From an uncultured virus (IMG/VR IMGVR_UViG_3300011008_000093) (taxonomy: Duplodnaviria; Heunggongvirae; Uroviricota; Caudoviricetes): a stretch of 64,000 nucleotides of DNA. Below, in pieces: positions 1-64,000 of this stretch. Numbering within the stretch: the stretch's first letter is position 1; each line of letters begins with the position of its first letter. The notes below the pieces were generated by a model. That model did not search any database. It was not told where the DNA came from and was given only the letters and a program-made list of their open reading frames with translations. The position numbers and the translations under genes were made by a program. The stretch lies in IMG/VR virus record IMGVR_UViG_3300011008_000093, one strand, 5' to 3'.

Positions 1-96
1 CAGAGCCGCGCCGATCATGGCATAAACGACCGTCTTCTGCTTTTCCGTCAGTGTGTCGAATACGTCCTGCAGAGTCTCCCCTTCGGAATCCTCTTC
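1..96. repeat. Exact 96-bp copy of 59507-59602 (inside the capsid gene)
   Basis: Base-for-base match cagagccgcg...ggaatcctcttc, then divergence; lies at the window edge, so a chimeric contig end is plausible. Confidence 0.9.
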
Positions 97-257
97 CTTC
101 TTGACCCGATGATAACAGCCGCATGCCGGGCAAATGGCATAGCCAGGTTTTTCTCTGGATTCCACAACCTCATAACGCTTTTTGTGAGGCGGAAATTTTG
201 TGCACAGAACAGTTCCAGTAATGGGTTTCATAGTTTCTCCTCCTAACGTATCGATCT

Positions 258-797
258 TTACGCACCGTCAGATTCGAGAGTGATAATTTCGTTGTATGGC
301 AGACCTTTGATCCAGTCGCAGAAGCCATGCCATTCATCAAGTTTATGGTTTTTACGTTTTGGATAAATGCCCGCAAGAACTTCATAATTCATCATCACCG
401 TACGTTTCTGATTAAATGAAGCAGGAAGAAGCTGAATCATCTGCCACCAATACCGTTTATCTTTTGTCTCCAGAAACATCTTTCTGGCCTGGTTCAGCAT
501 ATCGATCGTATCTTTGAGAATATCCAGAGGATCCTGAATCAAACTGCCTTCGTTTTGAATATTAATACCGATAAGAGGAATATCAATACCTGCTTCCGGC
601 TCTTCAAACAGTTTGTCCATGAACAGAAGATGATCATAACTGAAATCATCCAGTTCAAATTCTTTATATCTGGCATCATCATACTCTGGACTGTCAAAAA
701 ATAGACTGTCCGATTTCTCCCATGAATTCATTGGATTTCGCATACCGCGAATTGCCGGTTCCCAACCAACAACTTGTGTGTTTTCAATTTTGATCAT
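258..797 (-). CDS. ThyX-like phage protein, apparently with an internal deletion
   Basis: AIRGMRNPMNSWEKSDS N-terminus and YWWQMIQLLP...QKRTV...RKNHKLDEW C-terminus of a recurrent phage ThyX-like family; RBS aaggag. Confidence 0.55.
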   Translation of the reverse strand: MIKIENTQVVGWEPAIRGMRNPMNSWEKSDSLFFDSPEYDDARYKEFELDDFSYDHLLFMDKLFEEPEAGIDIPLIGINIQNEGSLIQDPLDILKDTIDMLNQARKMFLETKDKRYWWQMIQLLPASFNQKRTVMMNYEVLAGIYPKRKNHKLDEWHGFCDWIKGLPYNEIITLESDGA

Positions 798-829
798 CTT
801 TTATCTCCTTTTCAAAATATCATTTTTTG

Positions 830-1237
830 TTAAGTCTCAAACTCAATGTCGAATGTTCCCGAGACGATTTTTTCCGGCAAGAATGTGATTTGATAACGGA
901 AATCATCTACTTCCGAACCAGTGCCGATATCTTCTACCACATAAGTCACTTCATTACTCAGATGTACATAGGATTTACGGTACTTATTTTCATCAACCTG
1001 ATAGATGATCGTCAGATCATTATCAGCGTCAACACTGATGCTTGCCAGGGCTTCCAATTGAAGCAACACCGTATCTGTTCTGGTGTTAAATACTGTCACG
1101 CGACGATACACATTGAAATTATCGGCTTCCACACTGACATTATGAGAAGCATAATAGCTTTGTCTGCAGCCGCAAAATAGAATACCGATAAACACAAATA
1201 TAAATAGAATTACTGCCGTTTTTGTTTTATACTTCAC
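830..1237 (-). CDS. Putative lipoprotein
   Basis: Basic N-terminus, hydrophobic stretch, lipobox-like LFCGC. Confidence 0.6.
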   Translation of the reverse strand: MKYKTKTAVILFIFVFIGILFCGCRQSYYASHNVSVEADNFNVYRRVTVFNTRTDTVLLQLEALASISVDADNDLTIIYQVDENKYRKSYVHLSNEVTYVVEDIGTGSEVDDFRYQITFLPEKIVSGTFDIEFET

Positions 1238-1503
1238 AGTTTATCCTCCTTATTCAAACCTCTATCACAATATCCATAAGGGTCAATGCTGACTCCGAAT
1301 AATTTACACTGGCACCAGGCTCCGGATGAGTTTTCACCAATATCAACATGTCTGCAGTTGACACAGCGCACTACTCGGACGGCGTCGACAGCGGGGACTC
1401 GTTCAATAGCGGCCTTCATAATATCACCAAGCTTTGCCGGCGCATATTTTGGGGTCAATTCGACGATCACATCTCCGCGCCGAATTAAATCATCGTTGGA
1501 CAT
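1234..1503 (-). CDS. Small Zn-finger protein (DLIxR...PAVDAVxVVRCxxC family)
   Basis: Shared motif with the paralogues at 6383 and 25195-27272. Confidence 0.7.
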   Translation of the reverse strand: MSNDDLIRRGDVIVELTPKYAPAKLGDIMKAAIERVPAVDAVRVVRCVNCRHVDIGENSSGAWCQCKLFGVSIDPYGYCDRGLNKEDKL

Positions 1504-1579
1504 GTTTGCCCTCCTTATTAAATGGGCTTTCTTTCGGATTATCTTTTAACAGATTCTTTTTTGTCATGCTGTACCTCCT

Positions 1580-1912
1580 TCAGCACAAGATATATCGGTC
1601 CGTAATCCTAGGCATCAATTCGGTAATTTGCTCATCTGTAAGACTGACAAATTCACCGTCTTCAGAGTCAAGACCAACCACAAAAGCAGGCCCACAGAGA
1701 ATATCATCCGGCTGATCATCAATAAACACCATTCGGTTTTCCATAAGATCAAGAATCTTACCCTCTTCGTTGACAATTATTCCAACTGTATTATCTTTAA
1801 ACGGACAAAACAGTTCAATTAAACCACCGACAATCTTCTGCATTCCCTTCAGGCTGCCGTCAATTTCTTTGACTTCCGCAGGTTTTCCGACTTCCATCAT
1901 GATAACTTTCAT
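1580..1912 (-). CDS. DUF3846-like protein
   Basis: LKGMQKIVGGLIE...IIVNEEGK...NR...DILCGPAFVVG signature; RBS before MKVIMM. Confidence 0.7.
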   Translation of the reverse strand: MKVIMMEVGKPAEVKEIDGSLKGMQKIVGGLIELFCPFKDNTVGIIVNEEGKILDLMENRMVFIDDQPDDILCGPAFVVGLDSEDGEFVSLTDEQITELMPRITDRYILC

Positions 1913-1934
1913 ACTTATTTCTCCTTTACCAAAA

Positions 1935-2207
1935 TTAACAGGCGGGCTCATCAATTCCCCATGTAGACATATCCATTAAATCGTATTCTGTGCCACATTT
2001 TTTACAAACAACCTTTGCCTCACCATACCAATATAAAATAGATTCACATTCGGAACATTTAAAAGTTATAGGTTCATGAAGCGGATTTAAATTTTGAATA
2101 TAAGAAGGAGCAGTCAGTGTGTTAGAATCCAATACAAATAAATCGTATTCTGTAGCAGGCACAGAATTCCAGCTTGAATTTTGATCAGTGGAAATCATAT
2201 AATTCAT
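1935..2207 (-). CDS. Hypothetical Zn-ribbon protein
   Basis: CSEC...CKKC; RBS aaggag. Confidence 0.55.
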   Translation of the reverse strand: MNYMISTDQNSSWNSVPATEYDLFVLDSNTLTAPSYIQNLNPLHEPITFKCSECESILYWYGEAKVVCKKCGTEYDLMDMSTWGIDEPAC

Positions 2208-2224
2208 TCTCCTTTACTAAAATA

Positions 2225-2629
2225 TCATTGAATAAGTTGAATCCAAAGTTGCCATACCATGATAATTTGAAACAAATGTATCCCTTGATCTTCGAATAAA
2301 TTGATTGTATGGAGATTTGCTTTCTCATGATCAGTAATGGCATGTATAATAACACATGCTATAAAAAATGCTAAGAATACTAGAAAGATAAGTGTCGATA
2401 TAGGACTTCCACAAATATAAGCGTAAATTATGCAAGGAATGTGAATTGCAAAAGCCCAGGAGAAAGAATGGGCGATTAGAGTAACAATATAATCACGCTC
2501 ATACATTTTATCCGGTGCGTGCTCCTTCCACCACTGTTTTTGTTTCATGTTGGCCAAAACACCCTGAATGTGAAAGTCATCTATAATATGACATTCGATC
2601 ATAGCGAGAAGAATGATTATTTCTATCAT
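2225..2629 (-). CDS. DUF3307-like membrane protein
   Basis: HIIDDFHIQG...H...HAITD...DQGIH pattern with TM helices. Confidence 0.7.
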   Translation of the reverse strand: MIEIIILLAMIECHIIDDFHIQGVLANMKQKQWWKEHAPDKMYERDYIVTLIAHSFSWAFAIHIPCIIYAYICGSPISTLIFLVFLAFFIACVIIHAITDHEKANLHTINLFEDQGIHLFQIIMVWQLWIQLIQ

Positions 2630-2946
2630 TTGTCTTCCTCTTTCATCAGCCGACTGACCCAGCGCTGTCTCTTGATATCGACAATATCGTCCAGCTCTTT
2701 TTCGAAAACTCCTCCGTCGAGAATTTTCAGGGTTTTCAAACATAAGACCACGTCCGCAGCCTCTTCCATCAAATTATTCTCGCAATCAGAATATAAAGTC
2801 GGTGTGGGATTGGTTCCGGTTATCTTTCTGTGCAGCTTTAATGCAGCGTGACTGAGTTCGGAGCATTCTTCCGCCAGTTGGAGCAGAAGATCTTTTCGAT
2901 TCAAATGGGTTTGAATCATATCAATTTCATTTTTTACTTGTTCCAT
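2626..2946 (-). CDS. MazG-like NTP pyrophosphohydrolase
   Basis: QLAEECSEL...LMEEAADV (ExxE...ExxD). Confidence 0.7.
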   Translation of the reverse strand: MEQVKNEIDMIQTHLNRKDLLLQLAEECSELSHAALKLHRKITGTNPTPTLYSDCENNLMEEAADVVLCLKTLKILDGGVFEKELDDIVDIKRQRWVSRLMKEEDK

Positions 2947-3008
2947 CTAATGTTAATACCTTTCTAGCTATTTTATATTTATTAAATTGCCGGATTAACT
3001 ATATCCCT

Positions 3009-3755
3009 TTACCGAGGATTCGGAGCAGGTTGACACATTAATACCGACTCTTTACAAGCATTTATCGCAGCTATTCTGACTTTGCGATCGTCATCCTGAA
3101 GCCCTTTCTCAATTACTTCCAAAGGTACATCTCTGCCTTTACAAGCCCTCATCGCAGCTACTCTGACGTACCAACTACTATCCTGAAGCCCCTTCTCAAT
3201 TACTTCCAAAGGCACGTCTCTGCCTTCACAAGCATTCATCGCAGCTGCTCTGACATCGCAATCGTCATCCTGAAGCCCCTTCTCAATTACTTCCAAAGGC
3301 ACATCTCTGCCTTCACAAGCCCTCATCGCAGCTACTCTGACAGACCAATCGTCATCCTGAAGCCCTTTCTTAATTGCTTCCAGACTTTCATCATATGGGA
3401 TTGTCGACGATGGTACACTACAAACATCAAAATTATCTGAATAATGTGTTGCTAAACAACTTTGTTTGGCGCTTTTCTGATTGTCGGCAATTTCACCGCC
3501 GCAGGCAATGTAACCTGCCGCATCGACAAAACTGTCTTCAGTAGCTGTTCCAGTACGGATCCTGGCAATTTTAAGTAACGTCATCATCATTGACACGTCA
3601 AGAGCGGTAAATTTATGCCCATAATAAGCGCTCCACAGATCGGCAATAATCTGAAAATTGTTTTCCGGACTGCCATAGTCTTGTTCACGCTGTCCACAAA
3701 CACACTTCTTTGCGGTATCAAGAATTTCAGGTCTGTTCATCTTATTAACCTCCAT
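3009..3755 (-). CDS. DUF6378-like domain fused to 4 HEAT-like repeats
   Basis: REQDYGSPENNF..IADLWSAY...LLKIAR...DSFVDAAGY, followed by 29-aa repeats. Confidence 0.8.
   Translation of the reverse strand: MEVNKMNRPEILDTAKKCVCGQREQDYGSPENNFQIIADLWSAYYGHKFTALDVSMMMTLLKIARIRTGTATEDSFVDAAGYIACGGEIADNQKSAKQSCLATHYSDNFDVCSVPSSTIPYDESLEAIKKGLQDDDWSVRVAAMRACEGRDVPLEVIEKGLQDDDCDVRAAAMNACEGRDVPLEVIEKGLQDSSWYVRVAAMRACKGRDVPLEVIEKGLQDDDRKVRIAAINACKESVLMCQPAPNPR
3051..3381 (-). repeat. 87-bp coding tandem repeat (HEAT-like), 4 units
   Basis: Unit DVPLEVIEKGLQDxxxxVRxAAMxACxGR. Confidence 0.9.
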
Positions 3756-3955
3756 TTAAATATACATAAGTGCTTTGACTGATTCTTCACAGCCAAAGCA
3801 CCCTTTGCAGTTTTGTTTATAATGTTCTTTCATTCCTTGCAGATACGCCCAACTGCATTTGATGTATTTCTCGTCTTTTTCGTTTAGCACCACGCAACAT
3901 TCTTTAATGGTGCTTGGGTCGACCGAATCATCATAAACAGCACCTGTAAAAAAGC

Positions 3956-4867
3956 CTAGCTTTGGAATTTCTTTTCATCCTTTCTTGTCGTCTTGCGTTC
4001 CTCATATTCTTCTTTTTCAATTGGAACCATTTTGTCATTTTCGTCTTCTTTGAAATACCGATTCAGATCGATTTTCAGACCTTCCGGCGTCAAAATATAA
4101 AGGTATGCAATCGTATCGTAGTCCCCACGACCTCCTTCTGTCAGGAACTCTTCTACAAATACTTTATATTGTTTAGCAGAAGGCATATAAGGCATGGAAA
4201 CAGGAAATAACTTATCGATCAATCTTGTAGCAAGTCCGTTGTGAAATTGAGTATTCGGAGATTGAATGTCAACACAAGTGATACGATTAATATCGCTGTA
4301 TGTTGCGGTTCCTTCTGGATTCACTTTTTTAAACAAGGAAGACATCCGCTTATGTTGGTATTCACGATCACCTTTATCATTCCAGGTGATCTCGTTCCAG
4401 GAGTTGTCCGTATCATCAACCGGAGTCAAAGGTTTGCCGTCAATCAAACGATTCAGAACACTTTTGGTCAACTGAATACTGAAACCGCTGTGATTGTCCT
4501 GCATGAGAGTTTGGTACGCCTGGTATGCGCTTTCGTAACAAGCCGCGCCGTATTTCCAGTCATCCGTGCCGTTTGCCGCTTCTTTTTCCGTTGAAATCGC
4601 TAAGTCGATTTCTTTTTTGGCCCAATCATCCGGTTCCTGCTTTTGAATTGAAATCGGCTGAATTTTCAGTTCGTTTCGCATATCATCCATGATAACGTTC
4701 AAAACAGGCATGAGCGCCTGCTTTTCCAGGAACGTGATCTTTCCGGAATTACATCCGTTGATCATATCAGCCTGAAGTCTTTGAATCTCGATAAACTTGT
4801 CATGAGTTGGTGTAATATGAGCAAAGTCATTTAACTTTGCCAGATACTTTTTGAATAGCTTGTTCAT
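3956..4867 (-). CDS. Hypothetical phage protein
   Basis: 303-aa ORF with RBS; HSGFS motif. Confidence 0.7.
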   Translation of the reverse strand: MNKLFKKYLAKLNDFAHITPTHDKFIEIQRLQADMINGCNSGKITFLEKQALMPVLNVIMDDMRNELKIQPISIQKQEPDDWAKKEIDLAISTEKEAANGTDDWKYGAACYESAYQAYQTLMQDNHSGFSIQLTKSVLNRLIDGKPLTPVDDTDNSWNEITWNDKGDREYQHKRMSSLFKKVNPEGTATYSDINRITCVDIQSPNTQFHNGLATRLIDKLFPVSMPYMPSAKQYKVFVEEFLTEGGRGDYDTIAYLYILTPEGLKIDLNRYFKEDENDKMVPIEKEEYEERKTTRKDEKKFQS

Positions 4868-5071
4868 TCTATTTCTCCTTTTTGTAAAATATCACAAACG
4901 CATCAATAAAAGCTGTTCACTATCTTCATTGACTCTTTGAGATTGCAGCCAGGCACGATACTCCAGAATCATCTCACGCCAGGCTTTATCAATGTACTCT
5001 TCTGACAGATAAGCATCAATCAGAGACAGTTTTTCTTTTATGGTCATAAGCCTTGTCCCCCGTTCCAAATA

Positions 5072-6376
5072 TCAATCATAGCTTTCCTGCTTCCCTAACT
5101 CTCGAAGCTGGATAAAAATCGGAAATTGCAAACTAGGCTTTCCGGTTTCCTTATCCCGACTCTCTTCCTTGTACTTAACCTCAATCACTCGATCAATTAA
5201 GTTTTCACGGTCTTCCCAGAATATCATTCTTTGTTCGTCCGTCATGCCGGAGCCAACACGAAGAATGTTGTCCTTATAACGAACTACAAATGCACCAAGC
5301 GTCCCCTTCAGCCGTCCAGACCCTTCTTCAAAGTCGATGATTTGAAGATCTACCGTATAGAACCGCTTTACTTTCAGAATACCACCGTGTCGTTTCCTAT
5401 AATACTTGGTATCCCGATTCAGCATCAGTCCTTCCTTGTCTTCTGCGACCATTTCGTCCAGGCAAATATCAATCATAGATTGATCTGTACCACTATACAG
5501 GATATCCACAACCGCAACAGATTCCAGGTCCAGGAAACTGATCAGATCTGAAAGCTCCTGTAATTTTTCCATTCTGCTTTTGTAAGTTAATCGGCTTTCC
5601 CCCCGAATAAATTCTTCCTTTGGCAAAATATCAAAGATCACAAACTGAATCGAGCTCTTATCGCCGTCATCCTGATTGATGATGCCAGCAGTAATTCTAA
5701 AATTTTCATTGTCTGAAACATTGTCTGTGTTGTTTCGGATCAGCTCCCCATCGAGAACCCACTCTCCAACAATTAAAGCGTGAATATCATCTATGATATG
5801 ATCCAAACCAGTGAATTCTTTGCCCTGACGACCAATTAGTTTTCCTTCAAAGAATGTACCTCTTACACCATTCAGCTTTTGACTCAAACTAAACCATTCA
5901 TTATCATTCAGAGGTACTTTACCGATCTGATACGCCTGCTGGACCTCCCAAATCGGAATCAAATCATATCCAAACGCAGCGTTGACAGTTTTGGCGTCGC
6001 ATCCAAAACGAATGGATTTGGTAATGATGGAAATATAAAAATCCTGTAACTCCGGGTTTTTCCCTTCCAAAAAGAAATACACATTTTCCAACACTTTTTC
6101 GGAACCCGTATGATTGTTACGAATATAATTCATCAGTTCGTGAAAACTGTCGAAGCAGAGCGTTGGCTTTTCTGACTTAGTATTTCGCCCATATTTGTTG
6201 ATTTTTTTCTCTGAAATACCAGTCACAAAGAAAGGATTCAAAAGATAGTCTAAAAATCTTTTTATATTTTGGTCGTCCCGTTTTTCAGCAAGCAGCTTCT
6301 TCTTTTCCAGAATTGATGACGTTTGAGCCAAAATATCAAAGAATTGTTTGACCTCCAGATCGGTGGAGTTTGTCAA
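5072..6376 (-). CDS. ATP-dependent DNA ligase
   Basis: Motif I QKLNGVR, LDGEL, FDIL, EGLM, LKVK, C-terminal OB fold (GSG, LQFPIF). Confidence 0.93.
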   Translation of the reverse strand: MTNSTDLEVKQFFDILAQTSSILEKKKLLAEKRDDQNIKRFLDYLLNPFFVTGISEKKINKYGRNTKSEKPTLCFDSFHELMNYIRNNHTGSEKVLENVYFFLEGKNPELQDFYISIITKSIRFGCDAKTVNAAFGYDLIPIWEVQQAYQIGKVPLNDNEWFSLSQKLNGVRGTFFEGKLIGRQGKEFTGLDHIIDDIHALIVGEWVLDGELIRNNTDNVSDNENFRITAGIINQDDGDKSSIQFVIFDILPKEEFIRGESRLTYKSRMEKLQELSDLISFLDLESVAVVDILYSGTDQSMIDICLDEMVAEDKEGLMLNRDTKYYRKRHGGILKVKRFYTVDLQIIDFEEGSGRLKGTLGAFVVRYKDNILRVGSGMTDEQRMIFWEDRENLIDRVIEVKYKEESRDKETGKPSLQFPIFIQLRELGKQESYD

Positions 6377-6382
6377 TCTCTT

Positions 6383-6778
6383 TCACCTCCATATCTTTTC
6401 CGGATTTTTCCCGCCGGAATTTTTATCCATACATCCCCCGCAGGCAGGACAATATTTATATCTGGGAAACTCCCATGTTTCGACTACAACACCACACTCT
6501 GAGCAATGCCAGTCTTCGTATTCTCGTACTACCGTTCCATCTATAAGGACAGTACAACAGATCTCTCTTCCGGGTATCCACTGTCCATGTTTCACCTCTG
6601 CCACATCGGCGGTAGGAAGCGCTCTTAGAGCATCTATCTCTGCACAGCCACCATAGAGATGGTTCCAATACTCACAATTAGCCTGCCTATACTCCTCCAT
6701 CCGGCCGCATGAATCGCACACAGCTTTTAGAGCCGCCTCCCGGCTAATATACTCGGCCATTTTCATTGCGTTGTCCAT
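6383..6778 (-). CDS. Zn-finger protein (PTADVAEVKHGQW...CSEC...YCPACG)
   Basis: Same family as 26612-26938. Confidence 0.7.
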   Translation of the reverse strand: MDNAMKMAEYISREAALKAVCDSCGRMEEYRQANCEYWNHLYGGCAEIDALRALPTADVAEVKHGQWIPGREICCTVLIDGTVVREYEDWHCSECGVVVETWEFPRYKYCPACGGCMDKNSGGKNPEKIWR

Positions 6779-7998
6779 CCTACAAACTTCCCTTCATTAA
6801 AGTTTTTCTTTTGTTGAAGTGCCTTGCTGATGGCAAGGTCGATACCGGATTTGCTTTTCAGATGATAATACCATAAGTCCGTATAAGGTGTTGTAAGGCG
6901 ATCGATCCGTCCGGATGCCTGAACCGCAACTTTATAAGAGTATTGTTGGGAATAAAATATAATGGTGTCTGTCGTGATACAGTTCCAGCCTTCGCACCCG
7001 GCGGTATACTGAACCAGATAAACCCATCGTTTTCCGGTTGGGATTTCCTGATGTTTCCGTCCGTTCCATTCTGCGATCTCCGTTTCCTTCTCATAAGGCA
7101 GAGACCGGAGAATATCAAGTTCATAATTATGACTGTAGAAGATAATGACCTTGGGATGATCGTTCAGGATCTTCAGCAATGCTGCGGCTCTGGACGGGTC
7201 TTCGTTCACAACACGGCGCAGACCATAACACAACTCTGCTGCCGTTTCGATCGGTTTCTCTTCCCAGGGATTCCAACGGGTCCGCATAATGTCCTTATAT
7301 TTGAACATATCGTAGTCCACAATAACGTTTTCATGGTGGGACACAGTTTGCCGCTTAAAGTCCATGGTGACAAGAATACTGTTCCGCAGACGAATAAGTC
7401 GTCCCGTGTTTCGATAGCTGTCCACCTTCGGATACTTGCCATAGGGATCCCATTTGTAGTTGATGTGTTCGTCAACAAAATGCGTCTTGTTCCGATAGAA
7501 ACCATTGGCTATAAAGACCGGAATATAATCTTCCCATTTGTCTCCGGGCGTTGCGGAAAGAAGGATCCAGTCGTTTGTCCTGGCGATTTTCAGAAAAGCT
7601 TTGGTCCAGGCTCCGTATCCGATGACCCGCTGTTCATCAAATATAAAGAAAGAATTTTTGACTTCCTTGTATTTACCGATGTTGTTCCAGGAATCCACGA
7701 CCACGGTATTATGATAGTAATTTGATTCCGGATGAACGGAGAGGAGGAAAGGCGCTAACTCTCCTCCCCATTCGCAGGTATCCCGCTTTCTGGCTGTTGT
7801 AATGATGTAAAGGTCCTTAGGATCTGTCATGGAAGTATAATCTTCAGAACCAATGGTTCCGCCTTGCAGCTGATAGTAATAGGCCAAAGCTGTTCTGGAT
7901 TTACCACTCCCAACGCCTCCGCATAAAATGCAGCCGTTTTTCATCCGTTTGACAGCGTCGAGCTGGTAATTATAAAGAGATATGCCAGCCATAATCAA
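6763..7998 (-). CDS. Superfamily 2 helicase
   Basis: GGVGSGKS, IFDEQ, LSATP, QASGRIDR. Confidence 0.9.
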   Translation of the reverse strand: MIMAGISLYNYQLDAVKRMKNGCILCGGVGSGKSRTALAYYYQLQGGTIGSEDYTSMTDPKDLYIITTARKRDTCEWGGELAPFLLSVHPESNYYHNTVVVDSWNNIGKYKEVKNSFFIFDEQRVIGYGAWTKAFLKIARTNDWILLSATPGDKWEDYIPVFIANGFYRNKTHFVDEHINYKWDPYGKYPKVDSYRNTGRLIRLRNSILVTMDFKRQTVSHHENVIVDYDMFKYKDIMRTRWNPWEEKPIETAAELCYGLRRVVNEDPSRAAALLKILNDHPKVIIFYSHNYELDILRSLPYEKETEIAEWNGRKHQEIPTGKRWVYLVQYTAGCEGWNCITTDTIIFYSQQYSYKVAVQASGRIDRLTTPYTDLWYYHLKSKSGIDLAISKALQQKKNFNEGKFVGWTTQ

Positions 7999-9200
7999 TA
8001 TTTAAGTGCTTCTTCAAGTGTACAGAAGAAGTGAAAACCAGTAGAGCATTCTTCATTGCTGTAATCGAAATTATCAATTTCGATTATGTCTCCGACATGA
8101 TAGAAAGTTTTTAAATCATATCTGGAAATACCAATTGGTTCATTACGAACAGAACCGAATATATTTGTAATAATAGCTTTATTTGCTCTACATTTACGAT
8201 AATAATCACCGCGGACCTGAGCATCTTTCGGGATAGATGCTTCGACAATAACACCGCAAAGGCACTTCTTATAAACTCGTTCGGGCGGTTCGAATGTCCG
8301 GATTAAAGGCACGTCTCTGCCTTCACAAGCCTTCATCGCGGCTACTCTGACACGCCAATCGCTATCCTGAAGCCCTTTCTCAATTACTTCCAAAGGCACG
8401 TCTCTGCCTTTACAAGCATTCATCGCAGCTGCTCTGACATCGCAATCGCTATCCTGAAGCCCTTTCTCAATTACTTCCAAAGGCACGTCTCTGCCTTCAC
8501 AAGCATTCATCGCGGCTTCTCTGACACACCGATCGTCATCCTGAAGCCATTTCTCAATTACTTCCAAAGGCACGTCTCTGCCTTCACAAGCCCTCATCGC
8601 GGCTGCTCTGACATAGCAATTGTCATCCCGAAGCCATTTCTCAATTACTTCCAAAGGCACGTCTCTGCCTTCACAAGCATTCATCGCGGCTGCTCTGACA
8701 TACCGATCGTCATCCTGAAGCCCTTTCTCAATTACTTCCAAAGGCACGTCTCTGCCTTCACAAGCCCTCATCGCAGCTGCTCTGACATCGCAATCGTCAT
8801 CCTGAAGCCATTTCTCAATTACTTCCAAAGGCACGTCTCTGCCTTCACAAGCCCTCATCGCAGCTGCTCTGACATCGCAATCGTCATCCTGAAGCCCTTT
8901 CTCAATTACTTCCAAAGGCACGTCTCTGCCTTTACAAGCATTCATCGCAGCTGCTCTGACACACCAATCGTCATCCTGAAGCCATTTCTCAATTACTTCC
9001 AAAGGCACGTCTCTGCCTTCACAAGCATTCATCGCGGCTGCTCTGACATACCGATCGTCATCCCGAAGCCCCTTCTCAATTACTTCCAAAGGCACGTCTC
9101 TGCCTTCACAAGCATTCATCGCGGCTTCTCTGACACACCGATCGTCATCCTGAAGCCATTTCTCAATTACGTCGAAACTTATTTTTTGATAAATGCTCAT
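7995..9200 (-). CDS. 10 HEAT-like repeats + C-terminal DUF5758-like domain
   Basis: Repeats followed by YKKC...IPKDA...RKCRANKA...SRYD...YHVG...ECSTGFHFF. Confidence 0.85.
   Translation of the reverse strand: MSIYQKISFDVIEKWLQDDDRCVREAAMNACEGRDVPLEVIEKGLRDDDRYVRAAAMNACEGRDVPLEVIEKWLQDDDWCVRAAAMNACKGRDVPLEVIEKGLQDDDCDVRAAAMRACEGRDVPLEVIEKWLQDDDCDVRAAAMRACEGRDVPLEVIEKGLQDDDRYVRAAAMNACEGRDVPLEVIEKWLRDDNCYVRAAAMRACEGRDVPLEVIEKWLQDDDRCVREAAMNACEGRDVPLEVIEKGLQDSDCDVRAAAMNACKGRDVPLEVIEKGLQDSDWRVRVAAMKACEGRDVPLIRTFEPPERVYKKCLCGVIVEASIPKDAQVRGDYYRKCRANKAIITNIFGSVRNEPIGISRYDLKTFYHVGDIIEIDNFDYSNEECSTGFHFFCTLEEALKY
8305..9170 (-). repeat. 87-bp coding tandem repeat (HEAT-like), 10 units
   Basis: Near-identical nucleotide units ttctcaattacttccaaaggcacgtctctgcctt(c/t)acaagc... 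Confidence 0.95.
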
Positions 9201-9215
9201 ACGTTATTTCCTTTC

Positions 9216-10223
9216 TCAATTTTCATGTTGAAACAGTTTTTCAGACTCCCAAAATAGTCGTCTGAACTGCCAGGTAGGAAAATAATACATTGGTGTGAAC
9301 CAGTAGTTGTCCAGGCTGTCGCCGCTATTCATCGGGTCTGTCAAGGAATCGCCGACCTTAAAATATCCAGCAACACCAAGCAGAGAAAGCTGAATGTAAC
9401 ACATCATTGCAGCCACCTGGTCGATGTCCTGCCCGGTAACAAGAAGAATGTCCTGGTAGTTTCGACCCATTTTTGCGAGTTTTTCTTTAATAACATTTGC
9501 CGCAGCGATCAGCGTAACGCCGCCACCGCAGCAGCAGTCATGAACCGTGATGATGCCTTTTTCTTCGATCTGTTTCTCGACGTCAACAAGCGTAATCTGA
9601 GCCATCAGGTGCGCAATATGATACGGCGTGAAGATTTGCATGTGTTCCTTGCTGTTCAGTCCAAGCTCTGTGTAAATATCACCGAGAAAATCCTGCTCCT
9701 GATTTTCCTCCAGCGCCAGAACAAGATATGCAAACAGCTCCGGAAACAGCATTTGTTCTTCTTTGTTGTATTTGTTGATTGTGCGAAGATAAAGTTCCTC
9801 GCGCTCATCATAATGAGACGAATCCACAGAGTTTGAGATAGCGCAGGCCACCATTGTCACAAAGTCAGTCCAAATATCCCAAGATCGCCAGCGATGAGTC
9901 AGTTCTTTGAAAATGCGCATAAACTCTTTGCGAATTTCTTGGTCTTTTGGATTTGTTGTCGTCTCGGTTTTTAGCGTCTCTGAATCAATAGACTGCTCTT
10001 CATGCGGCGCCGGTAAAATATAAGTCGGCTTTTCATGAATCAATTTGGGCTGTATAACCTGGGCTTCCGATTTCTCCACCGACTTTGTTTTTTGTTTTAC
10101 ATTTCCTTTTGGAAACGGCGGAATCCACTGCTGTGGGCGAGTTTTTGGAACCGCCGGTACTAACTTTTTGACCTGCGATTTCATCTTTTTTCGCGGCTTC
10201 TTCTTGTTGGTCTTATCAAACAT
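9216..10223 (-). CDS. N6-adenine methylase-like protein (SAM-binding part only)
   Basis: QIFTPYHIAHLMA, DCCCGGG, GQDID, GDSL; no NPPY/F motif seen. Confidence 0.7.
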   Translation of the reverse strand: MFDKTNKKKPRKKMKSQVKKLVPAVPKTRPQQWIPPFPKGNVKQKTKSVEKSEAQVIQPKLIHEKPTYILPAPHEEQSIDSETLKTETTTNPKDQEIRKEFMRIFKELTHRWRSWDIWTDFVTMVACAISNSVDSSHYDEREELYLRTINKYNKEEQMLFPELFAYLVLALEENQEQDFLGDIYTELGLNSKEHMQIFTPYHIAHLMAQITLVDVEKQIEEKGIITVHDCCCGGGVTLIAAANVIKEKLAKMGRNYQDILLVTGQDIDQVAAMMCYIQLSLLGVAGYFKVGDSLTDPMNSGDSLDNYWFTPMYYFPTWQFRRLFWESEKLFQHEN

Positions 10224-10248
10224 ATTTTTTTCTCCTTAAAAATATCAA

Positions 10249-10330
10249 TGCCGTCAGCGGGACTCGAACCCGCACGGATAGTTCCGGTGGATTTTAAGTC
10301 CACTATGTCTGCCGATTCCATCATGACGGC
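10249..10330 (-). tRNA. tRNA-Leu(TAA)
   Basis: Acceptor stem GCCGTCA/TGACGGC, anticodon arm GTGGA-CTTAAAA-TCCAC, long variable arm, GGTTCGAGTCC T-arm; CCA not encoded. Confidence 0.93.
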
Positions 10331-10647
10331 TTGTCTTCAATAAAACCTTTTTGAATTTCCACAACAAAACCCTCGTCTGTCAAATTGGCTTTGGGTCCGT
10401 ATATCAACCAGTGCATACCAATCGACTCTTTAGAATGACCCTGTTGACTGTAATATTCAAAAACCCGATCCATGACTGCCGGGGTGACGCAGATTCTGGA
10501 GGGTACAAACTCTATTTGATCACAAATATAACCGAATTTTGCTGCGATCAAATAATACAGATCCAGAATGGTGGTGAAGCATTCCGATTCCGTTACCTCC
10601 ATTTTTATGCTGATAAAACGATCCATTTCCAGAATAGAACCACCCAT
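10321..10647 (-). CDS. Hypothetical protein
   Basis: RBS aaggag; 3' end overlaps the tRNA by 10 nt. Confidence 0.6.
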   Translation of the reverse strand: MGGSILEMDRFISIKMEVTESECFTTILDLYYLIAAKFGYICDQIEFVPSRICVTPAVMDRVFEYYSQQGHSKESIGMHWLIYGPKANLTDEGFVVEIQKGFIEDKPS

Positions 10648-10733
10648 GAAGTTTTTTCTCCTTTCAAAAAATATAAAAGAGGACGCAGGCTTCTCCATAT
10701 AACCAGCGTCCTCTCATTTATAAGTATAAGGTT

Positions 10734-11225
10734 TTACTCCTGAGGATACTCATCTCCGGCATACTTGTCCGCAAACTCGTCTTCGTCAATGACCACATAC
10801 ATGGACCGAAGATAGGCTTTTACACCGCTTTTTTCGTTCTTGGTTCCTTCCTGAATGACCCAGTTATAAGGACGGATGGTCAGATCAACTGTCCGAATTT
10901 CAGCGAAATCCAGGGTGCTGATGCTTTCCTCATCCAGACGAGTTTTCTTTCTTTTCGTGATCATATAAACGGTGGGTGGAATGTTGTCAAAGCTGACTGC
11001 AACCTGAATATAATACCGGGGTTCTTCCCCTTCTTCCCGGGGAGGACGGACCCTCACATTCCAACCGTCGTCGATCAATCTCTGCGCATATTCAGGATCA
11101 TCGATGTAAACGCAGAAGTTCCGCTGACCTTCCCGGTTATACTTGCTTTCCCGTCCGGAGAAGTTCCGGAACAGCAGCCGTGCGTTTTCGATTTTCAGAT
11201 TCTCATTCACTCTCGGATTAGCCAT
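10734..11225 (-). CDS. Putative ssDNA-binding protein
   Basis: FRNFSG...RNFCV...[10 protein letters not shown]...GVKAYL, acidic C-terminus, replication context. Confidence 0.65.
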
Positions 11226-11257
11226 AATTATTATCTCCTTTCGAAATACAAAACAAA

Positions 11258-11476
11258 TTAAAGGCCCTTCTCGCTGAATACCGGATGCCCAACAATAAAT
11301 CGAAGTGCAATATAACCAGTAATAACAGCTGGCACAACATTGATCATTGTAATACCGGCCATGTAGATTCCCGCTGTAGTTTTACTCGTCTTTGCAATCG
11401 CTGCTATGTTTTCGCCGATGTTCGGAGCACGATCACCTACTTGTTTCGCAAAGTTTCCAAAATCGATTTTCAACAT
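11258..11476 (-). CDS. Small membrane protein
   Basis: RBS and hydrophobic C-terminal half. Confidence 0.55.
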
Positions 11477-11499
11477 AACATTTCTCCTTTACACAAAAA

Positions 11500-11528
11500 T
11501 ATAAAGGACCCGTGTTTCCACGAGTCCT
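11500..11528 (-). terminator. Intrinsic terminator with CGTG-GAAA-CACG core
   Basis: GGACTCGTG GAAA CACGGGTCC followed by a T-rich tail on the minus strand. Confidence 0.7.
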
Positions 11529-11534
11529 CCGCTT

Positions 11535-11774
11535 TTATTCGGATCTAAATCCCCTTCCTACAAGATAGTTCTCTGCCTGTTTCGTCTTGGGTTTGACACG
11601 AATAGTCAAGACCCCGACATCCCATTCCCCATAGCCGAACCAGTCTCTCCAGCCTACGAAATCCCGAATACCCAACTGGGTCTCCGGATCAACATAGTCC
11701 AAGCGACAATGGTCGCCCATGAGTTCTGCGATCATCGCGGTAAACTCTGTCTTTGTCATTTCCTTCTTAAACAT
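11535..11774 (-). CDS. Hypothetical protein (motif-headed cassette)
   Basis: RBS ggagg; flanked by the motif and a terminator. Confidence 0.65.
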   Translation of the reverse strand: MFKKEMTKTEFTAMIAELMGDHCRLDYVDPETQLGIRDFVGWRDWFGYGEWDVGVLTIRVKPKTKQAENYLVGRGFRSE

Positions 11775-11803
11775 GATAAATACCTCCGTTATGAAGTAAT
11801 TTT

Positions 11804-11832
11804 CTCCATAACAGAGGTTGCAAAATATGCGG
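11804..11832 (-). promoter_or_regulatory. CGC-N8-CAR-N4-TNTTA motif copy
   Basis: CCGCATATTTTGCAACCTCTGTTATGGAG. Confidence 0.65.
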
Positions 11833-11834
11833 TT

Positions 11835-12104
11835 TTATCTGCCGATCTGCTCGTCAATGTGAGCGCCGATTCGATCAAAGTCCAGATTAAAATATAACAT
11901 GGTGCACATCAAACTGACCCACATTTCACCAATCAAATCTTCCAATTCTTCTTTCGAGCCAGCTTCATCGAGATGTGTCGAATATTCACGAATCTGATAA
12001 GCCAGGTTGAAACATTTGTTGGTTGCAATGAACGGGACCTGAATACCTCCTTCTTCACAGATCCGCTCACAGCGCTCTACAAAATCTTTGTTGTCGTAAC
12101 CCAT
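11835..12104 (-). CDS. Hypothetical protein
   Basis: 89-aa ORF in operon orientation. Confidence 0.55.
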   Translation of the reverse strand: MGYDNKDFVERCERICEEGGIQVPFIATNKCFNLAYQIREYSTHLDEAGSKEELEDLIGEMWVSLMCTMLYFNLDFDRIGAHIDEQIGR

Positions 12105-12160
12105 AAGATTTCTATGAATTTTCTCCTTTCCTAAGTGTAAATATCAGTCTACCATAAACG

Positions 12161-15100
12161 CTACCTTACGTCAAATGGTGAACCGTCATCCTGAAACGGT
12201 TCCCCGGCGTGAAACCAGGGAGCAGAATCGGAAACATAAGGATCCTCCGAAGTAAACCATTCAAAATCTCCGAACTCGGAAATATCATGAATTGCGGAGT
12301 CAACAAGGGCATCATAATAACTCCGGTCGATCGCATCCATCATGTCCAACTGTTTGACAGTTTCGGATTCCAACCAGCGATAGCCCTTGGTGCCGGTCAC
12401 TGCATCATACTTTATCCTTCCGTTCTTATCTGTTGATTGCCGGACAAGAAGACCTCCGTTATGACCGGGTTGAATCGGACAGAAATGACCGACTTTGCCA
12501 ATAAAAATGTAATTATGACAAGCAGCAATATCGGCATCCAATCCTTCCAGCATTTCTGTGGCGTCTCTAAGGTTCTCTTCCTGCCATTGTTTATAAAGTT
12601 TAGCCCATTCTTTTTCCAGTTCCGAAGAATCCGGCAGATTCTCATTCATGTCCAGATAGATGGCACCGGTCACAGACTTGGTTTCGCAGAGGTCATCAAA
12701 TATAATTTCTTCATGAGAGAACAGCTTTTTGAACACATAGGGGATCTGGAACTGGGTACCGGTCGCGGTCCACTCTCCTGGGTGTTTCTTAATATCACTG
12801 GGAACATAGCCATATTTGGACTGGCACTGCTCCGCTGTGTCATACCGGGCAATATAAACAGCATTATTCACCAAACACATGCGGTCATAAGTAGCCTCAT
12901 GCTCAAAAGTATAGCCATACATCTGACCATAGTCCATCACAAACTTGATAATATCAGGCGTGGCATCCGGAATCTTGATAGAATCTGTCTTGATGTGAGC
13001 AACCGTAAAGCCCCGTTTCTGGACCTCATGCTTGAGGTTGACCATGAACAGGGCTCCGCGTTTGGCGACGATATTATCTTTATTTCGATTATCCCGGAAA
13101 GGATTATCGAAGTTAGCCGAAGTCAGACCGTATACCGAGTTGATGGCGATTTTCAGAGCCTGAGCCAAAGCATCTGCGGCGCTTTCATCTGTCAGATACT
13201 TTGCCAAGGCGCCATTCAGCATTTTTCGGGCCTTATCGAATTCTTTGTGCTTGATCAGAACACGGGCATCCCGAATCTCCTGAAATCGTTTCGTGTATTC
13301 GGCACCAAACAATTGCTCAGCAATAATACTTGAAGGATGCATGGACGCGATATCCAGCAGCGCTACGTTCCCGTACATACCTGGCTCTGCATAGACATAT
13401 CCGCCTTCGCCGACCACTTCTCCCCGGTAGGTTGAAATCCCTTTTTCGTATTTATACCCCGGAAAAATCGGCCGTTTCTTTTTGTCAAAGGCGGTGAACT
13501 CGTCGTACTCACCAATCCATGGCAGATCCGCCTCCGGATCATAAATCTGCGACACATCTCCCATATCACGATAACTGAACTGATCCTGAGGCTTTCGATT
13601 GGTACCAAATATAATTCTGGTGGTCAGTGTGTTAGTCGTGTCGTTAACAGTCAGACCTGCCACATCTGCCAGAATCTCACGAGCAACAAAATCAGCATGT
13701 CTGGCGTTGAATACTGCCTCCGTAGCGATTACATCGTTATCGCAATATTCTGCGACTTTTTGCCAGAGTTCTTCCGGTACTGGTTCATCCCAGGGCAGAC
13801 CCAGTTCCTGATGATGAATGCCAAGCTCAATCTCCCACTTCTTCAAGCTCTGTTTCTTGGAGCAGAAATCATATACGTCCGTATAAGATACATTATAGGC
13901 TTCTCCGAAATAGCAGTTGTTGCTCTTGGCCTTCTTGTTTTCACTGCTGATGATTTTCTGAGACAGATTGTAAAGCTGCTCATTGGAATATCCCATGAGG
14001 CGGGCATAGAGAATATGATTGTCATATCGCCGGCAGTTGAAACCAACCAGACGGAACTTCATCAGTTCCTCGATTTCCACCGGCGTGGGATTGATCATCC
14101 GGACAACCGTCTGCCCTTCTCCTTCAATCTTCCAGTTTACAAGGAACAGATTCGGAAATACCTCCACGTCGTAAAAGACCAGCCTAGTGTCTTCATTTTC
14201 CGCAGGGGCCGCTTTTTCTTCAGACTTGAAAGGCATCTTGTTTACCAGCTTAATACAGTAATCCGCCTGATGGGTACTGTTCGCCGCAAACGCCAGAACT
14301 GCATTCCGCATATCCGTTACGTCGTAGGTCATACCGCTGTCGTAAGCATCCGTCAAAATCTTAAATATAAAGTCGATACTGGGCTTGGTCGCAGGATGGA
14401 TCTCTTTGTTGAGATTTCGCTTGATCTGTACTCTGAGCCCTTTTTCACTTTGTACCACCTTATCATTTACCACATTTTTTTCTCCTTTCAGTGGCAGCCC
14501 GGAACTGATCGTGGCGATGGGCAAGTCATTGCATTTGCTGAGCCTTCGACGAAGAGAGCTGTTGCCGGTGAAGACTTTGATCTCAATGTTTTCGTCAAAA
14601 ACTCTGCTGAGTTTGGCCGGATCGCCTCCCGTATAAATATAATGGAGATGAACACCTCCGCCTTTGCTGAGTTCGGCATAAGTGGGTGTCCATTTCGCCG
14701 CTTCTTCCAGATTTCGCTGCGTGTCTTTGTTTCCGTCTTTGTCCTTGAAATCAAAATCGGCAACAATATGAATATCAGGAGGCATTACGTAGTGAAGCTT
14801 TGTCGTGTCAAGATCCTTCAGCGTGGATTTGACTTTTTCCCACTTGCGCATAGGGGTTCCGCTTTCGGAAGCATACTGAGCAGGACAATCAGCAAGTTCC
14901 TTGTCCAAAAGAGATTCGGTGCAGTTGAGCTCCAAAACCTTTTTAGGGGTAGGAACCGGTTCCTCTTTGGTGTCCGCGCCCTGCTCATCAAACTTTTCCG
15001 TCCGAAAACCATGATAATAACTTCTGACTCGGGTTCCGTCGCCCATGTTGAAGCGTTCATCATATTCCCGAAAATAGTTTTTTAGTTCTTCCTTGAATAC

Positions 15101-16285
15101 CATTCGGGACAGAGGATATAAAACCTTTGCTTCGTCACAATAGGTCTTATACATCTCCCAGGCGCTCTTCATAGAAACGCCGTCTTCCCGTTTGAAGACA
15201 TGATAGGAATCCACAACAAAATTGTAAAAATCGTTGGAAGCGCCCATCATGGCGATGGGAATATAATCATCATAGTAATTCGGATTCTCTAAAAATACCT
15301 GCTGACAATGATACGCGATTCCACCCAATTCAAAGTTGACCTGTTTTGCCAATTGGTCGTACTCTGCCCGAGGAATTTTATCCCCGGTGGGAGTGACGTC
15401 GATCAGGCGGCGAATCAGGCCGGACTTGGCGTCCGTAATCTTGACCGGTTTGTTCGTTGCCATGAACAAAAAGGTTTTAAAACGGGTGGAATAAGTAGCT
15501 TTGTATTTTTCATTCACGGTCATTAACTCATGGGAAGTAAGGCTATTGAGTCTGGTGTTGTCTTCAATTCGGGACAGATCGCCATCATGCTGAATGGCAA
15601 CCAGAGGATTGGTTCGAAATGCTTCCAGAGCGAATACATTGCTGGACGAACCCAGACTCTTCGCATCGAACACGGAAAAATATCCCTCAAACAATTTTTC
15701 AATGATGTTGATAACAGTAGATTTACCGGACTTCGGAGGACCATAAAGAACCATGAATTTTTGAAGATCTTTTGATCCTCCGGAAACAACAGCCCCAATT
15801 GCCCATTCGATTTTATGCCGCTCCTGGGGAGAATATAAAGTACCGACAAGACGGTCCCATGCCGGTGTTTCTTTATCTTCCAATGGATAGGTAAGGCATT
15901 TGCTGGCATAGTCTTTTTTACCCGTTTTCGTATTGGAAAATATCAATTTTTCATCCAGCATATGAAACCGGTCTTTCATCTGTTTCTGACAATACTTGTG
16001 CCAGGAATCGATCATACCGGTCTCCGCATCCCACATATGCATGACACGGATGTTATCGTCGAAGCGGCTGCGGTTTTCATCTGCGTAACGATCCAGCTCA
16101 CGGTCGATCAAGTCGACCGCATCCTGTTCGTCAGTCGACCATAATCCCCGTTCTTCAATCCAGATAGCATAGAAATCACCGCCTCTTATCATGAGGTCAT
16201 TGCTTTTCTTGATGATAAACTTGGGATAGATCTCGATGATACCGCGTTTGGTGCTTCGCGTTGAAATCATCAAGAAGTCCAACAT
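12161..16285 (-). CDS. SF3 helicase / AEP primase / 3'-5' exonuclease / family B DNA polymerase fusion
   Basis: GPPKSGKS Walker A; DFD..SKGGGVHLHY primase; YDVE, GFN..YD, YCDND exonuclease; LDIASMHPS, KIAINSVYG, IKTDS PolB. Confidence 0.9.
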   Translation of the reverse strand: MLDFLMISTRSTKRGIIEIYPKFIIKKSNDLMIRGGDFYAIWIEERGLWSTDEQDAVDLIDRELDRYADENRSRFDDNIRVMHMWDAETGMIDSWHKYCQKQMKDRFHMLDEKLIFSNTKTGKKDYASKCLTYPLEDKETPAWDRLVGTLYSPQERHKIEWAIGAVVSGGSKDLQKFMVLYGPPKSGKSTVINIIEKLFEGYFSVFDAKSLGSSSNVFALEAFRTNPLVAIQHDGDLSRIEDNTRLNSLTSHELMTVNEKYKATYSTRFKTFLFMATNKPVKITDAKSGLIRRLIDVTPTGDKIPRAEYDQLAKQVNFELGGIAYHCQQVFLENPNYYDDYIPIAMMGASNDFYNFVVDSYHVFKREDGVSMKSAWEMYKTYCDEAKVLYPLSRMVFKEELKNYFREYDERFNMGDGTRVRSYYHGFRTEKFDEQGADTKEEPVPTPKKVLELNCTESLLDKELADCPAQYASESGTPMRKWEKVKSTLKDLDTTKLHYVMPPDIHIVADFDFKDKDGNKDTQRNLEEAAKWTPTYAELSKGGGVHLHYIYTGGDPAKLSRVFDENIEIKVFTGNSSLRRRLSKCNDLPIATISSGLPLKGEKNVVNDKVVQSEKGLRVQIKRNLNKEIHPATKPSIDFIFKILTDAYDSGMTYDVTDMRNAVLAFAANSTHQADYCIKLVNKMPFKSEEKAAPAENEDTRLVFYDVEVFPNLFLVNWKIEGEGQTVVRMINPTPVEIEELMKFRLVGFNCRRYDNHILYARLMGYSNEQLYNLSQKIISSENKKAKSNNCYFGEAYNVSYTDVYDFCSKKQSLKKWEIELGIHHQELGLPWDEPVPEELWQKVAEYCDNDVIATEAVFNARHADFVAREILADVAGLTVNDTTNTLTTRIIFGTNRKPQDQFSYRDMGDVSQIYDPEADLPWIGEYDEFTAFDKKKRPIFPGYKYEKGISTYRGEVVGEGGYVYAEPGMYGNVALLDIASMHPSSIIAEQLFGAEYTKRFQEIRDARVLIKHKEFDKARKMLNGALAKYLTDESAADALAQALKIAINSVYGLTSANFDNPFRDNRNKDNIVAKRGALFMVNLKHEVQKRGFTVAHIKTDSIKIPDATPDIIKFVMDYGQMYGYTFEHEATYDRMCLVNNAVYIARYDTAEQCQSKYGYVPSDIKKHPGEWTATGTQFQIPYVFKKLFSHEEIIFDDLCETKSVTGAIYLDMNENLPDSSELEKEWAKLYKQWQEENLRDATEMLEGLDADIAACHNYIFIGKVGHFCPIQPGHNGGLLVRQSTDKNGRIKYDAVTGTKGYRWLESETVKQLDMMDAIDRSYYDALVDSAIHDISEFGDFEWFTSEDPYVSDSAPWFHAGEPFQDDGSPFDVR

Positions 16286-16293
16286 GAGCTCGT

Positions 16294-16521
16294 TTATTCT
16301 CCTTTTTCGTTCTCCAGGTTCTTGATCCGAATGGACTGTCTGTACAGTTCCTCTCCCTGCTGATAGATTTTATATAACATGTAAATACCCGCAGCCTTGG
16401 TAAGAATACTGCCGGTTTTCAGCTTCTTGATTTGCTTTTCCAGAACGGCGTTATTGATGTTTTCCAGCTTCACCATATCGCCCAAGTTTCTAACAATAAA
16501 AGTTCGATTCTTTTTTGCCAT
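16294..16521 (-). CDS. Hypothetical protein
   Basis: Operon-packed ORF with RBS. Confidence 0.6.
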   Translation of the reverse strand: MAKKNRTFIVRNLGDMVKLENINNAVLEKQIKKLKTGSILTKAAGIYMLYKIYQQGEELYRQSIRIKNLENEKGE

Positions 16522-16522
16522 A

Positions 16523-17080
16523 TCAGAAATTCCTTTCTTTCATCAGTTCACTCAAATAATAGTTCATCTGATACCATATTTCTGTTGCCCGCATATCTCG
16601 TCCGTTGTTAACGACGAATAAACCGCCTTCTCCGTTTGGTTCATAGTCTCGTTCCAGAAAACGGTCCAGGACTCGATCCACATAACGACGGTCGTAGCAA
16701 ATATCAGTCATGTCGTCAAGTCCCAGACTGCCAAGCATTTCCCAAAACCATTGTCCGGTCCGGTTTCCTATATCGGGATTATCCATTAAATGCTCTTCGC
16801 ACCGAATCGAAAGAGCGATCATCATTTCCAGAACACTGCACGGACGATCATCCAGGAAAGAGGCTATTATATAATCGTCATAATTCTGCTCGTGGCCGAA
16901 CCGATATCTGAGATCGATGCCGTCTTCGGCCCGGTTGCCGTCCATCGGAATCGTGTAAATGAATTCGGTATCATATAATCTGGAAAATAATTTTTGATAC
17001 GAATTTTTTGAATATCGGTTGTTGACCACGATCTGATACATCCAATCAAAATACTGATTGATCAGTTCGTTTTTGGTCAA
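16523..17080 (-). CDS. Hypothetical phage protein
   Basis: DGNRAEDGIDLRYRF...CSVLEMMIAL...EIWYQM. Confidence 0.75.
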   Translation of the reverse strand: MTKNELINQYFDWMYQIVVNNRYSKNSYQKLFSRLYDTEFIYTIPMDGNRAEDGIDLRYRFGHEQNYDDYIIASFLDDRPCSVLEMMIALSIRCEEHLMDNPDIGNRTGQWFWEMLGSLGLDDMTDICYDRRYVDRVLDRFLERDYEPNGEGGLFVVNNGRDMRATEIWYQMNYYLSELMKERNF

Positions 17081-17097
17081 TCAAAATATCTCCTTTC

Positions 17098-17721
17098 TCA
17101 GATATTAGAGGGGAGGTTCTTCCGAACATCTGCGTAACGTCTCAGATCTTTCAGGACCTCGTAATCGCAGCGCTTCTCATCATTACGACAGTATACGGAA
17201 TCGTCTTCATATTCTCCAAAATGATTCAAAGCGTCCCCTACAATTTCTTCGACATCGTCAATAATTACGCCGTTTTCATCCGCAAGGATACCGTCAGAAT
17301 AGTACATCAGACTGATCTGTCTGTACTCTTCCAGATCCCCAAATTCATAAGGTGTGATCACATATGATGGATTGTTATCGGGAACCTTTTCAGAAATATC
17401 ATTTTTGGAAGAATTAACAGAAGTGCTGTATTGAACATACTTTCCGTATTTTCGCCCGGCATACTCCATAATATCTTCCTTATCAGGAATTTTATCGTCA
17501 GCAAGAACACTGGGAGCCTGGACATTCTCCAGTCCAAGTTTCATTGTCAGTTCTTTGATTTGCTCTTCCAGCTTTTTTTCCTGTTTCCGAAACGCTGCTT
17601 TGACAGAACCAATGTCTTCTTCAGACTGTTTTACATACATGTCTTTTAGAATATACCAGGTCGCGGCACTTCCCCCCGCAGCACCCAGCAGAAAAGCAGC
17701 AGCTGTTTTAAAAGTCGACAT
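17098..17721 (-). CDS. Hypothetical phage protein with N-terminal hydrophobic anchor
   Basis: FLLGAAGG N-terminus; YVITPYEFG...YYSDG...VYCRND. Confidence 0.75.
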   Translation of the reverse strand: MSTFKTAAAFLLGAAGGSAATWYILKDMYVKQSEEDIGSVKAAFRKQEKKLEEQIKELTMKLGLENVQAPSVLADDKIPDKEDIMEYAGRKYGKYVQYSTSVNSSKNDISEKVPDNNPSYVITPYEFGDLEEYRQISLMYYSDGILADENGVIIDDVEEIVGDALNHFGEYEDDSVYCRNDEKRCDYEVLKDLRRYADVRKNLPSNI

Positions 17722-17893
17722 AGCTTTCTTCCTCCGTTTTAGTTGGTTCTTCGTCTTTAATACTCATGACCGTAACAGCCAGGCCACCAAACAACAAAGC
17801 GGCACTCAGAAGAATGCCGCCCGTGATATGTCGTTTTCTTTTTGTATCCAGGACAAAATCCATCATGGAGATCATATTAGCAAAGTTCTCCAT
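17708..17893 (-). CDS. Small membrane protein
   Basis: RKRHITGGILLSAALLFGGLAVTVM; RBS gagagg. Confidence 0.65.
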   Translation of the reverse strand: MENFANMISMMDFVLDTKRKRHITGGILLSAALLFGGLAVTVMSIKDEEPTKTEEESYVDF

Positions 17894-18023
17894 TACACTA
17901 CCTCTCTCCTGCCAGAAGAGCAAGACCACTGATCAGACACAAGCCAGAAACCGTAGAGAGCCCATAGGCAAGCAACGCTTTCAGATACCGGTTCATCATG
18001 AAATTACCCCTTTTTAAAAAATA

Positions 18024-18986
18024 TCAATACTGATGTGTCGCAAGATCGCTGGTGATGTCGCCGACGGTATTAAAGTCCAGAATAAACCCTTCGATATAAT
18101 CTCCGCCATACTCAGATTCCATCTCTCTGCGGACTTCAAAAATTCCGAAATCCACAAAATTGTCCCCCTTGGGATTCTTAATATCATAAATCCACCCGAC
18201 TACCTGACCATAGTCCGTCAGGGGGAATCCCAACATCTCATATACATCATTCAGGAACAGATGCCCCCGCGCCCGAAGCTTATCGTTGGCCTGAGACTGA
18301 AGTGCTTTGAGATAAAACCGGGACTGCTCCGGATCCTTCATCCATGCCCGATTGGCTTCATCAAAATATCTTGCATAGGGACTGTGATCAGAAGGATCCC
18401 ATCCGGCAGCACCATAATTCTTAACTTCTTTAACTTTCTTTTCCTTGCCTTCTTCATCCACCATCGTAGACTTGACTTCCTTGGCTTTGATGTTATAGCG
18501 AAGCTCTTTTTCCACCTGTTCGCCGAATTTCTCCACCACACGATCACGATAGTCTTTGAAGGACTTGTCCAAAGTCGTGTAAGCTGCCGCGATAGCAATG
18601 TTTCGTTTTTTTAAAATATGATGACTAGCCAAAATGGACGTGATGGATGCGGCGCCAAGAAGAGCTGCCGGCGCATACAACTTCAGATACTTCACCGTCG
18701 TCTTGACATAAACGATAGTCAGATCTTTCTTGTTGTCTTCCTGGGTATAGGTTTCTCCGGCCTTGGTGACACCGGCTTCTGAAGCTTCATGAATCTCGTT
18801 CAGGCTTTCCTTTGCTTCTTCCGCAATCGCGCCGGCTTTTGTAGTTGCTTTGCAGGCCATTACGGTGCTGACAACCACTCCGATCACACCCGTCACAACC
18901 AGAATTTCCGGGCTCCTTTTCTGAATTTTAAAACCGACCTTGTTCAAAGCAAGACCGGCGGATTTTACAAGTTCTTTTCCTTTCAT
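18024..18986 (-). CDS. DUF6353-like protein (paralogue 1)
   Basis: SPEIL..G..G....VMACKAT...YAPA...AAAY...LFLNDVYEMLG...VGW. Confidence 0.75.
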   Translation of the reverse strand: MKGKELVKSAGLALNKVGFKIQKRSPEILVVTGVIGVVVSTVMACKATTKAGAIAEEAKESLNEIHEASEAGVTKAGETYTQEDNKKDLTIVYVKTTVKYLKLYAPAALLGAASITSILASHHILKKRNIAIAAAYTTLDKSFKDYRDRVVEKFGEQVEKELRYNIKAKEVKSTMVDEEGKEKKVKEVKNYGAAGWDPSDHSPYARYFDEANRAWMKDPEQSRFYLKALQSQANDKLRARGHLFLNDVYEMLGFPLTDYGQVVGWIYDIKNPKGDNFVDFGIFEVRREMESEYGGDYIEGFILDFNTVGDITSDLATHQY

Positions 18987-19162
18987 GTTTAATCTCCTTA
19001 TAATATTTTAGATAATCGGTCCAAACTGAGAGATCCTCGTTTGGCGTCTTTTGCGTACTCAACGTACTCTTGTTCAGTAGAAAACAGCATCCATCGCCCC
19101 AGGACCCAGCCTTTGTATCCGTATGAGGTATAATATCCACCCACAAGCTGATTCCTCCCGAA

Positions 19163-19774
19163 TCACTTGATCTGAACCGTTCTGGGAAGCTGAAGAATAT
19201 ATCCGTCGCGGACCCGGACAACTTTTGCATTGCGAATATCAGTCCAGCCATAATTATGCGCGGTATAATTTCGGCAGGTAATACCGGCAAGATCGTACAA
19301 ATCGGCTACAGATACCACGCTGTAAATATCAATCGCAGATTCCATCTGATCCAGGACCAAATCCGCGTCGCCTCTTGTTTCAAACAAAATATCATCGTAT
19401 TCAAAACCTACAGACGCTGCCAACCGTCCGTCGGATCGTCTGTTGTCCCGGTCATCGCGATAATACTTTTGATATGAGATTTTTGAGCCGCTGGATTTCC
19501 GACTTTGACCAAGGCGACCTGCTTCTCCAAACAGGATGATGGATACTACATCTGCAATCGCGTTTTTAATGCCTGGAATGATAACATCCATCAAAATATA
19601 ACTTTTTACGTTTTCTGTATCTTCCGGAACAAGAAAACTGGCAAACTTTTTTACTTCGCTTTTCTTTCGTGTTTTTGTTTCGCCGTTCACAACTTTTTCG
19701 AGCTTCCGCTCCGGCTGATCTGTTTTTTGCTGCTGCTCCCGGGCGCTGTATGAGTTATCCGGATAATTTGCCAT
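19163..19774 (-). CDS. Hypothetical phage protein
   Basis: SVADLYDLAG...YGWTD...GYILQLP. Confidence 0.75.
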   Translation of the reverse strand: MANYPDNSYSAREQQQKTDQPERKLEKVVNGETKTRKKSEVKKFASFLVPEDTENVKSYILMDVIIPGIKNAIADVVSIILFGEAGRLGQSRKSSGSKISYQKYYRDDRDNRRSDGRLAASVGFEYDDILFETRGDADLVLDQMESAIDIYSVVSVADLYDLAGITCRNYTAHNYGWTDIRNAKVVRVRDGYILQLPRTVQIK

Positions 19775-19849
19775 GCAAGATCCTCCTTTTCGAACATATT
19801 AAAAAGGAAGAGTATCTGTAATAGATACCCTCCTTTCAGGAACCATACG

Positions 19850-20137
19850 TTAATTGTCTAAGTCCTCATCAGACAACCTCTGTTCTTCCGGGTCAACGAT
19901 CGCCGCGTCGATAACGTTTTCGTTCCTCCTTTTAGCTTTCCTCTCCTTCAGCTTTTCGCCGACAACATGGATGCCCTTCTTAATGACCGTTACACTCGCA
20001 ACAGCCACAGAAGCAACAATCATGCCGGCAACGAACGCCGCGGTGTTATTGGATTCCGCAGGAGTCGTTTCAACAACATCGTTTTCGACGGCCTCAATCT
20101 CGTTTTCCTCATTCATTTTCACAGTCAGTTCTTCCAT
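19850..20137 (-). CDS. Acidic membrane-anchored protein (motif-headed)
   Basis: RBS aaggag before MEELTV; one TM segment. Confidence 0.65.
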   Translation of the reverse strand: MEELTVKMNEENEIEAVENDVVETTPAESNNTAAFVAGMIVASVAVASVTVIKKGIHVVGEKLKERKAKRRNENVIDAAIVDPEEQRLSDEDLDN

Positions 20138-20172
20138 GATAATTCTCCTTTTCAATTCATTTGGGATGGTTT

Positions 20173-20200
20173 CCCATAATACAGGCTGAATTTTCTGCGG
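20173..20200 (-). promoter_or_regulatory. CGC-N8-CAR-N4-TNTTA motif copy
   Basis: CCGCAGAAAATTCAGCCTGTATTATGGG. Confidence 0.65.
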
Positions 20201-20204
20201 ATGT

Positions 20205-20969
20205 TCAGCATTTGAGATATCGCGGCGGGTTGTTATGGCCCAAAACCAGGTAAGGAACGCCTTCAACCAGTAGAGAGGTAAAATATAAATCGATATAACC
20301 GTTGTCGATCCTCCAGCCAAGGGTTTCTCCAATGGATGCGTCCGTATCATCCAATCCAATCTCTTCAAAAAACTCGTTCAGAGTGATATAGTCCTCTTCC
20401 CGCAGTTTCTTGTTCAGATTATTTTCCGCTTTTCGTAAGGTTTCCATGTCTGAATCGAACTTTCGCTTAGTCAGATAATCATAACAAGGAACCTCTCCTT
20501 TTCCTGTATGAATCATGGGCATTGTCAGTGCATGCTCTGTTTCAAAGTGCTCTTTTGCAATAGAGTCCCGGATTTCTTGTTCCTTTTTGTTTCCGACGAC
20601 TTCTAATGTTTTCTTTTTATAATCCGTCAAGTCCTGAACGGAAATGGCATAGGCAGCAGCAAGCGCTGCATTTCGCCTCAGATTGATAGAACTTGCCCCA
20701 ACAATACAGGCTATGGAACAGACCCCTGTAACAGCAGAGGGAACATAGCATTTCCACGTTACGGCAATTACTTCTTTTTTGGTCAATCGATGATTGTCTT
20801 TGATCTCTTTTTCATCAATCAGCTGCAACGCTTTTGGTGTTGCTTTGACCGCTGTAACAGTCGCCGCAATCATCCCTGCAATCCCTAAACCGGTTAGGAT
20901 CTCAGGCGTATGCTCTTTAAAAATCTTTGGTACATGTCTGCACACATCTGCAAATAACTGTTTGTTCAA
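20205..20969 (-). CDS. DUF6353-like protein (paralogue 2)
   Basis: TPEILTGLGIAG..AVKATPKA...WKCYVP...TLNEFFEEIGL...LGW; TTG start after RBS. Confidence 0.75.
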   Translation of the reverse strand: MNKQLFADVCRHVPKIFKEHTPEILTGLGIAGMIAATVTAVKATPKALQLIDEKEIKDNHRLTKKEVIAVTWKCYVPSAVTGVCSIACIVGASSINLRRNAALAAAYAISVQDLTDYKKKTLEVVGNKKEQEIRDSIAKEHFETEHALTMPMIHTGKGEVPCYDYLTKRKFDSDMETLRKAENNLNKKLREEDYITLNEFFEEIGLDDTDASIGETLGWRIDNGYIDLYFTSLLVEGVPYLVLGHNNPPRYLKC

Positions 20970-21150
20970 ATCTTTTCTCCTTTCCAGAATTGTTATTCTG
21001 ATTCCATAGGGGCAAGCCATTCAAAAACCGATTAACCAGACTGATATGAGGCAAAATATAATCCGCAATGAAACCACCGATCAGCAGGACAGTCATAATA
21101 CCAAGCGTAATACCCAGAGTTATCAGACCCGAAGCCAACAAATCCCCCAT
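20917..21150 (-). CDS. Small membrane protein
   Basis: Hydrophobic N-terminal helix; RBS. Confidence 0.5.
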   Translation of the reverse strand: MGDLLASGLITLGITLGIMTVLLIGGFIADYILPHISLVNRFLNGLPLWNQNNNSGKEKRFEQTVICRCVQTCTKDF

Positions 21151-21440
21151 TAAACTTCAACCTCCTCGATCTCTTTTAAACATTCCAACAGTTCGGCTGC
21201 GGTATCGGCCGCTACGGTAAATATCAGTTTTTGAAGGGACGTGACGGCGGTAAATACATAGGAGCGAAATAGTAATTCTAAATTCCAGACTGTTTCCGAC
21301 GCCGGATCCCATGGATGATTCGATACTGCTTCAAATATCTCTGTAAGAGTCCAATGACGGAACGAGTTTTCTTCAGTGTATGGATAATTCTGATAAAAAT
21401 CTATGGAGTCAGCAACAAATGACAGAGCAGTGTCATTCAT
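21150..21440 (-). CDS. Hypothetical protein
   Basis: ATGA-coupled to its neighbour. Confidence 0.6.
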   Translation of the reverse strand: MNDTALSFVADSIDFYQNYPYTEENSFRHWTLTEIFEAVSNHPWDPASETVWNLELLFRSYVFTAVTSLQKLIFTVAADTAAELLECLKEIEEVEV

Positions 21441-21622
21441 GTCTCTTTTTTCAGCGCCCGGATTGCCATATTAAGAGCCTCAATTTCTTCCTCGATGGAT
21501 TTCAGATCCTCTTTATAGTGGAGCTCATATTCTTCATCGTCCCTGCTTATGAAATAATCTTCTGCGTAAGTAGCCTGAAGAAGATACCTTTCTAAAATAC
21601 CAATTGCTTTTTGTTTTGTCAT
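21437..21622 (-). CDS. Hypothetical protein
   Basis: MT...AI..L...EALNMAIRAL pattern; ATGA overlaps. Confidence 0.6.
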   Translation of the reverse strand: MTKQKAIGILERYLLQATYAEDYFISRDDEEYELHYKEDLKSIEEEIEALNMAIRALKKET

Positions 21623-21849
21623 TTCGTTTCTTCTCCTTTTTCCTCCGCGTCATTCCGATCCATACAATGTTTTTCTTTATAATAATCATAATAAGACCTA
21701 TACGAGGTATAATTACGGGAACGTTCATTACGTTTCATACTATCGTTAGCAGCATAGCCTAGAAGCGCACCAACTAAAAAACTTCCAACCGTTACAATGG
21801 AGCCACTGATAAAACCAAAACCAAACTTCATGTTTTTCTCCTTTCGCAC
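21619..21849 (-). CDS. Small membrane protein
   Basis: RBS; one TM segment. Confidence 0.55.
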   Translation of the reverse strand: MRKEKNMKFGFGFISGSIVTVGSFLVGALLGYAANDSMKRNERSRNYTSYRSYYDYYKEKHCMDRNDAEEKGEETK

Positions 21850-21871
21850 TTAAAAAAACAAAGAGTCCCGG

Positions 21872-22051
21872 TCAGGACTCTTCGCTTTCTTCCTCTTCTT
21901 CATTGGTGGTAAGTCTTTTATCAATTTTTTCATCAATCAGCCTGTCCAGTTCCTTGTCATCTGCCCAGGAAGACAGCAGTGTACCTACCGCTCCAAGAGC
22001 CATACCCACAAGGGATAACAGTTTAAAGATGTTTTCTTTTTTCACAAGCAT
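21872..22051 (-). CDS. Small membrane protein (motif-headed)
   Basis: One TM segment, acidic tail, RBS ggagg. Confidence 0.6.
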   Translation of the reverse strand: MLVKKENIFKLLSLVGMALGAVGTLLSSWADDKELDRLIDEKIDKRLTTNEEEEESEES

Positions 22052-22057
22052 TACCTC

Positions 22058-22087
22058 CTCCATAATATAAGTTGCGAATTCTGCGAA
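22058..22087 (-). promoter_or_regulatory. CGC-N8-CAR-N4-TNTTA motif copy
   Basis: TCGCAGAATTCGCAACTTATATTATGGAG. Confidence 0.65.
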
Positions 22088-22089
22088 TA

Positions 22090-22887
22090 TCAGTCTTCTA
22101 TCGGTTCCATCGTCGGTGGATAAAGCATCTCAATTACCCAACATTCAATAGGCTCACGATCCGGACCGTCATCGACCAGATGTTTTGTATGGGTAAAATC
22201 AATGAAATAATAATTCTCACATACAAACCAATTAAGCCCTTTTAGATCATCCGGCGTTTCAATACCAAGAGCATCATAGAACGTCTCTATGGAAGTTTCA
22301 CCGCCGTTGTTCGCGAATACTCGGTTGGTATGAATTTCTGCCAGAAGAACATCAGCAAAACTTGCATCAAAATATTGTCTGGAGAAAGTATCATAGAACA
22401 GATGCTTTTCGCCGTTTTCATCTTCAAAATCGGTTCTTTGACCGGATGTCGTATCGTAATACGCTGATGGTTCCGGATGTTGGACTAAAATATCATTCAC
22501 GACTCGGTCATAACCGTCTTTTCCAAAGACGTTCTTAACCGATTTTTTATATTCCCGAATTGAACGTTCCAGAAATGCGCAGGTTGCAACCAAAGATGCT
22601 TGCTGATGACGATTCAAAAGATTAGAGCCAAAAATGCACCCGATTGTAGCCATTCCAGCGATTCCTGCCGGGGTGTAGGTCCTCCAGGAAGCTGCTATCG
22701 TCTCCAGAGGGGTAATTTCTTCACCTTTTTCAGCCATTTTTGCTTCTTTTGCCGCATTTACCCGGTCTAATGCCTTTGGTGCTGCTCTTGCAGTCAGAAC
22801 TCCCGTGACTACAACACCGGCTGCTCCAACGCAGGAAAGAATGGTTGGTACGGCGTTTTTCAGAGATTTCAAAAATCTTTGCTGCAT
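22090..22887 (-). CDS. DUF6353-like protein (paralogue 3)
   Basis: PTILSCVGAAG..TARAAPKA...WRTYTPA...LFYDTFSRQYF...FYDALGI. Confidence 0.72.
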   Translation of the reverse strand: MQQRFLKSLKNAVPTILSCVGAAGVVVTGVLTARAAPKALDRVNAAKEAKMAEKGEEITPLETIAASWRTYTPAGIAGMATIGCIFGSNLLNRHQQASLVATCAFLERSIREYKKSVKNVFGKDGYDRVVNDILVQHPEPSAYYDTTSGQRTDFEDENGEKHLFYDTFSRQYFDASFADVLLAEIHTNRVFANNGGETSIETFYDALGIETPDDLKGLNWFVCENYYFIDFTHTKHLVDDGPDREPIECWVIEMLYPPTMEPIED

Positions 22888-23043
22888 CTAGAATCTCCCT
22901 TCTCTCGTCTAAGTATCCTTAATTCTGTCACTAAGTCTTCCAATATGTTTGCAATCCGGGTCAGCGCAAAAGAAATACCTACCAGTGCAACGACAATACC
23001 CAAAACGACTCCCGCCATATTGTTTCTCCTTTCCATACTTTGG

Positions 23044-23283
23044 TTATGCATACCATTTCGGGGTATTTATAAAAATATCAATGCCTGCCGTATAACCAAG
23101 TTTATCAAGTGTATCACGCATCAGACAATCCATGTAATAATGACAAAGTTCCTCGTCATACTCGTCATCCTCATATCTCTTAGCAATAGCTTTCATGGCC
23201 TGCTCAAATTCATCTGGAGTCATAAAGTCATTCTTTTCTTCCATTTTTGCTTTTTTCCCTTCCTCTTTCCAAATAATATTCAA
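23044..23283 (-). CDS. Hypothetical protein
   Basis: MTPDEF...H..MD.LM...L..LGY..G...F....KWYA. Confidence 0.6.
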   Translation of the reverse strand: MNIIWKEEGKKAKMEEKNDFMTPDEFEQAMKAIAKRYEDDEYDEELCHYYMDCLMRDTLDKLGYTAGIDIFINTPKWYA

Positions 23284-23904
23284 TTAAATATACAGATACT
23301 TATTGCTGCTTTCACAAAAATACGTTGTGCCATAAGGATATAAATAATAGGTTCGGTAAACCGAACCCTGAGAAAAGTTTGCCTGAAATACCACGGAACC
23401 AGGCATATCGTCCCGCCCCTCCAGAACCGCCAAAGCTGCTTCCACGCATTCTCGACGTGGTATCAACGTGTTGATAGCCCCGCAAATTGCCGGATAATAC
23501 TGACCGGCCTGAAATATCACATCGTGAATGGTGTTCGGGAACTCCGGGGAGGCTACCCGATGCATAACTACTTCGCCAACATCCATTCGCCACTCCTGGG
23601 AAATTCCGTCCGAACCCGCTTCTCCCTGGATCAGTCTCGACAACAGGTCCAGTTCGTCATAGTTGATCGGAATATAATTCAGACCATTCTCAAGAATCTT
23701 ATTATTTCGCATTTCTTCAGCCCAGTGGCCGGTTTCAAAATTCCGATTCACCACAGAATCGATCATAATTTCCATATAATTTACGTCATCCGGACTGTCT
23801 GCAAATACTGTGGAAGAACACAAATAAATCACACACAGCGCCAAAATGAAAGACAAAACCCCGAGGACAACCTTAGTGAAAGTATCATAGTAATGTTTTT
23901 TCAT
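23284..23904 (-). CDS. SleB-like cell wall hydrolase (Hydrolase_2)
   Basis: N-terminal TM/signal; LSRLIQGEAG, VGEVVMHRV..PEFPNTIHDVIFQAGQY. Confidence 0.85.
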   Translation of the reverse strand: MKKHYYDTFTKVVLGVLSFILALCVIYLCSSTVFADSPDDVNYMEIMIDSVVNRNFETGHWAEEMRNNKILENGLNYIPINYDELDLLSRLIQGEAGSDGISQEWRMDVGEVVMHRVASPEFPNTIHDVIFQAGQYYPAICGAINTLIPRRECVEAALAVLEGRDDMPGSVVFQANFSQGSVYRTYYLYPYGTTYFCESSNKYLYI

Positions 23905-24884
23905 ACTGCAATTTTCTCCTCATACATTTGCTCCAAATTAATACCATACCGTTCCTTCAGCACGGTCTCCAGCTCGCTGAAGGATTTCCGCCCAAAATTC
24001 CGAAATCGAAACAGGCCGTTAGGACCTTGTTCTGCAATAAAATCCAAAATATCTTTAACTGTGTAAAGGTCGGCACGCCGTAAACAGTTATCAGTCCGAA
24101 CAGACAAGTTCAACTCTTCAATCGGAATGGATACGTTACGAAAGCTTTGAACTGTTGTGGCTGTTTCTCGCTTTAAATTAGCCAGAATATCAGTCTGTTT
24201 TTCGATTTGTGCCTGTAGTTGATTCAGTTTTTCTGTCATTTCCTCAAGAGTTTTTCCCTCTTTCAAGAGACAGACTTTGGATGGATGACGCAGTTTTCTA
24301 ATCGCCTTTGCCTCAATCTGACGGATTCGCTCTCGGGTAACACGAAACTGCGCCGCAATTTCGTTCAATGTACAGCAGTCACGAAAATGAGCGTAGACAA
24401 CGAATTGCTCTCGGTCCGTCAAAGTCCGAATCATGGACTCCAGTGCAGCTTCTTTGTCCGGCGTGATGATCCAGTCGATTGGCTCCTGGCAGATCCATCC
24501 CACCAGATTGTATGGCCATGGAGACTCATAATCATCCCCGATAACATGTCTAAGGCCTTTATCTGCAAACACCGCTTTCTGCAGCGCGTCTTCATGAGCC
24601 GAACGCCGAAGTTTTTGGAACGTGGAATGATAATCCCGAAGGATATCTTCCGCAGTCTGTTGATCGCACCGTCCAAATATAAAGTCCAAAGGAACAGCAA
24701 AGAAATCGGCAAAAGCAATTATCGTATCCAGACTCGGATTTACTCTTCCCATCAAATAACCAGTAATGTTTGACGCGCTCATGTTCAAACAGTCCGCAAG
24801 TCTGCGTGGACCGATTTGAGCCTCTTCCATAAGGGCTTTCAAAGGCTCGGGATTGAAACGAAAAATATTTTGTTTTCTTGCCAT
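23901..24884 (-). CDS. XRE HTH - sigma70 region 4 - RNAP alpha-CTD fusion protein
   Basis: XRE helix set ending PSLDTIIAFADFFAVPLDFIFGR; LTDREQ...TLNEIA..F.VTRERIRQIEAKAIRKLRHP; IEELNLSVRTDNCLRRA...RNFGRKS. Confidence 0.85.
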   Translation of the reverse strand: MARKQNIFRFNPEPLKALMEEAQIGPRRLADCLNMSASNITGYLMGRVNPSLDTIIAFADFFAVPLDFIFGRCDQQTAEDILRDYHSTFQKLRRSAHEDALQKAVFADKGLRHVIGDDYESPWPYNLVGWICQEPIDWIITPDKEAALESMIRTLTDREQFVVYAHFRDCCTLNEIAAQFRVTRERIRQIEAKAIRKLRHPSKVCLLKEGKTLEEMTEKLNQLQAQIEKQTDILANLKRETATTVQSFRNVSIPIEELNLSVRTDNCLRRADLYTVKDILDFIAEQGPNGLFRFRNFGRKSFSELETVLKERYGINLEQMYEEKIAV

Positions 24885-24895
24885 GGTATCCTCCT

Positions 24896-25084
24896 TTACA
24901 CATCCAATTGATCTTGCCCCAGTTCCTTGATAATCGCCAAAATATCATTCTGACATTGCGAATACCCTTTGAACCAGACCATTAACCCGTTTACATCCAG
25001 TTCCCACGGAATCTCTTCTTCAACCAGCTTCCGATTCACAATCCTATTGACCAAATGGTCCAAGCCGATTTTTGTAAACGCCAT
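24896..25084 (-). CDS. Hypothetical protein
   Basis: RBS ggagg; packed ORF. Confidence 0.55.
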   Translation of the reverse strand: MAFTKIGLDHLVNRIVNRKLVEEEIPWELDVNGLMVWFKGYSQCQNDILAIIKELGQDQLDV

Positions 25085-25087
25085 AGT

Positions 25088-25195
25088 TCATACCTCCATT
25101 CTGCCTTCACAAGCCCTCATCGAAGTTTTTTCCACTTCAAAACGATGGACCCAATAACAAGCATAGGGGCTACAATATTCATCATATCGCACCAT
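25088..25195 (-). CDS. 35-aa ORF ending in a HEAT-repeat remnant (MRACEGRMEV)
   Basis: Hand translation; TAATG-coupled to the upstream gene. Confidence 0.4.
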   Translation of the reverse strand: MVRYDEYCSPYACYWVHRFEVEKTSMRACEGRMEV

Positions 25196-25557
25196 TATGC
25201 ATCACCATCCTTCCGCTCCCCGTCTGCACAGAACCAATTATCATCTTCCGCACATCTTCCAAGTGCAAACAAGTCCCCGGTATCTAATTCGCACATCGCC
25301 TTTATATTTAAATATCCTTTTTTTCCGTAGTTTTTGTTTACAATTCTATATTTACACTCCCCGCAACGTACCACAGGCACGGCGTCAATGGTTGGAGCGC
25401 ACGTGAGATACTGCATACAGTTCTGTTTGCAGTCCTTGTCTCTCTGTATGTGGTCTCGCTCAACTCCTACAAGGTCCATGCAATCAAGTGCCCTGTTATC
25501 GATTTCAATGTCATACTCTAAGTCCTTCGCAAGCGCATCAGCATCAATCAGCCGCAT
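25195..25557 (-). CDS. Zn-finger paralogue (MRLIDAD...APTIDAVPVVRCxxC)
   Basis: Family motif. Confidence 0.75.
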   Translation of the reverse strand: MRLIDADALAKDLEYDIEIDNRALDCMDLVGVERDHIQRDKDCKQNCMQYLTCAPTIDAVPVVRCGECKYRIVNKNYGKKGYLNIKAMCELDTGDLFALGRCAEDDNWFCADGERKDGDA

Positions 25558-25710
25558 TGTGTTCCTCCTCTCCAGTTACGTCCAAGCTCCCTTGCCTTAA
25601 TTGTCCCGACAAAGAGATGGTTATCTTCATCTATGTCAGCTTTCAGCTTGACAAAAGCATCAAGTGCTTTTTGAATTTCCATTATCGAATCGCCCCATTT
25701 TTTTTGTAAG

Positions 25711-25968
25711 TCATTTTCTGTCTCCTTTTTCCTCCTCCGGTGGTTCCCGCTGAATCGCAATCGAAAGAGTTGGCTCGTTGTAATACTCCTCCATGAGGGC
25801 TTTGAGAAATATCACAGCATCGCCGATTGACATTCTTTGGCCCACGCACATTCTTTCAAGCCAAACGCTATATGTATCACATCCCATTGGTTTCCTCCTT
25901 CGGCGGCTTGCGCGGCTTGCAAAACATCCTATCAAAAACCGTGATATATCCCGGCCCACCTGTCGCAC
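25711..25968 (-). CDS. Hypothetical protein (start probably at MGCDT)
   Basis: RBS aaggagg upstream of the internal ATG. Confidence 0.5.
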   Translation of the reverse strand: MRQVGRDISRFLIGCFASRASRRRRKPMGCDTYSVWLERMCVGQRMSIGDAVIFLKALMEEYYNEPTLSIAIQREPPEEEKGDRK

Positions 25969-26169
25969 ATTTCTTTGACTGGCAGGTGTTATTTTCCTTG
26001 TGATAGTAGATGCACTCCTTGCAAGGCTTTCTCATTGGTTTTTCACCTTCGGTGGTTCTGGAAGCGGCATCCAGTGGGTGACATAGAGATCTTCATAATA
26101 TCCTGCCTCTGAATCATACCCGTACCAACCGCCACGCTTGTTTGCATCTCCATGCTCCGCACGATTACG

Positions 26170-26625
26170 TTAGCCATCCACGTCACCCGCTTTCATTCTG
26201 TCTTCCCAAATGCAAAGTGCATTGTCTATAATGCTGATTTCCAACTCGTCATGTGGTCCGAGGTCGATATAGCCGCCGTTAAGCTGATTACGGATGTTTT
26301 TAAGGGCATCCCGGATTGAGCAAGTATCCTTGTCCACTTCCTCTTTACGCTGGCCCCGTGAACAATAGTCATCCTTGGTTCTGTATCTGATTCCCGATTC
26401 TCCCGTTAGGCATCGTGCAAGCCCCTCACAGGAAACTCTTTCTTTGTTCCAGAATATACACTCCCGACACCGCACCACAGGGACGGCATCAATGGTAGGA
26501 GCCACATTTAGCCTGTTTACGAACGAAATTGCACTTGGCACAGTATCTTGCATATCTGCCGTTGGAATTATCCCGATTTCGTCTATGATCTGGTCTTTCA
26601 ACTCATCAACATCAATTAGCCTCAT
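26170..26625 (-). CDS. Zn-finger paralogue
   Basis: MRLIDVD...APTIDAVPVVRCREC...DDYCSRG. Confidence 0.75.
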   Translation of the reverse strand: MRLIDVDELKDQIIDEIGIIPTADMQDTVPSAISFVNRLNVAPTIDAVPVVRCRECIFWNKERVSCEGLARCLTGESGIRYRTKDDYCSRGQRKEEVDKDTCSIRDALKNIRNQLNGGYIDLGPHDELEISIIDNALCIWEDRMKAGDVDG

Positions 26626-26938
26626 TGTGTTCCTCCTCTCTGCGCCCGTCCATGCGAGCGCCGCAGTTGGGGCAGTAGTTAAATTCGGCTAGCCTCACAA
26701 CGCAAAAGGAACATTCGCTACACGACATAAACGATTTCCCAAACTCTATTTGCCACTCCCCATGCACCACCTCCACCGCGTCCACGGCGGGGATGGAATC
26801 AATTTCATCGATGGCTTCATATGCATCGATCAGCGTCATGCCGCCCTCTTCGTTCCCCCACATTTTACCGTCAACACATTGGGCCTCTACGCTAGCCATT
26901 GCGTCTTTCCGCCGGATCAGATCATCCATCCCGCTCAT
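26612..26938 (-). CDS. Zn-finger paralogue
   Basis: DLIRR...PAVDAVEVVHGEW...CSEC...YCPNCGARM. Confidence 0.75.
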   Translation of the reverse strand: MSGMDDLIRRKDAMASVEAQCVDGKMWGNEEGGMTLIDAYEAIDEIDSIPAVDAVEVVHGEWQIEFGKSFMSCSECSFCVVRLAEFNYCPNCGARMDGRREEEHNEAN

Positions 26939-27272
26939 GCCCCGCCTCCTCTCTGCGCTGGCCGTTCGAGCAGTAGCCATCACCATCGACAAAAATCATT
27001 CCGTCATCACTAGTTGGATGTACATGGTCAAAACCCGCAAAGCAAACCAGAACGCCGTCACAAGCTACGGATTCATCACGAAATGCCTTATTCGGCTGTC
27101 TGCTATATCGGCACTTTCGGCAACGAACCACAGGGACGGCATCAATGGTTGGAGCGTTTTCGACAACAGCTTCTATCGCGGTGTTCCATCCGACCATGTA
27201 ACTCCATTCTTCTTCGCCTGCCACGTCAACAAACCTATGAGCAAGCAATTCATCTGCATCAATCAGCCGCAT
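26922..27272 (-). CDS. Zn-finger paralogue
   Basis: MRLIDAD...APTIDAVPVVRCRKC...GYCSNGQR. Confidence 0.75.
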   Translation of the reverse strand: MRLIDADELLAHRFVDVAGEEEWSYMVGWNTAIEAVVENAPTIDAVPVVRCRKCRYSRQPNKAFRDESVACDGVLVCFAGFDHVHPTSDDGMIFVDGDGYCSNGQRREEAGHERDG

Positions 27273-28248
27273 TGTGTTCCTCCTCTCTGCGCTGGCCATT
27301 GGCACAAAACCAATTATCCCTCGGCCTCCACGAATACCACCCATCGTTGCACTGGCCGGGGCAGATTTCATCTGGAAATTCCAACGCAAATCCAGTTTCT
27401 TCACCGTTCTCTCCAAGCATAGCCCTGTGAATGCAATCCTTACACCGCACCACCTCCACCATTCTGCCTTTACAAGCATTCATCGCGGCTTCTCTGACAG
27501 ACCAATCGCTATCCTGAAGCCCCTTCTCAATTACTTCCAAAGGCACGTCTCTGCCTTTACAAGCATTCATCGCGGCTTCTCTGACATGCCAATCGCTATC
27601 CTGAAGCCCCTTCTCAATTACTTCCAAAGGCACGTCTCTGCCTTCACAAGCATTCATCGCAGCTGCTCTGACATAGCAATCGTTATCCTGAAGCCCCTTC
27701 TCAATTACTTCCAAAGGCACGTCTCTGCCTTCACAAGCCCTCATCGCGGCTGCTCTGACATAGCAATCGTTATCCTGAAGCCCCTTCTCAATTACTTCCA
27801 AAGGCACGTCTCTGCCTTCACAAGCCCTCATCGCGGCTTCTCTGACATGCCAATCGCTATCCTGAAGCCCCTTCTCAATTACTTCCAAAGGCACGTCTCT
27901 GCCTTCACAAGCATCCATCGCAGCTGCTCTGACATAGCAATCGTTATCCTGAAGCCCCTTCTCAATTACTTCCAAAGGCACATCTCTGCCTTCACAAGCA
28001 TTCATCGCAGCTTCTCTGACAGACCAATCGTCATCCCGAAGCCCTTTCTCAATTACTTCCAAAGGCACGTCTCTGCCTTTACAAGCCCTCATCGCGGCTT
28101 CTCTGACACGCCAACTACTATCCTGAAGCCCTTTCTCAATTACTTCCAAAGGCACGTCTCTGCCTTCACAAACCTTCATCGCGGCTTCTCTGACATTGCA
28201 ATCGTTATCCTGAAGCCCCTTCTCAATTACATACAGACTGTTTTTCAT
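27259..28248 (-). CDS. 9 HEAT-like repeats fused to a Zn-finger-family C-terminus
   Basis: Repeats followed by VEVVRCKDC...NWFCANGQR; RBS ggagg before MKNSLY. Confidence 0.85.
   Translation of the reverse strand: MKNSLYVIEKGLQDNDCNVREAAMKVCEGRDVPLEVIEKGLQDSSWRVREAAMRACKGRDVPLEVIEKGLRDDDWSVREAAMNACEGRDVPLEVIEKGLQDNDCYVRAAAMDACEGRDVPLEVIEKGLQDSDWHVREAAMRACEGRDVPLEVIEKGLQDNDCYVRAAAMRACEGRDVPLEVIEKGLQDNDCYVRAAAMNACEGRDVPLEVIEKGLQDSDWHVREAAMNACKGRDVPLEVIEKGLQDSDWSVREAAMNACKGRMVEVVRCKDCIHRAMLGENGEETGFALEFPDEICPGQCNDGWYSWRPRDNWFCANGQRREEEHNAAD
27462..28230 (-). repeat. 87-bp coding tandem repeat (HEAT-like), 9 units
   Basis: Same nucleotide unit as 3051-3381 and 8305-9170. Confidence 0.95.
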
Positions 28249-28365
28249 GATGCATACCTCCAAAAAAAAATAAAAAAGTGCAGGCAAACATACACCCTCT
28301 TCGTAAAAGAATTTGCAAAATCTGCGGAAAAGAAAAGACCCCGTGTTTCCACGGAGCCTTCTCAA

Positions 28366-28491
28366 CTAGTTGGGATACAACTCCCTTGCCGTGCGAATCA
28401 ACTCCACCCTTTGCTCATGATCCGCTTCGCCGAAACCATGTTCGCGAAGCCACATCAGAGCTTCAAATGAAAGCAGTTCTTTGTCATTCAT
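28366..28491 (-). CDS. Small hypothetical protein (cassette)
   Basis: RBS ggagg overlapping the motif end; terminator downstream. Confidence 0.6.
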   Translation of the reverse strand: MNDKELLSFEALMWLREHGFGEADHEQRVELIRTARELYPN

Positions 28492-28574
28492 TATATCCAC
28501 CTCCATAATAGGAATTGCAAAATCTGCGGAAAAAAGAGAAAAGCTAAAAGCCCGTGTTTCCACGAGCCTTCAGC

Positions 28575-28787
28575 TCATAGACCAATACCATATATCAGTC
28601 GTTCCAGATCCTCTTGTCCAATCTCAATCTCCAAAGACACATGTACCGTATCACCGATCACCGTTGTGTGCAGCTCTTTCAGATCGATCGTGTTAATATC
28701 ACAATCAATCTTTTTCTGCAGCACACGGTTGATCCGATTCGACACGAACCACCGAGTCCAGGGCATCTTGATTTTCAATTCGTCCAT
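28575..28787 (-). CDS. Small hypothetical protein (cassette)
   Basis: MDELKIKM; RBS; motif upstream, terminator downstream. Confidence 0.65.
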   Translation of the reverse strand: MDELKIKMPWTRWFVSNRINRVLQKKIDCDINTIDLKELHTTVIGDTVHVSLEIEIGQEDLERLIYGIGL

Positions 28788-28877
28788 TCTCCTTACTCCT
28801 TTCGGTGTATTTGTCCATAACAGACATTGCAAATTTGGCGCAAAAGAAAAGACTCCGTGTTTCCACGGAGCCTAATC

Positions 28878-29111
28878 TTATTGATAGCTTTCAGCATAAT
28901 CACGAAATCGTTTATTACTATCTCGCATGATCGTTAACAAATCTTTTGCGTTCTCTAAAAATACCTCTGATTTGATCCAATCGTCACGATTACCTTCTTT
29001 TTCATATTTAAGTCGATAATCTTTTGATATGGCCAAATAATGGGTTTCTAGTTCACTTACCTTTGTCCATAATTGATCATAAAGATTTAAAATATCACCG
29101 TAATTATCCAT
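28878..29111 (-). CDS. Small hypothetical protein (cassette, AT-rich)
   Basis: Motif upstream, terminator downstream. Confidence 0.65.
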   Translation of the reverse strand: MDNYGDILNLYDQLWTKVSELETHYLAISKDYRLKYEKEGNRDDWIKSEVFLENAKDLLTIMRDSNKRFRDYAESYQ

Positions 29112-29138
29112 TTATTATCACCTCTATAATATAACTTG

Positions 29139-29498
29139 CTAAATTGGCGTATGGTCAAACACCGTTTCCCAAGGCTGCTTCGGCAAAGGTTTCATTTTTA
29201 ATGCCCACATAATCTGACGAATCGTTACCGTCGGATAAAGCCCTTCGACTTCCTTCTTTGCCCTGACTTCAAAGTATTCCTGAAACTTGGAATGCAAATA
29301 TAAATCATCAGTCAGCCAGGCGTCTACCTCTGTCCAGAAGGTTGTCTTTGTCTCGGGATCGTATCGCTGCTGAATAATGGCCAGACCCTTGTTTTCCGCC
29401 CGAAACAGGGTACAAACATTGTAAACCGGGTGATCACAAATATAACGTTCGCCATACATGGACAAGTATATTTCCGGTTTTTCGTAGTGATAACGCAT
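29139..29498 (-). CDS. Hypothetical phage protein
   Basis: RBS; YICDHPVY..CTL...GLAIIQQRY. Confidence 0.7.
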   Translation of the reverse strand: MRYHYEKPEIYLSMYGERYICDHPVYNVCTLFRAENKGLAIIQQRYDPETKTTFWTEVDAWLTDDLYLHSKFQEYFEVRAKKEVEGLYPTVTIRQIMWALKMKPLPKQPWETVFDHTPI

Positions 29499-29568
29499 CG
29501 TTTTTTCTCCAAAATATAAAAGAAAGAGCCCGTGTTTCCACGAGCTCGATCATATGAGAATTTTCTAA

Positions 29569-29751
29569 CTATTTACAAAACGAGTCATGTATTTTACATA
29601 CTGGCCAAGCCGCGACAAGAAAGATCGCCCAGAGCAAAGTCCATGGCGCACTCAGAACGCAAGCGAGACGATGTCCATCCCGCCACGCCATCTGATACTG
29701 TGGAATCCACTCACGGAAACATTCCCTCTCCGCTTGAATAATCTCACGCAT
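29569..29751 (-). CDS. Small membrane protein (cassette)
   Basis: RBS aggagg; motif upstream, terminator downstream. Confidence 0.6.
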   Translation of the reverse strand: MREIIQAERECFREWIPQYQMAWRDGHRLACVLSAPWTLLWAIFLVAAWPVCKIHDSFCK

Positions 29752-29863
29752 AATAAATACCTCCTAAAATATTCAGAATCATTCTCCATAATACGACTTG
29801 TAAAATATGCGAAAAAAATATAAAAGAAAAGAGTCTTAGATTTCTAAGACTCAGTTCAATCAG

Positions 29864-30238
29864 TTATCCTTCTCTAGTAATACATACTCTGACCATATCG
29901 TCATCCACCTTCATCATCCTATCGACTCTGTAATAACCCAAGTCAACCGTGATCATCGGCGGTCCAGCTATTCCTCTAAGACAAACCGTAATTTGATCGT
30001 TCGGAGTGCACAGCAGATCTTCTATTGTTGTAATTCTCATACTTAGAATATCATCATATGCATCCGCACAAATCATAAACGGCACACCGTCTATAACAGG
30101 ATTTTTCAAACTAGACCTCGCGCATTCACGTCTAAACCCAATATCATTCTTACCATTGATAGTAAAGGCACGAATACCAAATACAGTCGTTTGATTTGTT
30201 TCCTCATATAACTTATTAACCGTTTCATTAAAAGTCAT
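29864..30238 (-). CDS. Hypothetical protein (cassette)
   Basis: RBS; motif upstream, terminator downstream. Confidence 0.65.
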   Translation of the reverse strand: MTFNETVNKLYEETNQTTVFGIRAFTINGKNDIGFRRECARSSLKNPVIDGVPFMICADAYDDILSMRITTIEDLLCTPNDQITVCLRGIAGPPMITVDLGYYRVDRMMKVDDDMVRVCITREG

Positions 30239-30349
30239 ACTCTTTTCTCCTTTATGAAATATTAGAACTTTCGTTCCATAATACTACCTGTAAATTCAGC
30301 GGAAAAAGAAAGAGCCCCGGTTTCCCAGGACTCTCTCCTATGCGTAATG

Positions 30350-30682
30350 TCAGTCGTCGTATTCCTTACATGTTGATTTACAGTACGGATATGGCCCTCC
30401 GCAAGCTCTGCAGCCGGCCGGCGGCATGTCCATTCTTGGAATCAGGAATTCCTCACCATTTTCATCGAGTACAAGTTCCATATCATCGTCATCCTCGTAC
30501 TCATAATCCATAACGTCAATTTCCCAGCCACAGGCCGGGCAGGTGTAATAACTGATCCTGTCCCGCATGGACTCCGTCATAACCGCTCCACATTGATTGC
30601 AGATACCACGTCCACTATTCAAATAATCGGATACTTCCAACTTTGACGGATAGATGATCTCTTTACCGTTTTCATTACTCAT
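30350..30682 (-). CDS. Cys-rich Zn-binding protein (cassette)
   Basis: CNQC, CPAC, CRAC, CKSTC. Confidence 0.7.
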   Translation of the reverse strand: MSNENGKEIIYPSKLEVSDYLNSGRGICNQCGAVMTESMRDRISYYTCPACGWEIDVMDYEYEDDDDMELVLDENGEEFLIPRMDMPPAGCRACGGPYPYCKSTCKEYDD

Positions 30683-30843
30683 TTTTCTACCTCCTAAAAA
30701 TTCCAGAGTGTTTATTTGGATTATACATCCTCTCTGGCTGTTTGTCGAGGTAAAGAGCTCTTTCCTCATAAAATAACCTGCAAATCATGCGAAAAAAAAG
30801 AAGAGAGCGTGTAAAACACGCCCTCCACTTTTTAGCCATCTCT

Positions 30844-31224
30844 CTACTTTGTCGGTCTAAAACGACTTACCAGATTCTTGAATGTCGTCGAAGTAAATGA
30901 GCCGGTTTCCTCGAACCTGAGACCTTTTCCCATCCAGATTCCGTAGAATCCAAGCGGAATCAAGAGTTCCGCTCCAGCTGTAATAATCCTCACTACCCGA
31001 TCAATCCGGCCCTCTTCGTTTTCCTGAAGTTTCACCTTTTCGTCATAAGCAAGACGATCTCGTTTTTCTTCAATCTCTGCCTGAGTTTTGATTTCATCGA
31101 TACGAAGCTTATGCAGCTGAGCAAGATCTTTAATCGCTTGGGTTTTCGCTTCTCCTTCAGAAAACTCCAGGTTTTCAATTTCCTGTTCAATCACCTCGTC
31201 CAACATACTTTTGATTTCTGGCAT
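30844..31224 (-). CDS. Coiled-coil protein with hydrophobic C-terminal segment (cassette)
   Basis: ...GLRFEETGSFTS; motif upstream, hairpin downstream. Confidence 0.7.
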   Translation of the reverse strand: MPEIKSMLDEVIEQEIENLEFSEGEAKTQAIKDLAQLHKLRIDEIKTQAEIEEKRDRLAYDEKVKLQENEEGRIDRVVRIITAGAELLIPLGFYGIWMGKGLRFEETGSFTSTTFKNLVSRFRPTK

Positions 31225-31332
31225 ATTGTTTTCTCCTTTCAAAAATATAAAGTTGGTTTCCATAATAGGAACTGTTGTTTTGGCGAAAAAAAAGACCCCG
31301 TGTTTTTACGAGGTTTGATCCTTAAAACTTTA

Positions 31333-31563
31333 TTATTGCGGTAAATAGTTTTCAACTCTTACCCGAAAAGTAACATATTCAGATTGAATTACATTGACGT
31401 TTCCGTCAAGCTCAAGAAACAAATAAGGTCCATCCGGATCAGACTGATCGACCCGCAATGTTCCGCTGACTCTTTGAAGAGGACGTGGTTTGATGACTCT
31501 GGCAAGCAGAAAGCCGGCGCCCAGACATATGACACACATCAGAATAAAAAGAAAACTATCCAT
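31333..31563 (-). CDS. Small membrane protein
   Basis: N-terminal TM; GTLRVDQSDPDGPYLFLEL. Confidence 0.65.
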   Translation of the reverse strand: MDSFLFILMCVICLGAGFLLARVIKPRPLQRVSGTLRVDQSDPDGPYLFLELDGNVNVIQSEYVTFRVRVENYLPQ

Positions 31564-31698
31564 AATACTTTCACCTCGAAACATTTTTCAAAATACCCCG
31601 CCGGGAATTTTTCAGGATTTGATTTTAGCATTCATTCCGGTCACCCACGTCCGGAAAAATATAAAAAGAAAAAGGGTCTGTAAAGACCCTCAAATTCT

Positions 31699-31863
31699 TC
31701 AGGTTTTATGGAAGCGTTGTTTCACGCTATCGATCTTTTCCGCAGCCTTCTCACGAATTTCTGGATGTGCCATAAGCATGATCCCGGTTCCAAGAGCCGG
31801 AACAATCACCTGTCCAATCCAGAGACGTACTTCACGACTCGCATCAATTCTTTTACGTGTCAT
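31699..31863 (-). CDS. Small membrane protein (cassette)
   Basis: IDASREVRLWIGQVIVP; RBS aaggagg. Confidence 0.65.
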   Translation of the reverse strand: MTRKRIDASREVRLWIGQVIVPALGTGIMLMAHPEIREKAAEKIDSVKQRFHKT

Positions 31864-31964
31864 TACAATTACCTCCTTTTCCATAATATAGGCTGCAAAA
31901 ACTGCGAAAAAAAGAAAGAAAGAGCCCATGCTTCCACGAGCTCTTTTTCATTTAGCAGTCGGTC

Positions 31965-32084
31965 TTACTTCTTATACGGATCTGTCTTTCCAGACATAAA
32001 TGCGATGCATTCATACGCTTCTTCATAAGTATGTCCGTGCTCAATAAGCCAGCGGATCAACCGTTCGGTTTCAACCGTAGTCAC
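31965..32084 (-). CDS. 39-aa protein (GTG start; cassette)
   Basis: Hand translation VTTVETERLIRWLIEHGHTYEEAYECIAFMSGKTDPYKK; RBS aggagg. Confidence 0.5.
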   Translation of the reverse strand: MTTVETERLIRWLIEHGHTYEEAYECIAFMSGKTDPYKK

Positions 32085-32216
32085 ATCGACTCCTCCTTCT
32101 GTGAAACTAGAACCTTGTTCCAAAGTAAGTTACCTCCTTCCATAATAGGGATTGTAGTTTTTGCGCATCTTACTATGTAGATTGTAGCATACCCATTATG
32201 GAAGTACAAGCAACTA

Positions 32217-32636
32217 TCAGTCTCGTTCTTTACTCAGTAACCAAAAGAAACGGCGTGCTGTGTCATAAAACACATCCTTACAGCACGGAATATGATCTCG
32301 CATTCTAAGGACACTGTAAGCGTCGCCTTTGGTCACGTAACTCATAAGATACTGATACAAATCGGGAGAAGCTTCCCTAGCACATTTCTCCACCATTTCA
32401 ATTTTTCTTGCGTAAGAATCCCTCGCTTCCACACAACGAACTGTGGGGTCACTGGTTTCATTGGATCTTCGAAACAACTCCAAATCTTCCGGACGTTTAC
32501 TCAACCCATCCAAACTGTAATACGCCTTTTTCCAGATTGGATACTGCCGGCAAAAGTGTTTCAATTCATAGTACCGTTCCCGATGAATATAATACGGGTT
32601 CTTTTCTGAAATTTCAGATCTTACATTTGTTCCCAT
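32217..32636 (-). CDS. Hypothetical protein, possibly a transcriptional regulator
   Basis: RYYELKHFCRQYP...RRFFWLLS; RBS. Confidence 0.65.
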   Translation of the reverse strand: MGTNVRSEISEKNPYYIHRERYYELKHFCRQYPIWKKAYYSLDGLSKRPEDLELFRRSNETSDPTVRCVEARDSYARKIEMVEKCAREASPDLYQYLMSYVTKGDAYSVLRMRDHIPCCKDVFYDTARRFFWLLSKERD

Positions 32637-32755
32637 GTATCTTTCTCCTTTCAAAAATTGTCAATCATTATTCTGCAGGTAACCACACTTCCTCCTTTCT
32701 GATTCTATCCTAAGTTAGAAAACTGTTTATGCTAAATATAATTCGGTTGAAACAC

Positions 32756-33067
32756 CTAGATAAGGAAACGCAGCTTATGTCTCCACTGTTTCATCGTCAG
32801 TTCACAGGGATAATCTTCATATCCGAGTGTATCAGAAGTAATAATGCCATCCAAAACCCCTTTAATTAGATCCAGTTCGTATTGCTTGTACGGAAGAAGA
32901 TAGTCGGGTAATTCTCTGTGTACCATTCCACATTGAGAACATTTAAGCCGACGTACCTTGATCCATTTGGTTTTTCTTCCTTTTGTCCGTACAATTCGTT
33001 TGCTTCCTCCATAGAGATTTAGCTCTCCTCCGCATTTAGGACATACAACCTGATTTACTTTTACCAT
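32756..33067 (-). CDS. DUF6431-like Zn-ribbon protein
   Basis: CPKC...RRLKCSQCG..HRELPDYLLPYKQY. Confidence 0.7.
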   Translation of the reverse strand: MVKVNQVVCPKCGGELNLYGGSKRIVRTKGRKTKWIKVRRLKCSQCGMVHRELPDYLLPYKQYELDLIKGVLDGIITSDTLGYEDYPCELTMKQWRHKLRFLI

Positions 33068-33148
33068 ATAACACCTCTGATTTTAATTTGTGCCTCAAAT
33101 ATACGTCGTGATGTCAAAAAAAGAAAGAGGCCGCGAAGCCTCTTTTCC

Positions 33149-33313
33149 TCATTTCTTCTTTAATACAGATTTGATAATCATATAAACCATGAATGCGCAA
33201 ACAATTACATCACCGAACACCAGAAGCACAACGATTCCACTGGATCCAACCAGCGTAATCGTTCCGATTCCGATGACAAGCAGTATAAATATCAGCATAA
33301 TCAAGCTTATCAT
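33149..33313 (-). CDS. Small membrane protein (cassette)
   Basis: 54-aa hydrophobic ORF between the motif and a hairpin. Confidence 0.55.
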   Translation of the reverse strand: MISLIMLIFILLVIGIGTITLVGSSGIVVLLVFGDVIVCAFMVYMIIKSVLKKK

Positions 33314-33491
33314 ACTATCACCTCCATAATATAGGCTGCAAAAACTGCGAAAAAAAAACCTCCGCCAATCTTTACAGATAAGCAGAGGTAAAAAAGAATA
33401 GAATCTGTTTTTTCAGTAGATGTAAAAAAAAGCCAAAATATCAGTCATAAACAGGGCGTTCTATTCTAGAATAAAACATGATTTTCCAAGT

Positions 33492-33533
33492 TTGGTAAGG
33501 ATGAGGTCGGCAGTTCGAATCTGCCCAGCAGCT
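33492..33533 (+). other. attP core: 3' half of tRNA-Thr(GGT)
   Basis: TTGGTAA-GGATG-AGGTC-GGCAGTTCGAATCTGCC-CAGCAGCT, with no 5' half; 210 bp from the integrase stop; hairpin + T tract follows. Confidence 0.85.
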
Positions 33534-33742
33534 TCCTCTTTTTATCCTCGGAAATCCTTAAACGGTAAGGGTTTTCGGGGATTTTCTTTTATTTTCCAGC
33601 CTGCATTTTTGACCTCGTGAGAGAAATCTGATGCTTTTTTGCAAACAATCTGCAAATTCCCAGTCAGAAAAACACTCTAAAACCCTTACGGGATAAGGCT
33701 TTCCGCTAATCTAGATTAGCAAATTGCCTGTAAATAATCAGG

Positions 33743-34762
33743 TTAAACGGGCCCATAAATCCGGTCAATCGCCTCTGCGGTCTTGAGATCACCTCCACGT
33801 CCTTTCACATAATGTTTCATGGTTGTGGACGCATTGGAATGGCCTGCGGCAAGCTGGGTTGCTTTTAAATCTTTTGTTTGGTCATAAATATCAGTCAGGA
33901 CCGTTGTTCGGAACCGGATGGGTGTGATGCGCTCCTCAAAACCAATGTTTTTTCTGATACGTTCACACATCCGCTTCACCTGCTGATAACTGATCGGATT
34001 CGTTCCGCCTATAACAAATTCGTCTGAACTTCCTGCCTCAGAAAGATACCTTGCCGCTATTCCGGACAATCCGATAACACGTTGACTCTGTTCTGTCTTT
34101 GTTTCTTTGACAATGGGTTGATTCCGGTCCGGATGAGTCACAGCTCTGCAAATACAAATAGTCATGTTGTCAAGATCAATGTCTTCCCATTTCAAACCGA
34201 GAACTTCCTCCAATCTGAGAGGATGTAACGCGATCAACGCCAGAAATCTCTGATCGCAGGGTCTCTCTACCTTAGAAATACCGTTCACAAGAGTCCGCAT
34301 TTGCTCAACGGTATACTCTTTTGTCGGACTGCTCGATGGGCCGGTAATTTTCAACCGTTTGGACTTCAACGGATTCTTTACGATGAATCCGTCTTCAATT
34401 GCAGCTTCAAATATCATATTTAGAACAAGTTTGACTTTGTCTTTGGTGGTTTTTACTCCAGACATTTTATTGAAAAACCTCTGAAGGTCATCTGTCGTTA
34501 TGTCCTCAATATCCATTTTCTCAAACGTCGGAACCAAATGGACCTTCAACTGTCTTTGATATGTGATTGCAGTTGTGGCATCTATATTCGGCTTACTGTA
34601 AAGCTCAAACCAATTCCAGGCGTAGTCTTTAAAGTTATGTTTCTGGGTAGAAGCTCCAAGAAACAATTTTTCCAGTTTATCCGCGTACTCCTGCTCTGTG
34701 TTGGCGTGGATCCACCTCTTTTCTCCATGAATCATTACAACCCGATTGATCTTCGTCGCCAT
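33743..34762 (-). CDS. int: Tyrosine integrase
   Basis: LRLEEVLGLKWEDID, TKT, IRFRTT, GH, HY; N-terminal SAM-like domain; RBS before MATKIN. Confidence 0.9.
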   Translation of the reverse strand: MATKINRVVMIHGEKRWIHANTEQEYADKLEKLFLGASTQKHNFKDYAWNWFELYSKPNIDATTAITYQRQLKVHLVPTFEKMDIEDITTDDLQRFFNKMSGVKTTKDKVKLVLNMIFEAAIEDGFIVKNPLKSKRLKITGPSSSPTKEYTVEQMRTLVNGISKVERPCDQRFLALIALHPLRLEEVLGLKWEDIDLDNMTICICRAVTHPDRNQPIVKETKTEQSQRVIGLSGIAARYLSEAGSSDEFVIGGTNPISYQQVKRMCERIRKNIGFEERITPIRFRTTVLTDIYDQTKDLKATQLAAGHSNASTTMKHYVKGRGGDLKTAEAIDRIYGPV

Positions 34763-35051
34763 AGTGTCATCTCCTTGCTGCGACGAACACCCTGAATCAT
34801 ATTTCGTGATACTCTGGCTTTTCAAACCGGATGTTATCACAGAATTTCTCAGGTTGCAACTGAGTGTTTCCAGAAAAGATTTGCTGTTTCTCTTTTTCAT
34901 ACTTTACCTCCGGTATAAATACAAACGGGCAGCAACCCTAAACCCTACCTGCCCTATGGGATAGCCCACCCCCTCCATCCGGCTGCATGGAGATTTCATT
35001 TAATGCATGCTCACTATCCGTTCCCAAAATATCAATGGACTTAATAAGAAA

Positions 35052-36002
35052 TTAATTCAAATGCATGGTAATATCATGTACATTTAAATATGGATGTGCT
35101 ATTTCTCCAACTTCCAGCATCGGATAAAAAGTTACGCCGTCGCCACAGTTATAATTTTTACGTATAACCAAATAAATATAAATATACTCGTAGCCAGTAA
35201 ATTTATAACCACGTCTGTCAGAATAATGATAAACATTTGCAGTTGTTCCACTACTGCCACTCGGCGTTGTTCCTTCTGGAGTTAATCTAACGACCATTCC
35301 GCAATTACTCGCCGATGTCGAAACCGATGGACATCCACTTAAGATATAGTTTTTTGTTGGATCGAGATGTATTACTGGAACTGTCGCATCTAAACTGGAA
35401 CCATCCAATCCATAATAAGCAGCCGCTGTTGCAGTTCCGGTTGCCGTAATACTACCATCACGATTTGTTGTCCATGTAATTCCATTTGTCGTATAAGAAT
35501 TTCCGCTTTCCGCTTGGCGATTATAAACACGTGGCATCAGATTTATGATAGGGGTATTCGCTTCTATTTCGTTCAAACTGAACCAATCATGCCATGTTGT
35601 GTCTGTTCCAAAACGGTAATAAATACTATCACTTTCTGCCGTTAACCAAATTTGAATAAATCTCGTTGAATAGAAAGTTGTTGCTACAATAAGACGACCC
35701 GCTCCCGAAGATGGAATATTTGAAATCGTATTGGCAATAGCAAGACTGACAATCTTATAATTTCCTATTGTACGGTAATCATTCAAATCAGCATTTTCCG
35801 GAATTTCTATTGCATTATTACTACTTAAACTAAAAAGTCTACGAATTGCAGCATATATTCCAGCGCTGCTAACTGGATTATTACTATTCTCAATAGGAGT
35901 GGAATCAAATGTTAAAGTATCCTGTTTTCCAGCCAGCAGTGTGTCAATCTTGCTCTTAAACCTGCTCAAAAGATTGAGGTCGATCAAATCAGTCAGTGCC
36001 AT
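35052..36002 (-). CDS. Putative fibre / receptor-binding protein
   Basis: KQDTLTFDSTP repeat, knob-like DLNDYRTIGNY module, C-terminal beta-rich domain. Confidence 0.65.
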   Translation of the reverse strand: MALTDLIDLNLLSRFKSKIDTLLAGKQDTLTFDSTPIENSNNPVSSAGIYAAIRRLFSLSSNNAIEIPENADLNDYRTIGNYKIVSLAIANTISNIPSSGAGRLIVATTFYSTRFIQIWLTAESDSIYYRFGTDTTWHDWFSLNEIEANTPIINLMPRVYNRQAESGNSYTTNGITWTTNRDGSITATGTATAAAYYGLDGSSLDATVPVIHLDPTKNYILSGCPSVSTSASNCGMVVRLTPEGTTPSGSSGTTANVYHYSDRRGYKFTGYEYIYIYLVIRKNYNCGDGVTFYPMLEVGEIAHPYLNVHDITMHLN

Positions 36003-36021
36003 TGCTCAACCTCCTATTTGA

Positions 36022-37038
36022 TTATTCATCGGTAAACAATGCGTCGATTTCACTGGTAGTAGCAAGACCAAGGTCGCTGGTCTCCACATAACCAGAGAGA
36101 TCCATGGTAGACCCAAGCTCTTCCCACGCACTGCCGTTCCATGCGTATTCGCCATTGTCAGCCGTAACATGCCAAACATCGCCGGTTGTATTCCCGGAAC
36201 TTGGCAGGGCGGAAACAGTGGCCTTTGTGCCTTTCCAATGCAGCAGACCGGACACTTTAGCGTCTACCTCCGATTTGGTGTAAACATCTGCGCTGTTTGC
36301 TTTCCCTGACACAGCGGATTGAACAAAAGCAGTGTTGGCGATCTGCGTCGTATTGGTTCCGGCGCTTGCGGTTGGAGCGGTAGGAGTTCCGGTCAGAGCA
36401 GGACTTGCCAAGGGCGCACGACTGGTATCCGTAGGATGCACATGGTCGCCTCTTGCAAAAGCCAGCTCAGAACCGGTTGCCGCCGTACCATCCATGGCCG
36501 GTGTTGTTGTAGAGGCTGCGGCACCTTCCGGAATATCATTTGTAGTAATAAAACCGCTGTCGTTTGTAAGATCAGATGTGGCCGTCGGTACCGTAATGTT
36601 TACAGCCTTACTGGAAGGTGTCAAAGCAGTGTTATTCACCTTCACGGTCTCAATCACATTTGCTTCTGCCCCAGATGCAATCCCAGACAGCTTCGTCTTT
36701 TCCGCAGCCGTAAAATTGCTGTCGGTGTGAACATAGCTGGCATCCGCCACAAAGTTGCCGTCATTGGTAAGATCAGTCATTGCGGTAGGAACAGAAATGT
36801 TGACAATCTTATTGGTAGGTGTGATGCTGGTTCCATTCTTCTGGATACCCTCAATCACGTTGACCTGAGCGCCAGACGAAACCCCAGCCAACTTTGTCTT
36901 CTCTGTCGCTGTATAGTCATTACTTGATAGTCCCTTGCCGTTTTCTTTGTCTACCTTGGTGGCAAACAGCAAATCCAGTTTTGACTTGAAGTACGACAAC
37001 AGATCAAGATCAATTAGTTTTTCAAAATTTACGGACAT
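36022..37038 (-). CDS. Fibre / head-decoration-like structural protein
   Basis: KVDKENGKGLSSNDYT..EKTKL, SPALTGTPTAPT fibre motifs. Confidence 0.7.
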   Translation of the reverse strand: MSVNFEKLIDLDLLSYFKSKLDLLFATKVDKENGKGLSSNDYTATEKTKLAGVSSGAQVNVIEGIQKNGTSITPTNKIVNISVPTAMTDLTNDGNFVADASYVHTDSNFTAAEKTKLSGIASGAEANVIETVKVNNTALTPSSKAVNITVPTATSDLTNDSGFITTNDIPEGAAASTTTPAMDGTAATGSELAFARGDHVHPTDTSRAPLASPALTGTPTAPTASAGTNTTQIANTAFVQSAVSGKANSADVYTKSEVDAKVSGLLHWKGTKATVSALPSSGNTTGDVWHVTADNGEYAWNGSAWEELGSTMDLSGYVETSDLGLATTSEIDALFTDE

Positions 37039-37051
37039 CAAAAGACCTCCT

Positions 37052-37333
37052 TTAGAATAAATTGTTAATATCACTGGAGGATGCCAGACTGTAACTTACA
37101 GGATTCACAGTGACATTCTCAATCATATATTTTTGTTTTGTTGCGAGAATTTGCTCGTCAAAAGTTGGCTGTGCAGTATAAGGTCCATCATAGGCCTTTG
37201 TAGTGAAGTCGCTTGGTCCGATTTCCACGGAGCCATCTATTGTATGGCTGCTCAGATCCGTCAACTCTCCGACCATGCTATACACTTGTGATAATTCTCC
37301 GGAAATATAACCGTCTACTTCTCTAATGTCCAT
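37052..37333 (-). CDS. Small structural protein
   Basis: YDGPY...P...Q.L.T.....ENVTV.PV. Confidence 0.6.
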   Translation of the reverse strand: MDIREVDGYISGELSQVYSMVGELTDLSSHTIDGSVEIGPSDFTTKAYDGPYTAQPTFDEQILATKQKYMIENVTVNPVSYSLASSSDINNLF

Positions 37334-37362
37334 AGTTCTACCTCATTTTAAGAAGTATTCAA

Positions 37363-37725
37363 TCAGTCCACTTCTTTTGTTAAATGCAATTCACCTTCAA
37401 TAAACGTATCAACAGTACCGTCCATGAACGTGATTTGAACATCAAAAGCGTAATTTCCAAACCCCAAGTGTTTTGTATCTTCCGGGTCCAACTGAAGAAG
37501 GAGCGTATCATACGGAATATCTTTTTTAATTACAGGCGTTTCATCCATGTAATCGGTTTTTGTCTTGTTGAAAACATTATGCTTAGCAGCAAATCGTATC
37601 GTATCACCCAATTGAGGCGTATATTCTGCATCATCTACGATTACTCCAACTTTCAGTCGAAGCGTATCTCCGCGAGTCAAAGTAATGGCATAATATTGCT
37701 TTTTTATTTTTTTAACTTTAAACAA
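37363..37725 (-). CDS. BppU-like baseplate protein
   Basis: ITLTRGDT...L.PEDTK.L.FG.Y.FDVQ...G.VDT. Confidence 0.65.
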   Translation of the reverse strand: MFKVKKIKKQYYAITLTRGDTLRLKVGVIVDDAEYTPQLGDTIRFAAKHNVFNKTKTDYMDETPVIKKDIPYDTLLLQLDPEDTKHLGFGNYAFDVQITFMDGTVDTFIEGELHLTKEVD

Positions 37726-37761
37726 TATTGATCACCCCTTCCTTCACAGGAAAAATCACTC

Positions 37762-38073
37762 TTAAGTAATTACTTCCCACCGGCGAACTTCGTCATAAAT
37801 ATCATCGATAAAGGAATTGCCTACCAAGGCTTTATAAGCTTTGTACTCATAAATGAAATTTTCCTTTTCATGCTGCCGAATCTTTTTGTCATCTTTATTC
37901 TTATAATAAACACGGAGCATGTCAGCCCGGAGCAGACATCGCTGTCCTTCGCGAATGTCCTTGGTTCCGAGCACATGCTCCCTGAGCGGTTTGACAATCA
38001 GAATCAGTGCAGCAAAAATAGAACATATTCCGCTGCAGATCGTAACCACATGAGCAAACAATGACATCTTCAT
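37762..38073 (-). CDS. Holin-like membrane protein
   Basis: N-terminal TM; LLR...Y.AY.AL.GN. Confidence 0.55.
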   Translation of the reverse strand: MKMSLFAHVVTICSGICSIFAALILIVKPLREHVLGTKDIREGQRCLLRADMLRVYYKNKDDKKIRQHEKENFIYEYKAYKALVGNSFIDDIYDEVRRWEVIT

Positions 38074-38411
38074 CAACCTCCCTTGTTTTCTGAGTTGACG
38101 GTTCGTGCCATCGTGCAAAGCTGATCGATCATCATGCTGATTTTGTCCCATTCCAGATCCGTAATATCATAATCGATTTGGCTTGCGCTGGTACGGATCA
38201 TCCCCAATACCCACTCTTTTCGTGTGGCGTTATCCTCAATTTTCACCTCAGCTTGCGCCATATATTCCGCAGCCATTCCAACAATCTTGTTCCAGTTGCC
38301 TTTTCGGACGGTTTCTCTGGTAACCTGGATCAGTTTAATGACAAGCGGAATACAGACGATCAGTCCGGATAAAATAGACGCAATCAAGTTCCAGACCTCC
38401 ATAACCAACAC
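38073..38411 (-). CDS. Holin-like protein (LL-H type)
   Basis: N-terminal TM, AE...RKEWV. Confidence 0.55.
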   Translation of the reverse strand: MLVMEVWNLIASILSGLIVCIPLVIKLIQVTRETVRKGNWNKIVGMAAEYMAQAEVKIEDNATRKEWVLGMIRTSASQIDYDITDLEWDKISMMIDQLCTMARTVNSENKGG

Positions 38412-38414
38412 CCC

Positions 38415-38750
38415 TTATTTCAGCCCCAGGCCGTCATCTTCATCTGACTTGTCGGGCCATGTATTATGCTTGCTCAGATTCTCGATCAGAGATTTCAGGG
38501 CATAAACAAGCACCACCCCGACAATCTCTGTCACGGCAACCTGAGACAGACTTTCTGCAATTTGCAGTTTATCCAGAGCAGCTAAAATATAACTGCACCA
38601 GACCCACAGAATTCCGTTGATCAAACAAACCCAGACGATCTTCTTTGTGGTCGTCACCCAATCCGAATGGACCGGGAGCGGCTCATGTTCTTCTTCCGGA
38701 CTCTCGTCGTATGTATCATCGCGCATGTTCTCTTCATACTCCGGCTCCAT
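38415..38750 (-). CDS. Two-TM membrane protein
   Basis: Two hydrophobic helices; YALKS..EN. Confidence 0.6.
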   Translation of the reverse strand: MEPEYEENMRDDTYDESPEEEHEPLPVHSDWVTTTKKIVWVCLINGILWVWCSYILAALDKLQIAESLSQVAVTEIVGVVLVYALKSLIENLSKHNTWPDKSDEDDGLGLK

Positions 38751-38850
38751 ACGGACCCCTCCCCTCTTTTATGATTTTCAAACCATTTTGAATTTCCAGA
38801 AAAACAACATAAAAAGCGTACCACGGTTTTCTGTCACCCGCGTACGCTTT

Positions 38851-39222
38851 TTAATCTTCCAGCATCCAGTCCACAGCCAGGATCTCTTCTCCGGTCAGAA
38901 CGCCGATGGCGTCCTCATACTTTGCCGTCATCAAATCTACTTCATGCTCAATCGTGCTGAAAGGCTCGATGGCGTCGCAGAAAGATTTGAATTCTGGGGT
39001 CCCCAACTTGATCATCTTGGCCGGTGCGCCGGACTCGTTGACCGTATCTGTCCCATAACGCTCGATCAGGTCCCTGCGGATCTGTTCAAACTCCACCAGC
39101 TGATCCCGCAGCATCCGGGTGTTTCTGGCCGCCACGTAGCCGATTTTGTTCCGCTGGCTCAACAGCGGCTGCAGCTGCGTGATCATTTCGATCATCTGCT
39201 GATTCTGCAGCATTTGTTTCAT
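38851..39222 (-). CDS. Hypothetical tail-associated protein
   Basis: IGYVAARN...LIERYG; RBS. Confidence 0.65.
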   Translation of the reverse strand: MKQMLQNQQMIEMITQLQPLLSQRNKIGYVAARNTRMLRDQLVEFEQIRRDLIERYGTDTVNESGAPAKMIKLGTPEFKSFCDAIEPFSTIEHEVDLMTAKYEDAIGVLTGEEILAVDWMLED

Positions 39223-39254
39223 AGTGACTGATTCCTTTCTAAAAAATACAAATA

Positions 39255-42167
39255 TTACCCAAATGTAGCGTTTATACCAGTTACAACAGCATTACCAAAA
39301 TGCCATGTGCCTTGCGCCCATACGTGGCCTATGTTTGAGTCGGCCGTCGCTCTCAAAAATGCGGTGCCTCCAGAATAAAGCAGAATGCCACCATCTATAA
39401 AATCCGCGTTAACTCCAAAGGCGCATGCTGGTGATGTTACAGAAGTTACAGGAGAGGGTGGTGATCCATTGCCACTATTTCCATACACCAAAGACGCTAT
39501 CCCGGCGGCCGAGATGGTATTTAAAGTTAAACTCGTTCTTTGATCATCGTCCCAATATGTTCCGCTTGTTATTGTTCCAGTATATACAAAATCAGCATTA
39601 AGTCTATCAGCCACAACAGTTCCGGTCTTCAAATATCCGCCATCGATTACAGTTACAGACTGTCCATTACGCATTTCCTCGTCAAATAAATTACTTAAAA
39701 ATACGGTTGTACCCTGAATCAATATATTATCTGCTGATAATTTGATCTCAGAGAGAGTAGAATAATTACTACCATCTGCGTTGTGACCGGCCTTGGTAAA
39801 AGTAATTGTCGCTCCGTCAACGCCAATGGTGTATGTAGGTAAATCTAAAACACCTTCAGCAAATTTATATGTTAATATATTATTATTAGCATCATATGTT
39901 TTAGAAGTTACCTCCAACATACTGGTCCCATTAGGAAGTAAAAAATCCTGAGCCTGTACGGTCCCTTTGAAACTCCCACTGGCCGCCACCAATGTTCCGG
40001 CAAAGATACCATCTCCGGCAATGAGCCGCCCCTGGTCATTTACTTCGAACATGTAATGGGTATTAAAAACAGATTCGTCACCGGTTTCTCCGCTTCTGAT
40101 AGCCCCAAGCCCGATGAACCCGTGTTTCATCGTCAAATTTCCGCTGGTCAAATCAAAAATCACGTTACTGTCACTGGACATGTTCATGATCTTGACTGTC
40201 ACCGTGCCTTTTGAATACGCATCCTCTGGAACTGTCAATTGAACTACAAGATGAGTCGGAGGATTGGAATCGTTGACTGACATTTGAGAAGGAACCGTCA
40301 AAGTATAGGAATCTGCGGCAGATAGTCCGTTTCTTGTGGATACAACACGGTCATTTACTATACGCTCCCAAACAGTTTTTACGAATTGGATTTCCTCTGA
40401 ATTGTCCTGTTGAGTATTGGTAATATAAACGCCGATCGTGTCGCCGGCTTTAAAGTTGACAGTTTGTTCATCCTCATCCATCGCCGGAATAATGGCGATT
40501 TGACAGGAGGACACCGCGGTCGCTTTTCCCGAAACCTCATAAGTTCCTTTACCCTTATATGTGACACCGGCACTTATCGTATCATCAACAATGTCCCCAT
40601 AGGTCGACAGCAAATCGGTGGGTGTCGACCCATGTCCAATATCCTGCAAGATCCCTGCCCGGATACGGTCCGCGGTCATGACTCCGGTAGTGATAAAGTC
40701 CGCCACGATGGACCCATCCATGGTGATAGCCAACTTATACAAATGCTGATGCGTAGTGCTGTCCCAATAGGGAGAATCCTCTCCTCCGGTCTTATCCATA
40801 TAACCAAGACCGCCCATATTCCAAATCCAATAACGATCCCCGGGTCCGATTTCGTCTTCGTCACTCCAGGGCGCTTCGGAAATATAGATAGCATCGGATT
40901 CACTGCTGTCATCATCTATAAACTCGATACCGTCATTTTCGTTTTCATCGTGCCAACGAATAGTGATATGACCTTTTCCGGCATTGTTGATAATGGCCGT
41001 GGAATTTCGTCTGGCCTCCGTCAAAACGCTGTTCGGAATCTTATCGATTCGACTCAGGATCTTGGAATTGATCTTATTGTTTACCGCGGTCAGACTGGTC
41101 TTGATGCTTCCTCCCAATTGGAAAGTCGCTTTTTCCGGACTGTCCAGAGGAATTTTCAACTGCACCACCGGAAATGTTTTATCAATCCCAAGCCCATGAG
41201 GACCTGACACCACCTGCACTTTATCAAGAAGATTAATTGGTGTCATATCTGGGTTCAGATAGTGCAGATCCAAAGCGCTCATTTCCAACACCATTTCATC
41301 AAACTGGGTGTCACCCAAATATAGCGTTGCTTTCGTAAAAAGCGAAGACGGATCCTCCTCATCACTCCATTCCACGGTTTTTGCGATCCGCCCATAGGTG
41401 TCAAGGATCTCCTGACTGGCGGTCACATATATGGAGTTGTTGTTAACCTCAGCTACAGTCACATACTCATCCAAATCACTTTCAGACTTACTGTTGTTGA
41501 TCCTTGCGCCCAGAGGAACGATAACCGTAGCATACTCGCTCATGTCCCAGGACCTGGTAAAATCCAGAAGGTTGGCACCGAATTCAATCCGTTGTTCCGA
41601 AACTCCCGGATAGGTATCCAAATAATCAATGGTCCGGACTCCGTTCACATGCCGGATTCGGATATGGCCTCCATAGGTTTCGATCAGGTTGTTGATTGAA
41701 GCCATTGTTTTATCGTAATTGGTATAAAATACATGGTTATCAGAAGTCGCACCCGTCACAGTTACCTGACCTACTGTAAAACGTCGATCATCCGTAACCT
41801 GACTGTTATGATTACTGATCAGTTCCCTGAATATACTGTTTATTGTCGTTTCGAATTTTTTAGGAGGCTGAACGCTATCATTGAAAAATGCTAGTTCCCC
41901 TTCACAATATAAGACTCTATTATTCCAGAAATCTTTACTTTCTGTCAAAACCCGACCCATCCAGATCTGGTTTTTCTCTTTCTTGACAACAATATCTGTG
42001 ATAAGCCGCTGAATTGACTCGTACCCAACGTTGTTAGGCGGCAAAGACATTGTCAAGGATCCCGCCGCATTGTCCCCCATCGTCAACTCCGGATTATTTA
42101 CTTTTAAATCCGGAGACGGATCAGCATCATTATAAATGCAAATATCATCCGCGTAGATCGTGTACAT
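39255..42167 (-). CDS. Tal / tail spike (prophage endopeptidase-tail) protein
   Basis: CEGELAFFNDS, IEFGANLLD, TVIVPLGA, AITMDGSIVADFITTG; position in tail module. Confidence 0.8.
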   Translation of the reverse strand: MYTIYADDICIYNDADPSPDLKVNNPELTMGDNAAGSLTMSLPPNNVGYESIQRLITDIVVKKEKNQIWMGRVLTESKDFWNNRVLYCEGELAFFNDSVQPPKKFETTINSIFRELISNHNSQVTDDRRFTVGQVTVTGATSDNHVFYTNYDKTMASINNLIETYGGHIRIRHVNGVRTIDYLDTYPGVSEQRIEFGANLLDFTRSWDMSEYATVIVPLGARINNSKSESDLDEYVTVAEVNNNSIYVTASQEILDTYGRIAKTVEWSDEEDPSSLFTKATLYLGDTQFDEMVLEMSALDLHYLNPDMTPINLLDKVQVVSGPHGLGIDKTFPVVQLKIPLDSPEKATFQLGGSIKTSLTAVNNKINSKILSRIDKIPNSVLTEARRNSTAIINNAGKGHITIRWHDENENDGIEFIDDDSSESDAIYISEAPWSDEDEIGPGDRYWIWNMGGLGYMDKTGGEDSPYWDSTTHQHLYKLAITMDGSIVADFITTGVMTADRIRAGILQDIGHGSTPTDLLSTYGDIVDDTISAGVTYKGKGTYEVSGKATAVSSCQIAIIPAMDEDEQTVNFKAGDTIGVYITNTQQDNSEEIQFVKTVWERIVNDRVVSTRNGLSAADSYTLTVPSQMSVNDSNPPTHLVVQLTVPEDAYSKGTVTVKIMNMSSDSNVIFDLTSGNLTMKHGFIGLGAIRSGETGDESVFNTHYMFEVNDQGRLIAGDGIFAGTLVAASGSFKGTVQAQDFLLPNGTSMLEVTSKTYDANNNILTYKFAEGVLDLPTYTIGVDGATITFTKAGHNADGSNYSTLSEIKLSADNILIQGTTVFLSNLFDEEMRNGQSVTVIDGGYLKTGTVVADRLNADFVYTGTITSGTYWDDDQRTSLTLNTISAAGIASLVYGNSGNGSPPSPVTSVTSPACAFGVNADFIDGGILLYSGGTAFLRATADSNIGHVWAQGTWHFGNAVVTGINATFG

Positions 42168-42196
42168 GATTCATAGCCTCCTTTCTGTTGAATATT

Positions 42197-44293
42197 TTAT
42201 ACCGCCGTCTCGGCGGCGTAGGTCCCCGCTCCCGTGACGGGCAGGGTGATCGTCAGTTCGTTCGTCGAAGCCATCTTGTGGGATTCCTCCGAGCTGGCCG
42301 GCGATGTGCCCGCGGCGAAGATAAACTCTGCGTCCGCCGCCATCTTGCCCAGCATCGCGGCAAAGGGCACATTCAGGGCAAGCCCCGCCGTGTTCTGGAT
42401 CGTCAGGGCCTGGGCTGCCGCTGCCGCCGTGGCGGACTTGGCAACTTCGAACCGCCGCGTGATCCGGGAATCGGAGAAGAACTCCGTGACGGTCAGCGCG
42501 GTGATCCCGGAACCCGGGTTGCTGACCGTGTACTGGTTCTGCATATAGTTCACTGGCCCGCCCCGGTAGAGGGCGAGCATATTGCCCGCTATGATCCCGT
42601 GGGCTGTGGCGGAGGGATGTATATGGTCGGAGTTGTACATGGACGCTGGGAACCAGCCCAGCATGGTATAGCACGGGATCCCCAGCTTCCGGATCTCCAG
42701 GGCGCAGTCCCGCAAATAGCTCAGCTGGTCGGCGTCCACGAAGATCTGGTTATTCAGACATACCACGATCCGCGCATTGGGGAAGCCCGTCTGCAGCCGG
42801 GTGATCAGCGAAGCCCAGGCCAGGGCCGCGTTCGCCGCCGTCCTGCCCGCCCGGTAATCGTTCAGGCCGCCCATAAGGAAAATCGTCGAGACCGTGTCGT
42901 GGACATAGGAGGTATCCTCGATGGCTGCCGCCACCTGTCCGCCGATGGTGCCGTTCGTGCTGTAATCGTCCGCGCCGTATACGGACGCGCCGTTCTTGGC
43001 ATAGTTTTTGATGTCCGACTTCACGGACTTGGCGAAGTACGTCGGCCACTTTGTCGCCCCGGATGTGGCCTCGTCCGCCCAGCTGTCGCCAAGGATCAGG
43101 ACCGTCTCCCCGTTGTCCGGCAGGTTCACCTGGTTGACGATGTTCCAGCTGCTCCAGGACGAGTTGTCCCCATAGCGGTAGGCGATGGTCGCGCCGGTCG
43201 CCGTGAGCCAGATCTGAATGAACCGGCTGGTATGGAAGGTCGTCGCCACGATCAGGCGGCCTGCCGCCGACACGGGAAGATTGGAGACCGTGGCCGCAAT
43301 GGATGCGGAGGCGATCTTGTAGTTGCCCGGCGTACGGTAGCTGTTGATGTCCGCGTCCTCCCCGATGGCGGTTGCATTCCCGGTCGCCAGGTCAAAGACT
43401 CTGGATAACCGGGATCCGACAATCGCAGCTTCCGCCGCCTTGCCACTAACAGAAAGCGTCGTATCGGGCTGAAGTGCCGTATACACGCCTCCACTTGTAA
43501 CGGGATTAGCGCTATTTTCCGTTGGTGTGGTGTCAAATGTTAATGCATCCTGTTTTCCGGCTAATACGGCCGCCACCGCCGCCACGTCCGCCCCCCTTGC
43601 GAACTCCGACCAGTCTTTCCAGCCGTTGGAATCGGAGGCCCGGAAATACACGCGGTTCGCATTCGTGTAAATGATCTGCAGCCGCGTGGTGCCGCCGACC
43701 AGCGCCTGTACCACCAGCCGATGTGCCTGGGTGGTGGGACAGTTGGTCATACCGCTGGCTTCGGAAGCGGAGGCGACGCGGTACACGCCGGGATCGGTCA
43801 GGTCGTTATAATCCGAACCGTCTTTCACTCTATCCACGTTGGTCAGCTTCCACGTGGAGGCCGCCAGGTTTGCAACTGCTGTGCCCGTGGCCGCTGCGTC
43901 CGCCGCCTTGCCACTAACAGAAAGCGTCGTATCGGGCTGAAGTGCCGTATACACGCCTCCGCTGATAACAGGGTTGACGCTGTTTGCTGTTGGTATGGTG
44001 TCAAATGTTAATGCGTCCTGTTTTCCGGCTACAGAAGCGGCTAGATCTGCAATAGCATTGTTTACAGTTGATGCATCAGCTTTACTGGATACTGTTTCGG
44101 ATGCCAAATCAGAATAATATTTTGCATTATTAGTATCACTGGCAGGCCCGCTTCCCTCGGGGCCAACAGCCCAATCATGAGCAGCTGAAGCTTCCGTGTT
44201 CATTTCACGCAATGCATCCACTATAGATTTGCGTACTTCTTCACCATACTGCGCATTCTGAATTGCCGATAATTCTATATCAATATTTGCCAC
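42197..44293 (-). CDS. Tail fibre with knob-like modules and an SGNH/GDSL hydrolase domain
   Basis: LGDSW, NYAKNGA, GGLND, DHIHPS; N-terminal A.YGEEVR.SI. Confidence 0.8.
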   Translation of the reverse strand: MANIDIELSAIQNAQYGEEVRKSIVDALREMNTEASAAHDWAVGPEGSGPASDTNNAKYYSDLASETVSSKADASTVNNAIADLAASVAGKQDALTFDTIPTANSVNPVISGGVYTALQPDTTLSVSGKAADAAATGTAVANLAASTWKLTNVDRVKDGSDYNDLTDPGVYRVASASEASGMTNCPTTQAHRLVVQALVGGTTRLQIIYTNANRVYFRASDSNGWKDWSEFARGADVAAVAAVLAGKQDALTFDTTPTENSANPVTSGGVYTALQPDTTLSVSGKAAEAAIVGSRLSRVFDLATGNATAIGEDADINSYRTPGNYKIASASIAATVSNLPVSAAGRLIVATTFHTSRFIQIWLTATGATIAYRYGDNSSWSSWNIVNQVNLPDNGETVLILGDSWADEATSGATKWPTYFAKSVKSDIKNYAKNGASVYGADDYSTNGTIGGQVAAAIEDTSYVHDTVSTIFLMGGLNDYRAGRTAANAALAWASLITRLQTGFPNARIVVCLNNQIFVDADQLSYLRDCALEIRKLGIPCYTMLGWFPASMYNSDHIHPSATAHGIIAGNMLALYRGGPVNYMQNQYTVSNPGSGITALTVTEFFSDSRITRRFEVAKSATAAAAAQALTIQNTAGLALNVPFAAMLGKMAADAEFIFAAGTSPASSEESHKMASTNELTITLPVTGAGTYAAETAV
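43431..44031. repeat. Direct repeat pair (43431-43563 and 43899-44031) within the fibre gene
   Basis: About 60 bp identical plus a second near-identical block; encodes GKQDALTFDT...GGVYTALQPDTTLSVSGKAA. Confidence 0.9.
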
Positions 44294-44315
44294 AGATGCA
44301 GCCTCCTTAAAAATA

Positions 44316-45134
44316 TCAAAGTCTTCCTGGTCTGAAATGGATAGCTAATACTGTCGTGTCGGATACTGTATCAGTTTTTGTATGCGCAGTGATTATAACC
44401 GGTTGTCTATCCATATACCAAGTTCCTCCAAATAATATTAATCCATCTACAACTTGATATAATAATTGCTCTTCATCTTCAGAAGATCCCTGTAATTCAA
44501 CTGTCGGCAACACTAATCCATCTGTGTCAGTCATAGTCAGAACAATACTCTGTCCAGTAACCATAAATTTGGGTTTTACCGGAGCCAAATCCGTATCAGT
44601 AGAAGAAAAATATAAATTCACAGGATTACTCGGGTCCATTGGAATTTCGATATTACCGAAAATACCGGACCGTATCACACCATCTACAAAACTGAACGGA
44701 TCCCACAACCAATTCGAATCCAAGCTGTCGTGAATTGCCCACTTGTAAGGACCCACGCTGTAATCGATCGTGATCTTCGACCAGTTTTTCTCCGATTTCC
44801 AGGAATTCACGGTAAAACGACCCTCATAATAATAATCGGGATCGTCTTCCAAAATTGCCTTCATCGTCCGGCCATGCAGATAATTCATAACATCTGAATA
44901 GGTGTTGTCCCATGTCTTATACCCATTCATAACTAAGAACTCAATAGAACCTGTTCGGTTCTGATAAACCGGATACCCGGTCAGAGAGGTTGAAAGATCG
45001 ATCAAACCATCCCCGCCGGGTATGTCCAGTGTCTTTACTTTTTGCACCGGTGGATTGAACAGCGGTCTGGTACTGGGGACCAGATGCCAATCATCCCACG
45101 TATTCTTGTCTCCGAATGTAATAGAGTGATACAT
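44316..45134 (-). CDS. Distal tail protein (Dit)
   Basis: Follows the tape measure; DIPGGDG.ID, LHG...LEDDP.YYY.GR. Confidence 0.8.
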   Translation of the reverse strand: MYHSITFGDKNTWDDWHLVPSTRPLFNPPVQKVKTLDIPGGDGLIDLSTSLTGYPVYQNRTGSIEFLVMNGYKTWDNTYSDVMNYLHGRTMKAILEDDPDYYYEGRFTVNSWKSEKNWSKITIDYSVGPYKWAIHDSLDSNWLWDPFSFVDGVIRSGIFGNIEIPMDPSNPVNLYFSSTDTDLAPVKPKFMVTGQSIVLTMTDTDGLVLPTVELQGSSEDEEQLLYQVVDGLILFGGTWYMDRQPVIITAHTKTDTVSDTTVLAIHFRPGRL

Positions 45135-45135
45135 A

Positions 45136-48100
45136 CTAAATCCCCCTTTCCTGATATTCCTGCATCAATCCAAGCTGAGAATCCATTCTGCTGGCCGTCT
45201 GTCCAACCAACACACCGCTGTCCAGAACAATAGACTGATGGGTAACGGCATCTGTCATGTCTGTCATATTCTCATTCAGCGCATCCAGCCTGGCAACGAT
45301 CTCATCAATGTTGATAGATGCTGCCACACTCTGCCGTTCTGTGTTATTCGCATTGACACCTGCGTTTGCTTGGGCAGCCATCATAACCGAAGCCAGATCT
45401 CCTAATTGTTTGACCGATGTATCCGCCCATTGAGTCGGGTTCTGTTTCTCCTTTTCAGAATAATCCACCACCGGAGTAACGGCCGGCATTGCTTCTATAC
45501 CGGCGTTCAGATAATCCGAAACGCTCTGTACCGCTCCGGATAATGTGTTACCAAACAACATAGCCGATCCATCCAGACCGAGGGCCTGACTCATAGCTGC
45601 CATACCGTCAAGAGCCATCTGCAGCATGGCATTGCGGAACGCAGGCGTCCGCTCTTCCACACCGCTGGTCAGCTCATCCACAATATCTTGCCCAAGTTCG
45701 CCCCATCCGGCTTCTTCCATGATCTGCTGGACCACGTCCACCATCTCCTGAGTTTCTTCCTCGGTGTCATTCTTGATCAAACCGACTTTTTCCTCAAAAT
45801 CTTTCCGAAGCTGGGCCAGTTCGGCATTGGCATCCGTGTCGATCTGGCCCATTCGATCCTGCCAGACAACACAATAGTCCGACAGTTCCCGATCCGCATC
45901 CACACGAAGCTGCGCAATATTCTCCTGGGTCTCAACCCGAAGATCTTCCAACTCGCTGATAGCCTGCTGCCTGGCCTGCGCGTGCTTTACCGCCCACAAA
46001 CCTACATACCGGTTCAACTCGGAATCCGTCAGTTTCTCCAGAGCTTTGATCTGAGCAATAGCAGAGGGGCCCATTTCTTCCAGTTCCGAAATGAGTTCCG
46101 CGTCAACTCCACGGGCGGACAGATGACTCAGAGCCGTCTGCCACTCGTTAAATTCTTCCACCTGACCCTGCAGATTGTTCAGGAGTTCCTGACCGCTGAC
46201 TTCTTCCTTCTCTTTTACTTCGTCGAACAGACCATAAGCGGAATAGAGGCTGTTTTCTCTGGATTTGAGAGAACTTTCATATTGATCGTTCAGCCGCTCA
46301 ATATCCGAAGCCAACTTGTCGTTAATCGAAGTCACCTTATCGGCATACTCCTGCTCCAGATCCAACCGCTTCTGCGCCGCTTCTTCTTCGACCCGCTGCA
46401 CATCAGCCGTATACTGCTTTTGTGCCTCATAGATTTCTTTTTCCAGACGATAGATTTCCCGATCCATCTTCTTGCGTTCTTCGCTGCCTTTTACCGTTTG
46501 TTTCTGGATCTTCTTATAGGCAGCAAGCTCATCCACAAGAGACAGTCGATCATAATACTTCTCTTCTTCAATCCAGTCCAGAGCACTCTGATAATAGTCG
46601 CTCATGAGCTGGTTCTGAAGCGTATAAATCTCCCGGTTGATCTTCTTCACATAGTCGCCATATTCCGCATACTCCTGTTTCAAAGTCTGATAGAATGCCA
46701 ACTGCTGCTCCGCGCTCATCCGGTTATAGAACATTTCTTCTTCCATCCAATCGATCTCGCTCTGGTAAGAGTCTTCGATTAGCTGATTTCTCAGCTCATA
46801 AAGCTTCTTATCGATTTCCATCCGTTCCTCGCTGCCTTCCATATAACGGGACTGCATCCGTTCATAAGCGGCGATTTCTTCTTCAGTGCTCAATCGATTA
46901 TAGGTTTTTTCCCTCTCGATCCAATCCAGGGAGAACTGATAACTGGCTTCCACAATCTCGTTCCGAAGGCGATATACTTCCCGGTCTATTTCGATCCGCT
47001 CTTCGCTGCCTTCGGCATACTGCGCCTGCAGATACTCCCAGCCGGCAAGTTCTTCCTTCAGACTGATGTCGTTGTAGTATTGTTTCTCGTCTACCCAGTC
47101 TTTCCAGATCTCAATACCCTTATCGGCTACTTCGTGTATATGTTCGATACTGGTTATCATACTGTTCTCGACAAGTGTTACTTCATTTTGAAGTCCCAAA
47201 GCAAACCCATCCGGAAGATGCTCGATCAGATACTGATAAGTTTGACTGATCCGGGAAATCGTTGCGTCGTAGTAAGTTTCTTTGACCTCGCTCAGGTTGC
47301 TGTAACTCCCGGCAAGATTATTGACTGCAGAGGCTTCACCGCTCAGGGCGTTGGAATAACCAGCTGCATTATTCTGAGCATTACGTAGTTTTTCTTCTTC
47401 AACTTTCTGCTGCGCTCGCAGTTGTTCGGTAGTAAGTCCATTCAACCAACTATAATCAACATTGCTTGTGTCGGCTCCAGCAGCTTCTAGAAGCTGAGTC
47501 ATATCTCCTGTTATCGAACCATACCATTCAGTGAACTGACCTTCAACTGCTTGAGCCACATCTGTTAGTTCTCTTGGTAGTTTTTCACGAATGCTATCGC
47601 CTAACGAAGATACTAATCCTCCTCCAAAATCAGCAATTTCCGTTGCAACATTCGTAAACAGTCCTTTGGTCTCTCTTCGCATGGTGTTTCCTGCCTTAGA
47701 AAGAGCTTCGGAAACCATATTTACGCTGGCTTCCACAGGACGTTTGGTGCTCTGGCGAATACCTTGGGCCAGGCCCTCGCCGGAGTCTATGCCAAGCTGA
47801 ATATATTTCTTGGCAGGAGAATTGGAGTCCACAGCTTCTTTTGAAGCCTTCAAAGCCAGACTGCTCAAGGCCGAACCTGCAGAAGCAACGGAACCCTGTT
47901 GACTTTGAATACCCAGGATCAGACCCTGAGCCATATTGACACCTTCTGTCCGGAATTTTCCGGCATAGCTGTGGACCTTGCTGATGATCGAACTCATCAA
48001 ATTCTGAACGGCGGTTTGCGCCGGACGGGTATTGCTCCGAATTCCCTCTCCAATGCGTCCCATCATGGTCTTTACAGCGGTCTGGACATTCTTTGTTCCG

Positions 48101-51100
48101 GTAGTGATGGTATTGGCAATGGCGGTCATAACCTCCAGCATCTTATCCGTAACCAGATTCTGATTGTTCAAGACCGCATCTCCGGCATCAGAAAGCATGT
48201 GAATCACTGCGTCGTTGATTTCGCTATCATGCTCTCCAAATGCGTCAACAAATTCCTTGATCCCGCTTTCCGCTATTGTGGACAAAGATTCTCCCAAATC
48301 AGTTAAAGTACCGTCTTCAATACCCTCCGCTGCATTCGTGAGGTCAATCAGAGATGCAATCTCATCAGTCACTTCGGCCAATTTGCTGAATTCAATATTT
48401 TGTATACTGCTGTAGTATCTCTGGAGATAATCACCAAAGGCTGACAACTCCGCACCGAAATCCGAAAATGGAGAATTGAACAGTCCGACGTCTGGAATGG
48501 TGTCAGTCATATCGGCGAATACTTCTACCATACGTTGTACAACATACACGTTCCCTAAATTGGTTTTGCCTTGTATCGTATCATAAAAATCCGCCAAATA
48601 ATAACCAAGGTAACAGATCTGTTCACCAAAGTCTTTGATCTTATCGCCTTTGTTTCCATCAAACCATTCAAGCCCGCCCATATTAGGAATTGTATCGGTC
48701 ATAGCAGCCATAATTTTTCCGGCGTTTGCTGCGGCTTCTACAGCTTCAGTATCAATGTTTCCGGCTACAATCCTTGAGAAGGAGGCCATATAAGAACCGA
48801 AGTAAAGAACCTGCTCTCCAAAGTCATCCATGTCGTTATCGCCGGTAAACCAACTGACCATACCGCCGCTGTTCGGAACCTTTTTCGCCAATGTGACCAT
48901 GATTTCTCCGGCGTTTCCGGCTGCTTTCACAGCGTCTGTGTCAATGTTTCCGGCTACAATCCTTGAGAAGGAGGCCATATAAGAACCGAAGTAAAGAATC
49001 TGCTCTCCAAAGTCGTCCATGTCGTTATCGCCGGTAAACCAACTGACCATACCGCCGCTGTTCGGAACTTCTTTTGCCAATGCGACCATAATTTCTCCGG
49101 CGTTTCCGGCTGCTTTCACAGCGTCTGTGTCAATCCGTCCTNNNNNNNNNNNNNNNNNNNNNNNNCGGCTGCTTTCACAGCGTCTGTGTCAATCCGTCCT
49201 TTGACGGTATCCGAGAAAGAGACAAGATAGCCGCCGAATTTATTTAGTTTCTCTCCAAATTGATCAATGGAATCTCCTCCTGTAATCCAGGAGGTCAAGG
49301 AATCAACAATATCAGCACCTGTAATAGCCAGTATGATCTCCACCAGACGACCAACGCCTTCCACAACGTCGGCATCTAACCCTCTGGCTCCCTTAAAGAA
49401 ACCTTGAGATTTTTCCATAAAATCGGACAAATGCTGCCCAATATTCGAAAAAGCATCGCCGATCCCGCCAAGGACCCCTTCGATGATGCCGCCAATACAA
49501 CCGCCAAGACCTTCGCCGATCTTTTCCAAGACCATAATAGCCCGGTCCAGATCTTCTTCCACGGTTGGGTTATCTTTTGTTATTTCCGAAATAAGTGCCA
49601 TAAGAACACCTGTACCGATAACCAAAGCCGCCAAAATCGGAAGACCCGCGGACGCGGCCGCGGCGAATGTCCCGGCAACACCCAGAATGACACACGCCGA
49701 AGACAAACCCAGCAGTAATATAGAAATCGCCGCAGACGTCTCGATCGAAGGTGCTACGTCGTATTTCTCCAACAACCCAATGATTCCGCCAAGGGCTCCG
49801 ACGACCAGAGCCATACCGGCCGTTGCGCCGATGGCAGCTCCGCTGACATGTCCCGCTTTACTCAGGATCACCATAGCCACGGATAAGGCGTTTGCTAAAA
49901 GCCCCAAAGAAGCCGCGTTTTCCAGAGAAGCGGTAACTTCAAAGTGGTCCATCAGGCCCAGAATAATCGCCAAACCGGTAACAACCCCGGTCAGAACCCC
50001 CATGGTTCCCATAGCACTGCGGCTCACGTCTCCGACCTTACTCATGATCGCCATCGCTACCGCCATGGACCCCAACAGGATCCCGATTCCCGCTGCGTTC
50101 TCCATGGGAGCCTTGATATCCAATTGTCCCATAATGGTCAGAACTCCGGCCAGTATAAGGACCACACCGGTCAAAACGCCCAATGTTGCAATCGATTTAC
50201 CAGCGTTTTGCATTCCTTTACTGGCATAATTCACAGCCGCAATCATAAGACTCATAGCACCCATCAGAATAGTAAGTGCTAGCACAGAATTCTGAAGTTT
50301 TCCAGGATCAAGAATAGTTAACACAGAAACCGCTGTAGCAAGAACGCCAATCGCAATCGTCAGAGACACGATGACACCCGTGGCATATTCACCTTCTCCG
50401 GCGAAAGCAGATATGCCAACAAGAACGCCAAATATCACAAGAAGCTCTTCAATAGAACGCAGCGCCCGGCTGAATGCCTCAGGACTGTATTCTGCCAAGG
50501 ATGTCAATGCGGTCAGTACAATCGTCAGGACTACAAGAGCTCCCGACATCTTCAGAAGCATCGTTCCTGCCTTGGAAGCATGTTCTCCTGCAAAATAAGA
50601 CAATGCTGTCACTGCCCCAAATACAAGCAGCAGTTCCTCGATGGTTCGCTTAGACTGTTCCAAGGCGTTTTGATCGAGGTTTTCCATCATTTTGAATACC
50701 AAAATAATGATTCCCAAAGCAACGGACATCTTCAACAATGCCGAGCCCGCTTCTCCGGCGTGTTCCCCTGCAAACCGACTGGCAATCATCATTAATGCAA
50801 ACATCCCAAAAATTCCGATAAACGTTTTCAGGGCTTCTTTCATTTGATTTGCGTCGATTGCCGCCATATCTTCAATCGCACTGACAACGATCTTCAAAGA
50901 AACCACGATCGCCAATAAACCGATTCCGGTATCACGGTCCAGATTTTTCGAAATCTTTCCAACAAGCGCCATGGTCCCGAGTATGCCTAATAGAGTCAGT
51001 ATAGTCTGCTGAATATTGTCCAACTGCATACTGTCTATATCGCGAATTGCCTTGACCATGAGTTTTAACGATATTCCGAATGCAAGTATACTAAGAGCAC

Positions 51101-54020
51101 TACTCGAAAATACTTCTTTTTCGCTCTGCATCAGCTTACCTACAATCAAAAGTTCTCCCATCAGCGCCGTGATTACCGCAAAACTCGAACCTATATTTTC
51201 AAGACCCTCCAACTGCTTCATAGCTGTCGCAATCATAAGAAGACTCGCGCCCAAAGCAAAAATATTTCCTGCCATGGAGACCATATCTTTATTTTTTGCA
51301 ATTTTAGAAATAATACTTTCTATTGCAGAAAAAGCGAGCAGTCCGCCAGCCAATATTCCAAGAATACCGATTGCACTTTTCAATTTTTCCTGATCTAACA
51401 ATGTCAGAATTGCAAGCGCTCCCACCAGGATCAGAACCGATTCCGCCACATTTTTTAGTGCCTCGGACTTCTTTTTCCAGGCAGACGCAGATATGTTTTT
51501 CGCCAGACTGTTCAACACGTTCTCAATGGCCTCCAATGGCGAACTGAACATTTCCAAAGAATCAGAAATCTTCTTGAGAAATGCCACCATGGCTCCACTG
51601 AGACCGATAGAAAAGATCTCGGCAAACCCGATCTTATCTGCCAACTGATTCCGGATCTCCATGGCCGTCCCAAACAGCTTGTTTTTCAGATTGATAAAGA
51701 ACTGGATCACCGACTCAAAAGCGTTTTCCGCCTTGGTCTTTGTTCCATCGGCAAATCCGACAATATCGTCCAGAGTCGCCTTTGCTTTTTCCCGGATACT
51801 CTCAAACCAATCCCGCAGTTTCGTGAATACACCGCCGGAATTGAGGAAATAATCAATAATATTCTTTCTGAAATCGTCCAAAGCGGTCTGCAGGTTGTCC
51901 AAAGAAAAACCGTCCAGCTCTTTGACCCGATCCACAAACCCTGTGATTTGGGCCCAACCGGCCTTGAGACGCTCTGAAATTCCGTCAAATTTACCGTCAA
52001 AATCAAAGAAATAATCCAGAACATTGTCCTTGAAATCCTGCAAAGCTGCCTGAATATTTTCGAAGGAAAAGTTGTCCATTTCCTTGAGCCGATCAAAGAA
52101 AGCCCAGATTCGTTCTGAACCTCCATTCTGGAATTTATCCCGGATCGTGTTAAACAGCTCCACAAGAGACGTTTTCATCTCATCAAAAGAAGGAAGACCA
52201 AGCTTACCGCCTACTGAAGCGGCAAAATCTTTGATCGCTGTCGCGGCACTCTTCAAAAGGCCCACAATCATCTGAAGTCCGCCGAAGAATACGTCATGTT
52301 CTTTGATCGATTCGTCCAGCTTTACAAGCCAATCTCCAAGAGAACTGCTGGCATCCAGAAGTCCATCACTCAAACCGAAAATTTCGCTCACAAAAGGCTG
52401 TATAGTCCGGAATATTGCCGAGAACAACTGCTTACCGATATCCAATACCGCAAAGAGCCCCTTAAAAGTCCGTTTCAGCCGGTCCGCCGTTTCCTCTGAT
52501 GGGATCAGACTCTGGGTAAAATCCCGAATCCGTTCTGTGATCTCATAAATTCGCTGACTGGTAATTGGAGGGAAGATTTCACTCCAGGCTTCTTTGAACA
52601 CGGCAATAAAACCGATTGCCTGTTCTGTTTCCTCATCCACCAGGAACAAGGCGTCCCGAAGATTAAAAACCGCCTGGGCCAGGTTTTCCCGACCGGAAGG
52701 CGGCGAAATCGTATCCACATAAGCCCGCATATCCGCGGTGCCGTCTTTGATCTGGCGGTCTACTTCTTTAAAAGCTTCATACTGCTCCCTGGTATACCCT
52801 TTTGCAGCAAGCTCTGCATCAGACAAACCGTCTAATTCGAATACCAAATCCGAGATGGACTTGGCAAACTTATCTGCACTGGATGACATGGCTTCGAACA
52901 GAACGTCGTTTCGCTCGCTTGCTCCGCTGGCAAAAATGTCATAAAAGTCTTCTGCCAACTGACTAAAGAAACCCTTTGCTTCTGTATAATTGCCAACGAT
53001 CAGTTCAAACGTTTTCATCCAGCCAGAAGAAACAGCATCCTTGGTAGCGTCTATCACTTCTGTGAACGTCTTTGCTTCCTGAGCCGCTTTTGCTGCCTGA
53101 ATTGCGATACCATCGTATTTTTCTTCAAGAATCTGATACGCTTCTGTGGCTGTCGTAGCCATGCCAGACTGAACCATCTGGTAGGCTTCTTCTGTTGCTT
53201 CCGCAAACTTTCCGAAAGCCGCTTCCATGACACTGGTATCAGCCCATTTATCTTTCAAAGTCTGAGAGAAGTTGGCGATGGTAACTTGGCCTTCTTCAAT
53301 TTTACCAAGTTCGACGCCAGTCTCAATAATCAGTTCTTTTAACTGCTTGGATGCAATACCAGCTAATTCCAAACTTCTCCAGTCCATATACTGCAGAGAA
53401 CCGGCACTATAAGACTGATTCAGGTTATAAATAGCTCTACTAAACTCTGCTGCACTTTTACCGGCAAAAGCCGTTGCATTTGCGATACCCATAATCATGG
53501 GGATCAAAGTTTCTGCATCACCGCCGGCACTCGTTAATTGCCCCAAAGCCGCAGCCATATCTGTAAAACCATAGCTGGTTTCATCCGAGAACCACATCAG
53601 TTTATCCAAATATCCGTTGACTTCATCAATAGATTTACCGGTAGCATTCATGATGGTCTGAACAGAACCGATCTTTTGCTCGTATTTGTTCCAACCGCCA
53701 ATCATATTATCTACCGTAAGAGATTTCAAAAGCTGGGTTCCCGTAGCTACTGCCTGATTACCAATACTCAAAAGGGCTCCAACAGCTACAGTTTCAAGCG
53801 CTGAAAATTTATTAGAAACACTGGATGCAGATCGCTCCAAAGAAGATAGATCACACTTCCTGGCTGACCGGCTCAGATCATCAAAGCTCTTGGATGCGTC
53901 CTTAAGTTTTAAACTTTGCTTCAACTTTTCCAGTGTAGATATACTCTGTGCGGCATTTGACTCGAATTGTTTGTTGTCGAATCGCATTTCCACAACTTTT
54001 TCATCGATTGTTCTGCTCAT
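45136..54020 (-). CDS. Tape measure protein (one gene interrupted by a scaffold gap)
   Basis: IDEKVVEMRFDNKQFE start, tape-measure domain, hydrophobic Ala/Gly repeats; 35-bp duplication on both sides of the N run restores the frame. Confidence 0.88.
49142..49165. other. Assembly gap (24 N) with 35-bp duplicated flanks
   Basis: 49107-49141 equals 49166-49200. Confidence 0.95.
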
Positions 54021-54394
54021 AGCCGTTTGACCCCCTCCCATGCCTGTTCTGCGATTTCATCAAAAATCGGCTGAATCGCGGGATTAATATAGTCTCTTCC
54101 CTCGACCCAGCCGCCGGTTCCGGTCCCATGGCCATACTGCAGAATAATAGCAATGGGGACCCCTTTATTAATATTGGAGTTATGGAATGAGATCCGAATC
54201 ACTCCATTTTGATTTTCTATTTTATAATACCAGGAATCGGCCGTAAGACCGGACTCGACCGGAGTTGCAGACGCAAGGGCGGCTACTCCCGCACGGCCAT
54301 ATCTGTCAAGCTCACCCAGCTTGATACCCTCTTTTGCTCTCTCCAGAAATTTAGTCAGCCTGGAGAAGTCGCCTTTTTGTCTGAACGTGATCAT
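54017..54394 (-). CDS. HK97 gp10-like tail completion protein
   Basis: TPVESG.TA.SW...LQYGHGT...G.DYINPA. Confidence 0.75.
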   Translation of the reverse strand: MITFRQKGDFSRLTKFLERAKEGIKLGELDRYGRAGVAALASATPVESGLTADSWYYKIENQNGVIRISFHNSNINKGVPIAIILQYGHGTGTGGWVEGRDYINPAIQPIFDEIAEQAWEGVKRL

Positions 54395-54407
54395 CTATCT
54401 ATTCCTT

Positions 54408-55820
54408 TCAGTCTTTTCTGGCTCCTCCAAGAGCCCGCATCAACGGATCAAGATTTTTCAAATCCGGAACATGCAGCATCCAATAATCCGGGGATTGAAT
54501 AATTCCGTCTTTGACCAGCTGCTCGATCCCTGCCTGATATGTTGCCATTCGCGTTCCAGGCCCTGTGATCTTCTGAGCCGCTTTGATAAACAGCAGATCC
54601 AGATACTTCACCTGTTTTACATACGCTTTCCAATAATCCGGAGAATTGATAACTCCCAACCTCGCCAATTTATTGATCGCGCCTTCTGCGTCCGTCACAG
54701 ACTCTGTGGCCGATGGTTCTTTCATGACCGCCGCCACGGCTTTCCGGAAGCCATCCATGCTGTAACCCATACCAAGCTGATCCCAAAGATGCTCCGGATC
54801 CGCATGACCGGAAGCCACACCTCTGGCAGCCCCTTCCTTATGACTGATCACAACGCCGTCAACCAAAGGATCCAGCCCATATGCTTTGCAGAGTGCTGCA
54901 AACAAACCGACTGCCGAATCATAGGTTCGCTTTGCCGCAGCCTTTGCCGAAGTCAGATCAGAGCACACAAACTTCGCTCCGCTGGTATAACGAATACTGG
55001 CCGGTTCACACATCTCAATTCCGATATGAGTCCCGTTAGCCGAACCCCCGCAATGCCAACCCCGATAATTCCATGGCAGCGTCTGATATACCGTCCCATC
55101 ATTGGCATCTATAAAACCATGAACACAGGCGCTGCTGTAACTCGGAGAATTCCAAGCCTTAACAAATACATTTGCGTCAGGCTGTGCACAGCCTACGGAA
55201 TGAAGCATCAGTCCTTTGACTGTGATCTTCTTTCCGCTGGTATAACAGGGGTTCTTCGTTAAGATCGCCTGAACCAGTTTGATCCCTGTGCCCTTTGTTT
55301 CCGAAATCGGCGAAGGTGCCCCGGAATATTTGTCATAATAAACCTGACCATATCCAGCCCGCCGACTTTTCATGGTTTCGCTTTGGTCTGCCGGCCGCTC
55401 AAACTGAGTCAACACCGCGTCCGACGCTTCCCGAACGGTAGTTGCCGTTTTTAATACAGAAAGCAGACGGGGATACCCGTTGAGCTCTTTCCTCAGGAAT
55501 TTCAGCTGCGTTGTCAGATCTCCAATCGACGTTTCCGCTTCTTTTGCGAAGTCCAGCAATCCCTGCTTTCTACTCCAATATGTCCACTGGGCAAGTCCGT
55601 AACCCGCGCCGTCATGAACAAAATTACTGTATAGTCCCTTGTCCACCCGGTTGGTATAATCCGCGTCGTTCATGCCCAGTATAGTTTCGTAGCTATTCTG
55701 AAGATTGTCCGGGCGCAGACCAGACTCGGCGTACAAATTGCCCATCAGCCCCGCAACGCCGTAATCATTTAACCCCTGCTCCTTCAAATATCTCCAGATC
55801 AATTCCTCATTGGTTGCCAT
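54408..55820 (-). CDS. Phage-tail-lysozyme + Amidase_2 peptidoglycan hydrolase (endolysin)
   Basis: AGLMGNLYAESGL, GYGLAQWT, FERPA; LMLHS, WHCG, IGIE, ISH, HADP; duplicated C-terminal G.I.SPDYW. Confidence 0.88.
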   Translation of the reverse strand: MATNEELIWRYLKEQGLNDYGVAGLMGNLYAESGLRPDNLQNSYETILGMNDADYTNRVDKGLYSNFVHDGAGYGLAQWTYWSRKQGLLDFAKEAETSIGDLTTQLKFLRKELNGYPRLLSVLKTATTVREASDAVLTQFERPADQSETMKSRRAGYGQVYYDKYSGAPSPISETKGTGIKLVQAILTKNPCYTSGKKITVKGLMLHSVGCAQPDANVFVKAWNSPSYSSACVHGFIDANDGTVYQTLPWNYRGWHCGGSANGTHIGIEMCEPASIRYTSGAKFVCSDLTSAKAAAKRTYDSAVGLFAALCKAYGLDPLVDGVVISHKEGAARGVASGHADPEHLWDQLGMGYSMDGFRKAVAAVMKEPSATESVTDAEGAINKLARLGVINSPDYWKAYVKQVKYLDLLFIKAAQKITGPGTRMATYQAGIEQLVKDGIIQSPDYWMLHVPDLKNLDPLMRALGGARKD

Positions 55821-55826
55821 GGTCCA

Positions 55827-56378
55827 TCACCCTTTCGTATTCAGTCGTTTCCGTCTCGCCGCGTTCAGAGCCCGGTTGTTTGCCAAAAGCTCCTGACGAC
55901 TCATCTTTTTCTGCGGCGCGTTTTTCACGTTGCACACATTAATCAAAGTAAGCAAACGATTCAGATGCCATTTCTGACACTCAAACGGTATTCCATAATA
56001 TATCATCCAATAATAAATCAGTTCTGATGTAATGATTTCCCGGCTGATGTTTTGTTTTCGATTGGAAAACGTCGTCGCCGTCATGGATTGGTTGATATAG
56101 TTGCTGATCTCTTCCAGCAATTCCGGTGCAAAACGCAGATTTCCGTATACATTCGGGTCCACATTTTGTGTTAATGTCATGCACCGTACATAATCTATGA
56201 TCTCTTCCGTTGTTTTCTCATCTTTGGTGAGATATGGCTTATGCCACTTGGCTTCCCATTTGGAAATGGAGACCAGAGAATGCTCGATAGTGATCGTTTG
56301 CTCCTTTGTGCCCGGTAAAAATATGTTGTTTACCGCATCATACTGTTCTCCACAGGCCGGTATTGTGATCTTCAACAT
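55827..56378 (-). CDS. Tail assembly-associated protein
   Basis: EHSLVSISKWE, TSELIYYWM, WHLNRL; follows the chaperone gene. Confidence 0.65.
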   Translation of the reverse strand: MLKITIPACGEQYDAVNNIFLPGTKEQTITIEHSLVSISKWEAKWHKPYLTKDEKTTEEIIDYVRCMTLTQNVDPNVYGNLRFAPELLEEISNYINQSMTATTFSNRKQNISREIITSELIYYWMIYYGIPFECQKWHLNRLLTLINVCNVKNAPQKKMSRQELLANNRALNAARRKRLNTKG

Positions 56379-56400
56379 CTCTGGTCTCCTGATTCAATTG

Positions 56401-56817
56401 TCAGTTGTTAACGCCGGAATCCAGAGCGGTCAGAGCAGGCTTCTCTGTTTCCTTCTTTACCGCCTTCGGAATAATTCCGTTGATAAAATCAGAAGCGGCC
56501 TGGGGATCCGTTGCCAGCTCCATGAACAGATCGCTGTAAGCTTCAGTCTGGGAAAAGGCGTCCCGCAGCTCCTGATTCTTGATAAAGCGCTTGCCATCCG
56601 GAGACTTTTCGCCATAGGCCCGCAGAATAATATCTTTAAAAAGTGCAATGATCTGTTTGCCATCCTGCGCGGCTACGATCCGGTTGATCATCTCTACCAG
56701 ACCGCCGTCCACGGAAACTTCCATCTCCGTGATCTCTGCCTGGGTCAGATTAAAATAAAAGTCCTCAGTACGGCTTCCGCCGTTATAATCGTTGTAAGTT
56801 CTGGTAAGTTTCAGCAT
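56401..56817 (-). CDS. Tail assembly chaperone
   Basis: Position after the major tail gene; FYFNLT.AE...AYGEKS.DGKRF.K. Confidence 0.7.
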   Translation of the reverse strand: MLKLTRTYNDYNGGSRTEDFYFNLTQAEITEMEVSVDGGLVEMINRIVAAQDGKQIIALFKDIILRAYGEKSPDGKRFIKNQELRDAFSQTEAYSDLFMELATDPQAASDFINGIIPKAVKKETEKPALTALDSGVNN

Positions 56818-56840
56818 AATATTTTTTCTCCTTTCAAATT

Positions 56841-56886
56841 AAAAAAAAAAAGAAACGGGGCTCTCTGAACGAAAGAGCCCCGTTTC
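56841..56886 (-). terminator. Intrinsic terminator after the major tail gene
   Basis: GAAACGGGGCTCT...AGAGCCCCGTTTC stem followed by a long T run. Confidence 0.85.
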
Positions 56887-56917
56887 AGGAAATATGATAG
56901 CTTGATTGACGATGTAA

Positions 56918-57601
56918 TCAGGCAGCTGTCAGGATACTGATAATCTCATCGGGCAGAGGCAGCTGGGCAACGGTGGCTTCCGTATTGTTGGTGGCATCCG
57001 CGTCGGTGCCGTACAGAAGCGCCTCAATCTGAGCCAGCTTAGCAGCAGCGACCTTATTGGAGTCAATGGTCAGGCAAGCTGTAGGCTTGAACCCGGTCAC
57101 GGGAACCGGAGTCGTGGTGACGGTCCAGCTGAAGCTGATGGCGTCGGGATTGTCGTTGATGGTCTGATAACCCCGGTCAGAAGGAGAAGCCAGACAGCCA
57201 TAGATCAGATGAAGCTTATAACCGTATTCCTGACCCTGCACATCGTTGCCAACCTTGGTCCGATAAGACAGGCCAAAAGTCTGCCGGGACTGCTGACCGA
57301 TCGTAGCGCCGGTTGCAATCTCGGCGGAACCGTCACACGCCATCCACTCGTCGGGATAGGTATATGCCTCGATAGTAGCGCCGAAGTCTTCCGCGGCGAT
57401 CAGGTTCAGATACTTGATGTTGTCCGCGTACAGGGGGTTGGCATCCGCCCCGGACGGGCTTTCGGTAATCGCGGTGATGCCATTCCAGGCAACGCCGGTA
57501 TCATACCTCTTGGTGGTGCCGTTGAGAGGATACAGCACAGCATGGTCTACACCGGTCTCAAAGAAGCGCTCGCCGTTCTCATCCCATTTGATTTTACTCA
57601 T
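56918..57601 (-). CDS. Major tail protein
   Basis: FETGVD..VLY, AWNG, YADNIKY, GYKLHLIY. Confidence 0.85.
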   Translation of the reverse strand: MSKIKWDENGERFFETGVDHAVLYPLNGTTKRYDTGVAWNGITAITESPSGADANPLYADNIKYLNLIAAEDFGATIEAYTYPDEWMACDGSAEIATGATIGQQSRQTFGLSYRTKVGNDVQGQEYGYKLHLIYGCLASPSDRGYQTINDNPDAISFSWTVTTTPVPVTGFKPTACLTIDSNKVAAAKLAQIEALLYGTDADATNNTEATVAQLPLPDEIISILTAA

Positions 57602-57620
57602 ATCGAAATCCTCCTAATAA

Positions 57621-57926
57621 TTAATAGTATAATGTAAAAACATCATGATGCAGATTGTCCGCTGTATAATGCCTGTCGTGAGAACACATAGGCAAAGCGG
57701 CAATCCGCTTGGGTAACTCACTGTCAGGATTCCTGTAAATCAGAATCAACTGATAGCGGTCATGCAGTTGGTAAGAAGTATTATCTGCATGTACGGTATC
57801 GATCTTTTTCCGTTCATAACGGATGCAGTCATATTTCATCTGAAAATTCGCAGGAGGCTGAAAATACACATTCTTCGAGCCAAGAATCTCCTCCAGTAGC
57901 CGCTGGAGTTCCAGTCTACGATTCAT
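57621..57926 (-). CDS. Tail terminator / completion protein
   Basis: NVYFQPP; position. Confidence 0.7.
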   Translation of the reverse strand: MNRRLELQRLLEEILGSKNVYFQPPANFQMKYDCIRYERKKIDTVHADNTSYQLHDRYQLILIYRNPDSELPKRIAALPMCSHDRHYTADNLHHDVFTLYY

Positions 57927-58233
57927 GATACAACCCTCCAACCGTCAGAATCAGCCGGGGATAGTTCACCTCGACCTTGGAAATTTTCCATTTTGAATTC
58001 ATAAAGGTCACATACCGCATCTTGTGAAAATTCTGTCTGGCAAAGGGATCGGCAAGAATGCTGATCTCGTTGGTAATGTTGATATCATCGTTCACCGAAT
58101 CGCCAGTCTGCATCTGGCGTGTATTCCGGGTCAAATCCCCATAATAAGGATGCTCGATGATTTGTTCCACCCAGACGCCAGGCGCCGTTTCCACCGTTTC
58201 CGCATAACCTACCGATCCATAAAACTTTGCCAT
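57916..58233 (-). CDS. Head-tail adaptor / closure protein
   Basis: ETAPGVW, NEISI.ADP, YPRLIL..GG; position after the capsid gene. Confidence 0.7.
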   Translation of the reverse strand: MAKFYGSVGYAETVETAPGVWVEQIIEHPYYGDLTRNTRQMQTGDSVNDDINITNEISILADPFARQNFHKMRYVTFMNSKWKISKVEVNYPRLILTVGGLYHES

Positions 58234-58252
58234 TCAATTAACTCCTTATCGA

Positions 58253-60190
58253 TTAGCCATTATCGCTGCTGCCGCTGCCACTGCCACTGGAGGCAGTAAC
58301 AGGCTCTTCCAGAGCGATCGCAGAATTCACGCGGGTCAGAGCGCCGCTGATCCGGGTTTCAATCAGATACTTCTCCTTGTTGAAGTCAATATCGAACTGA
58401 TTGAACCGGGTAATCTCGCCGCCCTTGACAGAACCAACGGTATAGTCCGTCAGATTAACGAACAGACCCAGCAGCCTGTGCTGAGAAGCATCGTCTGCGT
58501 CGGTCCGAGTCAGACCTGCGAACTGTTCGGCGGTATACAGATTGCCCACGTTCAAAGCAGCCGCCAGATCGGCTCTGGTGTTATAGATCCGCCGGCCGTT
58601 CATATCCCGAGCCAGAAGCATCACATTGACCAGATGCGGCGTGCAGAAGAAGTCCGGCGTACCGGTGCCCTTATACTGCTCCCGAGCATACATAGCTGCG
58701 GTGATGATCGCCTCGGCATAGATGTAATTCTCACCAAAGTTATTGGCCGTATTTTCACCGTTCAGACTCTCGGCCGCCTCGTCAATATCCACATCATAGT
58801 GGATGGTATAGGTCTCATCATCGTTCCAGATGGAGCGGACATGATCTTCGGAGATCTTATAAGGATCGCTGTCGCCGCGGCCGTCGCCAATCATGATGGC
58901 AATAGCGATCTCCTCATTCAGAATCTCCCGCATGGCCTGATACTGATACTCCACTACGTCAAAGTCAGTGATGTCCAGAATGTCGTCCCGGTTCAGAGCA
59001 TCCAGCACGTAGATAGTCTGGGGATCGGTGGTGCGGTTAATAGCCTTGGTATTGGCGGCCAGCTGCTTCTGTGTGGTCTTCTTATAGCCGCGGCCCCGCA
59101 GCGCATCTACTCTGGTGTCCACCTGACGGGTACGGATCCGACCAAAGGGGCTCTTGTTGACCTTCTGCATGACCACGTTCACCCAGCCCTGGTCGCGGGT
59201 GACCAGCTCGGGAGCACCGCTGCGGACATCCTTATAATCCGGAAACAGACGATCGATATTGTCAATACCATGGGCCAGTTCATTCTGTTCCATATAAATG
59301 TCCAGGGCATCCCGCAGACTGCCCACGCTCTTGCTCTTGGCCAGTTCGATGATCTTGGCCCGATCCTCGGAATGGATCAGAACGTCATTCTTGTTCTCTT
59401 CCGCTTCAAACACATTATGCTTCATAGTTTTTTGTCCTCCTTCAGACTTTTCAGATTTATTGTCGGAATCTTCTTCCTCTTCTTTCCCTTCATCGGCCGC
59501 TTCTTCCAGAGCCGCGCCGATCATGGCATAAACGACCGTCTTCTGCTTTTCCGTCAGTGTGTCGAATACGTCCTGCAGAGTCTCCCCTTCGGAATCCTCT
59601 TCAGAAGTCTGTTCTTCCTTCTCTTTGTCCTCGTCTGCACCTGTTTCTTCCGAGTCGTCCTTCTCCTCTTCTTCCTTTTCCTTTTTGGGTGGAGAAGCAG
59701 GCTTCTCTTCGGCATGATACAGACTGATGGTCTCACCGGTACCCAGGATCATTTCTTCCTCGGTCCCATCGTCTCCATGAGCCATATCGATAAAATCAAT
59801 AAAGGCCCCGGGATTTGCTCCCGCGACCACCAGACTCACTTCTTTGATATCCCCGTGCATTACATCCTTGTTGGGTGTCTGCTTCAGACCATTGGCATAA
59901 ATGGACAAGGATTCCACGTCCCCGTGCTGAACCAGGGCTTTAGCCGCCTTGCCGCTTTCCGTGTCATTGAAAAAGCAATAGGCATAAACACCGTCATCCC
60001 GGTTTTCCAACAGGGCATGACCAAGAATATTGGTCGGTTCATCATGGCGATGATTCCAGACCAGCGGTACAGTCTTTCCGTCACAGTGCTTGAATGCGTC
60101 TTTTCGGATCGTCCGTCCATCCGCGCATACAAGATCGTTTCGGGTTGCCCAACCGCTGAAGTCATAAGCATGCTCCATTTTGAACTTCAT
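58253..60190 (-). CDS. Prohead protease - major capsid protein fusion
   Basis: HK97-type protease (VPLVWNH, SLSIYA, EVSLV..GANPGA), acidic linker, capsid domain (FDIDFN..KYLIETR.SGAL). Confidence 0.9.
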   Translation of the reverse strand: MKFKMEHAYDFSGWATRNDLVCADGRTIRKDAFKHCDGKTVPLVWNHRHDEPTNILGHALLENRDDGVYAYCFFNDTESGKAAKALVQHGDVESLSIYANGLKQTPNKDVMHGDIKEVSLVVAGANPGAFIDFIDMAHGDDGTEEEMILGTGETISLYHAEEKPASPPKKEKEEEEKDDSEETGADEDKEKEEQTSEEDSEGETLQDVFDTLTEKQKTVVYAMIGAALEEAADEGKEEEEDSDNKSEKSEGGQKTMKHNVFEAEENKNDVLIHSEDRAKIIELAKSKSVGSLRDALDIYMEQNELAHGIDNIDRLFPDYKDVRSGAPELVTRDQGWVNVVMQKVNKSPFGRIRTRQVDTRVDALRGRGYKKTTQKQLAANTKAINRTTDPQTIYVLDALNRDDILDITDFDVVEYQYQAMREILNEEIAIAIMIGDGRGDSDPYKISEDHVRSIWNDDETYTIHYDVDIDEAAESLNGENTANNFGENYIYAEAIITAAMYAREQYKGTGTPDFFCTPHLVNVMLLARDMNGRRIYNTRADLAAALNVGNLYTAEQFAGLTRTDADDASQHRLLGLFVNLTDYTVGSVKGGEITRFNQFDIDFNKEKYLIETRISGALTRVNSAIALEEPVTASSGSGSGSSDNG

Positions 60191-60198
60191 CCTCCTTT

Positions 60199-61434
60199 TT
60201 AATTCTTCTCTTCTTCTGCATCTGCTGCAGGTTGTGTTGTGTTGTCCTCTTTCGGTGCGCTCAGGTTGCTGTTCCGAAGTTCATCCGCCTTGGGATCACT
60301 GGAAGGCTTCATTCCGATCTCCTGCCGGATCTCGTTGGAAGTCATGATCTCGTTGCGGGTCATCTTGTCCGCGATCTCCGCCAGACTGCTCACAGGAACC
60401 AGCCTGAAAGGATCCCGGAAAAACATGATTGATTGCTTCTGCGACCGAGCGGTCTTCGTGAGGAATTTTCGTTTCATTTCATCAACGATTGCGGAAAGGA
60501 TCGGCTCCACGGTTCTCGTTTCATAGTTCAGCATCGTTCTCTCATCGGCAGAACCATCCAATATGCCCTGAGTTAATCCCAACTGGCTGTAAAGCATACT
60601 CGTCAGGTATTCGATCTGGCTCATCAGATTATTCTCAACGGGACGATTCAACTGGACTACATGCTCCGTGCCGTCTGTGTACGCGACACCGAACTTTGAA
60701 CTCGCCAACTGTTCCTCTATATCTTTACGGCGTTTTTCCGCCTGTTCCCGCCTTGCGTCTGTCTTGATCACATAAGGAAGCTGAATGATCAGATTCAGTT
60801 TTCCGGAGCCGCTCTGCTCATCCACGGCATCCAGAATGTTCAGCTTCCGGATCAGTCTCTGAAGGGTGGAGTTGGATTCATTCATCACCGCATAAAACGG
60901 ATTCTCAATGATAGCCACTATGGATTTTGGAAGGATCAGCTCCTCTTTCTTTCCTGTCTTCTGGTTGTAAAGACGGACCTTCACATGTTCCGGATACCAC
61001 TCCATGATTTTCCCGGTTCGCATAGTCTCGATCTTGTAGGAGCCGGTATTCGGGTCAATATCTGTATCTACCGGCACAATGGCAACGCACCCTTCATCCA
61101 GCATGGAAAGTACCACGTCCTGGATAAATGCCCGTCCTGTCTGATCCAAATTCGCTTCCAGCTCAAAACAATTATTCAGAGAGCTCTTTTCTATTACATC
61201 AATAAAGCGCCCATCATCGTCGAGACGTACATGCTCGATCGATACGGACGCTACATCAAGTGCGATCCTATTGAAAACAGCCGTTACGATGGAACGCTCA
61301 TTTCCCCGGCTCAGTAATGTACGGTCCGGTCGATAAGAATAACTGGAACCAATACTGTAAGACGGGATAAACTGTTCATTTCCCGTAAAGACATTCCACG
61401 CATGCTTCAACCGGGAACCAAATGATAAATCCAT
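60199..61434 (-). CDS. Portal protein
   Basis: NRIALDVA, MLDEG.VA, MTSNEIR..IG; position. Confidence 0.88.
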   Translation of the reverse strand: MDLSFGSRLKHAWNVFTGNEQFIPSYSIGSSYSYRPDRTLLSRGNERSIVTAVFNRIALDVASVSIEHVRLDDDGRFIDVIEKSSLNNCFELEANLDQTGRAFIQDVVLSMLDEGCVAIVPVDTDIDPNTGSYKIETMRTGKIMEWYPEHVKVRLYNQKTGKKEELILPKSIVAIIENPFYAVMNESNSTLQRLIRKLNILDAVDEQSGSGKLNLIIQLPYVIKTDARREQAEKRRKDIEEQLASSKFGVAYTDGTEHVVQLNRPVENNLMSQIEYLTSMLYSQLGLTQGILDGSADERTMLNYETRTVEPILSAIVDEMKRKFLTKTARSQKQSIMFFRDPFRLVPVSSLAEIADKMTRNEIMTSNEIRQEIGMKPSSDPKADELRNSNLSAPKEDNTTQPAADAEEEKN

Positions 61435-61472
61435 ATAAAATCCATCACCTCCTTAAATCATAGTCGAACGAT

Positions 61473-62033
61473 TTATACGTTTACCTTGTTTAACTGGGTT
61501 TGCCGATATGCCACTCTTCCCGAAGTCCAGACACCCCGACGAAGCTGATTCATGTTATAGTTCTCATCCGCAAGCGCCATCATAACGCCAACTTCCCCAC
61601 GCTTTGCCACGAATCGGACCACACGACCAGAGGGAGCGCGTATATCGGTCACTTTGCTTGACATCACTTCGGCCATTTTCTGGTTGTAAGCCATAATTGC
61701 GGCGGAACTCAACTTTCCATTGGATTTAAAAGCCCCGGGAGTATTTACAATCGCGTTGGCAGCACCCTTCATTTCTTTGGAAGAAGCTTTTTCTGCGCGG
61801 CGAGTAATTTTGTCGTTGTTCTTTCTGGCCCAGTTTTCATCCTTACGTTCCAGCCGTCTTCGACCGGCTTCCGTCAGTGTTCCATCCGCATTCTGGTATC
61901 GCCTGACGCCCCATTTCATTCCGAGTACACCATAATGAATAAGCTCATCAGTCGACTTATACGAGTCTTGCCGATTCAAGCTGCTCCCTCCCTTCAAATA
62001 TAATAAATCGCCTTGAGACTTCCCGGCAACCAT
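61473..62033 (-). CDS. Phage protein with HYG..GMKWGVRR domain (true start probably downstream)
   Basis: ELIHYGVLGMKWGVRRYQNADGTLT. Confidence 0.7.
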   Translation of the reverse strand: MVAGKSQGDLLYLKGGSSLNRQDSYKSTDELIHYGVLGMKWGVRRYQNADGTLTEAGRRRLERKDENWARKNNDKITRRAEKASSKEMKGAANAIVNTPGAFKSNGKLSSAAIMAYNQKMAEVMSSKVTDIRAPSGRVVRFVAKRGEVGVMMALADENYNMNQLRRGVWTSGRVAYRQTQLNKVNV

Positions 62034-63046
62034 TCAAAGATCATAAATCGTTTATGATCTCCCACATATCCTTCGTCTTCAGACCATTGATCAGTCACAC
62101 CATTTCTGCTCAGTCTTCGGATCATGACTCCATACAGATCCCCTTCCGCCTCGTGATGAAGGTGTCCGGCATGAATCTCCCGGACAGTCGACTTGGAGAA
62201 AAACTCCGGAAATTCGATTGTGAACTGACCTCTCAGATCGTTCATCTTATTTTTTGTGTAATAACCATGGGTCAGGCCAATAAAGCACCTGTTCCAATAG
62301 ATGCATTTTCGCTGCTTCATCCGGTCATCCACCTGAACCTGAGGGTAATGATCCTTCAACATCTGCACGAAAGCCCATGCCAGACTTTCGTCATGATTAC
62401 CTACGCTGTAAATCAGATTTACATCCTCGCACTGCCGAAGACAGGCTTCGATCACACTGTACCAGATTTCTTTTGCTATCTGCCAGGCAGCGGTAATATC
62501 AACTTTCTCAATCTCTCTGCCCGAAGCGGTCCTACCCCGAAAATCATCATTGTGGAACATATCCTGTCCGACGACCAGATTGATCTGCTGCCACTTCTGC
62601 CGCTCAATGATTCCCAACAGTTGTTGAATACTTTCCGTATGATCTGACAAAGGAAGATGCATATCAAATAGAGGAATCTCCAGCATACCGATCCCATCCC
62701 CGCTCTTTGCCTCAATTCTGATCGGCTCCGCATTCTTATGGATTGCATTCAGCAAGTCGTCCCACTGGCAATCATCCAAAGCCTGCTTGATCCACGCCTG
62801 AACAATCTCGCCCTGGCTGTTAACCTGAACCGTAGCATTGTGAGCGGTGAACCCTTCATATGTGCCCCGTTCCAGCGTGGTGGGATCCGGGAACATTTTA
62901 TGCCGCCATTTTCCCAACATCCGCCGAAATGTCTCATAACTGGTATTGGGATATACCTCGTGGTACACATTTCGATAAATTTCTTTCGGCTTCTGACCTG
63001 CGTTGTAAGCATCCACACATTGTTTCTTGATTCCGATATCGATCAC
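61994..63046 (-). CDS. Calcineurin-like metallophosphoesterase
   Basis: DMH, GQDMFH, GNHD, THG, GHLHH. Confidence 0.8.
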   Translation of the reverse strand: MIDIGIKKQCVDAYNAGQKPKEIYRNVYHEVYPNTSYETFRRMLGKWRHKMFPDPTTLERGTYEGFTAHNATVQVNSQGEIVQAWIKQALDDCQWDDLLNAIHKNAEPIRIEAKSGDGIGMLEIPLFDMHLPLSDHTESIQQLLGIIERQKWQQINLVVGQDMFHNDDFRGRTASGREIEKVDITAAWQIAKEIWYSVIEACLRQCEDVNLIYSVGNHDESLAWAFVQMLKDHYPQVQVDDRMKQRKCIYWNRCFIGLTHGYYTKNKMNDLRGQFTIEFPEFFSKSTVREIHAGHLHHEAEGDLYGVMIRRLSRNGVTDQWSEDEGYVGDHKRFMIFEWLPGSLKAIYYI

Positions 63047-63069
63047 TATAGGTCATCGCCTCCTTCTCA

Positions 63070-64000
63070 TTAGTCAAATGCTTCATAATTGTGTTTATAT
63101 GCGATATAGGCGTCCATCATAGCTGCTACCGCGTCAATCTTTTGATCTGATCGTTTTTTGAACAGTTTTCGGTTTCCGTTGGTGTCTTCTATGGTAATGC
63201 AGTTGCCCATGGAAAACGTCATCAACTCCTCATCGAAGATCAGCATCCGCTCTTCCGAAAGCTTCTTTAATTCTCCCAAAGGAACCGATTCCGTTTTTGC
63301 GCCCTGAATCACTTTTTCAATCCCAAACGGGCCGTTTTCCGATTGCCATCGTTCCACAAACTCTTTTGCGTTATAAGGGTCATACCCCAAGGTCCGTACA
63401 TCATATCCGGAATGAATAATATGGTCATCCAGATCGTCGTACACCTGCATCATATCCAGAACCGTCCCCTCCATAACAATTAAACTCCCTTCCGCCATAA
63501 AGTCTTCGTACTTGACTCGCATAGCAGCAGGGAGTTTATGAAGGGTAAGAGACGTAATATAGTTTCTGGTTTTCACACCGAATGAACCGTCCCCCAAAGG
63601 AAATAAAAATGTAAAAGCACAAAAGTCATCGCCTTGTGAAAGGTCCGCCCCCAGGGAACAAGGAAGCTGCCAGAACTTTCGCTTCCTGTGAGGAAGCGTC
63701 TCTTCATATGTGAAGTAATATGTGTAGCCTTCCATAGGAAGTCCGAATCTCTTGGCCAGCATATCGTTTCTGGTTGCCGGTGCCGTTTCCGCTCGGTCCA
63801 CATCCTTCTGATAGGCATCATAACTCACAGTCTTTCCCACATTCGGATTCGCCTTGACCCACATATCCGGATAGGCCACCTCGTCCACAGAATCCAGCTT
63901 GTACCACCAGATGGAGATCTGAGGCTGAGGCGGGCCGACTCCTTGAAGGATATTCATCAACTCCATTTTGATTGTATCGCCCGCGCCGTTTCTTACTGTG
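63070..64000 (-). CDS. terL: Terminase large subunit (5' part outside the window)
   Basis: W.KANPN.G, GADLS..DD, YDPYNA, KIDAVAA. Confidence 0.9.
   Translation of the reverse strand, partial: TVRNGAGDTIKMELMNILQGVGPPQPQISIWWYKLDSVDEVAYPDMWVKANPNVGKTVSYDAYQKDVDRAETAPATRNDMLAKRFGLPMEGYTYYFTYEETLPHRKRKFWQLPCSLGADLSQGDDFCAFTFLFPLGDGSFGVKTRNYITSLTLHKLPAAMRVKYEDFMAEGSLIVMEGTVLDMMQVYDDLDDHIIHSGYDVRTLGYDPYNAKEFVERWQSENGPFGIEKVIQGAKTESVPLGELKKLSEERMLIFDEELMTFSMGNCITIEDTNGNRKLFKKRSDQKIDAVAAMMDAYIAYKHNYEAFD

Follow-up and report, generated by a model that had tools for sequence, protein, structure and literature searches.

Fixed-position variation in a phage array of alphaRep-like HEAT units joined to a DUF5758 domain points to a candidate ligand-binding surface

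Why are the units of a phage repeat array nearly identical in DNA and still different at a few fixed residues, and what would those residues serve? The question is raised by a 64,000-nucleotide stretch of an uncultured virus of the Caudoviricetes (IMG/VR record IMGVR_UViG_3300011008_000093), which was analysed as a whole and is called the window here. In gene B of the window (Table 1), TRF detected an 87-nt tandem array of 10.0 copies with 92% matches at 8305-9177. Unit 1 is a degenerate N-terminal cap; the units are numbered as D1-V-P-L-E-V-I-E-K-G10-L-Q12-D-D14-D15-x16-x17-V-R-x20-A-A-M-x24-A-C-x27-G-R29. The Pfam matches of gene B are HEAT_2 (PF13646; 100.2 bits, cutoff 27.7), HEAT (PF02985; 74.1 bits, cutoff 23.5) and DUF5758 (PF19062; 44.1 bits with the whole protein and 48.1 bits with the domain alone, cutoff 26.9). 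The gene B product is probably a rod-like α-solenoid, in which ten alphaRep-like HEAT units are joined to a conserved viral DUF5758 domain. In unit order, the diresidues at positions 16-17 are RC, RY, WC, CD, CD, RY, CY, RC, CD and WR; each is directly preceded by three acidic residues, and the net charge of the array is -25 over 290 residues.

Table 1. Positions of the three array genes, the parts of gene B and the genes adjoining it in the window
Feature	Coordinates	Strand	Basis or remark
Helicase-like gene, directly downstream of gene B	6763..7998	minus	start overlaps the gene B stop by 4 nt
Gene A, 4-unit paralogous array (3045-3392) behind an N-terminal DUF6378	3009..3755	minus	Pfam
Gene B, HEAT_2 array + DUF5758 protein, 401 aa	7995..9200	minus	ORF, Pfam, AF2
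Linker and DUF5758 domain, residues 296-401 of gene B	7998..8315	minus	Pfam, AF2
Ten 29-aa units, residues 6-295 of gene B	8316..9185	minus	TRF and unit alignment
N6_Mtase-like gene, directly upstream of gene B	9216..10223	minus	Pfam
Gene C, 9-unit paralogous array (27463-28245), then a Cys-rich tail of ~65 aa	27259..28254	minus	Pfam

Like gene B, genes A and C of the window carry arrays of this unit. The diresidues are WS, CD, WY and RK in gene A, and CN, WR, WS, CY, WH, CY, CY, WH and WS in gene C. For gene C we took the ATG that begins MKNSLY as the start; as listed, its ORF opens at a TTG further upstream. A family of the gene C tail with two downstream Cys-rich ORFs was considered and rejected, the likeness being one of end motifs only (8/10 identities) and too weak. 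The original prediction, made for 8305..9170, had described a repeat that varies at fixed positions. The pattern is real, and its position numbers are exact in the 29-residue frame, but the alleles had been pooled from 23 units of all three genes. Among its eleven diresidues, RC, RY, WC, CD, CY and WR do lie in that interval; the arrays of genes A and C supply WS, WH, WY, CN and RK, along with Ile at position 20, Asp at 24 and the pairs ND and SS at 14-15.

Codon statistics were computed for the 19 internal units of genes A-C, with the four end units (A1, A4, B1 and C1) dropped. Among 20 segregating nucleotide sites, amino-acid changes fall exclusively in codons 10, 12, 14, 15, 16, 17, 20, 24 and 27; in codons 1, 9 and 21 the polymorphism is purely synonymous. 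In simulations, the probability that 15 nonsynonymous segregating sites occupy nine or fewer of the 29 codons is 0.0015, so the predicted confinement to fixed positions was borne out. Nine codons vary in gene B and eight in gene C, with eight common to both (hypergeometric 2e-6, a value that overstates the evidence because the two arrays are not independent). The 20 scaffold codons have a dN of 0 compared to a dS of ~0.1; over the whole unit, dN/dS is 0.98, and 1.67 for gene B alone. These values support a selective constraint that is strongly uneven along the unit. With the variable sites defined independently, from 42 other proteins of the family, pN/pS is 2.9 for the 19 units (codon-bootstrap 95% range 1.25-13.6) and 4.7 for gene B (1.7-26.7), and no more than 0.5% of the bootstraps gave a ratio at or below 1. 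The ratios come from 19 short, recombining and non-independent units and their bootstrap range is wide; in a hand count of segregating sites at the variable codons, the nonsynonymous excess is small (~15/22.6 nonsynonymous against 2-3/4.4 synonymous).

The units are also shuffled. Of 136 pairs formed by the biallelic sites, 53 fail the four-gamete test; no two of the 19 internal units have the same amino-acid sequence, and for several of them the nearest unit sits in another of the three arrays. Within the arrays of genes A-C, alleles and units have thus been reshuffled, and the recurrence of the same alleles in new combinations, as predicted, is confirmed. Position 10 is not associated with position 16, whether within a unit or in the units next to it (Fisher p 0.09-1.0), nor are the types of neighbouring units associated (p 0.21). 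The scaffold is kept constant and recombination between units keeps their DNA alike; what is kept different between units is foremost 16-17, then 10, 20, 24 and 27, and the loop positions 12, 14 and 15. Diversifying selection plus shuffling, as originally proposed, is consistent with the pN/pS ratios, the uneven constraint and the four-gamete failures; the rest of that interpretation fared unevenly, as described below.

To place the variable residues, we used an AF2 model of gene B (pLDDT 92.9, pTM 0.82). Residues 3-291 of the model form 21 helices, namely one short helix at the N-terminus (3-6) and ten pairs of helix A and helix B, which cover unit positions 4-11 and 16-25, respectively; in the model, each unit is a helix-loop-helix. 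Positions 16/17, 20 and 24 of helix B form a stripe (i, i+4, i+8) that faces away from the hydrophobic positions 18, 21, 22, 25 and 26. Helical periodicity in the model and the alphaRep alignment suggest that the variable sites are exposed.

In Foldseek searches with the model, alphaRep and PP2A-A HEAT proteins rank top; a sequence search of solved structures gave 17 matches, 16 of them being artificial alphaRep proteins or their fusions (best 4zv6, E 6e-21). In HMMER alignments, positions 16, 17, 20, 24 and 27 align with alphaRep positions 18, 19, 22, 26 and roughly 30. In these alignments, five of the six alphaRep variable positions (18, 19, 22, 23, 26 and 30) are matched, 23 being invariant here. 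In alphaRep the randomised positions form the concave binding face, and in the natural alphaRep-like family the exposed positions of helix 2 are the variable ones (PMC3754942). The predicted equivalence with the alphaRep binding face is supported by the alignment for 16, 17, 20, 24 and 27 but not for 10, 12, 14 and 15; these additional toggles are not among the positions randomised in alphaRep. The two systems, of which alphaRep is derived from PBS-lyase/Mth187-type repeats, share the two-helix unit and its D-x-D-x-x-V-R-x-x-A-A core. Different from alphaRep, the unit is 29 residues in length rather than 31 (29 or 30 in relatives, in 163 and 94 spacings, respectively), and position 21 (alphaRep 23, variable there) is invariant. 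Proline is commonest at alphaRep position 18 (PMC3754942); Trp, Cys or Arg is found here. Whereas alphaRep is artificial, proteins of the gene B type are natural, phage-encoded and fused to DUF5758, with units near-identical in DNA.

The pattern recurs outside the window. When within-protein variability was ranked over 106 internal units of the 42 other proteins, the order was 17, 16, 10, 20, 14, 15, 29, 27, 24 and 12; all nine window positions are in this top ten (AUC 0.98). A set of 25 near-identical unit pairs comes from 11 proteins; differences occur at positions 16 and 17 in 9 of these proteins, at position 10 in 6, and at any other position in at most 3. Five prophage loci of other bacteria have two or more usable internal units (L009, L010, L013, L014 and L016); within these loci, DNA identity between units is 93-98.5% and synonymous differences occur in one locus only, yet codons 16-17 are dimorphic (CD vs W-R/H) in four of the five. 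These five near-identical arrays are reported apart because the pooled codon statistics of six loci are dominated by L012 and a mis-registered unit. The L012 array is divergent, with 52% identity between units. The codons used are lineage-specific (Cys TGC/TGT, Asp GAT/GAC and Arg CGC/AGA, compared to CGT in the window). As far as sequences tell, the diresidues at 16-17 are a small conserved alphabet, common to prophages of Bacillota and Bacteroidota and ordered differently from protein to protein. In relatives, the diresidue is predominantly CD (24 of the 106 units) or W-x (WR in 16/106), so the variation is less open-ended than had been implied.

The DUF5758 part of gene B is β-rich (AF2 of the domain alone, pLDDT 94.9). 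Cys313 is invariant among the HEAT-type relatives, and Cys337, His390 and Cys393 are at least 90% conserved. A search for the domain returned 1446 cluster representatives at E <= 1e-3; the best 140 new ones include 43 with Pentapeptide, 25 with HEAT, 15 with Decapeptide, 4 with DUF285 and 2 with LRR_5. The fold recurs in many viral proteins of BFVD, among them fusions to MORN and RING in giant viruses. In the 150 DUF5758 matches listed, the matched stretch is C-terminal and ends within about 60 residues of the protein end. DUF5758 is a widespread viral early-gene domain with interchangeable solenoids, including pentapeptide, HEAT, decapeptide, LRR and MORN arrays. Pentapeptide-DUF5758 phage proteins such as Mycobacterium phage 244 gp59, Traaww1 gp54 and Rhizobium phage RHph_TM3_3_14B EVB67_031 have a similar C-terminal domain (34-37% identity) behind a solenoid of variable length, which is a β-helix and not HEAT; in Mycobacterium and Rhizobium phages, this gene comes after the repressor region, an early-operon position. 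Among 50,697 phage records there are 155 matching ones, none of which matches the HEAT part. Against solved structures, the best Foldseek hit of the modelled DUF5758 fold has an E of only 0.76; VIA-align against 48,161 chains gave a best Z of 3.0, with small β-barrel, Sm or Tudor-like entries and none standing out. From the model, no known fold can be named for DUF5758, which does not by itself make the fold a new one. When the family profile was compared with the one T4 RIIB sequence by hhalign, the probability was 1% over 20 columns around a C-S-x-G-x-H motif, a likeness at motif level only, and RIIB was not found among the top 50 BFVD matches of DUF5758.

Gene B lies among SSB, primase-like, MTase-like, helicase-like, ligase and Tad3-domain genes, as assigned by Pfam. 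Relatives of the helicase-like gene adjoin the HEAT-DUF5758 gene in related loci L009, L011 and L028, and relatives of the N6_Mtase-like gene lie upstream of it in L009, L011, L025 and L028; one database protein, P0074, was called across both a gene B-like and a helicase-like gene. Synteny around the HEAT-DUF5758 gene is conserved in Oscillospiraceae prophages. Gene B is probably carried by a temperate phage, a gut prophage with an Oscillospiraceae host, and probably belongs to its early replication module.

We favour the reading that the array serves as a modular surface for ligand binding, on which selection maintains the diversity of units; as in alphaRep binders, the variable stripe is the candidate site of ligand contact. 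What is bound would then depend on the order in which the unit types follow each other, and DUF5758 would be the constant working or anchoring part. Because gene B lies in the early replication module, the ligand would likely be a protein of host or phage that is encountered early in infection, with host takeover or counter-defence as possible roles. Protein engineers randomised alphaRep binders at the equivalents of 16, 17, 20, 24 and 27; phages appear to do likewise naturally, with homogenised units that keep few diresidues and recombine into new orders; within a single genome, they are joined to three or more different partner domains. Should the stripe indeed make the ligand contacts, it would represent a natural case of a HEAT scaffold with modular specificity, could help to reveal the role of the widespread viral DUF5758 and would possibly be a source of ready-made binder scaffolds. 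Against this reading, most relatives use almost only two diresidue forms, CD or W-x, and contain identical units. A small, conserved alphabet, or a choice between two structural solutions, accounts for this more readily than an arms-race surface of open-ended kind.

If the dimorphism is only structural, gene B encodes an ordinary repeat protein. The sites would then be exposed and unconstrained, CD and W-x would be equally stable starts of helix B, and recombination would shuffle them with no ligand specificity, the array serving DUF5758 as a spacer or rod. We regard this near-neutral explanation as rather unlikely, although several facts suit it: relatives often have two unit types only, with some units identical, unrelated solenoids replace HEAT before DUF5758, as expected were only a rod needed, the hand-counted nonsynonymous excess is small, and exposed helix-2 positions are variable throughout the natural alphaRep-like family (PMC3754942). 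Arrays homogenised to 93-98.5% would lose a neutral dimorphism, however, and it was kept in four of the five loci, with differing codons for the same residues. The elevated pN/pS at independently defined sites, the difference of all 19 internal window units and the non-conservative exchange between Gly and Trp at position 10, which recurs in 6 of the 11 proteins that supplied near-identical unit pairs, also argue against neutrality. At the other extreme, the array could be a true repeat code, natural and programmable, in which each unit reads one element of linear ssDNA, RNA or an extended peptide through CD, W-R/H/Y/S or R-x at 16-17, with a second toggle at 10; shuffling the units would re-spell the target, with a role in phage replication or host takeover. 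TALE repeats are units of 33-35 residues with a repeat-variable diresidue at 12-13, and W, Y, H, R, C, D, N and S are able to stack on bases or to read base edges. Like TALE arrays, the present ones consist of near-identical DNA repeats that differ at a di-codon in the inter-helix turn, on the boundary of loop and helix; they are of variable length and reuse a small alphabet, which prophages of Bacillota and Bacteroidota have in common, in differing orders and written by each lineage in codons of its own. The toggles are mutually independent, and gene B lies among replication genes with conserved synteny. The originally proposed likeness to TALE or PPR is nevertheless one of genetic architecture only: no TAL_effector match was found in the array genes at E <= 0.01, no PPR or PUF match was found in Pfam and no such chains are among the sequence matches to solved structures. 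The unit is 29 residues rather than 33-35, the surroundings are acidic instead of DNA-friendly and more sites vary along helix B. The nearest solved relatives use this face for protein binding, arrays of pentapeptide, LRR and MORN type, which lack a diresidue of this kind, are likewise fused to DUF5758, and in many relatives the array is just 1-3 units long, not enough to read a sequence specifically. We consider a TALE-like nucleic-acid code improbable for these arrays.

The acidity itself, which was taken in the original prediction as a clue to the ligand, might indicate a polyanionic rod that imitates DNA as an anti-restriction-like decoy. Pentapeptide proteins of the Qnr/MfpA type imitate DNA, the sister architecture has pentapeptide repeats, and N6_Mtase-like and Tad3-domain genes are nearby. 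Different from the gene B array, the N-terminal parts of relatives are only slightly negative, with a median net charge per 100 residues of -1.9 in 58 HEAT-type and -2.4 in 27 pentapeptide-type proteins, so acidity is not a family trait; a mimic would also have no need for unit-specific W/C/R toggles, and we judge one to be very improbable. Least credible is that the variation is an artefact, namely short-read chimeras of three similar arrays, or the product of a diversity-generating retroelement. No public contig spans the array, which is present in three public runs (one sample, one study) as contig pieces of 44-92 nt that leave unit order and number unconfirmed; among RNA runs, none is listed as holding the stretch. 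P0001 lacks units 3-6 and 9 of gene B but is identical to it in the remaining 256/256 residues, possibly through assembly collapse, and draft genomes have gaps and broken or collapsed units in related arrays (L011 and L015). Single unit variants were confirmed as exact short contigs in the public runs, however, and the positional pattern recurs in the 42 other proteins and in isolate genomes. A retroelement target was rejected: neither the three array genes nor the 49 larger ORFs of the window (E <= 1e-5) gave a match to a reverse-transcriptase domain, and the changes are not adenine-specific, with G/T, C/T, C/A/T and A/G all present.

The HEAT-DUF5758 family of gene B appears to be unstudied. 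Full-text search for 'DUF5758' found no paper, and the literature on phage HEAT repeats, anti-defense, hypervariable proteins and PBS lyase HEAT-like repeats yielded nothing on the HEAT-DUF5758 family. Megablast of 5000-12000 against the 50,697 phage records gave no match, and viral contigs searched with gene B gave no match to the pattern. A scan of metagenome contigs found five short contigs from one metagenome; the 67-kb contig of P0001 is not among them. HEAT and DUF5758 occur together in about 71 clusters at 90% identity (P0001-P0071), and 24 such loci were found in 185,579 species genomes. Database entries of like architecture and variable positions are annotated as 'DUF5758 domain-containing protein' (Bacteroides sp. 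and Petrimonas sulfuriphila); others are named 'HEAT repeat protein' (Porphyromonas gulae) or 'HEAT repeat domain-containing protein' (Phage sp. ctGns7, A0A8S5S8Q0). The DUF5758 domain of these entries superimposes on that of gene B with a TM of 0.93. Compared to these relatives, which mostly have 4-5 units of two types, gene B has ten units with six diresidues, and the window phage carries two further arrays on other domains.

The window represents the greater part of a temperate, siphovirus-like phage or prophage. Its genes, nearly all of which are located on the minus strand, include those for an integrase, portal, terminase, tape measure and lysins as well as a block for early replication; the G+C content is 45%. 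Three tandem arrays of one 87-nt unit were detected by TRF, all contained in minus-strand ORFs (genes A, B and C in the table), and the units are classed as HEAT_2/HEAT by Pfam. Gene B is flanked by one N6_Mtase-like gene and one helicase-like gene, the start of the latter overlapping the gene B stop. The same gene order was found again in Oscillospiraceae prophages, and Oscillospiraceae is the likely host group of the phage.

The Tad3-domain gene (type I Thoeris inhibitor), with gene A on one side and the DNA ligase gene on the other, places an anti-defence gene within the early block. The two Cys-rich ORFs immediately downstream of gene C have the same C-terminal end motif as gene C, '...C-x-N-G-Q-R-R-E-E' (8/10 identities). 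Gene C may represent a fusion between the array and a member of the Cys-rich ORF group. The antisense ORF spanning the gene C array owes its open frame solely to the absence of stop codons from the repeat in this frame, and it is almost certainly not a gene.

Coordinates of the array genes and of other features in the window and in related loci
Feature	Position	Strand	Description
Gene A	3009-3755	-	248 aa; DUF6378, then four units
Gene A array	3050-3382	-	TRF
Tad3-domain gene	3956-4867	-	303 aa; Pfam, E 1.5e-26
Small Cys-rich ORFs	6383-6778, 26612-26992, 26922-27479	-	zinc-ribbon-like
Gene B	7995-9200	-	401 aa; ten 29-aa units (as assembled), then DUF5758
Linker and DUF5758 of gene B	7998-8315	-
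Gene B array	8305-9177	-	TRF, 10.0 copies, 92% matches
DUF6353 genes	18024-18986, 20205-21020, 22090-22887	-	three clustered paralogs
Fusion protein	23901-24884	-	327 aa; HTH_3, Sigma70 region 4, RNA polymerase alpha C-terminal domain
Gene C	27259-28254	-	331 aa from first ATG; nine units, then Cys-rich tail
Gene C array	27463-28230	-	TRF
Antisense ORF	27274-28470	+	398 aa
189-nt tandem repeat	48708-49134		2.3 copies, at end of 1327-aa tail gene
N run	49142-49165		24 bases
L001 (metagenome contig)	1-2189		tandem HEAT-DUF5758 genes
L002 (metagenome contig)	112-1699		tandem HEAT-DUF5758 genes
L002	1836-2939		TnpB/OrfB-like ORF
L011 (draft genome)	4257-5113		array containing a run of N
L015 (draft genome)	4275-4862		array with a truncated unit

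With the unit consensus D1VPLEVIEKGLQDDDxxVRxAAMxACxGR29, the unit positions named in the original prediction are exact. The residues it listed are real as a pool of 23 units from the three genes, but not all of them occur within 8305-9170, where positions 16-17 (the diresidue) are RC, RY, WC, CD, CY and WR only. With the four end units (A1, A4, B1 and C1) excluded, we analyzed 19 internal units, which contain 20 segregating nucleotide sites. As had been proposed, variation is confined to fixed positions: amino-acid differences occur only in codons 10, 12, 14, 15, 16, 17, 20, 24 and 27, and purely synonymous polymorphism is present at codons 1, 9 and 21. When 15 nonsynonymous sites are placed randomly, nine or fewer codons are struck with P = 0.0015. 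The same alleles do recur in new combinations; no two of the 19 units encode the same protein sequence, and the four-gamete test fails for 53 of 136 site pairs, indicating that the alleles were recombined or arose recurrently. The distance between genes B and C (0.090) is about equal to those within B (0.078) and C (0.082), and the nearest relative of several units is a unit of another gene; thus, the three arrays draw on one common unit pool.

By the Nei-Gojobori method over all pairs, whole-unit dN/dS is 0.98 (1.67 for gene B); the 20 scaffold codons, the near-invariant rest of the unit, have dN = 0 and dS of ∼0.1. The nine variable codons give dN/dS of 3.6-8.3, a circular figure, as the class was picked after the fact. 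To avoid this circularity, variable sites were defined from 106 internal units in 42 other proteins of the family, in which within-protein variability ranks 17, 16, 10, 20, 14, 15, 29, 27, 24 and 12; this top ten includes all nine variable positions of the window (AUC 0.98). At the family's top nine sites, pN/pS is 2.9 for the window (codon-bootstrap 1.25-13.6; 0.5% of bootstraps ≤1) and 4.7 (1.7-26.7) for gene B alone, figures resting on few, short, related and recombining units. Since the units are so few and related, and the excess of nonsynonymous change among segregating sites is small by hand count, the predicted diversifying selection is supported but not proven.

Scanning of one genome per species (185,579 species) yielded 24 loci in Oscillospiraceae, Ruminococcus, other Clostridia, several Bacteroidota and Saccharibacteria, five of which were usable, each having two or more suitable internal units with a period of 29. 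DNA identity between units is 93-98.5% in these five; one alone shows synonymous differences, four are dimorphic at codons 16-17, and two at codon 10. The codons for the same residues are lineage-specific (Cys TGC/TGT, Asp GAT/GAC, Arg CGC/AGA; CGT for Arg in the window). Among near-identical unit pairs (25 pairs, 11 proteins), differences were seen at positions 16 and 17 in 9 of the 11 proteins, at position 10 in six and at every other position in at most three, indicating that homogenisation wipes out all but these sites. Few diresidue states are kept, CD (24/106 units) and WR (16/106) being followed by a long tail; among 70 proteins, 28 contain both CD and W-x, 33 W-x only, two CD only and seven neither. 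Position 10 showed no coupling with position 16, whether within a unit or in a neighbouring one, nor were neighbouring unit types associated.

Artificial alphaRep proteins account for 16 of 17 sequence matches among solved structures (best 4zv6, E 6e-21). According to PMC3754942, alphaRep positions 18, 19, 22, 23, 26 and 30 were randomised after natural variability, and the concave faces carrying them make contacts in complexes. The predicted correspondence with the alphaRep helix-2 binding face is supported at the level of alignment, in which the columns differing between binders match gene B unit positions 16, 17, 20 and 24; position 27 borders a gap of two residues close to alphaRep position 30. 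In the AF2 model of gene B (pLDDT 92.9, pTM 0.82), helix A spans unit positions 4-11 and helix B 16-25. On these helices, 16/17, 20 and 24 form a predicted stripe opposite hydrophobic 18, 21, 22, 25 and 26, and 10, 12, 14 and 15 belong to the end of helix A and the loop into 16-17; this helical arrangement and the alphaRep alignment would make the variable sites exposed.

The observations fit a constant viral early domain (DUF5758; here also DUF6378 and the Cys-rich tail) bearing an exchangeable solenoid, whose predicted exposed stripe is held diverse across units; this diversity suggests a modular contact surface. A purely structural dimorphism at the variable positions is a serious rival to such a surface. 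The proposed analogy with TALE and PPR repeats holds, as far as examined, for genetic architecture (homogenised repeats, a di-codon, a small alphabet); acidic residues beside the diresidue argue against a nucleic-acid ligand, and many relatives have too few units for reading a sequence. Acidity had also been taken to favour protein binding or nucleic-acid mimicry. The array net charge of -25 over 290 aa is not a family trait (median -1.9 per 100 aa), which weakens the case for mimicry.

A search of 5.8 billion proteins found ∼71 clusters with HEAT and DUF5758, 225-440 aa in size and mostly with 4-5 units of 29 or 30 aa, named solely 'DUF5758 domain-containing protein' or 'HEAT repeat protein'. 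DUF5758 alone has 1446 cluster representatives at E ≤ 1e-3, and among the matches listed it is always in the C-terminal part. The best 140 new DUF5758 proteins include 43 pentapeptide, 25 HEAT, 15 decapeptide, 4 DUF285 and 2 BspA-type LRR proteins. The DUF5758 model (pLDDT 94.9) has no clear counterpart among solved structures; it matches many viral proteins, among them giant-virus proteins that also contain MORN, pentapeptide or RING parts, and one HEAT protein of a gut phage (TM 0.93). A resemblance of DUF5758 to T4 RIIB was not confirmed: profile alignment to the T4 sequence gave a probability of 1% over 20 columns, and RIIB is missing from the top 50 BFVD matches. Among sequenced phages, 155 records match, only by the DUF5758 part and annotated as pentapeptide repeat proteins; 152 are Mycobacterium phages, and the gene closely follows the repressor region in two annotated examples. 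In HEAT-type DUF5758 domains, conservation is complete for C313 and at least 90% for C337, H390 and C393; these residues could be a metal site. C393 is absent from three pentapeptide-type members compared. L001 and L002 contain two or three tandem HEAT-DUF5758 genes (30-aa units), followed in L002 by the TnpB/OrfB-like ORF.

In public runs the gene B array is present only as 44-92-nt pieces, so that unit order and number rest on the assembly. One related protein, P0001 (67-kb contig), lacks units 3-6 and 9 of gene B and matches all the rest of it (256/256 residues); its shorter array reflects either a whole-unit indel of natural origin or a collapse during assembly. Such related arrays are often mis-assembled, and defects are present in L011 and L015. 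The only N run of the window directly abuts the 189-nt repeat and is probably a scaffold gap caused by it. The HTH_3/Sigma70 region 4/RNA polymerase alpha C-terminal fusion is unusual for a phage transcription factor, and three paralogous DUF6353 genes are clustered on the minus strand.
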